DNA of 64,000 nucleotides from an uncultured Verrucomicrobiae bacterium (GCA_963728955.1 CAVSMG010000019.1:104275-168274); one strand, 5' to 3'. Positions 1-64,000 are shown, counted from the first letter of the stretch. A program made the numbers and translations. The notes: generated from the letters alone by a model not told the origin.

Positions 1-129
1 TCCAGCTGAAGACGCACACGTGCCTGATATCGCGCGCAAACCCCTCGAAGAAATTAGTTCGTTTTGGCTCTAAAAGGGCCGCGTAACAAATGTGCGTGAA
101 TCTGCAGAATCTCTGGATGAACGTTGTGA

Positions 130-831
130 ATGCGAATCAGCGAAATGAACTGGATGATGGTGGAGGAATATCTCAAGCGTGACGATCGCGCGGTTTTGCC
201 GTTGGGCAGCACCGAACAACATGCCTACCTGAGCTTGAGCACCGACAGCATTTTGGCGGAACGGCTCGCCGTCGAAGCAGCCGAACCACTGGGGGTTCCC
301 GTATTTCCCGGGCTCTCCTACGGAATCACGCCCTATTTTCGCGCGTTTCCGGGAACGATCACGTTGCGGGTGGAAACCTACATGTCGGTTCTGCGCGATA
401 TTCTTGACTCGATCGCGGAGCACGGATTCAAACGAATGTTGATCGTCAACGGCCATGGCGGCAACACGCCTGCGCAAGGTTTGGTCGGCGAATGGATGGC
501 CGATCATCCGGGCGTGCGAGTTAAGTTCCATAACTGGTGGAATGGCCCGAAAGTTTGGGCACAAATAGAAACAACTGATCCAGTCGCCTCGCACGCATCG
601 TGGATGGAAAATTTTCCGTGGACGCGCCTGACAAAGGTCACGCTACCCTCGCATCAGAAGCCAATGAGCGATTTGGAGAAAGTGCGACGGCTCGATCCAA
701 AATCGTTGCGGGAATTTCTCAAGGACGGCAACTATGGCGGGCTTTATCATCGTGATGATGAGGAGATGATGAAAATCTGGCGCACAGCCGTGGAAGAAAC
801 GCGGGCGTTACTAAGCGAAGGCTGGGATTAA
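130..831 (+). CDS. Creatininase (creatinine amidohydrolase) family protein
   Basis: 233-aa ORF. It carries LPLGSTEQH and IVNGHGGN motifs typical of the creatininase fold, and ends 9 nt before a palindromic element. Confidence 0.85.
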   Translation: MRISEMNWMMVEEYLKRDDRAVLPLGSTEQHAYLSLSTDSILAERLAVEAAEPLGVPVFPGLSYGITPYFRAFPGTITLRVETYMSVLRDILDSIAEHGFKRMLIVNGHGGNTPAQGLVGEWMADHPGVRVKFHNWWNGPKVWAQIETTDPVASHASWMENFPWTRLTKVTLPSHQKPMSDLEKVRRLDPKSLREFLKDGNYGGLYHRDDEEMMKIWRTAVEETRALLSEGWD

Positions 832-839
832 ATGGAAGG

Positions 840-880
840 GTAGGGACGCCGCGCTGCGGCGTCCGGAGCGGTTGCCCTAC
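840..880. repeat. REP-like palindromic element (variant of the TGTAGGGCG family)
   Basis: GTAGGG/CCCTAC outer arms enclose a perfect 9-bp hairpin, GGACGCCGC-GCT-GCGGCGTCC. The architecture matches the elements at 15724, 39392 and 47956. It may also terminate the upstream gene. Confidence 0.5.
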
Positions 881-1110
881 AATTCTGTGTTTCTTCTAAG
901 CACGAAATGGATCAGACCGCAGTGCCCATGCGCGTTGCATCGACGAATTCTTCCGTGCGATGATCGATCTGCCGGCCGCTGCGGCCACCGCTCGTGTGAA
1001 TATAAAGCGCGCCTCGTTCGACTTTTGCCTTGGCCGGCGGCGGCAGGTTGATTTCGTATTTTGCCGGTTGCCGGTGATCGGCCAGTTGCAGGTCGGGACG
1101 ATAGACGTTA

Positions 1111-1734
1111 TTACGTCCATGCGCTGCAAAAAACGCAATCCCACGGGCAACCTCTGCTGAATTCAATTGAAGCCGCCGGGTCGAGCTGGCCGATAAAATA
1201 TTTCCGACGATGCCGCGCCAGATGCCGCGCGGGCAACAGGTCATCGAGTGACTCTACGAACTTTGGTGGCGGTCCGCGATGATCGAGTGTCACACACCCG
1301 GGAACGTCCTTAAGGTCGCGTCCATTTTGCGCGAGCGCCGCGAGCAACCCCGTAATTGCCGTTTCGCCTTCTCCCGTCAACACGCAATCGATAGCGCCTG
1401 CGGCATGACTCAAAATTTCTTCAGGAATGAATGAGACGCTGTGGCCGCCAACGCAGATAATTGCTTCCGGCAGCGATTCTCGCGCAGCTCGCGCCAGATC
1501 AATTATTTCGGGAACGTTAGCAAGATAATTGCCGCAGAATGCGATCACATCCGGCCGCCAGAATTGAACCGAGCGGAAAAAATCCGGGTGCGATTCGCAT
1601 TGCAGGTCGATCAATCGCACCGAGTGTCCGGCGCGTTCAGCAGCTGCCCCCACAAGCTCGAGTCCGAGCGGCTCCAACCGAAGGTAAATCTTCGAATACA
1701 TCAAACAACTCGGATGGACCGCCAGGAATTTCAT
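1111..1734 (-). pseudogene. B12-binding-domain radical SAM enzyme, N-terminal fragment only
   Basis: From the Met at 1734 (MKFLAVHPS...) there is a B12-binding-like Rossmann segment, then SRGCPWDCVFCSAWT (CxxxCxxC cluster motif) followed at once by a stop. No downstream frame continues a radical SAM barrel, and only about 280 nt remain before the next gene. Confidence 0.6.
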
Positions 1735-2033
1735 CTCTTCAGGGAAGGTACAGGTCTGTTTGATTCTTCGGAAGTTATTAAGAAACAGACACACCCTTTG
1801 ATTCTTCGCAATATTGTTATGGACGCGCGCGTATTTTTCGCCGCGTTCAACCGACGAAGTGGTAGGGCGCGTCACTCCGTGCGCGCCGGCGGAAGTGCCG
1901 GATGCCGATTTGGCGGGCAGAGGACTGCCCGCCCTACCGTCGCGACCCATTCGCATGCGCAGTTAAGCAAAGTTCAAGACGGTTGCTGGATGGGTCCAGT
2001 GCGATTTATATATTACAGAGAGGAAAGATTTCC

Positions 2034-3563
2034 ATGACTGAAGCGTCGGGTGAGCTTGAAGGACCTGATTTTGAAAAAGGTTGCGAGACCGAAAAGGTGT
2101 CGGATGCCGGAATGCTTTTGGGCCATGCGTTTGGAGAACCAGTTCTTGTCGCCAGGCGAGGCGAAGAACTCTTTGCCATCGGCGCAACGTGCACGCATTA
2201 CGGCGGACCGCTCGCGAAAGGTTTGATGATCGATTGCGCGGTGCATTGCCCATGGCATCATGCGCGCTTCGATTTGCGCACGGGTGAAGCGATTGCGGCA
2301 CCCGCTCTAAATGACGTCGCCTGCTATAGAATCGAGAATCGCGGCGAGCGATTTTTGGTGACCGGCAGGATCGATAAAAAAACGGATCGCAAACCGAAAT
2401 CATCTCCGGCGAGTGTTGTAATTGTCGGCGCAGGGGCAGCGGGCGGCGCGGCGGCTGAAATGTTGCGTCGCGAAGGATATGACGGGCCGGTTACGATGAT
2501 CGGCGCAGATCAATTTTTGCCCTACGATCGACCGAATCTTTCGAAGGATTATCTCGCAGGTAATGCGCCCGAAGAATGGATCCCTCTGCGGTCACCGGAA
2601 TTTTATCGCGAGCAAAAGATCAAGACCCTTACTAATACGAGCGTCACGGCGATCGATCCAAAAGCAAAACAGCTAACGTTGTCAGATGGCCGCTCGTTAG
2701 GTTATGACGCCCTGTTGCTGGCGACCGGAGCTGAGCCTGTTCACCTCGACGTTCCGGGGGACGATTTGCCGCACGTTTGCTATCTGCGGACTCTGGGTGA
2801 CAGCCGGCGCATTATTGAGAAAGCGAAGAACGCAAAACGCGCTGTGGTAATCGGCTCAGGTTTCATTGGACTGGAAGTGGCATGGTCGCTGCGCGAACGC
2901 AAACTGGAGGTCGCAGTCGTGGGAAAAGGATCGCTGCCGCTCGAGAAAGTGCTGGGACGCGAAATGGGCAATCTGGTTCGCGAAACGCACGAAGCGCATG
3001 GCGTGAAATTTCATCTCGGTCGAACGCCCTCAGCAATTCACGAGCGACGTGTGCAGCTTGATGACGGAACGAAATTGGACTGCGATTTGGTCGTAATCGG
3101 AATCGGCGTTCGCCCCAGCACATATCTTGCTGAGCAAGCGGGTATCGCGACTGAGGACGGTGTGTTGGTGAACGAGTTTCTGGAAACGAACGTGCCGGGA
3201 ATTTTTGCCGCAGGCGACATTGCGCGCTGGCCCGACCCGCGCGTGGGCCGCATCCGCGTGGAGCATTGGGTTGTGGCGCAGCGCCAGGGTCAAACCGCTG
3301 CCCGGAATATGCTTAGCGCACGCGAGCCGTTCGTGGCGCCGCCATTTTTCTGGAGCAATCATTTCGATCTGCACATCCACTATGTCGGTCATGGCCGCGG
3401 CGATGATCGCTCGAGCGTGTCCGGCGATATGAAAGCAAAAGATGCTTCGGTGATTTTCCGAGCTGGTGACAAGCTTACTGCGGTGGCGAGCATCGGTCGC
3501 GACCGCGAAAATCTGCGGGCTGAGGTAGCGCTGGAACTCGGCGAAGAATTTCGACCAGAGTAG
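2034..3563 (+). CDS. Rieske [2Fe-2S] domain fused to FAD/NAD(P)-dependent pyridine nucleotide-disulfide oxidoreductase (ferredoxin-reductase-like)
   Basis: Rieske motifs CTHYGGPL and CPWHHARF. Dinucleotide-binding motifs VVIVGAGAAGGAAA and AVVIGSGFIGLEVA, plus GIFAAGDIA. The start is placed at MTEASG (2034) rather than the upstream extension from 1902. Confidence 0.85.
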   Translation: MTEASGELEGPDFEKGCETEKVSDAGMLLGHAFGEPVLVARRGEELFAIGATCTHYGGPLAKGLMIDCAVHCPWHHARFDLRTGEAIAAPALNDVACYRIENRGERFLVTGRIDKKTDRKPKSSPASVVIVGAGAAGGAAAEMLRREGYDGPVTMIGADQFLPYDRPNLSKDYLAGNAPEEWIPLRSPEFYREQKIKTLTNTSVTAIDPKAKQLTLSDGRSLGYDALLLATGAEPVHLDVPGDDLPHVCYLRTLGDSRRIIEKAKNAKRAVVIGSGFIGLEVAWSLRERKLEVAVVGKGSLPLEKVLGREMGNLVRETHEAHGVKFHLGRTPSAIHERRVQLDDGTKLDCDLVVIGIGVRPSTYLAEQAGIATEDGVLVNEFLETNVPGIFAAGDIARWPDPRVGRIRVEHWVVAQRQGQTAARNMLSAREPFVAPPFFWSNHFDLHIHYVGHGRGDDRSSVSGDMKAKDASVIFRAGDKLTAVASIGRDRENLRAEVALELGEEFRPE

Positions 3564-3836
3564 AGGCTTAGCCATCCGCAGGATGCGTCGTCACGAACTT
3601 GTTGGACATTTGCTTTTCCAGTCCCTCCTATGGCTCAGCGACTATGAGAGATCAGACGACATCGACGAAGCGCCATTAATTCAGACGACAGCAGCTCCCC
3701 AGTCTTCATGATTGCTTCGCGTATTACGTTTGCGATTTGCAAAATCGTGTTCAACGCACTTCAACCTATTCTTTGAATCGGCCGGTGCGATTGCGGGTGT
3801 CTGGCCGGGGTCAACGCCCCAGGCTACAGTCAGTCC

Positions 3837-4439
3837 TCAACGTGCTCCGAGCGCGTGGCCGGTATCGTTCCAGACCCGGATCGCTGGATCACACAAGTCG
3901 TGTTCGTAGGTCAGCGCGCTCAAGCTTGCTGTGTCTAGCATGAGATATTTGCCGATGAGCGGTTCGAGGCCCAGCCAGCGCGCGGCGAACACTCGCAGGA
4001 AATGGCCGCTCGAGAAAATCAAAACGTTCCCGTTGATCGCGCGAATATGGGCGACAACACCGTCCGCCCGCGCGGCTACCTCCGACGGCGATTCCCCATT
4101 CGGACAACCGTCACGAAACAATGCCCAATCGGGACGCTTCCTACGAATTTCCGCTGTGCGAATGCCTTCGTAATCGCCGTAGTTCCATTCGACCAGATCA
4201 GGATCTACCTCGGCCACCGCTCCGAACCCCGCCAGTTCACAGGTCCGTTTGGCGCGTTGCAATGGGCTCGTTAGGACTTTTGCGAAAGCCAATCCGGCCA
4301 GTCGGTCGCGGAGGTGGTGAGCATTGCGTTCGCCCTCCTCAGTCAGCGGCAAATCGGTCCGCCCCGTATGCCGGCCATCGCGGCTCCACACGGTCTCGCC
4401 GTGGCGGGCGAGATAAATCACCGGTAAAACGTTATTCAT
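3837..4439 (-). CDS. Histidine phosphatase (phosphoglycerate mutase-like) family protein
   Basis: 200-aa ORF with the N-terminal catalytic motif LARHGETVWS...RHTGRTDLPLTEEG and a C-terminal SSGHFLRV segment. Confidence 0.85.
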   Translation of the reverse strand: MNNVLPVIYLARHGETVWSRDGRHTGRTDLPLTEEGERNAHHLRDRLAGLAFAKVLTSPLQRAKRTCELAGFGAVAEVDPDLVEWNYGDYEGIRTAEIRRKRPDWALFRDGCPNGESPSEVAARADGVVAHIRAINGNVLIFSSGHFLRVFAARWLGLEPLIGKYLMLDTASLSALTYEHDLCDPAIRVWNDTGHALGAR

Positions 4440-4549
4440 CGCTGGTGTCTTTAGGTTGGCTCGCTAAAGCTGTGCGCTACACGTCGCGATTCGGCGACCG
4501 ACCACCTGTGCCGAAGGTACGGCGGCAGGCAAGTCGTCGTTTCTTGTTA

Positions 4550-6940
4550 TCACAAAACGCTTATGTCCCAGTTGCGTTTTTCCCAGCGCTGCTCGCCCTT
4601 CCAAAAAAGCGTAAATGTGAATACTGAGCCGACTGCCCAGTCTGCCGTTGGAAAATCCGCATACCAAAGATTCAACTCCTCTTGATGAACGGTCTGCGAT
4701 TCGTTAGTCCGCGCCCAATTGTCAGTTGACCAAACGATCGTCGCTTCCCCGGCCAGAATGATTCGCAAAATTTTACCGTGCGACACATTTCGCATTGAGT
4801 GACGCAGACTCCAGATTTCGTATCGGTTTTGCATTCGATTCGCGACGTAGCGTTGATACGCCGGCTCGACACGGTCGAAACAGACGCCGTCATGGCAACT
4901 GCGCACAAGTGAAACGTATTCGGCGTGCGACCAGCAAAGCGGCATCGCCGCGCCGGTTGGGCCCCCAGGTTTCATTCTCGCGTCTGGCAAGTCGTCACCG
5001 TCCCAAATCTGTTCGGTCAGCATCCCGCCCTGATTGGAAAAATGTTCCATCGTCTTGATGAACGGCTTTGGATCGCGTCCGGCAGCCAATTCGTAATGGC
5101 CGCGCTCTCCTGTCAAGATCGGCCAGCACCGGCCTACGCCCGTTCCGTCGTATGCGCTGCCGTCATCCTTTTGTCCATAGCCATCATGATTGTAACGATG
5201 CCAGCCCGGGCCCTGAGGTAAATCATGCTTGATCACGCGATCGATCACTTTGATCGAGTCGCGCACCAGCGGATCGTTAGGCTCTCGAATACCGTAGCGC
5301 ACCAGATGCAGGAAATCCCCGCCCACGACATTGCGCACCGGATGCAAACCGCCGCCGTTGGCGATCTGAATCATTGTAATATTCGGATCGGGGTGGGGAT
5401 CAGGCGCGTTAGGATCGGTCGTATTAATTCGGACGTAATGGCGAGGAATGCCTGCGACCAGCTCGCCCTCTGTTGTTACCGTCCAATCTTCAACATGCGC
5501 CGTGAGCCAGTCGGCATACGCGAAAATGAAATCGGCCGCGTCTGCTTTGCCATATTCTTTCGCCCAGTCCGCGGCGCACGCGAGAGCCGCGATCACCGAA
5601 GCGAGGGTGGAAGGCGAGTAGCCTGCATTTTCTTCCCAGCGGTCTTGCGCTGTCACCGGACCATGCAGAATCAGGCGCGTCGCCGCGCGCCTTACAATGG
5701 CGCGAGGATTGAACAAACCGAGCGCATCATGTTTATGCAAACGCCACGCCAGCAATATCGGCAGTGCAACCTGGTCGAGTTGCAACCCCGACCAATAAGC
5801 CGTTCCGTCGATCCAGCTGTTTTGCGGAAAACTGCCGTCCGGCCGCTGAATCGCCGCGAGCCAGATCAACGCGCGCAAAGGCGTGCCCATTTGACCGGTG
5901 GCGAGGAGCGCGGTGGCAGTATGCACAAGGTCGCGTGTCCACACGAGGTGATAGCCGCCCAGATCTTGATCGCCCTTGGTTTCGCCCCAGGGAATGCTCA
6001 TCGACGCGACCGTTGCGCCTTGAAAAACTTTGTCCTCGTGCGTTAGCAGAACGCATCGGCTCAGCCGATACATTCCACCGTCGTCGCATGTATCGTTGCT
6101 GAAATCGAACTTGGGATCCACGACTGCTCGCTGCCACTGACGAACATATCCTTCGCGTTTTAACTCAAACGATTCGGCCAACGATTGGAACAACTTTGTG
6201 GCAGCGCTCTGGTAGCTCCGACCAAGCGCAACGGCGATCGTAAATTCACCGCTGTCCGGCAAATGGATTTCCCCGGTCAACGCGATGTTGCCATTCTCAG
6301 CGGAGTGAAATTCCCAATCCATCTTGAAATTGTCCATCAAGTCCTGCCAACCGTCGCTGAAACCGACATAACCGATCGATCGCCGCGAGAAACCACTGCT
6401 GCATGCCATAAGCAGATGCACGTTCTTCCGCTGCGCATGGAGCAGTTTGTCATCCCCGATTTCCGAACATGATCCCGAATTGCCGGCACCAAAGCCGCCG
6501 AGGTGCGGCGCCAGCAAAGCGTAAAGCCGCAGCTTGCCGCGCAAGGTTTCGTCCAGCACCTCGAGCTTTGTATGCACGAACAAGACCGACCGGTGCGGAT
6601 CAGTGAGCACATGTTTAACCACACGATAACGGCCGCCCGGTTCGGAATTCGTTAATTGATAAAAGAGGCAATCGCGCTCGGGATATTCAATCTCGTGATC
6701 GAGGTCACGCTTTTCTTCGTGGCAGAACGTTTCGCCGTCGCTGATGAGGAACTGAAAGTCTCGCGTATTCGGTTTATCGACGTGCGGATAATAAATTTCG
6801 TTCACGATTCCGTGGCTCAGCGTGAACCATATGCGGCAACTGGTGTGATAGGCTGTGCCTACGCCCTCTTTGGCGCTCGAAGTCCAGCGCGGCTCAATTC
6901 CCGGAGCGCCAAAGGCAAATGAATTTTCACTCGAACTCAT
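4550..6940 (-). CDS. Glycoside hydrolase family 15 glucoamylase (glucan 1,4-alpha-glucosidase-like) with N-terminal beta-sandwich domain
   Basis: Uninterrupted 796-aa ORF. It has the bacterial glucoamylase N-domain (GAPGIEPRWTSS...), a catalytic (alpha/alpha)6 region with GGYHLVWTRDL and RWEENAGYSP, and a C-terminal extension. Confidence 0.9.
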   Translation of the reverse strand: MSSSENSFAFGAPGIEPRWTSSAKEGVGTAYHTSCRIWFTLSHGIVNEIYYPHVDKPNTRDFQFLISDGETFCHEEKRDLDHEIEYPERDCLFYQLTNSEPGGRYRVVKHVLTDPHRSVLFVHTKLEVLDETLRGKLRLYALLAPHLGGFGAGNSGSCSEIGDDKLLHAQRKNVHLLMACSSGFSRRSIGYVGFSDGWQDLMDNFKMDWEFHSAENGNIALTGEIHLPDSGEFTIAVALGRSYQSAATKLFQSLAESFELKREGYVRQWQRAVVDPKFDFSNDTCDDGGMYRLSRCVLLTHEDKVFQGATVASMSIPWGETKGDQDLGGYHLVWTRDLVHTATALLATGQMGTPLRALIWLAAIQRPDGSFPQNSWIDGTAYWSGLQLDQVALPILLAWRLHKHDALGLFNPRAIVRRAATRLILHGPVTAQDRWEENAGYSPSTLASVIAALACAADWAKEYGKADAADFIFAYADWLTAHVEDWTVTTEGELVAGIPRHYVRINTTDPNAPDPHPDPNITMIQIANGGGLHPVRNVVGGDFLHLVRYGIREPNDPLVRDSIKVIDRVIKHDLPQGPGWHRYNHDGYGQKDDGSAYDGTGVGRCWPILTGERGHYELAAGRDPKPFIKTMEHFSNQGGMLTEQIWDGDDLPDARMKPGGPTGAAMPLCWSHAEYVSLVRSCHDGVCFDRVEPAYQRYVANRMQNRYEIWSLRHSMRNVSHGKILRIILAGEATIVWSTDNWARTNESQTVHQEELNLWYADFPTADWAVGSVFTFTLFWKGEQRWEKRNWDISVL

Positions 6941-7255
6941 GCCCTAAGCGTTAGCCGATTCGAATGGGAACAGCAAGATCGTCAGGTCGGGGTATCGCGA
7001 CAACACGCAACGCGTGTCTCTCGGGTAGGACCTTGGCTCGCCGTGGCTTGATGCGAGGGCTGGTCGGCAAAGGCGCTGCAACCAACAGGCGAGCCGCGTG
7101 TGCTCCGCAGAGATCCGTGTCATCCAGCAGCCGCCTGCGGTGGCGGACGCGCATTGCAACAATCGATCGGCGTGCAGAAGACTGCGCGTCCTACCTACAA
7201 AATCTGTTGTCGGCTTGATTCGGTCCTCGGCGCAGATTAAGCGTGGCTCTGGCAT

Positions 7256-8878
7256 ATGTCTCGATCGAGCACGAGTGAAGTGTTGCGCGCGCATTGCGCG
7301 GCGATTGCAGAAGAGGAAGCGATTCTGCGCGAAGGCGGCGGCAAGGCTGGCCATGAACGCCAGCGCAAGATGGGACGCTTGCCGGTGCGCGAACGGATAC
7401 GTCACTTACTCGATACCGACTCGCCGTTTTTCGAGATTGAACTCTGGGCCGCTTACAAAATGTACGAGCAATGGGGAAAAATCCCGGCGGCAGGAGTCGT
7501 GACGGGCATCGGCAATGTCGAAGGCGTTTCGTGCATGATCGTCGCCAACGACGCAACGGTGAAAGCCGGCGCGTTTTTTCCCGCGACTACAAAAAAGGTC
7601 ATTCGCGCGCAGCGAATCGCGTTCGAATGCGCGCTCCCGCTCGTTTACCTGGTCGATTCGGCGGGCGTGTTCCTGCCGATGCAGGATGAAATTTTTCCCG
7701 ATGAAGACGATTTCGGCCGGATCTTTCGCAATAACTCTGTGATTTCAGCCGCCGGAATCCCGCAGTTTGCCGCGATCATGGGGAATTGCGTCGCCGGCGG
7801 AGCGTATCTCCCGGTGTTGTGCGACAAAATTTTGATGACACAGGGAAGCGGCCTTTATCTTGCGGGGCCGTCTCTGGTGAAAGCGGCAATTGGTCAAATC
7901 GTCGATGCCGAAGATCTGGGCGGAGCACAAATGCATTCAGAAATCAGCGGCACCGTGGACTTTTTTGAAAAAGACGATCCTTCGTGTCTCAAACGTCTTC
8001 GTGCGCTGGTTGCGATGCTGCCCGAAGCGACATCTGGCGGCGGGCGCGCCCTGCCAGATTCACCGAATCCCGGGAAAAATCCGGACACTGTTTATGATCT
8101 GATCAGTTTCGATGGCCGGAGAAATTATGATGCGCGCGATCTGCTGGCCACGATCGTTGACGCGAACTCAATGGATGAATACAAGGCCGATTACGGCAAG
8201 ACGCTAGTGACGGCATATGCACGTGTTAACGGACGACCCGTGGGCATTGTCGCCAATCAGCGCGTGCAGGTCAGGACCAAAAAGGAAGGAATACAGATGG
8301 GCGGCGTCATTTATTCCGATAGTGCGGATAAAGCGGCGCGCTTCGTGATGGATTGTAATCAGACAAATTTGCCGATCTTTTTTTTCCAGGACGTCAGCGG
8401 GTTCATGGTCGGGCGCGATGCGGAAGAGAGCGGGATCATTCGCAGCGGCGCGAAACTGGTGAACGCTGTGAGCAATTCCATCGTGCCGAAGATCACAGTG
8501 GTGGTAGGCGGGTCTTTCGGAGCCGGTAATTACGCGCTGTGCGGCAAGGCATACGATCCGCGATTCATCCTTGCCTGGCCGAATGCGCGTTATGCTGTGA
8601 TGGGCGCCGCGCAGGCTTCGGACACGGTGTTCTCAATTCTTGCCAGGGCGCACGAGCGAGGGGACAAGAAAGCATCGCCGGAGGAACTCGAAGAATTACG
8701 CCTGAAAGTGAAACAAAGCTACGAAGAGCAAACCGATATTCGCTACGGTGCCGCTCGCGGCTGGGTGGACGCGATCATCCAGCCACACGAAACACGCGAC
8801 GTGCTGATTCGCCTTTTGCAGTACGTGTCGCGTCCGATGCCGAAAGCGCATTTTCACACCGGAGTAATTCAGGTGTAG
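7256..8878 (+). CDS. Acyl-CoA carboxylase carboxyltransferase (beta) subunit, methylcrotonyl-/geranyl-CoA carboxylase-like
   Basis: 540-aa ORF with carboxyl-transferase N and C halves: GKLPVRERI-like RLPVRERIRHLLD, ANDATVKAGAFFP, GNCVAGGAYLP, and FFFQDVSGFMVG. Confidence 0.9.
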   Translation: MSRSSTSEVLRAHCAAIAEEEAILREGGGKAGHERQRKMGRLPVRERIRHLLDTDSPFFEIELWAAYKMYEQWGKIPAAGVVTGIGNVEGVSCMIVANDATVKAGAFFPATTKKVIRAQRIAFECALPLVYLVDSAGVFLPMQDEIFPDEDDFGRIFRNNSVISAAGIPQFAAIMGNCVAGGAYLPVLCDKILMTQGSGLYLAGPSLVKAAIGQIVDAEDLGGAQMHSEISGTVDFFEKDDPSCLKRLRALVAMLPEATSGGGRALPDSPNPGKNPDTVYDLISFDGRRNYDARDLLATIVDANSMDEYKADYGKTLVTAYARVNGRPVGIVANQRVQVRTKKEGIQMGGVIYSDSADKAARFVMDCNQTNLPIFFFQDVSGFMVGRDAEESGIIRSGAKLVNAVSNSIVPKITVVVGGSFGAGNYALCGKAYDPRFILAWPNARYAVMGAAQASDTVFSILARAHERGDKKASPEELEELRLKVKQSYEEQTDIRYGAARGWVDAIIQPHETRDVLIRLLQYVSRPMPKAHFHTGVIQV

Positions 8879-8935
8879 CTCCATTTAGCGATTCATCGAA
8901 TTTCCGATTTAACAGTGTAACGTTCTAACGATCCC

Positions 8936-9700
8936 ATGCCCGTCGTCTTAGTCGAAAAACAATCGGCGCAGATTACTGTAATAACTCTCAACCGGCCTGA
9001 GCGTCGGAACGCTCTGACTCTGGAGTTGCTGACGGAATTGTGTGCAGCCGTCAATGTCGCATCCGAACAACCGGAGCAGCGCGTACTGATTTTGCGCGGA
9101 GCGGGCGCGGCGTTTTGCACCGGCTTGGATTTGAAAGAGGCGGCCGATCAAACGAAGGCGCATGCGACGGCGGAGATGGTGGCGAACACTTTGACCACCA
9201 TCAGCCAAACACGCCTCGTTACGATTGCAGCGGTGCACGGCGCGGCGGTTGCAGGCGGGGCGGGCGTTATGTCGGCATGCGATTTTGTCGTCGCCGCAGA
9301 GAGAACGAAGATCGGATATCCTGAGGTACGCCGCGGTTTGGTCGCGGGGCTGGTTATGACATTTCTGCGGCGTCAGTCAGGCGAACGAAACGTGCGCGAA
9401 CTGTTATTCGGCGCGGAACTGATCGACGCCGCACGCGCAAAGGAGATCGGGTTGGTGAATCGCGTCGTTCCGGCGAACGACGTGATGAGTGAAGCGCAGA
9501 AATTTGCCGCATCGGTGTTGCAAGGCGCGACTGGCGCGGTAGTGCAGACGAAACGATTAGTGGAGGAACTCTGGTGGCGCCCGGTGAAGGAAGATGTCGG
9601 TCTCGCGTTGAAATATCACATGCAAGCGCGCGAATCGGACGAAGCCCGCGAAGGCATCGCCGCGTTTAACGAAAAGCGCAAGCCAAACTGGACTGAATAG
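8936..9700 (+). CDS. Enoyl-CoA hydratase/isomerase (crotonase) family protein
   Basis: 254-aa ORF with VITLNRPERRNAL, GAGAAFCTGLDLKE and AAVHGAAVAGGAG oxyanion-hole segments. It lies directly downstream of the carboxyltransferase gene, a Leu/isoprenoid catabolism-type pairing. Confidence 0.85.
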   Translation: MPVVLVEKQSAQITVITLNRPERRNALTLELLTELCAAVNVASEQPEQRVLILRGAGAAFCTGLDLKEAADQTKAHATAEMVANTLTTISQTRLVTIAAVHGAAVAGGAGVMSACDFVVAAERTKIGYPEVRRGLVAGLVMTFLRRQSGERNVRELLFGAELIDAARAKEIGLVNRVVPANDVMSEAQKFAASVLQGATGAVVQTKRLVEELWWRPVKEDVGLALKYHMQARESDEAREGIAAFNEKRKPNWTE

Positions 9701-9766
9701 CTTTAGCCGGAATCGTTGACCCCATTGCATCGCCGATGCCGGCTACAACCCTTGATTGTGAAACGG

Positions 9767-10249
9767 CTACGCCGGCTGCGACGGTCGAGAAACCGTTGCC
9801 CCAGAACTCCCTGCGGATGGTCCCTGGTACTGAGCGCTGCCAAAACCGAGAATCGGGAAGAAAATAACCGCCAGCAAAAGCAAACCAATCCCAAAGCCCA
9901 CTCCTTTCCCGAAACTCTTAGCCAGGTCGATGATAAGAATGATCAGGATGATGAAATTAACGAAAGGAATTAGCATCAAAAGAATCCACCACCACGGCCG
10001 CCCGACGATCTTGCACCAAACGTAGAGATTGTAGATCGGAATGATACATGCCCAGCCTGGCTGACCTGCCTTTGTAAAGATTTTCCACCAAGCTGCGATC
10101 ATTAAGATCGTGAACGCCAGATAGAAAATCCAGAACAGCGGGCCCGGCGCCTGTCCCGGGCCTGAAGCAGAATATGAATACTCGGCCTGTGCGAACAAGC
10201 GAGCGGGCGTGAACAAAACGGTTTGCGTAACTTCGATGAGTGAATTCAT
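9767..10249 (-). CDS. Small integral membrane protein, DUF5684-like
   Basis: KIFTKAGQPGWACIIPIYNLYVWCKIVGRPWWWILLMLIPFVNFI matches the pattern I recall for DUF5684. There are several TM segments. The start is placed at MNSLIE (10249); an upstream start at 10291 is possible. Confidence 0.65.
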   Translation of the reverse strand: MNSLIEVTQTVLFTPARLFAQAEYSYSASGPGQAPGPLFWIFYLAFTILMIAAWWKIFTKAGQPGWACIIPIYNLYVWCKIVGRPWWWILLMLIPFVNFIILIILIIDLAKSFGKGVGFGIGLLLLAVIFFPILGFGSAQYQGPSAGSSGATVSRPSQPA

Positions 10250-10425
10250 AGAGTTACGTAACGGTTTAAGAGAGTGGTGATGACGCGGCAAGCAAAATCT
10301 TTCGTAGACGACGCGCTAGACGGAACTTACGGATCGTTAGTACCCTCGGCATGCGCCTTCCTCGGAGTGAGAAGGTGCGAATTCCGCGGCTTCAAAATGC
10401 GGCGGTTATTTTCCCGGCGCATCCG

Positions 10426-10998
10426 CTACTTATGAATTTTCTTTTTCTTCTTTTGTCCGTGCTTCTTCTTCACCGGCGTGCTCGATGGCGTCGGCGACGG
10501 CGTGCCAGAAACCTCTGGCGTCGGCGATGGTCGCACCCGGGGCTGGTCTAGTAAATCTTGGTGAGTTGTCTTCAGCGCTTGCAACGCCAGTTTGAGTTCC
10601 GGAGTCGTCGCCAGCGCAGACATCCGCTGATAATAAACCTCATAGTAGTCGTGGAGCCGGTTTCGCTTTTCCAAATCTGTCCGAGCATACTGCGCGTATT
10701 TCTTTGCCGCCTGCACCTGTGGATCGTTGACGGTGCGGTTTTTCAATTCCCGCCATAGCACATGCATCCGGAGCGCATCGGCATCTTTGCCCAGCGATTT
10801 GGGCTTAAAACTTTCGTCGAGCTGTTTCAGTTCTGGCAAGTCGGGGCCGTTGGGCGGAGGCGAGGGGCTGGTCTCCTCTTCTTCTGGCTGACCTTGATCG
10901 GGGAGGAGGTCCACCGATGGCGGTGCGGCTTCCTGTCCATGCATTACCAACGCGGCAATCAACAGCGCTGTAAAAACGATTAGCCCGTATATTTTCAT
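10426..10998 (-). CDS. Hypothetical secreted protein (signal peptide, acidic/Pro-rich N-region, Lys-rich C-tail)
   Basis: Start at MKIYGLIVFTALLIAALVMHG (10998). The longer ORF to 11115 would overlap the tRNA. No recognisable domain. Confidence 0.5.
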   Translation of the reverse strand: MKIYGLIVFTALLIAALVMHGQEAAPPSVDLLPDQGQPEEEETSPSPPPNGPDLPELKQLDESFKPKSLGKDADALRMHVLWRELKNRTVNDPQVQAAKKYAQYARTDLEKRNRLHDYYEVYYQRMSALATTPELKLALQALKTTHQDLLDQPRVRPSPTPEVSGTPSPTPSSTPVKKKHGQKKKKKIHK

Positions 10999-11072
10999 CC
11001 AAGCTGAGCCAATGTACCTGAATTTTCCGATGCGGGAAGGTGCTAGCCGTGGTAAAGAATGGCGCCGCAATT

Positions 11073-11146
<74 letters not shown>

Positions 11147-11155
11147 TGTGAACTT

Positions 11156-14100
11156 CTACCCCAAATTCGGCGCGAGCCGTTTTTCGACTGCCGCAACTGG
11201 TTCGCCGTGCCGCAGCGCGTAATCCCTGACTTGATCGCGCCCGATTTGCCCGACTCCGAAATATTTTGCCCCCGGATGCGAAAAATAAAGTCCGCTTACA
11301 CTGGCACCAGGATGCATGGCAAACGATTCCGTCAGTTTGATCCCGGCGTTTTCCTCCGCATCGAGCAGATCGAATAGGGTTCGTTTCTCGGCGTGATCGG
11401 GACAAGCGGGATAACCGGCAGCGGGCCGAATGCCGAGATATTTCTCACGAATGAGATCAGCATTCGATAATTGTTCGTCGCGCCCAAACCCCCAAGCGAT
11501 GCGAGCTTGTTGGTGCAGGTATTCAGCGAACGCTTCAGCTAATCGATCTGCCAAAGCTTTGGCCATAATCGCGCTGTAGTCGTCGAGCTGACCCTTGAAT
11601 TCCTCAGCGAGCTCATCCGCGCCATGAATCGAGACCGCAAATCCCCCGAGATAATCGCGAAGTAGCGCATGCGTCTCGCTTGCATTTGCAGAGCCTGCAA
11701 GCCGGAGGCTCGCACTACTCTGAGGCGCGACGTAATCGGCCAGACAGTGATTGGGTTGCCCCGATGGCTTTTGCATTTGCTGACGCAAAAAATAAAACGT
11801 TGCGATTTTTTCAGTGCCGGTGTCATCAGCGTAAACATCAACATCGTCGCCGACGGCATTTGCCCGCCAAAACGCATAGACGCCGCGCGGGAACAGGAGA
11901 TTCTGCGCTACGATGCGTTCAAGGAGTTCCTGCGCGTCATCGAAAAGTTCACGCGCTTGTTTGCCGATCTTAGGATCGTCGAAGATCGCCGGATAGCGTC
12001 CGCGCAATTCCCACGTATGAAAGAACGGTGACCAATCGACGTATTCGACCAGATCACGAACAGTGATCGCGACTTTCTGGGGAGCGCACGCCGCCGGCGT
12101 GTCCATCCCAGGCGCTGGCCGGGATGTTTCCTTCCCAGCATACCAAACCCAGGGATAATCTTCACCGGGTTGGGCAACGCCTGCGTCCCACGGATTCCGC
12201 GCAATGTATTTGAATTTTTCCTGCAGATCGCTTTCGGAGCGAATCAATCGATCAAAGGATTCACGCTCCCACACTGGTCCGCTTTTTTCTTTGAGCTCAT
12301 TAATCTTGTGAGCGGTGAAGGACTTAAGACTGTGCAGAATGTCGGTGAGCGAATAGAATTCCGTAGCGTCCGGAGTCTGACTCCTCACCCGTGGTTCAAT
12401 CAGGATGTGAACGTGATCTGGCATCACACACGCTGCGTAGAGCTCGTATCGCCGCTCATTCCAATACAGGATGCAATCCAGGACGATTTTGCGAGCGGCG
12501 TCGCTTAATTTTTGTCGAGCGTTTGTGCTCCAAGTAATCGCGTACTTTGCCCACGGGCGTTCAAAGCGCGGGAGCCGCCTTTTGCTGTAATGAGTATCAC
12601 TGAAAGTTTCCGGCGGGCCGCCGGAAACAGCACGCGAGCCGCGTGCGCTCCCCGGATCGCTGCCATAAACACGAAGTCCCAGAAATTCCGGGTTCGGCGG
12701 GACATAATTGTTCCAATCGATCGGCGTATGATTTGCGCGTGCTTCCTCGAGCGTCAGTAGTTTCTTTCTTTCGGTTTTTGCTGCGTGCTCCCGGCGCAAC
12801 CGCTCGTAGTCTTCGCGCGTTTTTTTGTCGAACTCCGATTTGAGTTCCTCGTTAAGCAGCGAATTCACCACCCCGACGGCGCGTGACGCATCGAGCACGT
12901 GCACGGTGCTGGCGCGATAATGCGGAGCGATCTTGACTGCCGTATGCGTCCGGCTGGTTGTCGCTCCGCCAATCAGGAGCGGCACGCGGAATCCCTCGCG
13001 CTCCATCTCCTGCGCGACGTGCACCATCTCGTCGAGCGACGGCGTAATCAGCCCGCTTAGACCGATTACGTCGGCGTTTTTCTCGCGCGCTATGTCCAAA
13101 ATCTTCGCTACCGGAACCATCACGCCAAGATCGATGACGTCGTAATTGTTACATTGCAGAACCACGCCCACGATATTTTTACCGATATCGTGCACGTCGC
13201 CTTTAACCGTGGCCATCACGATGCGACCCTGCGGTTTCGCATCAGCAGATTTTTCGGCTTCCATGAAGGGCATCAGGTATGCCACCGCTTTTTTCATTAC
13301 CCGCGCACTCTTTACGACCTGCGGGAGAAACATTCTGCCCGACCCGAACAAGTCGCCTACCACACTCATCCCGGCCATGAGCGGACCCTCGATCACTTCG
13401 AGCGGTCGCTTGTATTCGCGGCGCGCTTCCTCTGTATCGTTGTCGATGTAATCGGTGACGCCTTTGATCAACGCGTGCTTCAGGCGCTCTTGCACAGGCT
13501 GCTTTCGCCACGTTTCATCGGCGACAGGTGTTTTTCCCTTCGCCTTTACGCGTTCCGCGAACTCGACGAGCCGTTCGGTTGCATCATCGCGGCGGTTTAA
13601 CAGCACATCTTCGACACGTTCGCGCAGCTCGGGTTCGATTTCTTCATAAACTGCCAGTTGTCCGGCGTTCACGATCCCCATGTCGAGCCCGGCGCGGATA
13701 GCGTGAAAGAGAAAAGCGGCGTGCATTGCTTCGCGCACGGTGTTGTTGCCGCGAAACGAAAACGAAATGTTGCTCACCCCGCCGCTGACTCGCGCACCTG
13801 GAAGGTTTTGCTTGATCCAGCGCGTCGCTTCAATGAAATCGACCGCGTAATTGCGGTGCTCCTCCAGGCCGGTAGCGATGGTCAGAATGTTTGGATCAAA
13901 AATGATGTCGCTCGAGGGAAGCTCAGCCCTCCGGGTCAACAGATCGTACGCGCGCGCACAAATCTCGATTTTGCGCTGGAAATTGTCGGCCTGCCCTTTC
14001 TCATCGAACGCCATCACGATGGCGGCCGCGCCGTATCGTCGAATCAATTGCGCCTGGCGTAGAAATTCCTCTTCACCGTTTTTCAAACTGATGGAGTTCA

Positions 14101-14479
14101 CGACGGCTTTCCCCTGCAAACATTTGAGTCCAGCCTCGATTACGCTCCACTTTGAGCTGTCGATCACGATAGGGATGCGCACGATTTCTGGTTCGCTACC
14201 TATCAAGTTCAGGAAGCGAGTCATGGCTGCTTCCGAATCGATCATCCCCTCATCCATGTTCACGTCGAGCAGGTTCGCGCCGCCCTGCACCTGCTGACGC
14301 GCGACGGCCAAAGCGCCTTCGAAATCGTCCGCGAGGATCAGCTTCGAAAATTTTGGCGAGCCCGTGATGTTGGTGCGCTCCCCGATCACGGCGAAACCGA
14401 ATTCCGGCGTGATCTTTAGCGGTTCCAGCCCTGACAATTGCAGGGCGTTTTCGTCAAACGCCATTTCTTCGATCGGCAT
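11156..14479 (-). CDS. metH: Cobalamin-dependent methionine synthase: pterin-binding, B12-binding and AdoMet-reactivation modules. The Hcy module is in the upstream ORF. The gene carries an in-frame RayT-like insertion.
   Basis: Uninterrupted 1107-aa ORF. Motifs seen: LSGLEPL...[11 protein letters not shown] (pterin barrel), GDVHDIGKN plus GLSGLIT (B12 DxHxxG/SxL), and [13 protein letters not shown] plus [12 protein letters not shown] (activation domain). About 190 extra residues sit between EFLGLRVY and [12 protein letters not shown]. Confidence 0.9.
12079..12653 (-). mobile_element. RayT-like HUH/Y1 transposase module embedded in-frame in metH, bounded by 13-bp inverted repeats
   Basis: GGGGAGCGCACGC at 12079-12091 and its exact reverse complement at 12641-12653. 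The encoded segment has RRLPRFE, HUH ([10 protein letters not shown]) and the catalytic Tyr motif ([13 protein letters not shown]). Confidence 0.7.
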
Positions 14480-15590
14480 CTGACAAAGACGCCCTACTGT
14501 TTAGTTCGCGCGGTTTGCAATCCTGCACGGCCTTTGCGATTGCGCCGATGTGTTCCGGGGTTGTTCCGCAACAGCCGCCCACCAGGTTCAGCCAGCCGTT
14601 GGCCGCCCATGCGACAACTTTCGGCGCAAAGGTTGCCGCTGTTTCAGGAAATCCCGTCGGCGAAAGGGGATCGGGCAATCCCGCATTCGGATAGGCGCCC
14701 ACGTAAAATGGCGCGACCCGCGAAACTTCTTCGATGAAGGGTTCCATTTCATCCGGACCCAGTGCGCAGTTCAAACCAAGGATGAGCGGTTGCGCGTGGG
14801 CGATGGAAATAATGAACGCTTCCACCGTTTGGCCGCTCAGGTTACGTCCGGATTTGTCGATCACAGTGCCCGAGATCATCAACGGCACGCTGCGTCCGGT
14901 TTTTCCCAATGCATCACTGATTGCGAACAGCGCGGCCTTTCCATTAAGCGTGTCGAAAATGGTTTCGACGATGAGAAGATCGACACCGCCTTCGAGCAGC
15001 GCTTTCGCTTGATCGAGGTAAGTTTGGCGAAGCTGATCGAACGAGACCGCACGAAAGGCAGAATCGTTTACGTCAGGTGAAATCGAACCCGCGACTGGAA
15101 GGGGACCCATTGATCCGCCAACAAATCGCTGTTGTCCGGTTTCATTCGCGGCGCGATCTGCCGCGGCGCGCGCGATACGCGCTGCTTCAAAATTGATTTC
15201 CTGAACGAGCGCTCGAAGACCGGCATCGTCCACCACGCGCTGAAAGAATTCCTGATCTTTGCGGTCACGAGTGGGTTCGCCTTGAAACAGGAAATCGTGC
15301 GAACCGATTGTTGTTCCGCTAAAGGTGTTGGTTTCGATAATGTCCGCGCCGGCGTCGAGGTACTTGGAATGAATCTCCTCAATGACCCGTGGTTGCGTCA
15401 CGTTCAGCAGCTCAAGACTGCCTTTGAGATCTTTCCCTTTCCAATCGCGAAACCGTTTCCCACGATAGTCCGCCTCGGACAATCCGTAGCCCTGAATCAT
15501 CGTGCCCATTGCGCCATCGAGCACGGCTATGCGTTCGCGCATCAGCGATTCCAGAGGATGAAGCCCATGAGTTGCCATGATGTCCGGCAA
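14454..15590 (-). CDS. Homocysteine S-methyltransferase module of methionine synthase (MetH N-terminal domain as a separate ORF)
   Basis: 378-aa ORF with [12 protein letters not shown] and IIETNTF, and the zinc-ligand region LNCALGP ... [11 protein letters not shown]. Its 3' end overlaps the metH ORF start by 26 nt in another frame. Confidence 0.85.
14475..14500. repeat. Degenerate half-REP at the junction of the two methionine synthase ORFs
   Basis: GGCATCTGACAAAGACGCCCTACT differs at 3 of 24 positions from the REP arm GGCGTCTGACACAGACGCCCTACA at 47991-48014. The metH ATG (14477-14479, minus) lies inside it. Confidence 0.6.
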
Positions 15591-15658
15591 CTAAAAAGGC
15601 GTTTCCCTAATGAATCAAGAAACAAATTGATGCATCATGATGCGTAGATGTGTTGATT

Positions 15659-15688
15659 AACCACGAATGGACACGAACGCACACGAAT
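15659..15688. repeat. Decamer array AACCACGAATGG-ACACGAACGC-ACACGAAT (cacgaat family), solo copy
   Basis: Same 30-bp array as the terminal repeats of the GxxExxY cassettes at 36154 and 37400. Confidence 0.7.
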
Positions 15689-15723
15689 GTTGTGGAGGCG
15701 GTTGTTGTGTCAATCGCCTGAAG

Positions 15724-15773
15724 TGTAGGGCGTCTGTGTCAGACGCCGAGGTGTTTCAGAGAAACGCCCTACA
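15724..15773. repeat. REP element, TGTAGGGCG family
   Basis: TGTAGGGCGTCTGTGTCAGACGCC-GAGGT-GTTTCAGAGAAACGCCCTACA. It has an inner palindrome GGCGTCTG/CAGACGCC and outer arms TGTAGGGCG/CGCCCTACA. Near-identical copies lie at 39392 and 47956. Confidence 0.8.
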
Positions 15774-15787
15774 ATGGGAATCCCGCG

Positions 15788-16543
15788 CTACGGCGCTATG
15801 CGATCGGTGAGAGTATCGGTATGAAAATCGGTGTGATCGCGCAAACGCGACCAGGGACTGTCCTTTTTGGATGTATCCGCCACGCTGGTTTTCTCACCCT
15901 TTGCAAAGTCGTCCCAGGAATTGTACCGAGCGATGGCGAGAAACGTCCAGTTGGCACCCTCCAGGTGCTGCATCAGCACATTGCCCGCAGTGGTGTCATT
16001 GGATGCGTTCGGCAGTTCACCGAGCATCTTCTCCAGTTGCTCCCGATGACCCGGAGCAGGACGATAATAGGAAACGGAATAAACCGAGCCTACCGTGTTC
16101 GATTTCGAGTCTGCGTCAATGCCCATGGCCTTGGTAAACTCCTCCCACGATGGGCCGTTCACGAACGTGTCGGTGTGCCACTCGCTCAAGTTACGTTTGT
16201 CTGCAGGCACAGCCGTCCCCGCAGCTTCTACCGTCGCTTTCGGGCCGAGATGCGTGATGACCACGTAATCCCATGCGTCCCCATCCTGGTGACGAAGAAC
16301 AATAAAATGATCCGGCATCGGATTAGTTTGATCGGGTGTTTTCAGCCAATCGCCCAATTGCGCGGCTTTGCCGAGCGCGGCCTTGGTGAAATGGACATGA
16401 TAAACATCGGTTCGTTTGCTCGTCCCGGCGGGCGTGGCGCTCTTGCCAGCGGTACTCGTCTTTGATGTGCCCTGGGCCCGAACCAATGTCACAGGCAACA
16501 GGCTCAGTAATGTGACGGCGACAATAATCGTAACTGATTTCAT
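15788..16543 (-). CDS. Hypothetical secreted protein
   Basis: 251-aa ORF with a clear signal peptide (MKSVTIIVAVTLLSLLPVTLVRAQG). No domain recognised. Confidence 0.6.
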   Translation of the reverse strand: MKSVTIIVAVTLLSLLPVTLVRAQGTSKTSTAGKSATPAGTSKRTDVYHVHFTKAALGKAAQLGDWLKTPDQTNPMPDHFIVLRHQDGDAWDYVVITHLGPKATVEAAGTAVPADKRNLSEWHTDTFVNGPSWEEFTKAMGIDADSKSNTVGSVYSVSYYRPAPGHREQLEKMLGELPNASNDTTAGNVLMQHLEGANWTFLAIARYNSWDDFAKGEKTSVADTSKKDSPWSRLRDHTDFHTDTLTDRIAP

Positions 16544-16793
16544 GATTTTTTTCTGATTTAAGGTTGAACGAGAGCTCGTTCGAGATCCGTGCAGCCAGCT
16601 TTGGCGAGCAGCTTAGAGCGCGTGTGCTTCGTTAATTGTTTGGTTTGGTGACGGTTATCGTGGCCACGGTCTTAGCTGTCAACGCTTAAATGAAAGGTAA
16701 GCCAAAAGTCCTATGCATAGCGCAACTGATGTTGTATAAGAATAGATCAGGCGAATAACTGTTGCGGAGGACGTTTTAACCACTCTGGTACGG

Positions 16794-17585
16794 ATGCCGA
16801 TATCAAAAACCAAAACAGCGCGCGCGCCAGACGGTTCAGAAAAGAACGTCGCAAAGACGCGAATCCTAGTGTTGGACGAGCACACACTGCTTCGCTTTGG
16901 GCTCAACGCTTATCTCAATTCCCAGCCCAACATGATTGTCTGCGGCGAGGCGAACAGCATACCGGACGCGCGGAGTAAGATCGCCGAATGCCAGCCTCAT
17001 CTGCTGTTGACGGCATTCCGGCTTGGCACCGGCGACACTTTGGAATTTGTCCAAGCGCTTAAGGCGGAAAAGCCCGGGTTGCTGATCCTGGTTTACGCCG
17101 CGTTGAAGGAAAGCATTTTTGCCGAGTGGGCGTTGCGCGCAGGCGCAAATGGCTATCTGGCAAAGACGGCAGCCAAGGAAGAGTTGCTGACCGCCATCCG
17201 CGAGGTTTTGCGCGGCCAGATTTATGTCAGCCGGGATTTAACCATGCCCGGGTTCCAAAAATCGCTGAGACCTTCGGCGAAAAACCGCGTTTCCGGAAAT
17301 CTGCCAGTCGTCGATAACCTGTCTCACCGCGAGACGCATGTTTTTCTGTTGATCGGCTCCGGGCTGGGCACGAAGAAAATTGCCCACTCGTTGCGGCTGC
17401 GCGCGAAAACGATCGAAACGCACCGCGAGAACATCAAACACAAACTTGGCCTGAATTCCGGTCGGCAATTGGTTGAGCGCGCGATTAAATTCGTGGGAGG
17501 AGAACATGCTGCCGCAACAAGACGAGATCGCAGTCGGCAGGAAGAAAGTGGTTCTCTTCCCGGCCTCGTAATCGGCGATGCTTGA
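16794..17585 (+). CDS. LuxR/NarL-family response regulator with atypical (Asp-less) receiver domain
   Basis: The receiver-like N-half runs from ILVLDEH to GANGYLAK. The C-terminal HTH is LSHRETHVFLLIGSGLGTKKIAHSLRLRAKTIETHRENI. The phospho-acceptor position reads LLLTAFRL where NarL has LILLDLNM. Confidence 0.8.
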   Translation: MPISKTKTARAPDGSEKNVAKTRILVLDEHTLLRFGLNAYLNSQPNMIVCGEANSIPDARSKIAECQPHLLLTAFRLGTGDTLEFVQALKAEKPGLLILVYAALKESIFAEWALRAGANGYLAKTAAKEELLTAIREVLRGQIYVSRDLTMPGFQKSLRPSAKNRVSGNLPVVDNLSHRETHVFLLIGSGLGTKKIAHSLRLRAKTIETHRENIKHKLGLNSGRQLVERAIKFVGGEHAAATRRDRSRQEESGSLPGLVIGDA

Positions 17586-17606
17586 GCTTTGCTGTTCAAT
17601 CGCCGC

Positions 17607-17876
17607 TCAGTATTCGGCAAAGGCTTCATCCGGGTAGCAGTAGAGCCAGCGTTCGCCCGGTTGAGCGGAAGCGATGACAGGATGTCCCGTGGCATGCGCG
17701 TGTTTGCTGGCATGTTGGTTCGGCGAGCTGTCGCAGCACAGCGTTACGCCGCACGTCTGGCATGTCCGCAGATGAACCCAGTAACTGCCGATTTTCACGC
17801 ACTCTTCGCATTCACGGCGACCCGGTTGCTTGATTGATCCAACGGCATTCAAATGAGCACAGCCTCGGTCGGTCAT
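17607..17876 (-). CDS. UBP-type zinc-finger domain protein
   Basis: 89-aa ORF with the Cys/His pattern CAHL...CEECV...WVHLRTCQTCGVTLCCDSSPNQHASKHAHATGHPV, typical of zf-UBP. Confidence 0.8.
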   Translation of the reverse strand: MTDRGCAHLNAVGSIKQPGRRECEECVKIGSYWVHLRTCQTCGVTLCCDSSPNQHASKHAHATGHPVIASAQPGERWLYCYPDEAFAEY

Positions 17877-17883
17877 GATTCGT

Positions 17884-19614
17884 TTACTGTTGTGATGTTT
17901 TGTTTGCCGACGCGTTCCGCCGTAATGCCAGGCTCATGTGGATGCCGGCGACGGCCATGCCGCCTTCGCCGACCGCCGCGGCGCAACGTTTCACCGATCC
18001 GGAGCGCACGTCGCCTGCTGCAAAAATTCCCGGTAGACTGGTTTCAAGAGGGGCGGGCCGCCGTTTCCTTGCGAGCCACGCTGGTGCTTCAGTGACGTCC
18101 GAGCCGGTTTTGATAAATCCCTTCTCGTCGCACTCAATTTCCGGCGGTAACCACTCGGTGCATGGACGAGCCCCGATCATGGAGAACACGGCCGGCGTTT
18201 TGACCGTGCGACGCTCGCCCGTGCGCGTATTTTCCAATTCCACCTGCTCGAGCTTTTGGTCCCCGGAAAATTTTCGAATCTCTGTTCGATAAAGAATTTC
18301 GATATTGGGCTGCACCTGCACGCGGCGCGAAAGGTAGGCAGACATTTTTTTGGTAATGTCATCGCCACGAATAACGAGCAACACTTTCGCGGCGCCATCA
18401 GAAAGAAACATCGCCGCTTGTCCGGCCGAGTTGCCGCTGCCAATCACGATAACGGTTTCGTTACGGCAAATCTGACCTTCGAGTGCCGTTGCCGCGTAAT
18501 AAACTCCGACGCCTTCGAATCGCTCGCGATTGTCGGCGTCGATCCGGCGATAGTCGGCGCCCGTCGCGATCAGGACAGCTTTTGCGCGGAGTACCGCACC
18601 ACAACCTTCTGTCTCGAGACACGCACGGTACTCGCCGTCAGGGTTGTATTGCAGGGAGAGGGCTGCGGCTGGTGTGGAAAATTTCGCGCCGAAGCGGTAG
18701 GCCTGCAGCTGAGCAAGCCAGGTTAATTCGCCGCCACCAATGCCGGTCGGGAATCCAAAGAAGTTTTCAATAAGCGACGAAGAACCGGCCTGCCCGCCAG
18801 GCGCATAACTTTCCAGAACAACTGTCTTCAATCCCTCGGACGCGGCGTACACCGCTGCGGCGAGGCCGGCGGGTCCAGCGCCAACGATTGCGAGGTCGCA
18901 AAAAACTTCTGTTTCATTTTCTTCCGCGAGCGACCGCAGCAAGCCGGCTTCCCGGGCAACTTCCCGCAACGACGGCTTGCGCAAGCGCGCACCGGCCGGG
19001 GTGATCAAGACCGGCAAATCGCGAGTCGTTAGGTGAAAACGTTCGCTCAACGCCTGCCCCTGTTCGCTCTCAAATTCTACCAGCCGGTGCGGAATGCGAT
19101 TCTTGTCGAGGAAATCATCGAGCTGATGTCCGTCGCGCTCGAGGTGGCTGCCCAGAACACGCATGCCTGCAAATTCGCGATCGCGACGAAGTCGGCGTCG
19201 CCGCATGATCAACGCATCGACGATCGTCTTGCTTACGGCGGGAATCTCCGCCAGTGCGCGCCGAAGTTCGGCCGCAGGAATGTGAAGTATCTCGGCCTCA
19301 TCCGATGTGACTCTGGACGAACCGAGGATCGACGTGCCCTGCAGCATCGATATGTCGCCCATGAAATCACGCTCGCGCGCGATAGCCAGGTTATATTCGC
19401 TTTCGTCGCGCGTCTCGAACGCTTCGAGTTCGCCGCGCAAAACAATTGCTAGTCCGAGATCACGTTGCCCGGCCTTGAACAACACGTCGCCGCGTTTCAT
19501 CACGCGGCGTTCGCCCAAAGGCTCAAGTAGCGAAAGCTGATGATCGTTCAGTTTTGGAAATGCGATGCTTTCAGTATCGCGGTAGAACTGGTCGTCTTGC
19601 TCCTCGTCAGTCAC
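17884..19614 (-). CDS. Cyclic-nucleotide-binding domain fused to thioredoxin-reductase-like FAD/NAD(P) oxidoreductase
   Basis: The N-terminal cNMP-binding fold contains GDVLFKAGQRDLGLAIVLRGELEAF. The C-half has FAD motif AIVGAGPAGLAAAVYAA, NADPH motif VIGSGNSAGQAAMFL and GIFAAGDVR. The position of the TrxR CATC redox motif reads AATA. Confidence 0.85.
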   Translation of the reverse strand: MTDEEQDDQFYRDTESIAFPKLNDHQLSLLEPLGERRVMKRGDVLFKAGQRDLGLAIVLRGELEAFETRDESEYNLAIARERDFMGDISMLQGTSILGSSRVTSDEAEILHIPAAELRRALAEIPAVSKTIVDALIMRRRRLRRDREFAGMRVLGSHLERDGHQLDDFLDKNRIPHRLVEFESEQGQALSERFHLTTRDLPVLITPAGARLRKPSLREVAREAGLLRSLAEENETEVFCDLAIVGAGPAGLAAAVYAASEGLKTVVLESYAPGGQAGSSSLIENFFGFPTGIGGGELTWLAQLQAYRFGAKFSTPAAALSLQYNPDGEYRACLETEGCGAVLRAKAVLIATGADYRRIDADNRERFEGVGVYYAATALEGQICRNETVIVIGSGNSAGQAAMFLSDGAAKVLLVIRGDDITKKMSAYLSRRVQVQPNIEILYRTEIRKFSGDQKLEQVELENTRTGERRTVKTPAVFSMIGARPCTEWLPPEIECDEKGFIKTGSDVTEAPAWLARKRRPAPLETSLPGIFAAGDVRSGSVKRCAAAVGEGGMAVAGIHMSLALRRNASANKTSQQ

Positions 19615-19741
19615 ATGGGCATTCTACTCGCCGGCTTGTAGACCTCAAAACCTGGATCGATACTACCGGCGTTTGAACGATTCGTGTCTCGGGAAATTGT
19701 TGTTTCGTCTTGGCGTTCTCGGGGACACATTGAAAAGTTCG

Positions 19742-20666
19742 ATGCCGAGACGCACTTACGAATTTGTTCAGGTTGACGTATTCACGCAGACGCCGCTGAC
19801 GGGTAATCCACTGGCTATCTTCAATGATGCTCGGGGATTAAATGATGCCGAGATGCAAGCGTTGGCGCGCGAGATGAATCTTTCGGAGACAACTTTCGTT
19901 TTTCCGCGCGATGCCGCCACTGAAACTCGGGACGGAAAAAAAGTCCGCATCTTCACGGTGGAGGAGGAGTTGCCGTTTGCAGGACATCCGACGCTTGGCA
20001 CGGCGTTGGCCTTGTACGCGTCTGAGTCTGATTCAATCAAACCTGTCCAGATCACCCTTGACTTGAAAGCGGGGAAGATTCCGGTGCGCTTCAGTCCGAA
20101 CCTGGACAATGCCGGCCGTAATCGCGTGGACGGACAGGTGTTCGGGGAAATGCGTCAACGCAATCCGGAAATTCGGAACTACGCTCTCACGAGAGGAGGT
20201 CGCTCGCGTCATTGGAATCGCCGTTGAGGAGATTCCTCCGGAATGGCCAATACAGTCTGTTTCGACAGGATTGACCTTTACGGTTGTGCCGTTCCGCAGT
20301 CAGCAGTCGCTCGGCGGTTTGAAGTTTACTTATGCGCAGGCGGCGGAATTTCTGAAGAAGACCGGTGCTAACTTCTTTTACTTTCTGTGTCCCGAACGGC
20401 GCGAAGACCACCTCGAAGTTCGAGCTCGAATGTTTTTCTATGGTGGGGAAGATCCTGCAACAGGCTCCGCGGCGGGCTGCGCAGCGAGTTGGATGGTCCG
20501 ACACGGAGTCGCCAAGAGTGATGAGCAGGTAGTGATTCGTCAGGGCATCGAGTGCCATCGCGCAAGCGAGATGTATGTCCGGGCAAAGCGGGAAGGGGAG
20601 TGCATCACTGACGTCCGCGTAGGCGGCTATGCCGTTGAAATTCTGCGCGGAACCGTGGTGCTGTGA
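19742..20666 (+). pseudogene. PhzF-family isomerase, one frameshift
   Basis: ORFs 19673-20227 and 20109-20666 together make a full PhzF fold (FVQVDVFT...GNPLAIF ... EDPATGSAAG). The frames rejoin as NPE-FGTTLSREE if one A of GGAAATTC (20169-20171) is removed. Confidence 0.8.
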
Positions 20667-20763
20667 GGAAACGCCCTTGTCGCCCGACGCGAAGCTCGCA
20701 TTAAACTGGCCGCGAAGAGTGAGCACCTTGCTAAGAGGTTTGGTTTTGCCGTATCCATAAAAC

Positions 20764-22359
20764 ATGGGGGCAGTTCTTCAAGAACCTTGTGACGAAAACG
20801 TAATTCGATCCGGGACGGCGACGGCGCCATGTTCGAAAGTTCGCGGTCGTTGGATTCTCGCCGCAACCGTTCTCGCGTCGAGCATGGCGTTTATCGATGG
20901 GACGGTCGTGAATGTGGCGCTGCCCGCGCTGCAAACGAATCTCAACGCCACGGCGGTGGATGTGCAATGGGTGATCGAGTCGTACGCGCTTTTTCTCTCT
21001 GCATTGCTGCTGGTCGGCGGCTCGTTAGGCGATCATTACGGACGTCGTCGCATCTTTTTGCTGGGTATTGTGATTTTTGCGGTTGCATCGGCGCATGCGG
21101 TCTTGCCGAAAATATTCGTCAATTGATCGTGGCCCGCGCGTTTCAGGGATGTGGCGCGGCACTTCTCGTTCCGGGGAGCCTTGCGATCATCAGTAATTCT
21201 TTCTCCGAGCAGGAACGTGGACGCGCAATTGGAGTATGGTCGGGCTTCAGCGCCATCACTACGGCAATTGGGCCCGTTCTCGGCGGATGGCTGATCGAGC
21301 ACGTTTCATGGCGCGCTGTGTTTTTCATCAATCTTCCGCTGGCCCTTGTTGTGATATTGATCTCGCTCCGCTACGTCGCAGAAAACTCGAACAGAGAACG
21401 GACTCGCGTCGACTGGCTTGGCGCAATCTTGGCCGCACTCGGTTTGGGCGCACTGGTTTACGGATTGATCGAATCCTCCCAAGCCGGTTTTAAGAATCAC
21501 ACAGTGATTATCGTTCTCACGGCAGGCATTGTCGTTTTGATCCTGTTTTTGTTTGTCCAGTTTCGTTTGTCGCAACCAATGTTGCCGCTGGACATTGTTT
21601 CGGTCTCGAACATTCGCCGGAACGAATTTCTTAACGTTTCTGCTTTATGCTGCGCTCGGGGGAACGCTTTTTTTCCTGCCGTTGAATCTGATTCAGGTTC
21701 AGCGCTATTCGCCGACTGCAGCTGGCGCGGCGCTATTGCCGTTCATATTGATCATGTCTTTTCTTTCGCGTTGGTCTGGTGGACTCGTTGCGCATTACGG
21801 TCCCAAGACTTCCGCTTGTCGTTGGACCAGTGATAGCGGCGGTGGGGTATTCGCTTTTCCTGGTGCCTGGGAATCGGGGGCAGTTACTGGACACAATTTT
21901 TTCCAGAGGTGGTTGTTTTGGGCCTGGGCATGGCCATCACCGTAGCGCCACTCACCACGACCGTCATGAGTTCGATCGCGCAAGACCGCGCCGGGATCGC
22001 ATCGGGCGTAAACAATGCCGTGGCGCGGACGGTCGAGCCTGATCGCGATTGCAGTGCTTGGAGTCGTGATGCTCCATGTGTTCAAAACAAATCTGGATCA
22101 CAGATTGAGCACTACGAATTTGCCGGCGTCAGTCGCGCAATCGCTGCAAACTCAATCGATAAAGCTCGCGGCCATCGATATTCCGGAAAATCTTAGCGCG
22201 GGAACACAACAGCTAATCCGTCGGGCAATCAACGAATCATTCGTCTCCGGGTTTCGGTCGGTCATGCTCATTGGGGCCGCGCTCGCCGCTGTAAGCGGAG
22301 TTACTGCGCTGTTTTGGATTAGAGTAACACCGCGCGTGCGCGCTGCTGAGAAAAGCTAA
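20764..22359 (+). pseudogene. MFS transporter (DHA2/EmrB-like, 14-TM type), at least 5 frameshifts
   Basis: Sensible MFS sequence hops through ORFs 20764, 20829, 21553, 21779, 21909 and 22015 (frames 1-0-1-2-0-1). Examples are FIDGTVVNVALPALQ, LIVARAFQGCGAALLVP and [20 protein letters not shown]. Confidence 0.8.
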
Positions 22360-22413
22360 TATCGACGCCCGGAAGAAAATCCTCACGAACAGACCGGCAA
22401 TTTCCTGAGCGGC

Positions 22414-22833
22414 TCATGTACGCCCGGAATTATTCGGACTTGAACGGTCCTTCGAAAAATACTCTCGGAAAGCGAACCTCCCCTCTTTGCTTCCGCCCCG
22501 GATGCGCAAACTGCAATGTGCTCGAGGGATGTTTGCCACCAGCAAAGCATTTCGTGGGTCGTGTTCTTCGCACTTTCTCATTTCGAACAGGGCGCGCTCC
22601 CATCTACCTTGGTGGTGATAAGTGCAAGTGAACGGCTCAAGAGCTTGCACATTGTTCGGTTGCAGTTCGAGGGCGCGTCGAAATTCTCTAAAGGCATCGT
22701 CATACTGCCGTTTTCCGAAATAGTAAAAACTACCAAGCGCGATGTGCTCCGCCGCGACTAATCCGGAGAACTCCGATCCGCAAAAGTCTGGGTTTATGGC
22801 CCGGTGCCATCCGCCACTGCCGGCGTTACGCAA
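22414..22833 (-). CDS. TPR-repeat fragment protein (possibly a gene remnant)
   Basis: Two TPR-like units (GSFYYFGKRQYDDAFREFRRALELQPNN; YHHQGRWERALFEMRKCEEHDPRN). It overlaps the upstream AAA+ gene by 40 nt and has no clear N- or C-terminal context. Confidence 0.35.
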   Translation of the reverse strand: MRNAGSGGWHRAINPDFCGSEFSGLVAAEHIALGSFYYFGKRQYDDAFREFRRALELQPNNVQALEPFTCTYHHQGRWERALFEMRKCEEHDPRNALLVANIPRAHCSLRIRGGSKEGRFAFREYFSKDRSSPNNSGRT

Positions 22834-23804
22834 ACATTTCCGTTTTCTACATCGACGCGGACCCGTTTGGCTCCCGATTCCTTCGCGTCGATGAATTGGT
22901 TGGCAAAGAGATCGAACAGGATGCGTTCGAGTTCACGAATACCGAAGCGGCTCACTTTTTCATTTGCCATCAGCGCACGCATGATCAATTCAGGGGCGAC
23001 GAATTGCACTTCCAGTCCATACTCGCGTGCGAGCTTGGAAATTTTTAGAAGTGCAATTTCCGCCACGACCATTCCCGCGAGCGGACGGAAGACATAGACC
23101 TTGTCGATGCGTCCGAGAATTTCGGGCCGGAACACTTTGGCTTCGGCGAGTTCACCTTTTACAGCGTTAAGCATTTCGTGGTAATCGGTCATCTCGGTCT
23201 GGATCTTGCCGATCGCTTCCGCGTGCGCATTACTCGTTAGGATAAAAAGGCATTGTGTGTAGTTCACGGCTTTACCGCTGCCTTGTTCGGTCAGGCGGCC
23301 TTCGCCGAGCAATTGCAGGAAAAGATCGAAGACGGGCGGATACGCCTTTTCAATTTCGTCGAAGAGAATGAGGCGGCGCGGGTTGGCCATGACAGGGCGC
23401 GTGAGTTGGCCGCCTTGTTCGCTGCCGATGTAACCGGTGGGCGTGCCGACGAGGCGTGTCTTCGCTTCTGGTCCGCTCAACTCCGAGCAATCGAAACGCA
23501 GCATTGCGTTTTCGTCCTTAAACAAATATTCCGCGACCGCTTTCGCCAGCTCCGTTTTGCCGGTGCCAGTTGGGCCGAGGAAAAGAAGATTTGCGATCGG
23601 CTTGTCCTTTTGTTTCTTGGCCGCTTGCAAACGAATCAGCTTCGCGACGTCTTCAAGGATCGCGTCCTGACCTTTGACTCGTGAGCGCAAATGTGCGAGC
23701 AGCGCCGCTTCATCGATTTTTGTGCCGGTGGTTTCGTCCGCCTTTTTCTCCAGCATCGCCTTGAGCTGGTTCCAGTCGGTCATGTTTTCGATTGGGTCCG
23801 CCAT
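22794..23804 (-). CDS. Soluble AAA+ ATPase, ClpA/ClpB D2-module-like
   Basis: GQDAILEDV..., Walker A GPTGTGKT, pore-loop-like GTPTGYIGSEQGG, Walker B RLILFDEIEKA, sensor-1 FILTSN, and sensor-2-like FGIRELERI. Confidence 0.85.
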   Translation of the reverse strand: MADPIENMTDWNQLKAMLEKKADETTGTKIDEAALLAHLRSRVKGQDAILEDVAKLIRLQAAKKQKDKPIANLLFLGPTGTGKTELAKAVAEYLFKDENAMLRFDCSELSGPEAKTRLVGTPTGYIGSEQGGQLTRPVMANPRRLILFDEIEKAYPPVFDLFLQLLGEGRLTEQGSGKAVNYTQCLFILTSNAHAEAIGKIQTEMTDYHEMLNAVKGELAEAKVFRPEILGRIDKVYVFRPLAGMVVAEIALLKISKLAREYGLEVQFVAPELIMRALMANEKVSRFGIRELERILFDLFANQFIDAKESGAKRVRVDVENGNVCVTPAVADGTGP

Positions 23805-23863
23805 GGTCGTAAGGTTAATCCCACTTAAATCGTGAGCTAGCTCGAAATTTTCAGCTGTTGCTC

Positions 23864-25600
23864 TCAGCGCTCCAAGCGCACGGTTCCGCCCGATTCGTGC
23901 CAGGTGTTTTGCTTATTACCTCCTAGAAAGCCGCCTTTCATCACCAGCAGCGCACCGCGGCAGGCGCCCACACCGAAAACGGAATTCCCGCGGACGGTGC
24001 AGTTGCTCAGAAAAACCGATCCTCGTTTTTGCGGGTCGTTAGGCAAACCGGCCTGGGCGCCGCGCGTCGTTGCTTCCATCGTGCACCCGGATGCCGTGAT
24101 CGTGGCGCCGAGGTTCGCGTCCAATCCCATGGACTTGCAGCCGGTAATCGTACTGTTCGTTATTTTTCCCTGAGACCCGCTGTCCTGCACTTCGACGCCG
24201 ACGACGTCGCTATTGGCGACCTGGCAAGATTCCATGTCCAATTGGCTGCCGCTCCTAACGAAGATGGCGTCGCCATGGGCGCCGTTGATGTGTACATTAT
24301 TCAATACCGCCTGGGCGGCAGAAGTATTGGCAAAGCCAAGTGAGAGCGCGCTGAGATTCGAGTTCGTGATCGTCGTCTCCACCATTTTTAGATTCGCGCC
24401 GCCGCTCACATTGAAAGCATCGTTGAGCGAATCCGAAATCGTGGAACCCATCACAGTTACGGTCGTGCCCTGATCGTTGGCGCCCACCGCGTTGCAGTAG
24501 GATTTTAATTTCTGATTCTCCGTCACGAGTCCTGTCCGGCGCATTTGGGCGCGCTCGAGAAGGAGACTGCTGCCGGCGAGCGCGACAAGCCCCTGGCGAT
24601 TGTCTTCGAAAACGTTGTCCTTAAGGGAAACTCTCGAGCCATGCTGCGCGCAGATCATTCCCCAGCTTGTATTCTCTCCTTCGCCGGTAACGCCGTTGTT
24701 GCGAAAAGTGCTGCCGGTCAAATGCAGCGTGCCTCCTTCGTCGGCCATGATCGTTGCGGTATTGCCATCGAATTGACAGGCATCGAGCGTGAGCGACGCG
24801 CGACCGACCACGCCAAGCGTAAGACCGAGTCCGTTAACGAGTCCGATTTGCTGGAACGAGCAACTGCTTCCCTGCACTTGCGCCGCATTGATCACTTCCA
24901 ATCCCCAACGGCCCGCGAGAAAACTACAATGATTGAGTGTGCCCTGCGCAGTGCCTTGATACTTCAAGCAACAGCCGGCGTTGACAGCGCGAAACTGCGT
25001 TCCTTGCGCGGTGAGCGACGCACTTTCGCTGACCAAAATCCCAAACTTGCTTTGCGTGGTCATTGCGCAATTCGTCATTTCAACGGCTGCCTCGCGCGAA
25101 ATTTGCACGGCAGGAGAATCGCCCGCCGCTTCAAAACTCAGCGAGACGTTTTCGAATCCTACTTTCTTTCCGGAAATCGTAAGTCCGGCTCGCTGCGCAT
25201 CGACTCCGCGAATAGTCGCAACGCCTTTTCCCGAAGCCGGTCCGACGAAACGTGCGCTGACGTTCACTTCGAAATTACCGGTGTAGGTTCCCGCTCGCAG
25301 ATTCACCACATCGCCGTCGGACAAACTTGCCGCCACGGTTTCAATGTCACCGTTATCGGCATCGCGCGCGCCCGAAGAATCGACGATCCATTGTCCGCGC
25401 TTTTTCGCTTTTATTTTCGTGATTGCCTGCCGTGAAACACGTGCCAAAGGTGAAGGGCCTGGCATCGGCGTTCCGTTACCGCCGACAATATCCGAACCTG
25501 GTTTCTGCGTAATATTATAAATCATCACGCCGCCGGAGAGCGCCGCCACGAGCAGGCACAATTGAAACCACTGGTTTTGCAGCAGAGCGCGCCAGTTCAT
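23864..25600 (-). CDS. Membrane-anchored right-handed parallel beta-helix repeat protein
   Basis: N-terminal TM (WFQLCLLVAALSGGVMIY) followed by about 500 aa of PbH1-like repeats rich in G/N/S/T-x-hydrophobic rungs (for example NCAMTT..., NHCSFLA..., STFRNNG..., SNCTVRGN). The start overlaps the stop of the upstream gene (TAATG). Confidence 0.8.
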   Translation of the reverse strand: MNWRALLQNQWFQLCLLVAALSGGVMIYNITQKPGSDIVGGNGTPMPGPSPLARVSRQAITKIKAKKRGQWIVDSSGARDADNGDIETVAASLSDGDVVNLRAGTYTGNFEVNVSARFVGPASGKGVATIRGVDAQRAGLTISGKKVGFENVSLSFEAAGDSPAVQISREAAVEMTNCAMTTQSKFGILVSESASLTAQGTQFRAVNAGCCLKYQGTAQGTLNHCSFLAGRWGLEVINAAQVQGSSCSFQQIGLVNGLGLTLGVVGRASLTLDACQFDGNTATIMADEGGTLHLTGSTFRNNGVTGEGENTSWGMICAQHGSRVSLKDNVFEDNRQGLVALAGSSLLLERAQMRRTGLVTENQKLKSYCNAVGANDQGTTVTVMGSTISDSLNDAFNVSGGANLKMVETTITNSNLSALSLGFANTSAAQAVLNNVHINGAHGDAIFVRSGSQLDMESCQVANSDVVGVEVQDSGSQGKITNSTITGCKSMGLDANLGATITASGCTMEATTRGAQAGLPNDPQKRGSVFLSNCTVRGNSVFGVGACRGALLVMKGGFLGGNKQNTWHESGGTVRLER

Positions 25601-26760
25601 TATTCTGGCGCGACCGAAATTTCGAGATTGCCATTGGCGCCGACGATCAAATCTACTTTCTTCACGCCGCGCGCGCGTGCCTGGCCGATGGCCGCGCTTG
25701 TTTTCATCTGCACGTAAGCGCCGAGTTGGCGCACGCCGTATTGCTTAAATTCTTCATTGCGTTGCACGGCGTCGAGGATCAACTCCGGCGCCGCGTGTTT
25801 GATCTCGATTCCGTAAGTGCGCCAATGACGCGCGAGTTGCAGGCACGCAACCTCCGCAACGTGTAGCGGCGAAAGTTCGTCCATGAAATAAATCGCCGAC
25901 CAGCGTGCCAGAAACGCGCGGTCGAATCCGGCTGCGTCCACGAGAGCATCGCGACTTTGTCCGAGCCAACTAACAGGATCGGGTTTTCCATCGCGGCGCA
26001 ATGCGCGCAAAGCTTCAACACCAGCGTTGCAGGTCGCAAAAAAAACGCAGCCGCTAAAATCCACGGTGCGTCCCGAACTTTTTTCGCGGCAACTCGCTGT
26101 GTCCAGAATGTCATAAAGACAATGCTGCAAATCGCGGTGCGCTTTTTCCAATTCGTCGAAAATAATGACGCGCCGCGGATTTTCCAGCACCGGCCGCGTG
26201 AGCGTGCCGCCAACTTCATATCCCGGAGTGCCCGGCGGCGGACCGATCAACGTGAAAACATCGTCGCCATGTTTGTATTGATTCATCCGCAGAATGATCG
26301 GCTCCGATTCGGGATAAACCGCCTCAGCGATGAGCTGGCCGAGAAAAGTTTTTCCGGTGCCTGTTGGCCCAACGAGAAAAAAAGCGCCCAGGGTTCGTCC
26401 CGGAGTTGCGAGCGCAAGATTGGCCTGCAACTCAGCCAGAATCGAATCGACCGTTTCATCCTGACCGCGCACATTTTCCTTCAACCACGGTGCGAACGAA
26501 CTGAGATTGGTCGTCGCAAGTTGCGTGTAATCGAGTGCCTTCGCTTCTGCTTTCTCGGCGTTCCACTGCTGCCACGCCAGCCAGCCCATTCCGGCTAGCG
26601 CCGCGAAGAAAAATAACGGCGCGAAAGCATGACTCGCTTTGTTCAGTCCGAAAATGGCGCCGGCGATGGTGATCGCGAGCATCACCAGCAAATAAGGGTT
26701 TTTCAAAATCTCTTCGTGGCTTTCGCGCTTCACGATCTTGATCACGCGGCCCGGTTGCAT
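25600..26760 (-). CDS. Membrane-anchored AAA+ ATPase, ClpB D2-module-like, with two N-terminal TM helices
   Basis: TM helices (YLLVMLAITIAGAIFGL; FAPLFFFAALAGMGWLAW) precede RGQDETVDSI, Walker A GPTGTGKT, GPPPGTPGYEVGG, Walker B RVIIFDELEKA, FFATCN and YGVRQLGAY. Confidence 0.85.
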   Translation of the reverse strand: MQPGRVIKIVKRESHEEILKNPYLLVMLAITIAGAIFGLNKASHAFAPLFFFAALAGMGWLAWQQWNAEKAEAKALDYTQLATTNLSSFAPWLKENVRGQDETVDSILAELQANLALATPGRTLGAFFLVGPTGTGKTFLGQLIAEAVYPESEPIILRMNQYKHGDDVFTLIGPPPGTPGYEVGGTLTRPVLENPRRVIIFDELEKAHRDLQHCLYDILDTASCREKSSGRTVDFSGCVFFATCNAGVEALRALRRDGKPDPVSWLGQSRDALVDAAGFDRAFLARWSAIYFMDELSPLHVAEVACLQLARHWRTYGIEIKHAAPELILDAVQRNEEFKQYGVRQLGAYVQMKTSAAIGQARARGVKKVDLIVGANGNLEISVAPE

Positions 26761-26762
26761 AT

Positions 26763-27485
26763 TTATCGCGCGATTACCTCCAGGTCGGCGCTGTCACCCG
26801 CGGCCATTGGTCGCGTCGTAACAACGCCGCCGTTGACCGATTTCACCCAGCAACTCACCACACCGTTCGGTCCCGCTTGTTCGGCTGTGAAATGAAAATG
26901 AGTCGGCGCGCCCGGTCCGGCCGGAAACGTCGTGCCCTGCGGCCGTTCCGCTGTTAGCAAATCTTCGCCCAGAAAAACGCCGCCACTCGAAACGCGTGCG
27001 TGCACAAGAATGCCGCTCTGGTTTTGTTGGAGGAGACGTTTTGTGTAGAGACTCTCTTTGCCGGAAAGAATGTTCTGACGCGTCGCGGCGTCCGCATTTG
27101 CCAGTACCGGCGGAATTTCTCCACGTGCCAATGCTGCGCGCGCAGCATCGGTCGCGGCGTAGTCGATATCGGCTGGAGTCAAAGTCAGGATCTGCTCCTG
27201 CTGCACCGCAGTCCACGGGTGCATCCAATGGGGCAGCACTTCTTGCTTCCAAACAAATCCGGAAACAAGCGCCGCCGCAATGAATGCAACCGCCAGTAAA
27301 CGCATGCGCCTTTTCTTTCTGCTGCTCGTTACCGGCGGTGTGGCGCCGATCTGCGGTTTTTCCGTATAAGCTTTTCCGCGCGTCCTGACTCCGGAATCTG
27401 CAATTCCGCGTGCACGCGTGCCCGGATCCAGATGCGCCCCGCGCCGTATTTCCGGTTCCAACGGATCAGGATTCGACTCCATCAT
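26763..27485 (-). CDS. Hypothetical single-pass membrane protein, first gene of the AAA+/beta-helix cassette
   Basis: 240-aa ORF with a charged N-region, a TM (LLAVAFIAAALVSGFVW) and a 160-aa extracytoplasmic domain. It ends 2 nt before the next gene's start. Confidence 0.6.
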   Translation of the reverse strand: MMESNPDPLEPEIRRGAHLDPGTRARGIADSGVRTRGKAYTEKPQIGATPPVTSSRKKRRMRLLAVAFIAAALVSGFVWKQEVLPHWMHPWTAVQQEQILTLTPADIDYAATDAARAALARGEIPPVLANADAATRQNILSGKESLYTKRLLQQNQSGILVHARVSSGGVFLGEDLLTAERPQGTTFPAGPGAPTHFHFTAEQAGPNGVVSCWVKSVNGGVVTTRPMAAGDSADLEVIAR

Positions 27486-27899
27486 TTGGAGCCAATGGAA
27501 TATCCTGTGCAGGATTGGATTTCAATAAAAAACCCGAGCATCTCCATGATTCAAAGATTCAATGTTGTTCGCGAGGGCGAATATCTTTTACGCCGAGCTT
27601 GTCAGGACTAAGATGGTTGGCGGAGTTCAGCGGTTAGATGCACGATAAGAAACGGCTCAATAGGAGTACTGCCTTTCGAACTTCACTGCCATTGATCATT
27701 GTAATCTCATCAGCCATTCTCGCGCATTTGCAACGTCGGCCGTCGTTAGCTCGACTGTTCTTTCTCCTGCGTTTCAACAAGAAATGAGCGTGCTGGTCTT
27801 CAGATGCCAAACTGATCCATGAAACAGAGCCACGCATCGCCGCAAAGGACGGCAGACTCGGAGTTAATGGTGCGACAGATTTTTAAAGAGCGGGTTTTG

Positions 27900-28880
27900 T
27901 CAGCGCAAACCCGTGGCCTTGCGGACGCGATCCATGACTTGATCGGCAATTTCATTGGCGCGCTTTGCACCGCGCGCGAGGACATCGTCAATATACGATT
28001 TGTCCCTCAGAATCTCTTCGCGGCGTCTGCGCATCGGCGCGAAATATTCCCAGAGTTTCTCGAAGAGCTCCTTCTTAAAATCGCCGTAGCCGGTCCCGCC
28101 TTTTGAAAACCGTTCGCGCATGTCTGCGATCTCGTCCTTCGACGCGACCAGCGAATAGATCTTAAAGATGGTCGATTGCGTTGGGTCCTTCGGCGCCTCG
28201 ACCGTCGCGGAATCGGTGACGATGCTCATCACGCGGTTACGCATCTCCTTCTCGTCGCCGAAAATGTCGATGTTGTTGCCGTAGCTCTTGCTCATTTTCT
28301 GGCCGTCGTTGCCGGGTACGGTTTCTGTCGCGCCCCGAATACGCGGTTCCGGCAACTTGAAGACCCGACCGTCCGGTTCGGACCGGCCGAACGTTTCGTT
28401 CATTTTCACCGCCAGATCGCGCGTGATTTCGACGTGCTGTTTCTGATCTTTGCCGACCGGCACGACATCGCTGTCGTAAATCAAAATGTCCGCCGCCATT
28501 AGAATTGGGTAACTGAAAAGTCCGACCGTGGGGTTCATCCCGCGGGCGAGCTTGTCCTTGTATGAGTGTGCGCGTTCGAGCAAACCCATCGGCGCCACCG
28601 TTGATAAGATCCACGCCAACTCGGTTACCTGCGGCACATCGGAATGTCGAAAGAGTGTGGCTCGTTCGGGATCAAGGCCGCATGCCAGGAAATCGAGTGC
28701 AATACGCCGGCTGTTTGCGCGCAGCGCTCCAGGCTCGCGCAGACTGGTGAGCGCATGATAATCCGCGATAAAGTAAAGTGCTTCGCCCTCGGCTTGAAGC
28801 GCGATCGCAGGCTGCATCATCCCGAAATAATTGCCAATGTGCAGAGCACCGCTGGGCTGGAGACCGGAAAGAATGCGCAT
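27900..28880 (-). CDS. trpS: Tryptophan--tRNA ligase
   Basis: MRILSGLQPSGALHIGNY (HIGH-type) and KMSKSYGN (KMSKS). The start is placed at 28880 rather than the repeat-encoded extension to 28925. Confidence 0.9.
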   Translation of the reverse strand: MRILSGLQPSGALHIGNYFGMMQPAIALQAEGEALYFIADYHALTSLREPGALRANSRRIALDFLACGLDPERATLFRHSDVPQVTELAWILSTVAPMGLLERAHSYKDKLARGMNPTVGLFSYPILMAADILIYDSDVVPVGKDQKQHVEITRDLAVKMNETFGRSEPDGRVFKLPEPRIRGATETVPGNDGQKMSKSYGNNIDIFGDEKEMRNRVMSIVTDSATVEAPKDPTQSTIFKIYSLVASKDEIADMRERFSKGGTGYGDFKKELFEKLWEYFAPMRRRREEILRDKSYIDDVLARGAKRANEIADQVMDRVRKATGLR

Positions 28881-28892
28881 GGGACTAACTAA

Positions 28893-28922
28893 GTGACCAA
28901 TACCGAATGTCGAATGCCGAAT
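28893..28922. repeat. Short-period intergenic array (CCGAATG/TCGAATG units)
   Basis: GTGACCAATACCGAATGTCGAATGCCGAAT. It is related in inverse orientation to the ATTCGGCATTGG... array at 63961. Confidence 0.5.
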
Positions 28923-29026
28923 CAATTCATCGCCTGAATTGCCCTTGTCATTCGGAATTTACGGTTCGTCATTTCGCTGAGTTCCCGCTGGTAAACCGTA
29001 ACAAGACCGATTAAAAGACATCCGCG

Positions 29027-29989
29027 ATGGCAAAACATTCTCAGCCCGTTTCGGTTGTCACCGGAGGCGCAGGCTTTCTCGGCTCACACTTGGTGGACCG
29101 GCTTTTGGCAGAAGGCCACCGTGTGATCGCTATCGACAATCTGATCACCGGGAACACGGCAAACATTGCCCATCTTGCCGGAAACGAGAATTTCGAGTTC
29201 GCGAAACATAACGTCTCGAATTTCATTTTTGTGCCGGAACAAAGGATCGATTATGTCTTTCATTTCGCGTCGCCGGCCAGCCCCATCGACTATTTGGAAC
29301 TACCGATCCCGACGCTCAAAGTTGGCGCGCTGGGCACGCACAACGCGCTCGGATTGGCCAAGGACAAACGTGCTGCCTTTATTCTCGCTTCCACATCGGA
29401 GGTGTACGGCGATCCTCTGGAACATCCCCAGAAGGAGGATTACTGGGGCAATGTTAATCCGATCGGGCCGCGCGGCGTTTACGATGAAGCGAAACGTTTC
29501 GCCGAGGCGATTACCATGGCATATCATCGCTCTCACCGCGTCGACACCAGAATCGTCCGCATCTTCAATACTTACGGCCCGCGGATGCGCTTGCGCGACG
29601 GCCGCGCAGTGCCTGCATTTATTGGGCAGGCGTTGAGCGGGCAACCCCTGAGCGTGTTCGGCGACGGCTCTCAGACGCGCTCGTTCTGTTACGTATCCGA
29701 TTTGATCGACGGAATCTTCAGGCTTGCGATGAGCGATTTCCACGAACCAGTCAACATCGGCAACCCGCGGGAGATGACGATCAAACAGTTTGCCGACAAA
29801 ATCATCCGGATCACGGGAGCGAAATCCACGATCGAATACAAACCGTTGCCGGTGGATGATCCGAGAGTGCGCCAACCCGATATTAGCCGCGCTAAGGAAA
29901 TCCTCGGGTGGGAACCACGAGTGAGATTCGAGCAGGGGATCAAACAGACGATCGACTATTTTCGGGAATGGCTAAAGGTTGAGAAGTAA
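29027..29989 (+). CDS. UDP-glucuronate decarboxylase (UDP-xylose synthase), SDR family
   Basis: [25 protein letters not shown], the YDEAKR catalytic motif, and [10 protein letters not shown]. Confidence 0.9.
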
Positions 29990-30104
29990 CATCGCCGTCG
30001 ACACAGCGAGCGAAATCAGCGCGCTCGGGCTGCAATTCAATCACTTACCTGCCATTGCGAAAATTTTTACTGGCGTTTGGGGCGATTTGGTTTTGAGTTC
30101 TCGC

Positions 30105-30719
30105 ATGTTAAAGGGTGCGCTCGTCTCCGCGCTGGGGCTGCTCGGAATTTGTCTCCCGGTTGCAGCGCAGCAGACCAAACATTCTGGGTCGGCGCACCAT
30201 CGTGTCGCAGCCTCCACTTTGACGCCGCTTAACGCGGTTTCCGGTCTCAGCCTTTACAGTCCGAAGATTCTCAGCGCGTCCAATAGTTCCCTTCTCTTGC
30301 AAAACGGGCCAGTGCGAGCCTGGTCGGACGGCGCGCAGTTGATGAACGAGAGTGCATTCGTTCAAATCGGAATAGCGCCGCTCGGCCTGTTTCCTGTCGC
30401 GTATTTGGCTCCGACCGACGTCGGACTTGCGCCAACAAGGAAGCCAGGCGCGGTTCCCGATTCTCGATCGCCCAATTTTGGGACGGATGGAAAGGATTTA
30501 TCCGGGGAAATGGTTGGTTCGCCGTTGAATCAGGTGTATTGCACGGGAGAAGTTGGTTTCATGTACGGGCAATGGAGCGGCAAAGGCAGCGGCGACTATG
30601 TTGGGAGTTATGTTTGGGGCCAGGCCGGCAACGATAAATTCCAGATCACAGCCGGTGCTTCGTTCGAGAATTGGGATGCACGCGGGACAAAATTGCGGGC
30701 TTCCCCTTATTTCCGATAG
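30105..30719 (+). CDS. Hypothetical secreted protein
   Basis: Start placed at MLKGALVSALGLLGICLPVAAQQ (signal peptide). No domain recognised. Confidence 0.5.
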   Translation: MLKGALVSALGLLGICLPVAAQQTKHSGSAHHRVAASTLTPLNAVSGLSLYSPKILSASNSSLLLQNGPVRAWSDGAQLMNESAFVQIGIAPLGLFPVAYLAPTDVGLAPTRKPGAVPDSRSPNFGTDGKDLSGEMVGSPLNQVYCTGEVGFMYGQWSGKGSGDYVGSYVWGQAGNDKFQITAGASFENWDARGTKLRASPYFR

Positions 30720-30847
30720 GTCGATCTGGAAAGGCGCCGCTCAGGAAGCGAATGCCATTCATTTCGCGGAAAGCCGCGGCTGCTTCAGCACTCTATTGTC
30801 AGATCGCGCCATGCCATTTAGCGCGTCGGCTCTGTCCGCCGGAGGCG

Positions 30848-32308
30848 CTAGTGCAGCTTCACATTCTCCCAATGGATCTGAATCGCGTTCCAGGCCGTCC
30901 CACAAAAATCCAGTTCTTGGTATTGATAGTTGAAGGCCACGTTACCCTGGGCATCGAGGCCAACGAGGCCGGTATAAACATACGGGCCGCCAAGGGTGTA
31001 ATCGATGAGGTAGTTATCCGCCGCATCTTCATACACGCTACTGCAGAACGGGCTATAAACACTCGGGTCAGGGTAATAATGCCAGGTCTCAGTCGCCTCA
31101 AAAGCATTGAGATCGATCTGATATTTGCGAGGCGCGCTGTAGGTGCGTGTTTCTCCCGGCGGTTGCTGGAAATTACTGCCAGCGCCATCATCGAAAAGGA
31201 GTAATTGATCGCCTGGCATAGACACAGCATGCTGCCCGATCGGCGGCAATGTGCCCGGGGCCAGGGTGAGAGAGAATGCACGCAGCGACGGAAACTCATA
31301 CCAGTGCTTTGTCGGATCCCCCAGGATCCACTTAATGTTTCCAGAGTCGTAATCAATTGCGATGACGAAATTTTCCCGGCTGGAAACGATGAGTGAGTTA
31401 TCAGAGCTGCGGTAGGCAGTGGCGTTGTTGTGGAACCAATCGGTGGGCGCGGGATAGACGAACAGGCTTGGATCATCCCCCCCAGCAATCATGGCGGCAC
31501 TGATGATGTCTGCAAGCTTCCAGGTCCGGAGCACATTGCCGGCGGCGTCGACCTCCAGATTGACGCTCTCAGTCTGATCGACGGTATCGACATCGAGAAT
31601 CATTCCCTCGCGGCCCGGGTCGATGTTGTGATGGAAGCCGGTGACACCAATACCGCTGTAGTCAGCAACAGGTGTTGTCACCCCATCGAACTCAGTGCGA
31701 AGAAGGGAGGTGCCGGAAGTGACGTAGAATGCATTGTCGAAGAGGATGCAGTTCTGCGCGCCTACTCCCGCCGTGCCGACCCATCGGATTTCGGCGTCAC
31801 TGTCAATAATGATGGGCGTGTTAGGATCGGCGTAGCTCTTCAGCAGGATGAAGTCGTAGCTCAGGGTAGTGCCTGGTAACCGTGATTGAACGACGGTTGG
31901 ATTGGAATACGTACCTCCGTCATAGGCTGGCGTCGTGATGGCGACGCCGAACCGGTCAATTCGACTGCTAAAATCTAAACTGATCTTTATGCGGTTTTGG
32001 CGGCCGGCGTAGAGACCGAAAACCGGGATGGTGAGATTGCCATTCTGAGAATTGAAATAGCCCCGTGATTCCAAATACGATCGCGCATAGCGGGCCTTGA
32101 CTGGCCGTGCAGCTGACCCCGTTTTCGGCTGAATTCGGAACTGGGCGAACTGGAAGCCCGCAACATCACTGACCTGGGTATTGACAAAGCGGATGAATGG
32201 CGTTGGACCTTCGGACACCTGAATATTTCCAACTACCCGGTCGGGCTGAGCCGCAATTGAAAGCACGGACAGGAGAGCGACTACGGGGGTAATCAATCGT
32301 GAGTTCAT
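30848..32308 (-). CDS. Arylsulfotransferase (ASST) family beta-propeller protein, secreted
   Basis: Signal peptide, then DWFHNNATAY, SSRENFVIAIDYDSGNIKWILGDP and QHAVSM...LLLFDDG, which match the pattern I recall for ASST. Confidence 0.7.
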   Translation of the reverse strand: MNSRLITPVVALLSVLSIAAQPDRVVGNIQVSEGPTPFIRFVNTQVSDVAGFQFAQFRIQPKTGSAARPVKARYARSYLESRGYFNSQNGNLTIPVFGLYAGRQNRIKISLDFSSRIDRFGVAITTPAYDGGTYSNPTVVQSRLPGTTLSYDFILLKSYADPNTPIIIDSDAEIRWVGTAGVGAQNCILFDNAFYVTSGTSLLRTEFDGVTTPVADYSGIGVTGFHHNIDPGREGMILDVDTVDQTESVNLEVDAAGNVLRTWKLADIISAAMIAGGDDPSLFVYPAPTDWFHNNATAYRSSDNSLIVSSRENFVIAIDYDSGNIKWILGDPTKHWYEFPSLRAFSLTLAPGTLPPIGQHAVSMPGDQLLLFDDGAGSNFQQPPGETRTYSAPRKYQIDLNAFEATETWHYYPDPSVYSPFCSSVYEDAADNYLIDYTLGGPYVYTGLVGLDAQGNVAFNYQYQELDFCGTAWNAIQIHWENVKLH

Positions 32309-32611
32309 GCCGTCTTTTTGTCGAACGACACGAGGGAAGTCGAGCTAATTCAGCAATGAAGAGAATGACGCCTTACTGGTGGGAAGGTGGAATCATTCCG
32401 TATGGCAATAAATTAAAACAGGCATCGCTCGGCATTCGGGGGTGATCCATCGTGGACGGAGTTTGAACTCCTCCTTCCGGTAGCGTGCAGCAAAGATTAA
32501 GGCGCGGGTTTTTTACGACTGAAACGGCCTGATCGCCAACGCGCCGAAAGTCCCTTCGGATTAAAAAAATTCTGTCGACTTTCCCGTTGAACCGCCGCTA
32601 CCCTCGCTGGC

Positions 32612-33112
32612 ATGTTCAGTTTGTCGATGTTTTCGCCCTCGGATTGCACAGCTCAGGCCTTAGCCGATTTCGAAAAGCTCGTCACTGAAGGCGGCGCTGT
32701 TAATCCAGAAGGCTTGGCAGAACGCATCCGAAACGCCTCGCGCCTGTTGTTCCTGCGGACGCCAGATAATCAACTCATTGCAGCAGGCGCGTTGAAACAT
32801 CCCGGACCAGAATATCGGAATAAGGTGTTCGCCGATGCGAGAGCAACCGTCTCAGCAGACAAATACCCTATTGAGCTGGGTTGGGTCGTTGTGGCCAAAT
32901 CGCACCAGGGTCGACGGCTCTCGACTCGCATCGTCGGTGAGTTACTCAGTTTCGCGAGGAACGAGAACATTTTCGCGACAACCCGGGCAGACGAACGCGT
33001 TCTGAGTTTCGCGTTCGACTGTGGATTCAAAATCAACGGGAAACCATTTCCGAGCGGTCGCGGCTACGATCTAGTTCTCTATCTTCGCAACGCGCATGAA
33101 TACCTTGTGTGA
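32612..33112 (+). CDS. GNAT-like N-acetyltransferase (weak)
   Basis: ELGWVVVAKSHQGRRLSTRIVGELLSFA resembles GNAT motif A (Q/R-x-x-G-x-G/A). Confidence 0.5.
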   Translation: MFSLSMFSPSDCTAQALADFEKLVTEGGAVNPEGLAERIRNASRLLFLRTPDNQLIAAGALKHPGPEYRNKVFADARATVSADKYPIELGWVVVAKSHQGRRLSTRIVGELLSFARNENIFATTRADERVLSFAFDCGFKINGKPFPSGRGYDLVLYLRNAHEYLV

Positions 33113-33478
33113 CGGTAGCGAGAGCCTGCTCGCCGCCGCGATGCGTTGGCATTTAACGCGAGGGAAGAAAGTAGTAGCGAGCGGGCTTTCTTGAGTTTGG
33201 CAGTGACTTGTGGCGCAGACGAAGTGGCTATGAAACCGTCGGAAATTCTTACGCTAAGAGTGGCCGAGACATTACCTTGATAACTCGGGTCTTACGCGTG
33301 CGCCCGCCGTGACTTGGTCCCACAGGTGTCGGCATTCTTGTCATTCGGCGTGTCGGATGGAGCACTGTTGCCGAGCAATACTAACCTTTGGTACCCCTCT
33401 AATGAGACAGGCATTTATGCGAATTTCGTGTAGTTGGCATCGCGATTGCATTCAATTTCCAAGGTAGGAGAAATCAAC

Positions 33479-34024
33479 ATGACACGAACATCTAAGTCTA
33501 CCTTGGTTTGCATCGCTCTTTTTGGCGCGTTGCTGGCATTCGCCGACACTGCGCGCGCAGTGACGATCGGGAGCTCTAATGAGCTGGGTTTTGTTTTTCC
33601 CGGAATACCATCCAGCAATCAAGACAAAGAAAACTACGTCAACCATCTCATTGGCATGGCCCTTGGTGCGATCGATCTCGCCAATGGGCAAGTCTACCAA
33701 CGCTCAACCAATGCCTTTGGTGGGTTACCGAATGCCGTGTGGGCTCTCAATGGCGCTGGCACCAAAGTCAACCTTGGCGCCGGTAACTTGTACTCATATC
33801 TTTTGGTTACTTATATTGGCGTGGGCTCTAAAGTCTGGTACGTCGGTAATTTAAGTGGGACGATGACCATCCCGGGAGCGTCGTTCCTGACTCAATGGAC
33901 GCTCTTCGGACCAGGCGCGCCTGGCGTTCCAGACGGCGGCTCCGCCGCGATGCTACTCGGTGCGAGCCTTGCCGTGCTTGCCTTGGCGCAGCGCTTCCTG
34001 AAACGACGAGCAGTCGATACGTAA
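33479..34024 (+). CDS. Secreted protein with PEP-CTERM-like (VPDGGS) C-terminal sorting signal
   Basis: RBS aaggtaggag, then the signal peptide MTRTSKSTLVCIALFGALLAFADTARA. The C-terminus is VPDGGSAAMLLGASLAVLALAQRFLKRR (motif, TM, basic tail). Confidence 0.7.
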   Translation: MTRTSKSTLVCIALFGALLAFADTARAVTIGSSNELGFVFPGIPSSNQDKENYVNHLIGMALGAIDLANGQVYQRSTNAFGGLPNAVWALNGAGTKVNLGAGNLYSYLLVTYIGVGSKVWYVGNLSGTMTIPGASFLTQWTLFGPGAPGVPDGGSAAMLLGASLAVLALAQRFLKRRAVDT

Positions 34025-34339
34025 TTGATAATCGGGAAGACGGCCTTCGCACCGCCAGCTTTTCTCGCGCCTGGTTCTGCGGTTGTCGAAGCCAAACGAA
34101 GGAAAGACAGACTCGTGCTGCGATGGCTTGCTGGCCATTAGGCTGACGCTCACTCGAAGGGCAACCGCTCGGCAAAAACCAGAGTGCTGAGCACGAGCGG
34201 GGACGAATGTACCGCTTACCAGGGCTTGGCTCTGCGGAGACTTGAGGCGCGCAGTCGTGTTGTCAATCAGGCGCTCCTTTGAGCTTTAGGGTTGAAATTT
34301 GCTTCCGGATTTGCGAATGGGCATTAGAGGTTTAAACCA

Positions 34340-36109
34340 ATGCCCGCCCCAGCACGCCTGATTTCTCTCAATCTCGGATCTCAAACAATTGGTCTCGCGG
34401 AATTCCGAGTGGCCCATGGCAGTCTGGTCCTCGTAAATTATCGGTTACGCGAAACGCCGTTTGATCCCGAGACTGGCCAGCGGCGTGACCCGCACCTCGC
34501 TGTGACCGACACGGTCGCCGTGTTGCGCGACATGATGCGCGAAATGCAAATTCATGGCGGCCAGGTGAACTATGCAGTGCCTTCGCAATCCGTTTTTGCG
34601 CGCTTTGTAAAACTGCCGGCAATCGACGCGGCAAAGGTCGACAAGATCGTTGGATTCGAGGCGCAGCAAAATGTTCCCTTCCCAATCGACGAAGTTGTCT
34701 GGGATTACCAACTCGTCGGCGGCGGACTAGACGAACAAATTCAAGTGGTAATCGTCGCGATCAAGCGCGACTTGCTCGACGACATCAATAACGCCGTCGA
34801 AGAGACCGGATTGAGAACCCGAATCGTCAGTGTGGCGTCTGTCAGCCTCTACAACGCATTTCGTTACAACTATCCTGACATTGGCAACTGCTCGCTGCTG
34901 CTGGATATCGGCGCGCGCACCACCAACATTCTCTTCATCGAGCCGGGAAGATTTTTCCTGCGCAGCATTCCTCTTGGCGGCAGCACGATCACCGCGGGCG
35001 TTGCCAGGGAATTTAACGAATCATTCGCAGCAGCCGAAGAGCGCAAGAAACGGGACGGATTCGTCGGTTTAGGCGGCGCTTACGCCGAGCCTGCGGACCC
35101 AAATGTCGGACGCGTGTCGAAGATAGCGCGCAGCACCATGACTCGGTTGCATGCGGAATTGATGCGCTCTGTCACGCACTACCAGGCGCAACAGCGGGGA
35201 AATCGTCCGGCCCGCATTTTTCTTTGCGGTGGCGGCGCGGGCATGCCCTACATGCGCGAGTTCTTTCACGAGAAATTTCAGGTGCCGATTGAGATTTTTA
35301 ATCCGTTGCAAAACGTGACCGTGTCGAAGTCGGCGCCAAACCAGGATGTCGCGGCTTCTGCGCATTTGCTTGGTGAATTGGTTGGACTGGCATTGCGCAG
35401 CGTGACCGTTTGTCCGGTCGAATTGAATCTGCGTCCGGCGATCGTCGTTCGCAGGCACGACTTGGAAAAGCGCCGGACATTTTTTATCGCCGCCGCCGCG
35501 TGCATTCTGGTCGCACTACTGGGGTGGTCGGCGTATTACACGCGCGCGGCGCAGGTCGCTCAGCAAACTGCACAAATAATTCGCCAGAAGAACGACACCC
35601 TGCATCTGGCGGAAACGCAGTTGGACAAACTTAAAAAGCAAATTACGGCATTGGATAACGCAGCCACGCCACTTATCGCAGCCGTAAACGATCGCAATTT
35701 TTGGCCGCAGATTTTGGACGAACTAAATTCGCGCCTGCCGGAATCAGATATTTGGATCACGGAACTTGCCGCGACTTCCGGCGGAAAACTGCTTGGCGCT
35801 CCGGAAAAACGCGCCGGGGAAATTGCATCCACTCCTTCACCTCCGCCTGCCGGCAGCATAGCAAAGAGCGCGACTGCCGGGCCGAAGGCCATTGACGGCA
35901 TCAATGCGCACGGGCTTTACCTGTACAATCCGAAACAGCAGGAGATCGTGGTTGATTACCTGCGCAATCTCGCCCAGTCGCCGCTCTTTGCTGTCGATGC
36001 GAGGACCCCCGAACGCTTCATCAGATCCAATTCTGTCCCTAACGACACCGAATGGGCCTTTCCGTACGAGCTTCAGCTCACTCTGCGCAAACCGGCGAAA
36101 ATGCCATGA
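34340..36109 (+). CDS. PilM-like actin-fold ATPase fused to a PilN-like TM/coiled-coil/C-terminal domain (Amuc_1101-like)
   Basis: Intact 589-aa ORF. LNLGSQTIGLAEF..., VPSQSVFARFVKLPA and GFEAQQNVPFPIDEVVWDY fit PilM. A TM follows (FFIAAAACILVALLGWSAYY), then a coiled coil. Confidence 0.8.
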   Translation: MPAPARLISLNLGSQTIGLAEFRVAHGSLVLVNYRLRETPFDPETGQRRDPHLAVTDTVAVLRDMMREMQIHGGQVNYAVPSQSVFARFVKLPAIDAAKVDKIVGFEAQQNVPFPIDEVVWDYQLVGGGLDEQIQVVIVAIKRDLLDDINNAVEETGLRTRIVSVASVSLYNAFRYNYPDIGNCSLLLDIGARTTNILFIEPGRFFLRSIPLGGSTITAGVAREFNESFAAAEERKKRDGFVGLGGAYAEPADPNVGRVSKIARSTMTRLHAELMRSVTHYQAQQRGNRPARIFLCGGGAGMPYMREFFHEKFQVPIEIFNPLQNVTVSKSAPNQDVAASAHLLGELVGLALRSVTVCPVELNLRPAIVVRRHDLEKRRTFFIAAAACILVALLGWSAYYTRAAQVAQQTAQIIRQKNDTLHLAETQLDKLKKQITALDNAATPLIAAVNDRNFWPQILDELNSRLPESDIWITELAATSGGKLLGAPEKRAGEIASTPSPPPAGSIAKSATAGPKAIDGINAHGLYLYNPKQQEIVVDYLRNLAQSPLFAVDARTPERFIRSNSVPNDTEWAFPYELQLTLRKPAKMP

Positions 36110-36474
36110 AAGAGTCAACCACGGATAACACGGATGGATCGTTCACGAAGAGTAACCACGAATGGACACCAATGGACACGAATAGCGAAAAGCTTCTGCT
36201 CAAGGAGGAGGTGTTTCAGGTTGTCGGGTGCGCCATCGAGATTCTCAACACGCTTTGGCATGGTCTTCTTGAGAAGCCGTACGAAAATGCGTTGGTCGCA
36301 GAGTTTTCGCTACGAAAAATTCCATTTACGCAGTCCCGAAAGCTTTCGGGATTGAACTATCTCCGGGTCACAGGTCTCCGAGTTGGCGTGATCCTTAACT
36401 TCAGGCACCGGAAATTGGAATGGGAGAGGATCGCCTTAAAAAATTCGTGTCTATTCGTGTCCCTTCGTGGTTAA
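36106..36474 (+). pseudogene. GxxExxY (PD-(D/E)XK superfamily) protein, internally deleted copy
   Basis: The N-terminus is encoded by decamer repeats (NHEWTPMDTN). The GLLEKPY motif is present, but about 38 aa including the D...(D/E)xK core are missing relative to the copy at 37418. The start overlaps the pilM-like stop. Confidence 0.7.
36154..36472. mobile_element. GxxExxY cassette 1, bounded by 30-bp inverted decamer arrays
   Basis: Left array is AACCACGAATGGACACCAATGGACACGAAT (36154-36183). The right array at 36443-36472 has reverse complement AACCACGAAGGGACACGAATAGACACGAAT, about 27/30 identical. A cacggat-type array precedes it at 36117-36137. Confidence 0.6.
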
Positions 36475-36478
36475 TAAG

Positions 36479-37401
36479 ATGAAATGGTTTCAGCAAAACC
36501 GCGCGCTCGGAACCATTCTGCTCATTTCGGGAAGTTGCATCATCCTCGGCGCAGGTCTGCTTTACTGGAGGTGGAGTGTTTGGAGCGATGCCAAACAGAC
36601 GTTCGACCAGGCCACAGGCGAGCGCGACAGATTGCAGCGTCTCGATCCCTTTCCAAACGACGCGAACTACCGGAAATTGCAAGGCTACCTCGAGAGGTAC
36701 AAAGTCGCACTCGACAAGTTTAAAGACGAGCTAAAAGGCGAAATGGCGCCGGAGCCGGCGACTTGCGCCTAACGAATTCCAATCGCGTTTGCGCCAGGCT
36801 ACCCTCGCAACACAGGACCGGGCGCGCACGAACAATGTCAAATTGCCGGACAAATTTCAGCTCGGGTTCGACGAGTTCACCCGGACAATGCCTGGCACAG
36901 CCGTGACGCCGTTGCTTGGACAGGAACTCTCGCAAGTTCAAATGCTCATTAACATTTTGCTGGACGCGAAGGTGGACGGCATCCTGTCTTTCCACCGCCA
37001 TCCGTTGCCGCAGGAACATGGAGTATCCCCGACGCCGAAACCGCACCATCTCCAGGCCCGGCAGAAGAGTGGTGGCGGCGCGAAAACCTGGCGGGACGCC
37101 CGCGCCTGATTTGATCGAGCGCAATGTGGTCGATGTCACGTTCAAGGCTGCGCCCGGTGCAGCGCGAAGAGTGTTGAACGAAATCACAGGTTCCCGCGGG
37201 CAATTTTTCATCATCCGCACGCTGTACGTGCACGACGAAAAAGACAAAGGGCCGCCCCGCGAGAGAAACGCAAGCCCGACGCCGACGCCAGCCGCCGGGG
37301 CGAGTCCCGGTCAGTCACCCGCAGGCGCGCTGAACTTCATCGTTGGTAACGAGCACATCGAAGTCTCCGCCACGATCGAAATGCTGCGCTTTACCTTCTA
37401 A
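36479..37401 (+). pseudogene. Pilus-locus protein, Amuc_1100-like (N-terminal TM), two frameshifts
   Basis: Sensible sequence runs through frames of ORFs 36467, 36789 and 36916: MKWFQQNRALGTILLISGSCIILGAG (TM) ... KLPDKFQLGFDEF ... VVDVTFKAAPGAARRVLNEITGSRGQFFIIRTLYV ... IEMLRFTF. The family assignment comes from memory of Amuc_1100 and is tentative. Confidence 0.55.
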
Positions 37402-37832
37402 CCACGAATGGACACGAATGCACACCAATAAAGGGGTGCTCTTGTTCAAAGACGAGGTGTTCCAAATTGTCGGGTGTGCCATCGAAGTTCTGAATACGCT
37501 TGGGCATGGACTGTAGAGAAGCCTGTACCAAAACGCATTAGCAGTGGAGTTTGGGCTGAGGAAAATTCCTTTTCGGCAGCAACCGTCTTTCGACGTCGTT
37601 TACAAAGGACAAAAGGTTGGGCTGTTCATTCCTGACGTAATTGCTTTCGATTCGATCGTTGTCGACACAAAGGTAATTGATCGAATCACCGATCACGAAC
37701 GAGGTCTGATATTGAACTACCTACGCATCACGGGTCTTCGTGTTGGCGTAATCCTAAACTTCAAGCACAGGAAATTAGAGTGGGAGAGGATTGCCTTATA
37801 AAATTCGTGTCTATTCGTGTTCATTCGTGGTT
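37400..37832. mobile_element. GxxExxY cassette 2, bounded by 30-bp inverted decamer arrays
   Basis: Left array is AACCACGAATGGACACGAATGCACACCAAT (37400-37429). The right array at 37803-37832 has reverse complement AACCACGAATGAACACGAATAGACACGAAT, about 26/30 identical. The left end overlaps the stop of the upstream gene. Confidence 0.6.
37418..37801 (+). pseudogene. GxxExxY (PD-(D/E)XK superfamily) protein, full length but with an in-frame TAG in the signature motif
   Basis: MHTNKGVLLFKDEVFQIVGCAIEVLNTLGHGL-TAG(37514-37516)-RSLYQNALAVEF... Copy 1 reads GLLEKPYENAL here. Two compensating 1-nt indels flank the TAG. The remainder (PDVIAFDSIVVDTK...LNYLRITGLRVGVILNF) is intact. Confidence 0.7.
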
Positions 37833-37843
37833 AATCATTACCC

Positions 37844-38798
37844 ATGGCGAAAGCAATGGACTGGCTTAAGGCGAATTACGATCGCGCGCTGTTGATTGCC
37901 GCCGCGGCTTTTCTTTTTGTTACTGCGGTGGCCATTTGGTGGAGCGCCATCCAGTTCGGTAACCGACTGGTCGCTCCTCCGGCGGTTGCAGCCGAAGACG
38001 GCGTCGCAGCCGCCTGTGGCGGTCGAGCTGGATGACGCTGCGGAGCAACTCCATAAGCCGCTGCAATGGAAATCCACCACGCACTCCGGTCTGTTCGTTC
38101 CGGAAAAACATTTCATCGGGGCCGACGGCATGCCGGCTACGCTGCAAAACACGCAGGTGCATGCGCCGGTGCCTAACGAGTGGTTCGAAAAATACGCCTT
38201 GCCCATCGAAGACGCCGACGCTCTCGAGCAGGACCCGGACAAGGACGGCTTCACTAATCTCGACGAATGGCAGGGCAACACCGATCCGACCAACGCCGGG
38301 TCGCACCCGGATTACACCACGAAATTACGTTTAGTGTCCGCCAACGAGGAACCGTTCGCGTACATGTTTGCGTCGCGCACAAGAGACAACTTCGGCATCA
38401 ACAGCATCGACGAGACTGAACCGACCCAATTCCTGAAAGTCGGCGGCGTCATCCGCGGCACCGATTTCAAGATCGTCAGGTTTACGGAGAAAAAGGAACC
38501 CAATCAGTACGGAATTAAGATGGACGTATCGGAGTTGCTGCTCGAACACCAGAGCAGTCACGTGCAGGTCACATTGGTGAAAGGAAAACTCGCCACCTCG
38601 CCGCAATCCGTAGCCACGTTCGTTTACACCTGGGGCGGCCGGAAGGAATTCGAAGTGCGCAAAGACCAGGAGTTTCCTCTTGCCACCGCTGAAGGCAATC
38701 GGACGTACAAGCTCATCGACGTGCGCCCGGACAGGGCCGGGATCGTAAACACCCAAAACCCGGGTACGCCGATCGAGATTGGCTTCGCGAACCCGTGA
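37844..38798 (+). pseudogene. Pilus-locus protein with N-terminal TM and DPDKDGFTNLDEW (thrombospondin-type-3-like) motif (Amuc_1099-like), one frameshift
   Basis: The ORF 37844-38035 (MAKAMDWLKANYDRALLIAAAAFLFVTAVAIWW) continues in the frame of ORF 37896-38798 after about position 37990. Confidence 0.55.
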
Positions 38799-38806
38799 GG
38801 ATCTCT

Positions 38807-38874
38807 AACCACGAATTTACACGAATGGACACGAATTACAGGGAGGACCACGGATTACACGGATATCACGGATG
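38807..38874. repeat. Solo decamer arrays (cacgaat type followed by cacggat type)
   Basis: AACCACGAATTTACACGAATGGACACGAAT (38807-38836) followed by CCACGGATTACACGGATATCACGGATGG (38847-38874). No partner inverted array or GxxExxY gene is present. Confidence 0.7.
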
Positions 38875-39391
38875 GCCTGACAGAATGTACAAAATTAACA
38901 AAATCCATTGAAACTCGCTCGGCTCCCGCCTTACTCGGCGCTACCCATCGCGCCTTTACCTTCCATCTCGGAAACCCCATTTCCTCGATTCTGAGAATTC
39001 TGTTCATTCTGTCGAAAAAATCTGCGCCATCCCCCGCCTCCGCTGCGTCCTTCACGGTGTAAGAGGGAGTGCGTTTCGGCGAGGGCGCCGAAACCAACTC
39101 GTGTCATCCGGTGGTTCCGCATCTTCCTTAGGCCAAAAATCTTAAGAAATTTTCCTTGAACCTCGTAGAAGAGATCGAGTAAAAGCGCCTCAAATGTGCA
39201 TAGTTGCGAGCCGGAAACTACGGATTTGAAACTCGCTCATTTCCCAGTTGCTCGCTGCTACCCCTCGCGGCTCTGCCTTGTATCTCGCTGATCCCATCAG
39301 CTCGGTCCACGCATGCACACACTCAGAAGGACCAAGTGAGCCATATGAAAACCACCCGGAACGTAATAATCGTTGCAGTAGCGCGCGCTCC

Positions 39392-39441
39392 TGTAGGGCG
39401 TCTGTGCCAGACGCCATGGCGTTTCACAGAAACGCCCTACA
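39392..39441. repeat. REP element, TGTAGGGCG family
   Basis: TGTAGGGCGTCTGTGCCAGACGCC-ATGGC-GTTTCACAGAAACGCCCTACA. It lies just upstream of the inferred secretin start codon. Confidence 0.8.
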
Positions 39442-39450
39442 AGAGAATGC

Positions 39451-42170
39451 ATGCCGCGTTCGCGGTTTGCGCCGCGCTCTTTGCTCATCATCTTCTTCCT
39501 CCGCGGTCGCGCAGAACGCCGACAGCATCGCCGATCGCGAAGTGCAGCGGCGTCAGGCTGCTATGCCGGAAGGCGAAGCTGCGCTGGCGCGCGGCAAGTC
39601 CGCACTGAGATCGAAAAATTACACCGTCGCGTACCAGGAATTTAAGACTGCCATCGGCTATCTGCCGGATGCAGTCGTGTCCGGGAAAGCGCACGACGAA
39701 GCGGCGGAAGGGGTTTGCAAAAGCGGCACCGTTTTGGCCGAAGCACGGATTGCTCAGGGCGATTACCCCGGGGCCGAAGCGATCCTGAACGAAATCTTAA
39801 CCCGTTACGATCCCAATTGCCGCAAGGCGCAGGACCTTTTCGCGCATTTGCGCACGCCGGGTTACTTCAACAAAACGGTGGACCCCGGCTTCACCAACAA
39901 AGTCGAGGAAGTGAAACGTCTGCTCGCCGAAGCCGACGGCTTTTATCAATCCGGGCAGTACGATAAGGCGATGAAAAGCTATGACAAGGTGCTGGCGCTC
40001 GATCCGTACAACACCGCGGCGCGCAAAGGCCAGGAAAAAATCGACAACACCAAATACCAGTACGGCGAGGAAGCGTACAACGAGACGCGGGCGCGCAAGC
40101 TATGGAAAGTCGAAGAAGCATGGCAACAACCGGTCAGGAAATATGGCGCTGTGGGCCCGGTCGCTGACAACAAAGGGCGAGGGGAAGTGCGCGGTACCGC
40201 GCAGATGACCAACAAACTGAATAGCATCATCATCCCGCACCTGGAATTTCGCGATACCACGTATTCGCGAGGCGATCGATTTTCTTCGGGAGCAGGCAGC
40301 CGAGAACGATCCTTCGGGACAGGGCGTAAACATTGTGCTGCGGCTCGTTCCTCTCGGACAAGTTGCGCCGCCTTCAATGCCAGTCGTGCTGCCGACCGGT
40401 ACCGGCACGCCCGGAGCAGGTGCCCGCCGGTAACCACACCGCCCGCAGGGGCGCCCGCGCAGGGCGCTCCTGGCGCGTCGCCAGGGCGCAGCGCCCGTTC
40501 CGGCCCGGCCGGGTGCGCGCATCACCGTGACGCTGGATAACATTCCACTCGGTGAAGCGTTGCGGTACGTCGCTGCCCAAGCCGGATTAAAAGTGAAAGT
40601 CGAACCGTATGCGGTTACACTTATTCCTCTCAGCGAGCAAAGCAACGATCTGATCACAAAGCGATATCACGTGCCGCCGGAATTTTTCGGCGGGCCACTT
40701 GATGTCGGTTACTACATCGGAAGCAGTGTGGCCGGTGGTGGCGGCAGGGCGCTGGCACGACGACCGGAATTCGGAGGAGCCACCCGTGGCGACCAGCGTT
40801 ATTGAGAAGGAAGCAGTAAGCTTTCAGACCGCTTCCGGAATCGGCACCGGCGCTGGTGCTTCGAGCCAGTGCAAACCAATTGCAAGGCACTGCCAGCTAC
40901 TCGCCAGACGTTGCAGAACGATCGTCAACTCGTCGGGCGAGCCGACGCGATAACGATGTTGAAGAGCATGGGCGTCTCGTTTCCTGCCGGCGCGAGCGCA
41001 ACCTTCTGGCCGCATAGCGGGACGCTGATCGTGCGCAACACACAGGACAATCTGGACATGGTGGACGCGTTGGTTGATCAGGCGAATTCGTCGGCGCCCA
41101 ACAGGTCGAGATCGAATCGAAGTTTGTCGAGATTAATCAAAACAATCTTAAGGAACTTGGCTTCGACTGGTTATTGGGTCCGTTTAGCACTAATGGCAAA
41201 GTTTTCGGTGCAGGTGGAACCGCTGGCAACGGCGCCCCTGTCAACCGCGGCGAATTTTCCGTTCAATGATGCGAACGGGAATCCGATTGGACAAAACCCG
41301 GTCACGTCCGGAAATCGCAGCGGTAATTTCGCGATCAGCGCCAACGCGCTCGATGCGCTTTTGATGCCAGGTCTTGGGCAAGTTGCTGGCGTCGCTCCGG
41401 GAATCTTTGGATTGGCCGGGGTTTTCACCAATCCACAATTTCAGGTCGTGATTCGCGCGCTCAATCAAAAGAAAGGCATCGACCTTCTTTCCGCGCCCAG
41501 TGTGACCACAAAGAGCGGCCAGCGCGCCATTATCGAAGTCATTCAGAGAGTTGCGTTATCCTAGGACATACACTCAGCCGCAGGTTCCATCCGATGTAGC
41601 TAGCCACTCTGGTGGGCGCCGACGACCGTTCCTGTGGTGGTTACTCCGACGACGCCTCAAGACTGGGAGACGCGAAACACTGGTGTGACGCTGGAAGTCG
41701 AGCCAGTAGTTGGCGGGGATGCACGACGATCGATCTCAACTTGGTTCCGCAGGTCGTCGAGTTCGAGGGGTTCATCAATTACGGCAGCCCGATTTTTGCA
41801 GTCGGCGTCAATACTGCGGCTGGGATATCGATTTCCAACCGGTTCTGCTCACTCCAATGCAATAAATCAGCCGGTCTTCAGCACTCGCAAGGTGACCACA
41901 AGCGTGAGCGTTTATGACGGGCAAACGGTCGTATTGGGTGGGTTGATGCGTGAAGACGTTCAGAAAACTGAGGATAAGGTTCCCATCATTGGCGACATTC
42001 CATTTGTCGGCAGGGCGTTTCGCACTAACACGGAGCAGCATACCAAAAAGAATTTGGTCATTTTCGTCACCGCGCACATCATCACGCCCGCAGGTGTGCC
42101 GTTGAACGAGGAAGAAGAGGAAGGCCTGCTGCCGCCCGAGCTGCCGGAAGTGCCGGCGTATAAGAAATAG
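39451..42170 (+). pseudogene. Outer-membrane secretin (type II/III secretion / PilQ-like, Amuc_1098-like) with N-terminal TPR region, at least 10 frame changes
   Basis: The signal peptide MPRSRFAPRSLLIIFFL(AVAQ) is followed by a TPR region (YQSGQYDKAMKSYDKVLALDPYN). Next come LEFRDTT/IREAIDFLREQ and a secretin core: QVEIESKFVEINQNNLKELGFDW, NPQFQVVIRALNQKKGIDLLSAPSVTTKSGQRA, VTLEVEPVV. The core ends YDGQTVVLGGLMRED...KVPIIGDIPFVGRAF...KKNLVIFVTAHII. These segments are spread over all three frames. Confidence 0.75.
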
Positions 42171-42218
42171 CCCATAGTCTATAGTTGATAGTTGAGAGTC
42201 TCAGCAGAGAGGCGCGAC

Positions 42219-43748
42219 GTGAAAAAAACAAATTAACCCTTCAGTTAAGGCGCACCTTTTCCGGAGCGCGCTGGTTCTGCTTTCACTGGTGACTTTCAGC
42301 CAGGATATCTTCTGTCAGACGCCGAAGCTCCACGCCACTCCCACGGCGACGGCAGAGTGCTTTAGGCCCCCACCGGGAGCGTGTGTATGGTATGAAGCGG
42401 AGTCGCCTATTTGCCCCCCAAATCCCCAAGCCGGAGACCGATGTAACATCCTGGAGGGAAGCGCCATCGTTCTAAGCTGCCCGACATGCTCCGAACGGAA
42501 AAAAGGTAAGTTACGTGGGCAGCAACGATGGTAATCTGCAGTTCAATGCTGTCGGTGTTGTCGCAACGGGCAATTACACCGTGACGATCTGCTACCTCAA
42601 CGGAGACGCGGTGCGCTACGCCTATCTGAGCGTGAACGGCGGTCCAGGAATGCCTGTGACCTTTCCCTCCACTGGCTCGTTTGAGACTCTGGGGTCAATA
42701 CAGGTAACCGTCACTTTAAACACGGGTTGCAACACGCTTAAGTTCTACAATCCGATCGTTGGTAGCTGGGCGCCGGATTTCGATCGGATTCAATTCAACT
42801 GCCCGACCTGCGCGCTGCCTGCACCCACGCCCACGCCTACGCCTACATCCACGCCAGCACCAACCCCTACACCAGACGGGTGCTATCCCAATTTCACGAC
42901 AGCGGAAGGATGCGATGCGCTTAGTCTCCTCGCCACAGGCGCCGGAAATGCAGGGCTTGGTTGGCGTTCGCTCTTTTTGGATACGACCGGCGGCTTCAAC
43001 ACCGGTGTTGGCGGCGGAGCGCTGGCGCTCAACAACGGGGATTCCAATACGGCGGTGGGCGCTGCAGCGTTGTTGCTCAATACCAGCGGCACAAACAACA
43101 CCGGCGTTGGAACCGACGCGCTCGTCTTTAACGACAGCGGTGACTCCAACACTGCCACCGGTTACTTTACGCTCATGAACAATACCACCGGCGGCTTCAA
43201 CACGGCCATCGGTTCGGAAGCGCTCACTGCCAACACCAGCGGGAACAACAACACAGCCACCGGTGATCTCGCGCTCACAGAACACCGAAACCACGAGCCA
43301 CCATGTTGCATAGGCAAAATGGCCGGGTCTGGTATCACCACCGCCAATAACAACATCATCATCGGTCACCACTCTGGCGTGCACACTGTTTTTGGCCAGG
43401 AAAGCGACAGGTGCTTTATCGACAACATCCCCGGTGCGCCGGTTTCCGCCGCGACGGCAATGCCGTGATGGTCGATTCCGATGGAAGATTGGGCACTGTC
43501 ACCGCCGAAGGACCGGCCCGGGTGGATTTTCGCTCAAAGGCATCCGGCCCCAAGCCATTCCCGATGCCGCCAAGCAAGCGATGCTCAATCTCGAAGTTCA
43601 AAAGTTGCGGACAACGATCTCGCAACAACAGAACCAAATAGAAATGCTCACCGCCCGGCTGAAAGAGCAAACCGCACAAATCCAGAAAGTGAATGCCCAG
43701 CTCGAAATGCGTAAGCCGGCAGCCAAAGTGATTGTGAACAAACTGTAA
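42219..43748 (+). pseudogene. Secreted protein: CBM6/35-like domain, Pro/Thr linker, Hep_Hag/YadA-head-like NTA-G repeats, C-terminal coiled coil; at least 4 frameshifts
   Basis: GTG start plus signal peptide (MKKQINPSVKAHLFRSALVLLSLVTFSQD) if the A7 run at 42222-42228 is read as A6. Then YEAES...VSYVGSNDGNLQFNAV...LSVNG...APDFDRIQF, PTPTPTPTSTPAPTPTP, repeats of NTAVGAAAL/NTGVGTDAL type, and LNLEVQKLRTTISQQQNQIEMLTARLKEQ. Confidence 0.65.
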
Positions 43749-43782
43749 AACTGTTCAAAACAATGAAACGAAATCAAAAAAG

Positions 43783-44747
43783 ATGAAAAATCGAAGTACG
43801 ATATTGATGGTCATCCTGCCGGTGTTAGCCTGCTTCGCGCTTTTGCCAGCAGCGCGGGCGGTCAGTCCGGCACCGGATGGATGCTATCCCAATTTCACGA
43901 CAGCCGAAGGGTGCGATGCGCTTAGTTTCCTCACCACCGGCGCTGGAAATACAGCGCTTGGTTGGCGATCGCTCTTTTCAGATACCACCGGCAGCTTCAA
44001 CACCGGCGTTGGCGCTGGGGCGCTGGTCCTCAACAACGGGAGCTCCAATACCGCAGTGGGCGCTGCAGCGTTGTTGCTCAACACCACGGCCTCAAATAAT
44101 ACGGCCGTTGGAACTGACACACTCGTCTTTAATGACAGCGGTGCCTCTAACACTGCCACTGGTTACTTTGCGCTCATGAACAATACCATCGGCGGCTCTA
44201 ACACAGCCATCGGTTCGGAAGCGCTCACTGCTAATACCAGCGGAAACAACAACACGGCCATCGGCAATCTGGCGCTTAAGAACAGCGAAACCACGAGCGA
44301 TAACGTTGTCGTAGGCACAAGGCCGGGTCTGGCATCACCACCGCTAATAACAATATCATCATCGGCCACCACTCTGGTGTGCACAGTGTTTTCGGCCAGG
44401 AAAGTGACAGATGCTTTATCGACAATATCTCCGGTGCACCGGTTTCCGCCGCGACGGCCGCTATAGTGATGGTCGATTCCGATGGACGACTGGGCACGGT
44501 CACCGCCGATGGACCTGAGCTGGGTGGATTTTCGCCCAAAGGCATCCGGCCCCCAGCCATTCCCGATGCCGCCAAGCAAGCCATGCTCAATCTCGAAGTT
44601 CAAAAGTTGCGGGCAACGGTCACGCAGCAACAGCAACAAATAGAGAAGCTCACAGTCCAACTGAAAGAGCAGGCTGCGCGAATCCAGAAAGCGAATGCCC
44701 AGCTCGAAATGCGCCAGCCGGAGACAAAAGTGGTCGACAAACCTTAA
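43783..44747 (+). pseudogene. Paralog of the preceding gene without the CBM: signal peptide, Hep_Hag-like repeats, coiled coil; one frameshift
   Basis: MKNRSTILMVILPVLACFALLPAARA, then DGCYPNFTTAEGCDALSFL... The frame changes near 44320 and continues as AGSGITTANNNIIIGHHSG...CFIDNISGAPVSAATA...LNLEVQKLRATVTQQQQQIEKL. Confidence 0.65.
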
Positions 44748-44897
44748 AGCTGTTCCTTGAGGAGAGTCACGGAGGAAACTGATGAAAACTCTGCGGACCC
44801 TTTTTTTGGGAATTCTTGATGTTGTGGCGCTGGTAACATTCGTCTACTCACGTGGCGGCAAAGCAGCAGCGGATTCGAACGTTGAGAGGCCCGGGCG

Positions 44898-44952
44898 ACC
44901 ACGGATTACACTTTTGTCTTCGTTATTTCCGAACATCCGTGTCATCCGTGGT
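44898..44952. repeat. Gene-less mini-element with cacggat-type inverted ends
   Basis: ACCACGGATTACAC (44898-44911) matches the reverse complement of GTGTCATCCGTGGT (44939-44952), which is ACCACGGATGACAC, at 13/14 positions. Confidence 0.6.
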
Positions 44953-45072
44953 AAAACTCTCTCGGCGTCCGCCGCGGCGGACGCCCTACAACATTCGTGT
45001 CTATTCCAGTTTACCCGCCGCGTGCGGGTGCCGATTACTGGTTAAATCTGCCGTGATTGGTCACATTCCGAA

Positions 45073-45102
45073 CCATCCGTGATATCCGCGCCATCCGTGG
45101 TT
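45073..45102. repeat. Decamer array, cacggat type, inverse orientation
   Basis: CCATCCGTGATATCCGCGCCATCCGTGGTT. Its reverse complement is AACCACGGATGGCGCGGATATCACGGATGG. Confidence 0.6.
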
Positions 45103-45209
45103 CTCTCTGCTTCCCGTGCCAGTCCATTCGCCTGCCGCGCCGTAGTCCTGCGACTGCGGGACGAAGGCGGGTGGTTAAATCTGCCCCAAAAAAAAGTTAA
45201 AAATAGTTA

Positions 45210-45238
45210 TTGACTTCCTTAGCGAATATTGCGATAAG
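45210..45238 (+). promoter_or_regulatory. Candidate sigma70-type promoter of the prepilin-like gene
   Basis: TTGACT (45210-45215), 17-nt spacer, GATAAG (45233-45238). It is preceded by an A/T-rich tract and followed by a roughly 170-nt C/A-rich leader. Confidence 0.35.
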
Positions 45239-45407
45239 CGCGCCTCAATCTTAGGAGAAAGCTCCTAGGAGCAAACCAAAACCCCCAACCCCAACCCCCC
45301 AAGAAAAGGACCCCAGAACATCGGTCCGCCGAAGCAAAGGCGGACCCTCAGACCAAACACCCTCTGAGAAAACCCTCAGAACAACCGCAGAATAAAAAAA
45401 CCAAAAA

Positions 45408-46023
45408 ATGAAAATAAAAATAAATAAATCCCCCTCAGCATTCACCCTTATTGAGTTGCTGGTCGTGATTGCGATTATCGCAATTCTGGCCGCACTGGCA
45501 GTGCCCGCATTAACGTCGGCGCTCGCCAAGGCTCAACAGACCGGCACCATGAACAACGCCCGCCAGCTTTACTTGGCACAATTCCAAATGTCGAATGACG
45601 GCGCAGCAACCGGCGACGCCACTTCAGCGTGGCCTGGCGACCTTCCTGCGCGTTCCAGCGACCGTTAGTGGATTATCTTAACGTGCTGTGTTGGAAAAGG
45701 TTACCTAAAAGGTGGCGACGCTATCAAGCTCTTCAACGCTCCTGGTGCCTCGTTCACCGCCACGGTGACGACCACAAATGGTATCGACCAGCTAACCGTT
45801 GCTGCTGGGACAGCGCCGCCCTGAAAGTTTGGCCAACCAGAGACGTGGATCCTGCGACGACGATTTTTTCCACCAGCAAAAACTACGTCTATGACACCGC
45901 CATAGTGGCAGGATCTGTTCCGTACGGTACCAAAGGGTTTCATCACGATGCAGAAAGGCGGCGACGCGAGCTGTCTTTAGGGTAGGCCAGGCCACTAGCT
46001 GGCGGTTGGGCGCGGTGCGGTGA
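45408..46023 (+). pseudogene. Prepilin-type N-terminal cleavage/methylation domain protein (pseudopilin-like), several frameshifts; 3' end uncertain
   Basis: [35 protein letters not shown]. Downstream sense sequence (YLKGGDAIKLFNAPGASFTATV; TIFSTSKNYVYDTAIVAGSVPYGTKGF) is scattered over three frames. Confidence 0.7.
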
Positions 46024-46160
46024 GGTAACATTCCAGAATGCAGTCGGCTCTAAGCACCGGAGATCCTCTGGAGCACCGTCAGTCCTGGCGATCCTACCTC
46101 TGCCCTTCGCTGACCTCTCACCTTCTAAAGCGACCCTGGCTCGTTTAGTTTGGTTAACTC

Positions 46161-46195
46161 AAAGCGCCCCGCCTCGGCGGGGCGCTTTTGTTTTC
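46161..46195 (+). terminator. Rho-independent terminator
   Basis: AAAGCGCCCCGCC-TCG-GCGGGGCGCTTT hairpin followed by TGTTTT. Confidence 0.75.
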
Positions 46196-46353
46196 TGGGG
46201 AGCGCGAGCGCCCTCGCCGAAACGAACTTTTGCTCTTAGTTTCGTCCGCAGATTGATTCGCACTCTCCGAGTGCCTTATTAGCGAATCTCAACCCCGGGA
46301 AGATTGGCCACGGGAATATTGGCTTTCCAGTTGTAATGCGCTACCAAGTTTCC

Positions 46354-46622
46354 GTGCAATTCGAGTTCGATCCGTGGAAGAGCGAGAACAAGAAGGCAAA
46401 ACACACGGAATCGATTTTGTCGAAGCGCAGGCGCTCTGGAAATCGAAGCACGTACTTCTCGACGCCAAAGACGTTTTAGAAAAGCGATATATGGTCATCG
46501 GGAGAATCGGCAGCGAACATTGGTCGGCGATTATCACCTATCGCGGCGCGGCAATTCGGATTATTAGTGTAAGGAGATCCACCGCAGTGGAGATCGAGAC
46601 GTATGAAAAAATCGCAGGATAA
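46354..46622 (+). pseudogene. BrnT-family (DUF497) toxin, frameshifted near its N-terminus
   Basis: GTG-QFEFDPWKSENKKAKH in one frame joins GIDFVEAQALW...IRIISVRRSTAVEIETYE in the next, at a CACAC tract around 46405. Confidence 0.65.
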
Positions 46623-46824
46623 CCAGACAACAGCGAAGAACCTCGAAGAGAAATTCGACCGAGGCGAAGATGTGCTCGATTATTTTGATCTACGCAAAGC
46701 GCGCCTTGTCGATCCACAACCCAATAAGAACGGTAAAGAAAAATTTCCTCATCCGATAAAGCGAAGCTCCAAGCGTACAGCGGTCGTTCGAGAAAAACCG
46801 GCGCGCTATCCGAAAAAGAAATAG
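46603..46824 (+). CDS. BrnA/CopG-like antitoxin
   Basis: 73-aa ORF overlapping the BrnT stop. It contains LEEKFDRGEDVLDYFDL, the pattern I recall for BrnA-type antitoxins. Confidence 0.6.
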   Translation: MKKSQDNQTTAKNLEEKFDRGEDVLDYFDLRKARLVDPQPNKNGKEKFPHPIKRSSKRTAVVREKPARYPKKK

Positions 46825-46921
46825 GGAACGCGCCAAATCATGAGCAAAACGTCTGATCGGATTGCGACGTTCATGCTCGCAGCCGGCAAGGCTGCCTCTG
46901 CAGCAGAAAATCGCGCCTGAT

Positions 46922-47182
46922 CTATAGCCGCTCGGTTTGAACGTTTATGTGAGGTTGCGGTACAGTTCGCGTTGCAGGAGCCGGACTGTCGGGAATCGGT
47001 TTCACCATCCACTCCCAGCCAATATGGCCCTCTTTGTCGAAGGTCCACGCTGCGCCGCCGCGTTTCCAGATCTCAGATCGCCAGTAATTACTGTTAGCCG
47101 GAATTGCGAACGCATACGTGACCCCGGCTGTGATCATCACTCCGCACAACATTCCAATCAAAAACATGCGACGCCTTCTCAT
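46922..47182 (-). CDS. Hypothetical small membrane protein
   Basis: 86-aa ORF, MRRRRMFLIGMLCGVMITAGVTYAF (N-terminal TM). No homolog recognised. Confidence 0.35.
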   Translation of the reverse strand: MRRRRMFLIGMLCGVMITAGVTYAFAIPANSNYWRSEIWKRGGAAWTFDKEGHIGWEWMVKPIPDSPAPATRTVPQPHINVQTERL

Positions 47183-47284
47183 ATTAGTAACCTCCGATCT
47201 GTTACCGCTTCACTGCTACTGCGCTTCCAGCAGACACTTCCTTATCTGTCCTTCGCAATTCGCCGTCAAGCTGGTTTCCCCCAA

Positions 47285-47632
47285 AACCACGAATTCACCA
47301 GCCTTCACATCGTTACGGCTTGGCAAGCACGAATGGGACATCAATGTTTACGGAAAGTGGACGACCAAGTTCTGCCCGTGATATCCCGTTTTGTAACCAC
47401 GAATTCACCAGCCTTCACATCGTTACGGCTTGGCAAGCACGAATGGACACCAATTGGCAGACAATCAGACAACCACGGATGATACGGATTTCACGGATGG
47501 TCGAAGAATGACGAAGCAGGACTCTGGCTGCTTGTAACCACGAATTCACCAGCCTTCACATCGTTACGGCTTGGCAAGCACGAATGGACACCAATTGGCA
47601 GACAATCAGACAACCACGGATGATACGGATTT
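47285..47632. repeat. Three tandem copies of a 56-bp core (AACCACGAATTCACCAGCCTTCACATCGTTACGGCTTGGCAAGCACGAATGG) with variable tails
   Basis: Copies start at 47285, 47395 and 47536, giving periods of 110 and 141 bp. Copies 2 and 3 share a further roughly 40 bp (ACACCAATTGGCAGACAATCAGACAACCACGGATGATACGGATTT). Confidence 0.8.
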
Positions 47633-47674
47633 TGAAATTCGCTCTTTCCCAAGTCGCTCTTCGCTACCCTCGCC

Positions 47675-47931
47675 GTGATCGGCAAAGCGGATCGGCGCTT
47701 CTGGAGATCCTTCGAAAAATTACCCGTGCCTGTGAGAAGTTGGCGCGTGAAAAATACGCGCTCTGGAAGCGCGACCCCTATCACTCGTCGCTCCATTTTG
47801 AAGAGCGCCGCAACGGCGTCTGTGTTGTTCGTATCGGAGAACATTACCGTGCGCCAGGGCTGCGTGAACAGGAAGTCGTCGCCTGGTTCTGGATCGGCAC
47901 GCATGAGGAATATAACCGATTCCGGTTTTGA
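47675..47931 (+). pseudogene. Small RelE/ParE-superfamily-like toxin (WFWIG-H-EY family), frameshifted in an A5 run
   Basis: GTG-IGKADRRFWRSFEK in one frame joins ITRACEKLAREKYALWKRDPYHSSLHFEE...RIGEHYRAPG...VAWFWIGTHEEYNRF in the next if the A5 run at 47725-47729 is read as A6. Confidence 0.5.
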
Positions 47932-47955
47932 AATAGCTGAGCTGTATTCAAGGAT

Positions 47956-48015
47956 GGGGCGTTATCTGTGAAACGCCATTTCGAACAGGTCGGCGTCTGA
48001 CACAGACGCCCTACA
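47956..48015. repeat. REP element, TGTAGGGCG family, inverse orientation
   Basis: The reverse complement reads TGTAGGGCGTCTGTGTCAGACGCC-GACCTGTTCGAAATGGC-GTTTCACAGATAACGCCCC. Confidence 0.75.
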
Positions 48016-48021
48016 ATGTTA

Positions 48022-48047
48022 GCGTCCATTGGCGTCCATTAGTGGTT
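48022..48047. repeat. Decamer array variant (AATGGACGCC units), inverse orientation
   Basis: GCGTCCATTGGCGTCCATTAGTGGTT. Its reverse complement is AACCACTAATGGACGCCAATGGACGC. Confidence 0.55.
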
Positions 48048-48164
48048 GAGTTTTTTGGCGGATGAAGTGGGTGAACACACGCGAGGCGGATGGAGTTTTC
48101 GAATCAGACGTTGAATAAATCCGGGGGTGGGAAAGTCGAAGGCCTCGTAAACCTTTTCACGATT

Positions 48165-49997
48165 ATGAAAAAAATTCTCTTTGCATTAAGCATGCTGGCG
48201 TTTGCTGTGTCTGCTCTTCCGCAGGCGCGGGGAGCGGATGTATCGACCGATTTCTTTTACGACAATCTTTCCGGGGGTAACTGGATCGACGTTGAAGGCT
48301 ACGGATACGGCTGGCAACCGGACCTCGCGGTGAGCGATCCAAACTGGCGCCCTTACGCAGATGGATACTGGGCGTACACCGATTACGGTTGGACGTGGAT
48401 CAGCTATGAGGATTTTGGCTGGGCCACGTATCACTACGGTCGCTGGGCCAATCTCGGAGACTACGGCTGGGTCTGGTTCCCGGGAAGCGATCTGGACTGG
48501 GGACCGGCGTGGGTCTCATGGCGAACCGGTGGCGATTACATCGGCTGGGCGCCTTTGCCTCCGCGCGGACCGGGCGTTGTCTATGAAGGGCAACCGATCG
48601 GTGCAAACGTGGACATCACGTTCGGTATCGGCCCGGAATATTACAACTTTTGCGACGTGCGGTTTATCGGCGAACCGGTTCTGCGCGATCGCATTTTTCC
48701 GCCGGTGCAAAACATCACCTACATCACCAACACGGTGAACGTGACCAACATCACCGTGCAGAACAACGTGGTGTACAATTACGGCCCGAATTTCAACGTC
48801 GTTAACCAATACTCGAGCCGGCCGATTCAGCGGCTTACCATCGAGCGGGAGACGCCGAATAATCTATCCGCCGCGGTTAAATCCGGAACCCTCACCAAGG
48901 TGCAGGGTAACAAGCTCCTGATTGCTGCGCCGACTAAGATCGCGAAGGCGCCGCCTACCGCGAAGCCACCGGCCGTAAAGGCGAAAGTTGCAGAGCCAAA
49001 ACTTGAGCGCGGCTGGAAGGGTGTTCCTAACAGAGCGGAACTGGAACAAAAGATTAAGAACCAAAATCCAAAGAACATTCCGCCGCCGACTCGCGCGGCT
49101 GCGCGCGAAGCGGGCAGCCCCGCGCCGGGCGTCGGGACAAGTCCAGCTGGCACGAGTGGCGGGGCCGAAGCTTCACCCGGCCCTCGCGGAAAGCGGGGAC
49201 GCGTGATGCCTGGTGCGACGGGAGCGCCCTCGTTAGGCGGGTCACCATTTGACCGCGGAAAAGGCAAGCCCGGCGCGCGGCCCGGAGCAAAGGCGATGCC
49301 GGAGGAAGGCGAAGGACGCGTTGCGCCTTCGCCATTTGAACGCGGCAAAGCTAGACCCGCCGTGCCCGGTGCATCGCCAAAGCCAGCCGTAAACCCCAGG
49401 CAGATCATGAGGCAGGACACAAATGTGCAAGGTTCTCCCGCTGAAAAAGAGCGCGGTAAGCCAGGAAGCGAAAGGCTCCGATCTACACCGTTTTCTGGAC
49501 AAGGAGGTGCCGGTTTGGACAAATCAACCTTTGGCGAGAGGGCGAAACCTGCCCCGACAAGTCAAGCAAACACGGAGCGCGAACTCATGGACAAATTAAG
49601 CGAAGGAAGAAGAAACACTAAGAAAGGACAAGATGGCTATGCTCAACCTCGCATGGCGCCAAATGGTGGAGGACCCCGCGAACCGCAAGGCGAAAAAGAA
49701 CGCGGCCAACCCGGAATCAACAAACCTCCCACCACATCGCCTCCCGGTGCAGGTGAACATGGGCAACGCGGCGGAGGTCAGCCAACTGGATTTCGTCAAC
49801 CTGGCACTCAGGCAGGTGGTGCAGGATCTGCGGATGCGCGCGGACAAAAAGAAAGAACGCAGGGCGCTCATGTTCAACCGCCACCGCCGCAACGAGGTGG
49901 GGTCCCTGGCAAAGCCGAGCGTGGCCAGGCACAGGAACAGCCGGAAGGCGGAAAGAGAAAACCGGAAAAAGGAACACCACCGCCAAGGCCACAATAA
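48165..49997 (+). CDS. Secreted DUF6600-like Trp/Tyr-rich protein with long Gly/Pro/Lys-rich C-terminal tail
   Basis: The signal peptide is MKKILFALSMLAFAVSALPQARG. WQPDLAVSDPNWRPYADGYWAYTDYGWTWISYEDFGWATYHYGRWANLGDYGWVWFPG...GPAWVSWRTGGDYIGWAPLPP follows. The tail carries repeated SPF(D/E)RGK and EKERG(K/Q)PG units. Confidence 0.7.
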   Translation: MKKILFALSMLAFAVSALPQARGADVSTDFFYDNLSGGNWIDVEGYGYGWQPDLAVSDPNWRPYADGYWAYTDYGWTWISYEDFGWATYHYGRWANLGDYGWVWFPGSDLDWGPAWVSWRTGGDYIGWAPLPPRGPGVVYEGQPIGANVDITFGIGPEYYNFCDVRFIGEPVLRDRIFPPVQNITYITNTVNVTNITVQNNVVYNYGPNFNVVNQYSSRPIQRLTIERETPNNLSAAVKSGTLTKVQGNKLLIAAPTKIAKAPPTAKPPAVKAKVAEPKLERGWKGVPNRAELEQKIKNQNPKNIPPPTRAAAREAGSPAPGVGTSPAGTSGGAEASPGPRGKRGRVMPGATGAPSLGGSPFDRGKGKPGARPGAKAMPEEGEGRVAPSPFERGKARPAVPGASPKPAVNPRQIMRQDTNVQGSPAEKERGKPGSERLRSTPFSGQGGAGLDKSTFGERAKPAPTSQANTERELMDKLSEGRRNTKKGQDGYAQPRMAPNGGGPREPQGEKERGQPGINKPPTTSPPGAGEHGQRGGGQPTGFRQPGTQAGGAGSADARGQKERTQGAHVQPPPPQRGGVPGKAERGQAQEQPEGGKRKPEKGTPPPRPQ

Positions 49998-50018
49998 TCT
50001 CGGCGAAATTATATCAGC

Positions 50019-50060
50019 GGCTCCGGAAGGAATTAATTCCGGAGCCGTTCTTTTATTATT
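50019..50060 (+). terminator. Rho-independent terminator
   Basis: GGCTCCGGAAGGAATTAATTCCGGAGCC hairpin followed by GTTCTTTTATTATT. Confidence 0.7.
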
Positions 50061-50130
50061 ATGAACGTGCGGCACTGCTCCGGAGTAGGTTTTCTCCGGT
50101 GCCGCTGTAGTCACGGAACGCACCGATGGA

Positions 50131-50205
50131 CTCGAAAACGCAAGCGCGAAATGGACGCTCGATTTGTCGGCCACGTTTTGGAGTGCGGCGTTGCTGCGCC
50201 GCTTT
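50131..50205. repeat. REP family 2 (CTCsAAAACG...CGTTTTGGAG hairpin), copy upstream of RayT
   Basis: CTCGAAAACGCAAGCGCGAAATGGACGCTCGATTTGTCGGCCACGTTTTGGAGTGCGGCGTTGCTGCGCCGCTTT. It is about 90% identical by eye to 50886-50959 and in the same orientation. Confidence 0.75.
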
Positions 50206-50271
50206 TCAACAACGATTCGCAACAGAAAAACGCGTTGTCTTTTTACGTCGACCCGAGCAGTCTTGATCCCG

Positions 50272-50838
50272 ATGCCTCAGCCTGCAATGCCGTGGCCGCA
50301 CGCACCCACGCATCAGCTCGCGGAAAGCGGCGCGTACTTCGTCACGGCTGGCACTTATCTTAAAGCACACCACTTCCACACAGCGCCGCGGCTCGAAACT
50401 TTGCAAGTCGAGTTGCTCAGTGTGACACGGGATTTTTCCTGGCAACTTGTAGCTTGGGCGGTTTTCTCGAATCATTACCACTTCGTTGCCCATTCTCCGA
50501 CAAATTCCGCAGACGCACGCAGTCTGTCACGAATGTTAGGCGTGCTTCACACGCGCACCGCTACATGGATCAATCAAGTGGATAACGCACCGGGGCGCAA
50601 GGTGTGGCACAACTTTTGGGACACCAAACTAACGTATCAGAAATCTTATCTGGCGCGGTTGAATTATGTGCATCAGAACGCAGTCAAGCATGGTCTCGTG
50701 CCGGTGGCGAATCAATATCGATGGTGTTCAGGTAGATGGTTCGAGCAAATCGCGTCACCCGCAACCGTGCGCTCGATTTATCGATTTAAGATCGATCGGT
50801 TGAGCATGCGGGATAACTTCGCACCGATCCTAGAGTAG
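50272..50838 (+). CDS. REP-associated tyrosine transposase (RayT / IS200-like Y1 HUH transposase)
   Basis: 188 aa from MPQPAMPW. It has an HUH motif (SNHYHFVAHSP) and a catalytic Tyr motif (LARLNYVHQNAVKHGLV), and is flanked on both sides by REP family 2 copies. Confidence 0.8.
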   Translation: MPQPAMPWPHAPTHQLAESGAYFVTAGTYLKAHHFHTAPRLETLQVELLSVTRDFSWQLVAWAVFSNHYHFVAHSPTNSADARSLSRMLGVLHTRTATWINQVDNAPGRKVWHNFWDTKLTYQKSYLARLNYVHQNAVKHGLVPVANQYRWCSGRWFEQIASPATVRSIYRFKIDRLSMRDNFAPILE

Positions 50839-50885
50839 CAGCACTTAACCTAAAGCGCTCGCCACAGCGAGCGCACTCCAAAACG

Positions 50886-50959
50886 CAAGCGCAAATGGGC
50901 GCTCGATTTGCCGGCCACGTTTTGGAGTGCGGCGCTGCTGCACCGCTTTGTGACCGCGT
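50886..50959. repeat. REP family 2, copy downstream of RayT
   Basis: CTCCAAAACGCAAGCGCAAATGGGCGCTCGATTTGCCGGCCACGTTTTGGAGTGCGGCGCTGCTGCACCGCTTT. It is preceded by the palindrome GCGCTCGC-CACA-GCGAGCGC (50865-50884). Confidence 0.75.
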
Positions 50960-50981
50960 GGGCCGCGGCATTAAATGCTAG

Positions 50982-52015
50982 CTACAACAATTCCGCAATC
51001 TGCACCGCGTTTAACGCGGCGCCTTTGAGCAGTTGATCGCCTGATACCCAAAACGAAAGGCCGTTCTCAAAAGCACAATCCAAACGCACACGGCCGACCT
51101 GACAATCGTCTTTACCAGCCACGCTGAGGGGCATGGGATAATGATTGTTGTGCGGTTGGTCCACCAATTCCAATCCGGGCGTTTTGGACAAAACTTCGCG
51201 CGCTTGTTCCACCGATACGGGCCACTCGAACTCAGCGCTTACGGCGACGGAATGCGCCCGGTAAACCGGCACCCGCACGCAGGTCGCCGAGACACGGAGT
51301 CTGGCAAATGCATGATCTTGCGCGTCTCGTCTTGCATTTTCACTTCTTCCTTCGTGTACCCGCTCTCGAGAAATGAATCGACATGGGGCAGCAGATTAAA
51401 CGCGATCGGATGAGGAAAAACCGTGGGTGGCGCCGGACCTGTAGCCGGGGGCGCTGACCCCGGCTCGTCCGAATTTCCGGCCGCCTCTCTCACTTGCCGG
51501 CTCAACTCTTCAACACCTCGCGTGCCGCTTCCGGAGACAGCTTGATAGCTCGCAACGAAAACCCGGCGCACGCGGAAAATATTATGTAATGGATACAGCG
51601 CCATCAGCATCACGGTCGTGGTGCAATTCGGGTTGGCAATGACTCCACGATGCAGCTGGAGGTCTTGTGCATTGATCTCGGGAATCACCAATGGCACGTG
51701 CGGATCCATTCGGAATGCCGAAGATTTATCGATCGCGATCGCGTCCGCCTGGCAAGCAATCGGGACATACTCTCGCGAAACGTCGCCGCCCGCGCTGAAG
51801 AAGCCGATGTCGATCTTTTCGAAAGATCCGCGACCGAGCCTTTCTATCGGAAGCGATTCACCATGAAACTGAACCGATTTTCCGGCTGACCGCGTTGAAC
51901 CAATCGGACGCAAAGTTGCTACTGGGAATTTTCGCCGCTCCAGCACGCGCAACAGCTCGGTCCCGGCGGCACCGGTCGCGCCGACAACGGCGATATGATA
52001 ACCTCCCATGAGCAT
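50982..52015 (-). pseudogene. asd: Aspartate-semialdehyde dehydrogenase, one 1-nt frameshift (possibly an assembly artefact)
   Basis: IAVVGATGAAG, IANPNCTT (catalytic Cys) and QAVSGSG lie in ORF 51239-52015. The sequence continues as (S)ATCVRVPVYRAHSVAVSAEF... in ORF 50982-51278. The break is near 51270. Confidence 0.85.
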
Positions 52016-52065
52016 CGCGATTGTAATGCTGTCACAGAATTTTGTCGCGAGCGGAAAACACTGGA

Positions 52066-52515
52066 ATGAAAACGATCCACGTATCGATAGGGCGTCAGCA
52101 GCTCACCGTAAATGAGGACGAGCAGCCGATCCGCACTTATCCGGTGTCCACTTCGCGATTCGGAATTGGCACGGAGGAGGGAAGCTTGAAAACCCCGACC
52201 GGCCGCTTTCGAGTGGTCGGGAAGATCGGCGGCGACATGCCGCGAGACACTATTTTTGTCGGCCGCGTCCCGCTTGAGCTTGGCGAAGCGTCACCTCCAA
52301 CCGAGGACCTGATTATGTCGCGTATCTTATGGCTGGACGGATTGGAAGAGCACAATGCGAATACGCGTGACCGGTACATCTACATTCACGGCACAAAACA
52401 TGAGAAGAAGATCGGGAGCCCTGCGAGTCATGGCTGCGTGCGTATGCGTAATGCAGACGTAATCGAGCTGTTCGAATTAGTGGACGAGGGGACACCAGTT
52501 GTCATCGAGGGGTGA
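52066..52515 (+). CDS. L,D-transpeptidase (YkuD domain)
   Basis: IYIHGTKHEKKIGSPASHGCVRMRNADVIELFELV, the catalytic His/Cys motif. Confidence 0.85.
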   Translation: MKTIHVSIGRQQLTVNEDEQPIRTYPVSTSRFGIGTEEGSLKTPTGRFRVVGKIGGDMPRDTIFVGRVPLELGEASPPTEDLIMSRILWLDGLEEHNANTRDRYIYIHGTKHEKKIGSPASHGCVRMRNADVIELFELVDEGTPVVIEG

Positions 52516-52580
52516 CTCGAATGGCTCCAAGGACCAAGATCCAGGTTCAAGGAGCATTCGGGGCAATACATCCAAAAAAC

Positions 52581-52610
52581 TTGACAAAAACGTTGTTGTC
52601 CGTGTGATCT
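52581..52610 (+). promoter_or_regulatory. Candidate promoter upstream of the mini-lipoprotein genes
   Basis: TTGACA (52581-52586), a 17-18 nt spacer, then GTGATCT. It overlaps the palindrome CCGTGT-GATCTT-ACACGG (52600-52617). Confidence 0.25.
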
Positions 52611-52651
52611 TACACGGGCAGTGCAGCTTGCAACGAAAGGAGGCGATATAA

Positions 52652-52774
52652 TTGAAACTACTAAAGGCGATCCTGATTGTGGCCGTTTTGGCCACTGCTT
52701 TGAGCTTTGGTGCTTGTGCTCAAAAGAAAGAGACAGTTACCACAAGCGCAGGGACAACGGGCTACTCGAAATAA
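52652..52774 (+). CDS. 40-aa lipoprotein (below the ORF-track cutoff)
   Basis: RBS AAAGGAGG is 8 nt upstream of a TTG start. The product is (M)KLLKAILIVAVLATALSFGA-C-AQKKETVTTSAGTTGYSK, with lipobox LSFGAC. Confidence 0.55.
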   Translation: MKLLKAILIVAVLATALSFGACAQKKETVTTSAGTTGYSK

Positions 52775-52884
52775 CGCGTCGGTCAGTTTTTGACGGCTCA
52801 AAAAACTGAAGAAAAGCATTGCTTCCCCTCGCTTCCCTGCCTAAACAGACCGGAGCAACCTGCGACGAAAGGAGGCGAGATGGA

Positions 52885-53004
52885 TTGAAATTTTTGAAAA
52901 TGATTATGATCGTGGCCGTTTTGGTCACGGCGTTGGGACTAGGGGCTTGTGCACAACACAAGGAGGTCGCTGCTCCGCCGATGGGGAAAACCTCGTCAAA
53001 ATAG
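52885..53004 (+). CDS. 39-aa lipoprotein, paralog of the preceding gene
   Basis: The same CGAAAGGAGGCGA leader and a TTG start. The product is (M)KFLKMIMIVAVLVTALGLGA-C-AQHKEVAAPPMGKTSSK. Confidence 0.55.
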   Translation: MKFLKMIMIVAVLVTALGLGACAQHKEVAAPPMGKTSSK

Positions 53005-53046
53005 ATCCGGTGCCCGCCTATTTATTGTTGGCCATTTCGCCCTAAA

Positions 53047-53079
53047 GGCCAGGTCGTGTTTCGGCCTGGCCTTTTTTTT
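53047..53079 (+). terminator. Rho-independent terminator
   Basis: GGCCAGGTCG-TGTTT-CGGCCTGGCC hairpin (one mismatch) followed by T8. Confidence 0.75.
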
Positions 53080-53139
53080 GAACCGATGAGTTCTGTGTAA
53101 CTCGCTTCCCAACGAATTTTTTTCCACTAGACTGCGCAA

Positions 53140-54655
53140 GTGGAGCTGACCGGCAAGACGCTCACTCTGGAGCAAGTGGCTGACGTCGCAATTCGTGGCG
53201 AGCACGTCACAATCTCGCCCCCGGCGCGCCCGCGCATTTCTGCCTCTCGCGAATTGATTGAGCAAATCGTGGCGCGGGATGCGGTTGTTTACGGCGTCAA
53301 CACTGGTTTCGGCAAGCTGTCTGACGTCCGAGTGCCAGGGAACGAACTGCGCCAACTTCAGCTGAACCTCGTTCGCAGTCACGCCTGCGGAATTGGCCAG
53401 CCACTTTCGGAATCCGAAGTCCGCGCCATGATGCTGCTGCGAGCAAACGTGCTGACCCTCGGTTTTAGCGGAATTCGTTGGGAGGTGATCGAGTTGCTTT
53501 CCGAAATGCTAAACCGGGGCGTGCATCCGATTGTTCCCGAAAAAGGCTCTGTAGGGGCCAGCGGCGATCTGGCGCCGCTCGCACATCTGGCATTGAGCGT
53601 TATCGGCGAGGGCGAGGCATTTTTTAAAGGCCAACGGATGCCGAGTGAAGAAGCGCTGCGAGGCGCCAAATTGGCGCCTCTGCGACTCGAAGCGAAGGAA
53701 GGCCTCGCTCTGCTCAATGGCACGCAAGCAATGCACGCGGTAGGGGGGCTGGCCCTCCTGCGCGCAAAACAGGTGGCGCACGTGGCAGATGTGTCCGGCG
53801 CGATGAGTCTTGAAGCGCTCAAAGGCACGCCGGTCGCATTCGATCCACGTTTGCAGGATGCGCGGCCGCACCCGGGACAGAAGGCGGTGGCCGAACATCT
53901 TTTGTCGCTCATGGAGGGCAGCGAAATCCGAGTGTCACATCTTACGGACGATCCACGCGTACAGGATGCGTATAGTCTCCGTTGCATGCCGCAGGTGCAC
54001 GGCGCGGTTCGCGGCGCGCTTGCCCATTGCGAAGATATTTTGCTGATCGAATCCGCCTCGGCGACCGATAATCCCCTTGTTTTCGCTGTAGCCGGGGGCG
54101 GTGACCCCGGCCAGGGCGAAGTAATTTCCGGCGGGAATTTCCACGGAGCACCCCTCGCGTTTGGGTTCGATTATGCGGCGATCGCGATCACGGATCTCAT
54201 GAGCATCAGCGAACGCCGGACGGACCGCCTCGTTAATCCTGACAAGAGCGAGGGTCTTCCGGCATTTCTTGCGCGGCGGCCCGGGGTGGAATCGGGCTTC
54301 ATGATTGCACATGTTGCGGCTGCCTCGCTGGTCAATGAGGCACGGGTTCTCGCGCATCCGGCCAGCGTTGATAACATCACGACTTCAGGCGGAAAAGAAG
54401 ATCACGTTTCCATGGGTATGACGAGCGCGCTAAAACTGCGATCCATCGTCGATCTTGCCGAAAACCTGGTTGCCATCGAGACTCCTGGCTGCCGCTGAAG
54501 GTTTGGAACATCGCAGGCCGTTGAAAGCCGGTCGCGGTGTCGAAAGCGCATTTGGTGTGGTGCGGAAAAGCGCGCCGCCGCTCACGCAAGACCGCGCGCT
54601 CTCTGGCGATATTGCGCGTGTTGCTGAAGCGATTCGCCGGGGCGATTTTGATTGA
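53140..54655 (+). pseudogene. hutH: Histidine ammonia-lyase, one frameshift near the C-terminus (possibly artefact)
   Basis: YGVNTGFGKL and GSVGASGDLAPLAH (MIO-forming ASG). ORF 53140-54498 continues as (E)LLAAAEGLEHRRPL...DRALSGDI in ORF 54455-54655 if the A at about 54481 is removed. Confidence 0.85.
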
Positions 54656-54668
54656 GAAGGGAATAAGC

Positions 54669-56336
54669 ATGAGTGGAAAGCGAATTATTCACGCGCCGCG
54701 CGGCACGGATCGAACGTGCAAAGGCTGGCATCAGGAGGCGGCCATGCGGATGTTGATGAACAATCTCGATCCCGAAGTCGCGGAGAATCCCGATCGACTC
54801 GTAGTTTACGGCGGAACAGGTCGAGCAGCGAGAAGCTGGGAAGCGTTCGACGCAATTGTCCTGTGGCTGCGCGAACTGGAAGACGATGAAACGCTTCTCG
54901 TGCAATCGGGAAAACCGGTCGGCAAATTCCGGACGCACGATGAATCACCGCGGGTTCTCATTGCAAACTCGAATCTGGTCGGTCAGTGGAACAACTATGC
55001 CGAGTTCAATCGCCTCGAACGAATGGGACTCACGATGTACGGACAGATGACTGCCGGTTCCTGGATTTACATCGGCAGCCAGGGCATCGTGCAGGGCACA
55101 TTTGAAACATTTGCAGCGGCAGGAAGAAAACATTGCGGCGGCTCGCTCGACGGCAAGTTCGTTCTAACCGGCGGCCTCGGCGGCATGGGCGGCGCACAAC
55201 CGCTTGCCGCGACCATGAACGGCGCAGTTTTTCTTGGGGTCGAGGTCGATCCGGCGCGAATCGAAAAGCGATTGAAAAGCGGCTACTGCGATAACATCGC
55301 GTGGTCGCTCGATGAAGCGCTCCAGTTGATCGATCAGGCGCGCGAAGATCGAAGATCGGTTTCAGTGGGTCTGGTTGGCAATTGCGCTGACGTCCTGCCT
55401 GAAATTGTAAAACGCGGGATTATTCCAGACGTGGTCACCGATCAAACCAGCGCGCACGATTCGTTGAACGGTTACATTCCACATGGGATGCCGCTGGAAG
55501 ACGCGCTCGCGTTACGCCGGAAAAATCCTGACGAATACATCGAACGGGCCATGCAATCCATGGCGGTGCACGTGGAGGCCATGCTTGAACTGCGAAAGAA
55601 GGGAGCAGTGACCTTCGACTATGGAAACAATATTCGCGCCCAGGCGCAAAAAGCGGGAGTAAAAGACGCGTTCGACATTCCGGGTTTCGTTCCCGAATAC
55701 ATTCGGCCGTTGTTTTGCGAAGGCCGTGGTCCGTTTCGGTGGGTTGCGTTGAGTGGCGATCCCGCTGACATCGCGCGCACAGACAAGCTGGCGCTTGAAT
55801 TATTTCCTAAAAACCAAACGCTGGCGCGCTGGATGAAACTCGCGAAGGAGCGAATTCAATATCAGGGGTTACCTGCCCGTATTTGCTGGCTCGGCTACGG
55901 CGAACGCGCTGAGTTTGGCGTTGCGATGAACGAATTAGTGAAGCGCGGCGAAATCAAAGCGCCCATCGTGATCGGCCGCGATCATCTCGACACCGGCTCA
56001 GTCGCATCTCCCAACCGCGAAACCGAAGGCATGCTCGACGGCAGCGATGCCATCGCAGACTGGCCACTCCTAAATGCGCTTATCAACACCGCAGGCGGCG
56101 CCTCGTGGGTGTCGATCCACAACGGCGGTGGTGTAGGCATCGGTTTTTCCCAACACGCCGGCATGGTCGTCGTAGCCGACGGCACCGACAATTCCAAGCG
56201 CCGCCTCGAACGCGTGCTTACGAGCGATCCCGGCATGGGCATTCTTCGCCACGCCGATGCGGGCTATTCTCGCGCCTTCGAATTCGCCTCCGCGCACGAC
56301 ATCGATATTCCAATGAAGCCGCCCGCGCGCGATTGA
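54669..56336 (+). CDS. hutU: Urocanate hydratase
   Basis: RAPRGT-like [18 protein letters not shown], the NAD site [14 protein letters not shown], and [18 protein letters not shown]. The start is placed at MSGKRI (54669). Confidence 0.9.
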
Positions 56337-56396
56337 AAGAGACGGCCGAGATACGGATACTTGCTCGCCCAGACGTCACTGATTACACTGTCATTT

Positions 56397-56621
56397 GTGG
56401 CTACCGTTACTGAAGTAGAGAAACTCGCCCTTGATTTACCCGAGAATCAGCGCGCTGTTCTTGCGGCGCACCTGCGTGGATCGCTTCCGTCCGTTCTTCA
56501 CGACGAAGACGAAGGCATTGCTGAAGCTCTACGGCGCGATTCCGAGCTTAGCGCGCACACGTCGCCAACAATTTCACTCGAAGAACTCGATGCTCAAATC
56601 GAACGCCGGCGCGGGAGCTGA
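56397..56621 (+). CDS. Addiction-module antitoxin (TIGR02574-like component)
   Basis: GTG start. (M)ATVTEVEKLALDLPENQRAVLAAHLRGSL...EELDAQIERRR. Its stop overlaps the ATG of the ParE-like ORF (TGATG). Confidence 0.55.
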   Translation: MATVTEVEKLALDLPENQRAVLAAHLRGSLPSVLHDEDEGIAEALRRDSELSAHTSPTISLEELDAQIERRRGS

Positions 56622-56914
56622 TGCGGCTCGTCCTTCATCCGGAGGTTTATTCGGATATTGACCAGATAGTGGCTTATTACGAGTAAATCGCTACCATGGA
56701 TCTCGCGAACGACTTCGACGCCGAGTTGCGGCACCTCATGAAGGCAGCGGCTGCCCGACCCAACTCTTTCGCAATTCGCAAACGCGATGTCCGGCGAGCG
56801 AACCTCCATCGATTCCCTTATCATTTTCTTTTCAGAGTCGTTGGCGATGAGGTTCGTATTCTTGTGGTTCGTCACCACAGCCGACGTCCATCTCTGGGAA
56901 TCCGGCGCCGATGA
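56621..56914 (+). pseudogene. RelE/ParE-family toxin with an in-frame TAA at codon 22
   Basis: MRLVLHPEVYSDIDQIVAYYE-TAA(56684-56686)-IATMDLANDFDAELRHL...FPYHFLFRVVGDEVRILVVRHHSRRP, all in the same frame throughout. The stop overlaps the ftcD start (ATGA). Confidence 0.6.
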
Positions 56915-58599
56915 AAAAACTGATCGAATGCGTGCCGAATTTCTCTGAGGGACGCGACGAGAATGTGATTCGGCAGATCACGGGTGCGATTGAATCCGTG
57001 GACGGCGTTTCGCTGCTTGATGTTGATCCCGGAGCGAGCACGAACCGGACGGTAGTGACCTTTGTCGGAAATCCCGATGCCGCAGTGGAGGCTGCGTTTC
57101 GGGCGATCAAGAAAGCGGCGGAGTTAATCGATATGCGCAAACACAAAGGCGCACACCCTCGGATGGGCGCCACGGACGTTTGCCCGTTCATTCCGGTGAG
57201 CAACGTGAGTTGGGAAGAAGCGGTGGAATGCACGAGCCGCCTCGGGAAACGAGTCGGCGAGGAATTAAAAATCCCGGTCTATCTCTACGAAAAAGCTGCG
57301 AGGCATAAATCACGGGCAAACCTTGCCGTGATTCGGGCGGGTGAATACGAAGCGTTCTTCGAAAAAATAAAACAACCCGAATGGAAACCGGATTTCGGTC
57401 TCGCTGTTTTCAACGAGAGATCGGGCGCGACGGTGATCGGTGTTCGTGATTTCCTGATTGCGTACAACGCGAACCTGAACACTAAATCAGTGCGGCGCGC
57501 GAACTCGGTCGCATTTGATGTGCGGGAGCAGGGAAGAGTGAAGACCGCGGACGGCACGCCATCGGGAAAACCGGTGCTGGACACCAACGGTGAGCCGGTC
57601 CGCATTCCCGGGATATTGAAACACGTGAAAGCAATTGGCTGGTTCGTGAAGGAATACGGGATCGCACAGGTCTCGATGAATCTGACGAACATCGAGGAGA
57701 CGCCTCTACATGCGGCGTTCGGCGCGTGCGTTGAGTCAGCCGCGAGTCGTGGGTTGCGTGTAACGGGCTCCGAGGTTGTCGGCATGGTGCCGAAAAAATC
57801 CTTGCTCGATGCCGGCCGTTATTTTCTCCGTAAACAACGATGGTCGGAGGGCATTTCGGAACAAGAACTAATCGACATTGCTGTTCGCTCCATGGGCCTG
57901 GGCGAACTGAAGCCTTTCGATCCCAAGGAGAAGGTGATCGAATTAAAGATCGAATCAGCTGAAATTACGCCGTCGCTCGCCAAATTGAAGGTGCGTGACT
58001 TTTGTAATGAAACCTTGAGCGATTCGCCCGCGCCGGGAGGCGGTTCGGTAGCAGCGTTGATGGGCGCTCTCGGCGCATCGTTAGGCGGAATGGTGGCCAA
58101 TCTCTCCGCTGGCAAACGCGGCTGGGACGATCAACTCGCGTATTTCAGCAATTGGGCGGTCAGGGCGCAACAACTCAAGGATGAATTGTTGTCGCTCGTC
58201 GATGAGGATACGGCCGCGTTCAATAAAGTGATGGACGCATTCGGGCTGGCGAAAGAGTCACCGGAAGAAAAAGCAGCGCGCGCGGCGGCGATCGAAGAGG
58301 CCACAACACATGCAGCCGAGGTTCCGTTGAAAGTAATGGGAACCGCGTCCAAGTCTTACGAGTTGCTTGCCGAGATGGCCGGCAAAGGGAATCCCGCATC
58401 GGTTTCGGACGTGGGCGTCGGTGCACTTGCCACACGCGCATGCATTGAAGGAGCAGCGTTGAACGTGCGGATTAATCTCGGGCAACTGAAAGACAAAAAC
58501 TTCAAAACACTGCTCGCCAACAAAGTCAAAACAATCAGCGCAGACTCCGAGGCGGAGTTCAAAAAGATCAACCAGGTCATGGAAGATAAACTGGGTTGA
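56911..58599 (+). CDS. ftcD: Bifunctional glutamate formimidoyltransferase / formimidoyltetrahydrofolate cyclodeaminase
   Basis: LIECVPNFSEGRD... (transferase N-domain) and the C-terminal cyclodeaminase helical domain (SPAPGGGSVAALMGALGASLGGMV). Confidence 0.85.
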   Translation: MKKLIECVPNFSEGRDENVIRQITGAIESVDGVSLLDVDPGASTNRTVVTFVGNPDAAVEAAFRAIKKAAELIDMRKHKGAHPRMGATDVCPFIPVSNVSWEEAVECTSRLGKRVGEELKIPVYLYEKAARHKSRANLAVIRAGEYEAFFEKIKQPEWKPDFGLAVFNERSGATVIGVRDFLIAYNANLNTKSVRRANSVAFDVREQGRVKTADGTPSGKPVLDTNGEPVRIPGILKHVKAIGWFVKEYGIAQVSMNLTNIEETPLHAAFGACVESAASRGLRVTGSEVVGMVPKKSLLDAGRYFLRKQRWSEGISEQELIDIAVRSMGLGELKPFDPKEKVIELKIESAEITPSLAKLKVRDFCNETLSDSPAPGGGSVAALMGALGASLGGMVANLSAGKRGWDDQLAYFSNWAVRAQQLKDELLSLVDEDTAAFNKVMDAFGLAKESPEEKAARAAAIEEATTHAAEVPLKVMGTASKSYELLAEMAGKGNPASVSDVGVGALATRACIEGAALNVRINLGQLKDKNFKTLLANKVKTISADSEAEFKKINQVMEDKLG

Positions 58600-58753
58600 A
58601 GCGTCAAACGGGCGTAATTCCTCCTAGTCATGTTGAGCAAAGCGAAACAACTCTGGTTATCACGGCTTGCCGGAGAACTACTCAGAGATTCTTTATTTCG
58701 GTCAAAATGACAACGGTAACTTCTGCCGTGGCGCCTCAGTGCTGGAATGCTCA

Positions 58754-60034
58754 ATGAGTTCACTTGCTGTCCTTCACGCCTCGCAGCTTGTTACTTTGGC
58801 CGGACCAACGCGCCCGCGTACCGAGACGGAGATGTCCGAACTCAGGATCATTCCTGATGGCGGGCTGCTTATCCACAACGGCAAGATCGAGCTTGTCGGG
58901 CCGAGCGATGAGATCGAGAGAAACTTGACTGCTTTAAGCAGTCAAGTTTCAACCGAGCGGGGCGCGCCGGAAATTGTCGACGCGGGTGGTCGCGTTGTTC
59001 TTCCGGGATTTGTCGATGCTCATACGCATTTGGTTTTCGCGGGCAATCGGCTCGACGACTTTGAGCGACGCGCGATAGGCGAAACTTACGAGCAGATCGC
59101 AAAAGCGGGCGGCGGAATTTGGTCAACCGTTCAAAAGACGCGCGCTGCCAGCGAAGCCGATCTTTTCGCGTACGGAAAGAAACACGCGAAGTGGCTCCTG
59201 CGCTGTGGGACCACGACGGCCGAAGCGAAGTCGGGGTACGGACTGACTCTTGAAGATGAGTTGAAGATTCTGCGTGTAATGCGGCAATTGAAGAAGGAAC
59301 TACCGTTGGAAATCGTGCCGACCTTTCTCGGGGCGCACGCCGTTCCGCGGGAAGTCTTGCAGAAGGAATACGTCGATCTTGTGATCACGGAAATGTTGCC
59401 TCGAGTCGCGGCGGAAAATTTGGCGGAATTTTGCGACGTTTTTTGCGATCGGGGCTACTTCGATATCGATCAGTCGCGCAAAATTTTGTGGGCAGCCAAA
59501 GAGCTCGGGTTGCAATTGCGCGGGCACGTCGATCAATTAACAGATTCCGGCGGTGCGCAATTGATGGCGGAAGTGGGGGCGACGACAGCGGATCACCTCG
59601 AGCAAACGGACCGGCAGGGGATCGCCGCATTGAAGAAGGCAAATGTGCAACCGGTTTTGCTGCCGGGTTCGGTTTACGCGCTTGCGGCCAGGCGCTATCC
59701 GGCTGCACGAGAGATGATCGACGCCGGGCTCGCAATTGTGATCGCGACCGATTTCAATCCTGGATCCTCACCCACGCCAAGCATGCCGATGGTTCTATCG
59801 CTCGCTTGCACACAAATGAAAATGTCGCCCGCGGAAGCGATCATCGCGTCAACGATCAACGCAGCATACAGCCTTAATCGCGGCAACAGGATTGGCTCGC
59901 TTGAGCCGGGCAAACTTGCCAACCTCGCAATCTTTGACTGTGAAGATTATCGTGAGTTGGCCTATTGGTTTGGTTTCCCGCAGACACATTCGGTGTATGT
60001 CCGTGGTAAGTGTGTTTCGACAAGCGATCTCTAG
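58754..60034 (+). CDS. hutI: Imidazolonepropionase
   Basis: [21 protein letters not shown], and [10 protein letters not shown]. The start is placed at MSSLAVLHA (58754). Confidence 0.9.
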
Positions 60035-60058
60035 TTCGTTAGAAGGAACTATCAAAGA

Positions 60059-60433
60059 ATGTCGGCAGACGAAGAAATCTCGAACCTGGAAAAGGAATTC
60101 GCCGAAGCAATCGTGAAAAACGATGCAGAAAGCATTGGACGATTTGTTGCAGATGACTGGATCATCATTGATCCCGATGGAGGAATTGCTGACAAGGCCC
60201 GTTTCCTCAGCGTGGTGAAGTCGGGCGCCTTGACCCACGAGATGATGGAGTCCGACGATATCCGGGTGCGCGTTTATGGAGATAGCGCAGTTGTTACGGC
60301 ATTGACCAGGACGAAAGGGAAATTCATGGGACAAGACTTTAGCACGCAGGAGCGGGCGACCGATGTTTTTGTAAAGCGAGATGGCCGCTGGCAGTGTGTT
60401 GTGTCGCATCTCACCCGGTTTACAAAGAAATAA
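60059..60433 (+). CDS. NTF2-like (SnoaL/DUF4440) family protein
   Basis: 124 aa with FAEAIVKNDAESIGRFVADDWIIIDPDG ... VFVKRDGRWQCVVSHLT, typical of DUF4440. Confidence 0.7.
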   Translation: MSADEEISNLEKEFAEAIVKNDAESIGRFVADDWIIIDPDGGIADKARFLSVVKSGALTHEMMESDDIRVRVYGDSAVVTALTRTKGKFMGQDFSTQERATDVFVKRDGRWQCVVSHLTRFTKK

Positions 60434-60535
60434 TCCCAGCGGCCAGCCTGCCTTCGCGAAGGCCAAGACGTGCCGCGGAGACCGCCGCTGCCCGGCAAAT
60501 TGCGGCACGCATTGAGCGCCGCTACACTCATTACA

Positions 60536-61873
60536 ATGAAAGTTGAAGTCGAAAAACAGCCGGGCTCCGTCTCGAAGCTGCAGATTGAATTACGCGCCGA
60601 GGAGGTGTCGAGAGAATGGGACGCCATCGCAAACAGCTTTGCGCGTTTCGCCAAAATTCCAGGGTACCGCCGGGTAAGGCCCCCCGCGCAGTGATCGATA
60701 AAAGGTTTCGCAAGGAAATCCAGGACGAACTCACGAAGAAATTGATCTCGAAAAGTTATCACGAAGCGGTCGAACAAGAGCAACTGCGCGTGGCTTCGGT
60801 GACGAATATTGATGATATCCATTTTGGCGAGGATAAGTCGATGCGCTTCAGGGCGACGGTCGTCACTGCGCCGGAATTCGAGGTTCCGGATTACAAGAAT
60901 ATTGCCGTGCAACTCCCGCCTAGAAAGGTTTCGGAAGGGGAAGTCGACGGGGCGCTGGAACGTCTGCGTGATCAATCGGCTGATTTTGTGGATGTGCCGG
61001 AGCGCGCGTTGCAAATGAGCGATTTTGCCGTCCTCGATTTCGAGGGATCGGTGGATGACAAGCCGATTAGTGAAATCGCGCCGCAAGCGAGCAAGAATTT
61101 GCAGGGCGGCAAAAAATTCTGGCTACATTTGGCTCCCGAAAACTTTCTGCCGAAATTTTGCGAGCAATTGATCGGACTAAAACCAGGTGAAACGCGGCTG
61201 GTGATCGTCAATTTCCCAGATGATTTTCCGGCGAAAGAACTTGCCGGAAAGAAAGCGGATTACGCCGTTACGTTGCGCGAGATCAAGGAAAAAGTGTTGC
61301 CTGCGATCGACGACGCGCTTGCAGGCAAGCTGGTCCCCGGCAAAACGCTTGCCGATCTTCGCCAGATGATCGAGCACGACCTGGAGCACGCGAAAGAGAA
61401 TGATGCCGAACGGGCGAAGGAAGCTCAAATTGTGAAGTATCTTGCACGAGCGAATCCAGTTCGACCTGCCTCCGCCGCTTTTGCAAAATGAAACTCGCCA
61501 CGCGCTCGCCGAATTAGTTCAACGGAATCGGGAACGAGGGGTCACCGACGACATGCTCAAGGAAAAAGAAAAAGAATTGATTGATGCCGCCGCGAGCATG
61601 GCGGTGCACCGGTTGAAAACAAATTTCATTCTGCAGCGCATCGCGGAGAGCGAAAAGATTCAGGTCACAAAGGAAGATCTCGATTCGCATATCAAGCAGG
61701 AGGCGGCGCGTTACGACATTTCGCCGGAGAAAATGCGCAAAGAATTGCAACAACGAAACGCGCTGGACGATGTCTCCGAACAGCTTCTACTGGGCAAGAC
61801 TCTTGATTTCTTAAAGTCGAATGTTAGCATCGAATTAACGAAAGAACCCACCGTCAAAGAAGAGAAATCATGA
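60536..61873 (+). pseudogene. tig: Trigger factor, two frameshifts (possibly artefacts)
   Basis: MKVEVEKQPGSVSKLQIEL...IPGYR joins PGKAPRAVIDKRF... near 60670 (CC versus CCC). ...AQIVKYL joins HERIQFDLPPPLLQNE... near 61445. It is followed by clpP-clpX in the classical order. Confidence 0.85.
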
Positions 61874-62565
61874 GAGTGTCGAACGAAAATGTCTCGCAAG
61901 TGCTGGTTCCGATGGTCGTGGAACAGACTGGCCGGGGCGAACGCAGCTACGATATTTACTCGCGGTTGCTGAAGGACCGCATCGTTTTCGTCGGCCAGGT
62001 CGACGATCACATTGCAAATCTCGTGATCGCGCAGTTACTCTTTCTTCAAATGGAGAACGGCAAAAAGGACATCAATCTCTATATCAACTCACCCGGTGGC
62101 GTGGTGACGGCGGGGCTGGCGATTTACGACACGATGCAGTTTCTGACGTGCGACGTGGTGACGTATTGCATCGGTATGGCGGCCAGCATGGGTGCGGTGT
62201 TGCTGTGTGCTGGGACCAAAGGCAAACGGTTCGCTTTACCGAATTCCGACATCATGATTCATCAGGTACACGGCGGCGCACAAGGACAGGCCAGCGATGT
62301 GGAGCGCCAGGTCGATTACATGTTTAAGCTCAAAAAGCGTATCATTCGCATCATCTCGCAGCACACCGGCAAATCGGAAGAGCAAGTCCGAGTCGATTCG
62401 GATCGCGATTACTACATGTCTGCGGATGAAGCCAAGGCATACGGTTTGGTGGACGAAGTGATTAAATCGCGGAAGGAAGTAAAGTTGCTGGACGGCAGCA
62501 CGCCCCCGGGTGGTCGACTGGTGGAAGTGCCCGACGCAGTCGTATCTCGGAAGACGACGGGGTAA
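61870..62565 (+). CDS. clpP: ATP-dependent Clp protease proteolytic subunit
   Basis: [40 protein letters not shown] (Ser), and IMIHQ (His). The start overlaps the tig stop. Confidence 0.9.
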
Positions 62566-62587
62566 CCGGCACAATAAAAGCACGCAT

Positions 62588-63868
62588 ATGGCCCGCGCTT
62601 CCAACCTCACCATGTGCTCTTTCTGTGGCAAAAGCCATGCCGAGGTGCGAAAGCTCATCGCCGGGCCCGGCGTTTACATCTGCGATAGCTGCATCAACGT
62701 TTGCAAGAGCATCCTCGATAAGGAACTGAACGAAGACGCCCGGCGTCAGTCGTCAAATATTCGTGTGCCAAAGCCGGCGGAAATACGGCACGGGCTCGAT
62801 CAATATGTTGTCGGCCAGGACACCGCGAAGAAGACGCTTTCGGTGGCGGTGCACAATCACTATAAGCGCGTCCTACAAATTGCCGTACCGGCGGACTCGT
62901 CAGCTGCGTTCCAAACCGATCCGTTCGCGGACGTTGAAATCGAGAAGAGCAATATTTTGCTTATCGGCCCGACTGGCTCCGGCAAGACGTTGCTTGCCAA
63001 AACGCTCGCCAGAGTCCTCGACGTCCCGTTCTGCATTGCTGATGCGACGACGCTGACCGAAGCCGGTTATGTCGGCGAAGACGTTGAGAACATCATTCTG
63101 CGATTGCTGCAAAACGCCGATTACGATGTGAAGCGTGCTGAGATCGGGATCGTTTACATCGACGAGATCGATAAAATCGGACGCAAAACCGACAACGTGA
63201 GCATCACCCGCGATGTATCCGGTGAGGGCGTGCAGCAGGCGCTATTGAAAATTTTGGAAGGCAGCACCTGTAATGTTCCGCCTCAGGGAGGCCGCAAGCA
63301 CCCGCATCAGGAATACATTCAGGTCAACACCGAAAAGATTCTGTTTATTTGCGGTGGGGCATTTATTGGCCTGGACAAGATCATCCAAAAGCGCATCGGC
63401 CAAAAGGTCATGGGTTTCGGCAGCCCGACCCTCGAAGTGGAGGAAGCGATGCGAAAAGAGTCGATCCGCCACGTGGAACCGGAAGACTTGCTCGCGTTCG
63501 GCATGATACCTGAATTCATCGGGCGCCTCCCGGTTGTGAGTTCGCTGGACGCGCTTACCGAGGATGAAATGGTGGCGATATTGACCGAAACAAAAAACGC
63601 GATGGTCAAGCAGTACACCAAGCTTTTCTCAATGGAAGGAGTCCGGCTCACAGTGACCAAAGACGCACTGCGCGCTCTCGCGGCCCAGGCGGTGACAAAA
63701 GGCACAGGTGCTCGCGCGCTTCGTTCGATGCTCGAACGCATCATGCTCGATATCATGTACGATGTGCCGAGCCGGGAAGACATCGCCGAAGTCACGATCA
63801 ACCGCGCGGTCGTCGAGGGCAAAAGAGTTCCGCTGATTCGAAAGAAACAGGACAAGAGCGCTGCCTGA
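62588..63868 (+). CDS. clpX: ATP-dependent Clp protease ATP-binding subunit ClpX
   Basis: Zinc-binding domain CSFCGK...[10 protein letters not shown], Walker A GPTGSGKT, Walker [11 protein letters not shown], and the IGF-type loop (MGFGSP). Confidence 0.9.
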
Positions 63869-63876
63869 TTCGGCAG

Positions 63877-64000
63877 AAAACGCCGAACGCCGAAGCTCGA
63901 ACGCTGAAGGTCGAATTACATAATGGCGTTGGCCATTTCGCCGGCGTGGTGATCATCTGAATTCGGCATTGGACGTTGGGCGTTGGGCGTTGGACGTTTA
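63877..64000. repeat. Imperfect inverted short-period arrays downstream of clpX (runs to the window edge)
   Basis: The left arm is AACGCCGAACGCCGAAGCTCGAACGCTGAAGGTCGAAT (about 63880-63917). The right arm is ATTCGGCATTGGACGTTGGGCGTTGGGCGTTGGACGTT (63961-63998). The arms are related as an inverted repeat. Confidence 0.5.

Follow-up and report, generated by a model that had tools for sequence, protein, structure and literature searches.

Decayed GxxExxY nuclease genes between inverted arrays at the junctions of a Candidatus Udaeobacter-like pilus-like operon, probable remnants of an ancient selfish cassette

In the REPIN/RAYT system, a small nuclease-type gene lies between inverted short repeats, gene-less copies of which are scattered through intergenic DNA singly or as inverted doublets; repeat sequence and enzyme lineage vary together, and persistence is long-term and largely vertical (PMC3116915, PMC3337134, bioRxiv 10.1101/2021.07.10.451892). 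The RAYT enzyme is an HUH/Y1 tyrosine transposase and the REP sequence is a hairpin palindrome, usually GTAG- or CGTC-tagged. The 23S rRNA intervening sequence (IVS) of Coxiella measures 428-444 nt, has a 28-bp terminal stem and an S23p-family-sized ORF, and is excised by RNase III (PMC4990558). Such elements lie in rRNA helix 25 or 45, carry an S23p/four-helix-bundle ORF, and have a mobile origin that has long been suspected and never shown. Free-standing homing endonuclease genes, such as the T4-like seg and mob genes, are small nuclease genes between conserved genes, patchily distributed at orthologous sites, with the intact, degenerate and empty states of the homing cycle coexisting (PMC2988022). 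They are tied to one cognate target, lack conserved terminal arrays and are found in phage genomes or introns. Some homing enzymes have the PD-(D/E)XK fold, for example I-Ssp6803I. MITE/IS pairs combine terminal inverted repeats with gene-less derivatives that arise by internal deletion.

In this study, we analysed a window of 64,000 nt, which contains a Candidatus Udaeobacter-like pilus-like operon with two GxxExxY pseudogenes (family PF13366/TIGR04256), each enclosed by inverted arrays at a gene junction (Table 1). These loci are probably decayed copies of an ancient selfish cassette consisting of a nuclease gene and the arrays that bound it. The cassette is a discrete unit, present or absent at orthologous junctions and placed stop-to-start and co-oriented in many operons of several phyla; it is apparently an undescribed ancient mobile element, and no description of it was found in the literature searched. 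It resembles REPIN/RAYT in each of the traits listed above, but its enzyme is of the PD-(D/E)XK type and matches PF13366 only, its arrays are three direct units of 8-10 nt rather than a palindrome, its gene is multi-copy per genome (two in the window operon alone), and it lies within operons, in the orientation of the host genes, between a stop and the next start codon. Separate GTAG-tagged hairpins are also present in the window. With the 23S IVS it shares a size of ~430 nt, terminal inverted repeats of ~28-30 nt, one small ORF that is prone to decay and a position within a host transcript; it differs in lying at mRNA operon junctions, in carrying a nuclease, and in having periodic, sequence-conserved repeats without pairing covariation. 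The coexistence of intact, degenerate and empty sites recalls homing endonuclease genes, although the cassette occupies many unrelated sites in chromosomal bacterial operons and has conserved terminal arrays. Unlike MITE/IS pairs, whose terminal repeats and gene-less deletion derivatives it parallels, it has neither a DDE or other known transposase, nor a demonstrable fixed-length target-site duplication, nor recent copies of high identity.

The sequence-only reading had proposed that two dead GxxExxY genes are packaged between inverted arrays at the pilus junctions and that they were inactivated in different ways, and both proposals were borne out. An inverted-repeat search returned arms of 31 nt on both cassettes, which were 90% complementary in cassette 1 and 87% in cassette 2. 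The consensus 30-mer array, with up to three mismatches, has six matches in the window, where shuffled sequence gave an expectation of 0.00, and the window arrays consist of three decamers with a unit period of exactly 10 nt. Copy 1, at the PilM-like/Amuc_1100-like junction, scored 59.5 bits (in two stretches) against TIGR04256, and the 3' part of copy 2, at the Amuc_1100-like/Amuc_1099-like junction, scored 73.7 bits (cut-off 35); the PF13366 scores were 50.8 and 67.6 bits, respectively (cut-off 22). Alignment to intact orthologues revealed that copy 1 lacks ~113 nt, including the PD...(D/E)xK core, and that copy 2 carries a -1/+1 frameshift pair within GLVEKPY, which gives rise to a TAG at 37514-37516. 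In copy 1 the stop codon has also changed from TAA to AAA, so that its ORF runs on through the right array. Both copies are therefore pseudogenes of the family, one because it is without D...(D/E)xK and the other because its signature is frameshifted and interrupted. Neighbouring genes of the pilus operon are frameshifted as well (in the Amuc_1100-like gene at 36761 and ~37046-37110, compared with L001 and L083), whereas long ORFs in the rest of the window are unbroken; the decay thus seems to be genuine and confined to this region, not the product of faulty assembly in general, with sequencing error possible for copy 2.

In cassette 2, the TAA of the Amuc_1100-like gene (37399-37401) forms the opening three bases of the left array; in cassette 1, the left array lies 44 nt past the stop of the PilM-like gene (36107-36109; 80 orthologues, 58-85% identity). 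Within these 44 nt lies what is left of an array of another type, CACGGAT, and such arrays flank lineage-B GxxExxY genes at the same junction in other loci (L009, L027, L028, L035 and others). The right arrays of cassettes 1 and 2 finish 5 and 10 nt, respectively, before the next ATG (36479 and 37844).

Table 1. Pilus-like operon genes, cassettes and gene-less arrays of the window (positions counted from the first nucleotide of the window)
Feature	Coordinates	Strand	Evidence
PilM-like (Amuc_1101 family) gene, intact, 5' of cassette 1	34340..36109	+	NF045709 612 bits, TIGR01175 142.8 bits
Lineage-B type array remnant (AACCACGGATAACACGGATGG), between PilM-like stop and cassette 1	36116..36140	+	Unit scan
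Cassette 1 left array (TAACCACGAATGGACACCAATGGACACGAAT), three 10-nt units, ATG at 36172 inside	36153..36183	+	Inverted-repeat search, start-codon conservation
GxxExxY pseudogene copy 1, read-through to TAA 36472-36474	36172..36474	+	TIGR04256, alignment to intact orthologues
Cassette 1 right array, inverted copy of left	36443..36473	-	Inverted-repeat search
Amuc_1100-like gene, three reading frames via single-base indels	36479..37401	+	NF038287 matches in three ORF pieces
Cassette 2 left array (TAACCACGAATGGACACGAATGCACACCAAT), ATG at 37418	37399..37429	+	Inverted-repeat search
GxxExxY pseudogene copy 2, catalytic D...DTK region still legible	37418..37801	+	TIGR04256 (3' part), alignment
Cassette 2 right array	37803..37833	-	Inverted-repeat search
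Amuc_1099-like gene, +1 indel near 37988	37844..38798	+	NF042425 164 bits
A-type array (38807-38836) then B-type (38849-38873), no gene, third junction	38806..38873	+	Unit scan
Solo A-type array, unrelated intergenic spacer, adjoins GTAG-tagged hairpin	15659..15688	+	Array scan

Analysis of the orthologous pilus loci showed the indel polymorphism that goes with insertion at gene junctions, as had been suggested from the window. Site 1 was empty in 37 of the 71 loci, in which the PilM stop overlaps the Amuc_1100 start (ATGA; GCCATGAAxTGG), and site 2 was empty, in the form TAA-AT-ATG, in distant relatives. The filled sites hold gene-less array remnants or either of two GxxExxY lineages, which are ~40% identical and have units of their own (CACGAAT for lineage A, CACGGAT for lineage B). 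The 911 kb of orthologous loci and the window together contain 30 GxxExxY copies, all of them operon-oriented at these two pilus junctions; in the orthologous loci, 28 of 28 copies with readable flanks were array-bracketed, a further copy is at the end of a contig, and about one-third of the copies are pseudogenes. The array type tracks the gene lineage, and gene-bearing array pairs were essentially all homotypic, with two apparent B/A pairs taken as nested arrays. Site 1 of L035 is 88-90% identical to site 2 of L009 and L038, but 78% identical to site 1 of L009, and these identities indicate that the copies at the two sites exchange. Possible target-site duplications were ambiguous: at pilus site 1 there are decayed duplications of the start region of the downstream gene, which vary in length (~6-25 bp), and elsewhere the flank repeats showed only a weak excess (6.08 vs a null of 5.44 +/- 0.19; 30 contexts).

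Inverted arrays were present on all 92 unique lineage-A cassettes from metagenomes, a sample that was fetched by protein similarity and is biased to intact genes. The lineage-A cassette also occurs, co-oriented, at gene junctions in over 20 further contexts (23 flank clusters), including cdsA-dxr, folB-argH, ExbD-TonB and PglZ-BrxL, and others lie 3' of serS or ribE. In 32 of 41 contexts, an upstream ORF in the same orientation has a called end, which in most cases falls between 25 nt ahead of the left array and 19 nt inside it; stops are most frequent at -1 (TAA of TAACCAC) and +9 (TGA within the array), and the next start is usually 4-17 nt past the right array. The proposal that these are cassettes with terminal inverted repeats that target gene ends is thus supported as regards their placement, which recurs in unrelated contexts; the placement may reflect either targeting or the survivorship of harmless insertions. 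The highest identity between copies from different contexts was 92%, so all of the copies are old and mobility is inferred by comparison rather than witnessed; comparison by identity gave no sign of current transposition among copies from different contexts. Much of the distribution could be due to old vertical inheritance and loss. Array-type architecture around GxxExxY genes was also found in Bacteroidota, Alphaproteobacteria and Spirochaetota: between radA and a FAD gene in Bacteroides (arms of 30 nt, 90-93%), between fabD and fabG in Sphingomonas (25 nt, 92%) and in Treponema (16 nt), besides further Bacteroidota. On a metagenome contig that carries a relative of the Bacteroides protein (66% identical), a GxxExxY gene lies between V-ATPase B and D. 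The Bacteroides protein is indexed in 3763 blocks of the collection, and its gene occupied one and the same junction in all 24 contigs that were read.

The intact unit, with a modal length of 432 nt in the 92 cassettes, consists of a left array with the start codon, a 127-codon PD-(D/E)XK GxxExxY gene, a spacer of ~10 nt and the inverted right array. The left array follows the formula TAACCACGAAT-GG-ACACGAAT-GG-ACACGAAT. Translation of the left array as the N-terminus of the ORF, as in the sequence-only reading, was correct only for its last 12 nt; the 'NHEWT..' portion is not coding, and the family as a whole starts at the ATG that occupies array positions 19-21. In the left arms T20 is conserved in 100% and G21 in 91%, whereas G21 reaches just 47% in the right arms. 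Purifying selection on the gene is strong (dN/dS 0.07, dS 1.4, third-position identity 56%). Intact orthologues keep G31, E34, Y37, D73, D/E83 and K85, with the catalytic E, D and (D/E)xK invariant. The AF2 model of the intact orthologue P0001 (pLDDT 93) has as its best Foldseek matches alkaline/lambda exonuclease, Cas4 SSO0001 and restriction-endonuclease-like proteins (TM ~0.45-0.58), which assigns the orthologue a predicted PD-(D/E)XK nuclease fold. We know of no strand-transfer activity in a PD-(D/E)XK nuclease of ~125 aa. Members of GxxExxY/PF13366 are annotated in many phyla and form at least 8007 clusters at 50% identity, and this large family has no known function and hardly any literature; the discrete array-bounded junction cassettes provide it with a biological context.

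The resemblance to the Coxiella IVS in size and architecture (PMC4990558) raises the alternative of an RNA-level element, in which the arrays would serve pairing into a ~30-bp stem and RNase III would cut it or the cassette would loop out, insulating the ORF from the host mRNA and joining the upstream stop to the downstream start. In both the MFE and the centroid structure, the arrays of each window cassette are predicted to pair into a long-range stem that closes the fold, the cassettes are always co-transcribed with the host genes, and in L184 a 23S_rRNA_IVP-family gene precedes a right-type array in the same operon. However, mismatches between the arms of one cassette (3.84 of 30) were as frequent as between shuffled partners (3.79 +/- 0.09), and no compensatory arm-to-arm covariation was detected in the 92 cassettes, whether or not G:U pairs were allowed. 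The non-coding arrays are 92-93% identical even though synonymous sites are saturated. Their conservation sits in a repeated heptamer core with free spacers, a periodic design not required of a stem; arrays often occur singly (64 cases), the would-be stem encloses the start codon of a protein whose synthesis is clearly under selection, and there was no Rfam match. This RNA-level reading, which is compatible with the selfish cassette, is therefore considered unlikely. Conservation of sequence without covariation points to sites for a sequence-specific protein more than to an RNA stem, and the arrays, which repeat a non-palindromic heptamer in direct orientation, are best regarded as putative protein-binding sites. 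The initial suggestion of iterated protein sites is sustained in this respect, but its notion of one site per helical turn is weakened, because the unit period differs among lineages (8-10 nt).

The arrays could also be a generic REP- or MITE-like intergenic family, moved by another enzyme or kept for the host's own ends, with GxxExxY genes as captured passengers that have no functional link to them. About two-thirds of the arrays have no adjoining gene, so that the pairing expected by the sequence-only reading holds in one direction: each gene has arrays, but not each array a gene. Array pairs also bear other cargo, for example GTAG-tagged hairpins, and several array types share the same spacers. 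Against this stand the presence of arrays on every copy with readable flanks, with constant spacing to the gene and with the start codon inside, the homotypic pairs whose type matches the protein lineage, the recurrence of the association in distant phyla with diverged units, and gene-less pairs of which at least some are demonstrable deletion derivatives of gene-bearing cassettes; a passenger origin thus appears decidedly improbable. The least credible alternative is that GxxExxY is a vertically inherited gene of benefit to the host, such as a repair, defence or RNA-processing nuclease, which is an old and often lost part of the operon with regulatory arrays. The purifying selection, the stable Bacteroides junction and the lack of recent copies agree with it. 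Yet the junctions are functionally unrelated, the ancestral pilus sites 1 and 2 are a precise overlap or a 5-nt spacer, the two lineages swap and nest within a shared site, roughly one in three copies in the orthologous loci is dead, and searches of defence-system and phage protein families gave no significant match, which makes a host function very doubtful.

Under the selfish-cassette explanation, the arrays would be cis-acting ends made of iterated heptamer sites that are seen by the cassette's own nuclease, and nuclease and arrays may together form an autonomous/non-autonomous repeat system comparable to RAYT/REPIN. Spread would be rare, and its likeliest route is nuclease cleavage at arrays followed by repair with a gene-bearing copy as the template (array-directed homing or gene conversion), which would account for the exchange between the two pilus junctions. 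The junction position would let a promoterless gene use host transcription and translational coupling while the host genes are spared. The window cassettes would stand at the degenerate end of this life cycle, together with much of the surrounding pilus-like operon. Tentatively, and with less confidence than for the window loci, we propose that GxxExxY proteins are the dedicated enzymes of an unrecognised pan-bacterial mobile class, which recognise the heptamer arrays, cut gene-less or juxtaposed pairs and are copied by repair ('array-directed homing'), while arrays that contain the stop, the start and a closing stem spare the coupled operon genes. Genes for four-helix-bundle proteins of the 23S IVS type may use the same array vehicle. 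With their PD-(D/E)XK enzyme, such cassettes would parallel REPIN/RAYT and the 23S IVS elements, which have long lacked an explanation, and they bear on how selfish genes persist within essential operons. They also explain common odd N-terminal extensions and junk ORFs in the annotation of PVC, Bacteroidota and soil metagenomes, and the heptamer arrays offer concrete cis sites for biochemistry.

Deletion derivatives that keep the head or the tail of the gene were identified in L017, L032 and L054, and insertions nested after the first array unit in L001, L002, L012, L028, L051 and L054 and also in L183. In the window, the gene-less arrays at the third junction begin 8 nt past the Amuc_1099-like stop, and related gene-less arrays occur at 38849 (the B-type array of this junction), 44935, 45084, 47438, 47474 and 47579.

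Each of the first two junctions of the operon in the window, which is pilus-like and of the Akkermansia Amuc_1098-1102 kind, carries one ORF (gene 1/2, hereafter site 1, PilM-like/Amuc_1100-like; gene 2/3, hereafter site 2, Amuc_1100-like/Amuc_1099-like) that matches the GxxExxY family profiles TIGR04256 and PF13366 over the curated cut-offs. The proposal of the sequence-only reading that two dead GxxExxY genes are bracketed there by inverted arrays was confirmed (Table). The array repeat comprises three 10-nt units, TAACCACGAAT-GG-ACACGAAT-GG-ACACGAAT, and its consensus 30-mer (at most three mismatches) was matched six times in the window compared to zero matches in 100 shuffles. Alignment to intact orthologues also bore out the view that the copies were inactivated in different ways. 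Copy 1, the pseudogene at site 1, has lost approximately 113 nt including the PD...(D/E)xK core, while copy 2, at site 2, has a compensating -1/+1 frameshift pair within the GLVEKPY signature that results in a TAG at 37514-37516. The stop codon of copy 1 is mutated and its frame continues across the right array. Two details of that reading stood only in part. The left array was thought to encode the N-terminus of the ORF, which is true of its last 12 nt but not of the remainder; the conserved ATG lies at array positions 19-21. The cassettes were also thought to abut or overlap the upstream stop codon, as copy 2 does, whereas copy 1 begins 44 nt from the PilM-like stop and is preceded in this gap by a remnant of a second, B-type array. 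The decay that yields gene-less array pairs is at an early point in copy 1, and the arrays at the third junction (38806-39015) may be what is left of a third, wholly eroded cassette.

Table. Cassette repeats, gene-less arrays, GTAG-tagged repeats and host genes in the window
Feature	Position	Remark
Cassette 1 inverted repeat, 31 nt	36153-36183/36443-36473	90% complementary
Cassette 2 inverted repeat, 31 nt	37399-37429/37803-37833	87% complementary
Gene-less A-type array	38807-38836	Third junction, after the Amuc_1099-like stop
Gene-less B-type array	38849-38873	Third junction, in tandem with the A-type array
Inverted degenerate array	~38987-39013	CAGAAT units, ~150 nt past the tandem arrays
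GTAG-tagged repeat copies	14475-14497, 15725-15747, 39393-39419, 47988-48014	
PilM-like gene	34340-36109	Amuc_1101 family
Amuc_1100-like gene	36479-37401	In three frames; indels at 36761 and ~37046-37110
Amuc_1099-like gene	37844-38798	+1 indel at 37988

A comparison of 80 orthologous loci (911 kb in total), in which site 1 was readable in 71, revealed the presence/absence polymorphism for which the sequence-only reading had suggested looking. Site 1 was empty in 37 loci, where the PilM stop codon overlaps the Amuc_1100 start (GCCATGAAxTGGTTT), which is the ancestral state, and filled in 34, with inserts of 52-613 nt. At site 2, distant relatives have a 5-nt spacer (TAA-AT-ATG), and most Udaeobacter are occupied. 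An HMM search found 30 GxxExxY copies in the 911 kb, all 30 at sites 1 or 2 and all 30 co-oriented with the operon; about one third were pseudogenes. The copies split into two lineages that are approximately 40% identical. The arrays of lineage A are of CACGAAT units and have a 10-nt period; the left one abuts the gene, and the right one lies 4-19 nt past the stop codon. Those of lineage B are of CACGGAT units, with a period of 9 nt and a right array 50-69 nt past the stop codon. Each copy whose flanks could be read was bracketed by its own array type, so that the anticipated pairing of genes and arrays was upheld.

The clustering of the copies does not follow the site. The site 1 copy of locus L035 is 88-90% identical to the site 2 copies of L009 and L038 and only 78% to the site 1 copy of L009, and on one contig sites 1 and 2 are approximately 90% identical, compared to a within-site median of 82%. 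Because similarity across sites exceeds that within a site in these cases, copies have been exchanged between the junctions. In several loci, a lineage-B cassette is nested at site 2 within an A-type array, past its first unit. At site 1, a second, decayed copy of the Amuc_1100 start region persists in the left flank; it measures 6 bp in the window, 13 bp in L027 and approximately 22 bp in both L029 and L053. At site 1 of L005, L008 and L083-L087, the decayed duplicate of the Amuc_1100 start codon, which forms an ATGA overlap with the PilM stop, shares its frame with the GxxExxY ORF; hence, gene callers predict proteins of 135-139 aa that begin with MSGL(T/M)TNHE... The cassette may borrow the translational-coupling signal of its host.

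The relation between genes and arrays is asymmetric: every gene has arrays, while most arrays have no gene. Among the arrays of at least two units in the 911 kb, 53 of the 76 A-type and 66 of the 98 B-type had no adjacent gene. Gene-less inverted pairs (spacing 33-327 nt) numbered 32, and solo arrays 64. The pairs in L017, L032 and L054 retained codons from the start or the end of the gene, which identifies them as internal-deletion derivatives, and other pairs enclosed GTAG-tagged hairpins.

Several other repeats occur near the arrays. A GTAG-tagged palindrome of the classical REP type (GTAGGGCGTCTGTGTCAGACGCC) has four copies in the window, where none was expected; two of the four (15725 and 47992) adjoin a decamer array, and the repeat also lies between array pairs in the related loci L022 and L051. 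At 47280-47640, a composite unit (AACCACGAATTCACCAGCCTTCACATCGTTACGGCTTGGCAAGCACGAATGG...) spotted by eye is repeated three times with irregular spacing amid B-type arrays (47474, 47615); Tandem Repeats Finder reported nothing in 44800-48200, including this unit. A dispersed short repeat, GAAA(C/T)TCGCTC..TTCCCAGTTGCTCGCTGCTACCC-like, adjoins arrays at 38905-38960, 39225-39275 and 47636-47680. In locus L184 (1-500), a 23S_rRNA_IVP gene (PF05635, four-helix-bundle) shares an operon with a GxxExxY cassette; a right-type array (...TTTGTGTTCTCTGTGGTTAA) comes after this gene, whose left flank lies past the contig end. Judging by this locus, small genes of other kinds may travel in the array-bounded vehicle, and this would connect the vehicle with the 23S IVS elements.

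The cassettes also occur outside the pilus operon. Scanning of metagenomes yielded 80 lineage-A loci, about half of them at neither pilus junction, in more than 20 flank contexts, such as cdsA-[cassette]-dxr, folB-[cassette]-argH, ExbD-[cassette]-TonB, PglZ-[cassette]-BrxL, between an ATP-citrate-lyase-like and an HD-domain gene, 3' of serS or ribE, and adjoining secretin, MFS and ABC-transporter genes. The most common cassette length was 432 nt (44 of the 92 unique cassettes). The end of an upstream co-oriented ORF was called in 32 of 41 contexts, mostly from 25 nt before to 19 nt into the left array, and most commonly at -1 (the TAA of TAACCAC) or +9 (a TGA within the array). On the other side, 4-17 nt typically separate the right array from the next start codon. 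The location at gene ends noted in the sequence-only reading extends to more than 20 unrelated contexts. Short duplicates of the downstream start in some of these were only weakly above the null. A simple TA/TTAA target duplication was rejected, as the apparent TA/TTAA belongs to the inverted repeat, which is longer in L157 and L171. No pair from different contexts was more than 92% identical, which is evidence against active mobility. Integron gene cassettes were also rejected; the loci examined have single cassettes at dispersed junctions and no integrase among the neighbours looked at.

A tblastn search against plasmids and chromids, together with contig look-ups, extended these findings to other phyla. 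In Sphingomonas, the gene lies between fabD and fabG with 25-nt arms (TTCACGCGAAGGCGCGAGGACGCGA, 92%), and in Bacteroides between radA and an FAD protein gene with 30-nt arms (TTCACCACAGAGGAC(A/G)C(A/T)GAGGACAC(A/G)GAG, 90-93%). The latter context was found in 24 of the 24 contigs read, and the protein is indexed in 3763 blocks of the collection. Three metagenome contigs encode its relatives (59-66% identical) between the V-ATPase B and D genes, between UDP-glucose dehydrogenase and epimerase genes, and between a GFO/IDH-family and a hexapeptide-transferase gene. A Treponema GxxExxY gene has 16-nt arms, and in Gemmatirosa CGCGGAT arrays form a gene-less hairpin directly 3' of the gene. The array units of the different lineages (CACGAAT, CACGGAT, CACAGAG, CACGAAG, CACAGAT, CGCGAAG and CGCGGAT) have a shared form and a terminal (A/T)(A/C)ACCAC.

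Two readings of the arrays were weighed: iterated sites recognised by a protein, or an RNA-level element in which they form a stem closing the cassette in an IVS-like manner. The latter draws on the prediction that both window cassettes close by an array stem and on their resemblance in size and layout to the RNase III-excised 23S IVS of Coxiella (PMC4990558); Rfam contained no family for the arrays or cassettes (gathering thresholds, whole window; E<=5, 35900-39400). Between the cassettes used for the selection analysis, identity is 92-93% in the non-coding arrays, compared to 89.5% at codon positions 1+2. The conserved part of the array is the heptamer core; the two spacer bases are free to vary. 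The arms within a cassette had 3.84 mismatches per 30 compared to 3.79 +/- 0.09 with the arms of other cassettes, with or without G:U. The lineage-B arms showed a slight excess (19.6 vs. 17.7 +/- 0.6) in a sample of 18, of which one is a misassigned A cassette and a few have aberrant arm pairs. Array conservation, the lack of arm covariation in the 92 lineage-A cassettes and an array type that tracks the protein lineage favour iterated sequence-specific recognition sites over a structure that would be kept for pairing, and we consider the RNA-level reading unlikely. The simplest candidate for the recogniser would be the cassette's own nuclease. A role of the arrays as a three-frame stop was rejected: the 10-nt period of lineage A gives TAA/TGA/TAG in all three frames, but periods of 9 and 8 nt, as in lineage B, Bacteroides and Sphingomonas, do not fit.

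The protein is under strong purifying selection (median dN/dS 0.07, dS 1.4, third-position identity 56%). Residues G31, L32, E34, Y37, E38, D73, K85, N114, F115 and R124 are invariant across the lineages, and position 83 is acidic (D or E). The nearest solved structures to its AF2 model (pLDDT 93) were lambda/alkaline exonuclease, Cas4 SSO0001, restriction-endonuclease-like proteins and Hjc (TM ~0.45-0.58); a PDB sequence search gave no match. Scanning viral contigs with the A+B alignment yielded no confirmed relatives, and a defence or phage-gene reading was left without support, as PADLOC and PHROGs returned no significant family, only two marginal PADLOC matches for the Bacteroides protein (E 0.002 and 0.005). 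The family comprises at least 8007 clusters at 50% identity (E<=1e-3). The protein representative P0361, predicted to have 3143 aa, contains GxxExxY-like stretches at 20 separate places, and pairs of them occur in several proteins of 250-390 aa; tandem cassettes or artefacts of gene modelling could account for them.

The analysis shows that the cassette is a discrete, ancient, array-bounded unit whose arrays are lineage-specific and sequence-constrained; it also shows gain/loss polymorphism at orthologous junctions, many unrelated junction contexts, deletion derivatives and between-site exchange. In the mechanism that we propose, the nuclease would recognise the arrays, and rare propagation would most plausibly proceed by nuclease-induced breaks at arrays and repair from a gene-bearing copy. 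Placement at a junction would provide a promoterless gene with transcription and translational coupling and would spare the host genes. We regard the cassette as a probable selfish element, a nuclease gene accompanied by dispersed repeats that would be cognate to it. It shares its logic with REPIN/RAYT systems, although the enzyme and repeat type differ; in RAYT/REPINs and in autonomous elements with their MITEs, likewise, the repeats mostly lack the gene while the gene always has repeats. The 23S IVS with its S23p ORF is similar in size and layout but differs in host transcript and cargo, and free-standing homing endonuclease genes have a comparably patchy junction distribution but no arrays and one target each. 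Steczkiewicz et al. (2012) listed the function as unknown. Full-text literature on GxxExxY, PDDEXK_3, TIGR04256 and PF13366 contained incidental mentions only; the behaviour is undescribed within the searchable literature. Its interest is high because the cassette is widespread and directly testable.

The host operon itself looks decayed. The nearest public relatives of the PilM-like protein are from Candidatus Udaeobacter and Chthoniobacterales MAGs (at most 84-85% identity). Single-base indels are present in both the Amuc_1100-like and Amuc_1099-like genes (Table), and ORFs of 450-1100 aa outside the pilus region are intact. An assembly error was rejected as the cause of the dead genes, as the frameshifts concentrate in the pilus region; this looks like local pseudogenisation rather than a generally error-ridden assembly, and the 113-nt deletion in copy 1 cannot have arisen by a base-calling error. 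The cluster at 36479-46100 looks largely pseudogenised, with the PilM-like gene and the genes outside it intact. A large gene downstream is broken into ORFs at 39248-40540, 40527-40805 and 40869-41564, and a type IV pilin-like gene (start 45409) is apparently interrupted. In one Udaeobacter contig (L081, 1776-2206), a HicA-toxin gene with a small partner ORF lies directly 5' of the PilM-like gene as a further small insert nearby.
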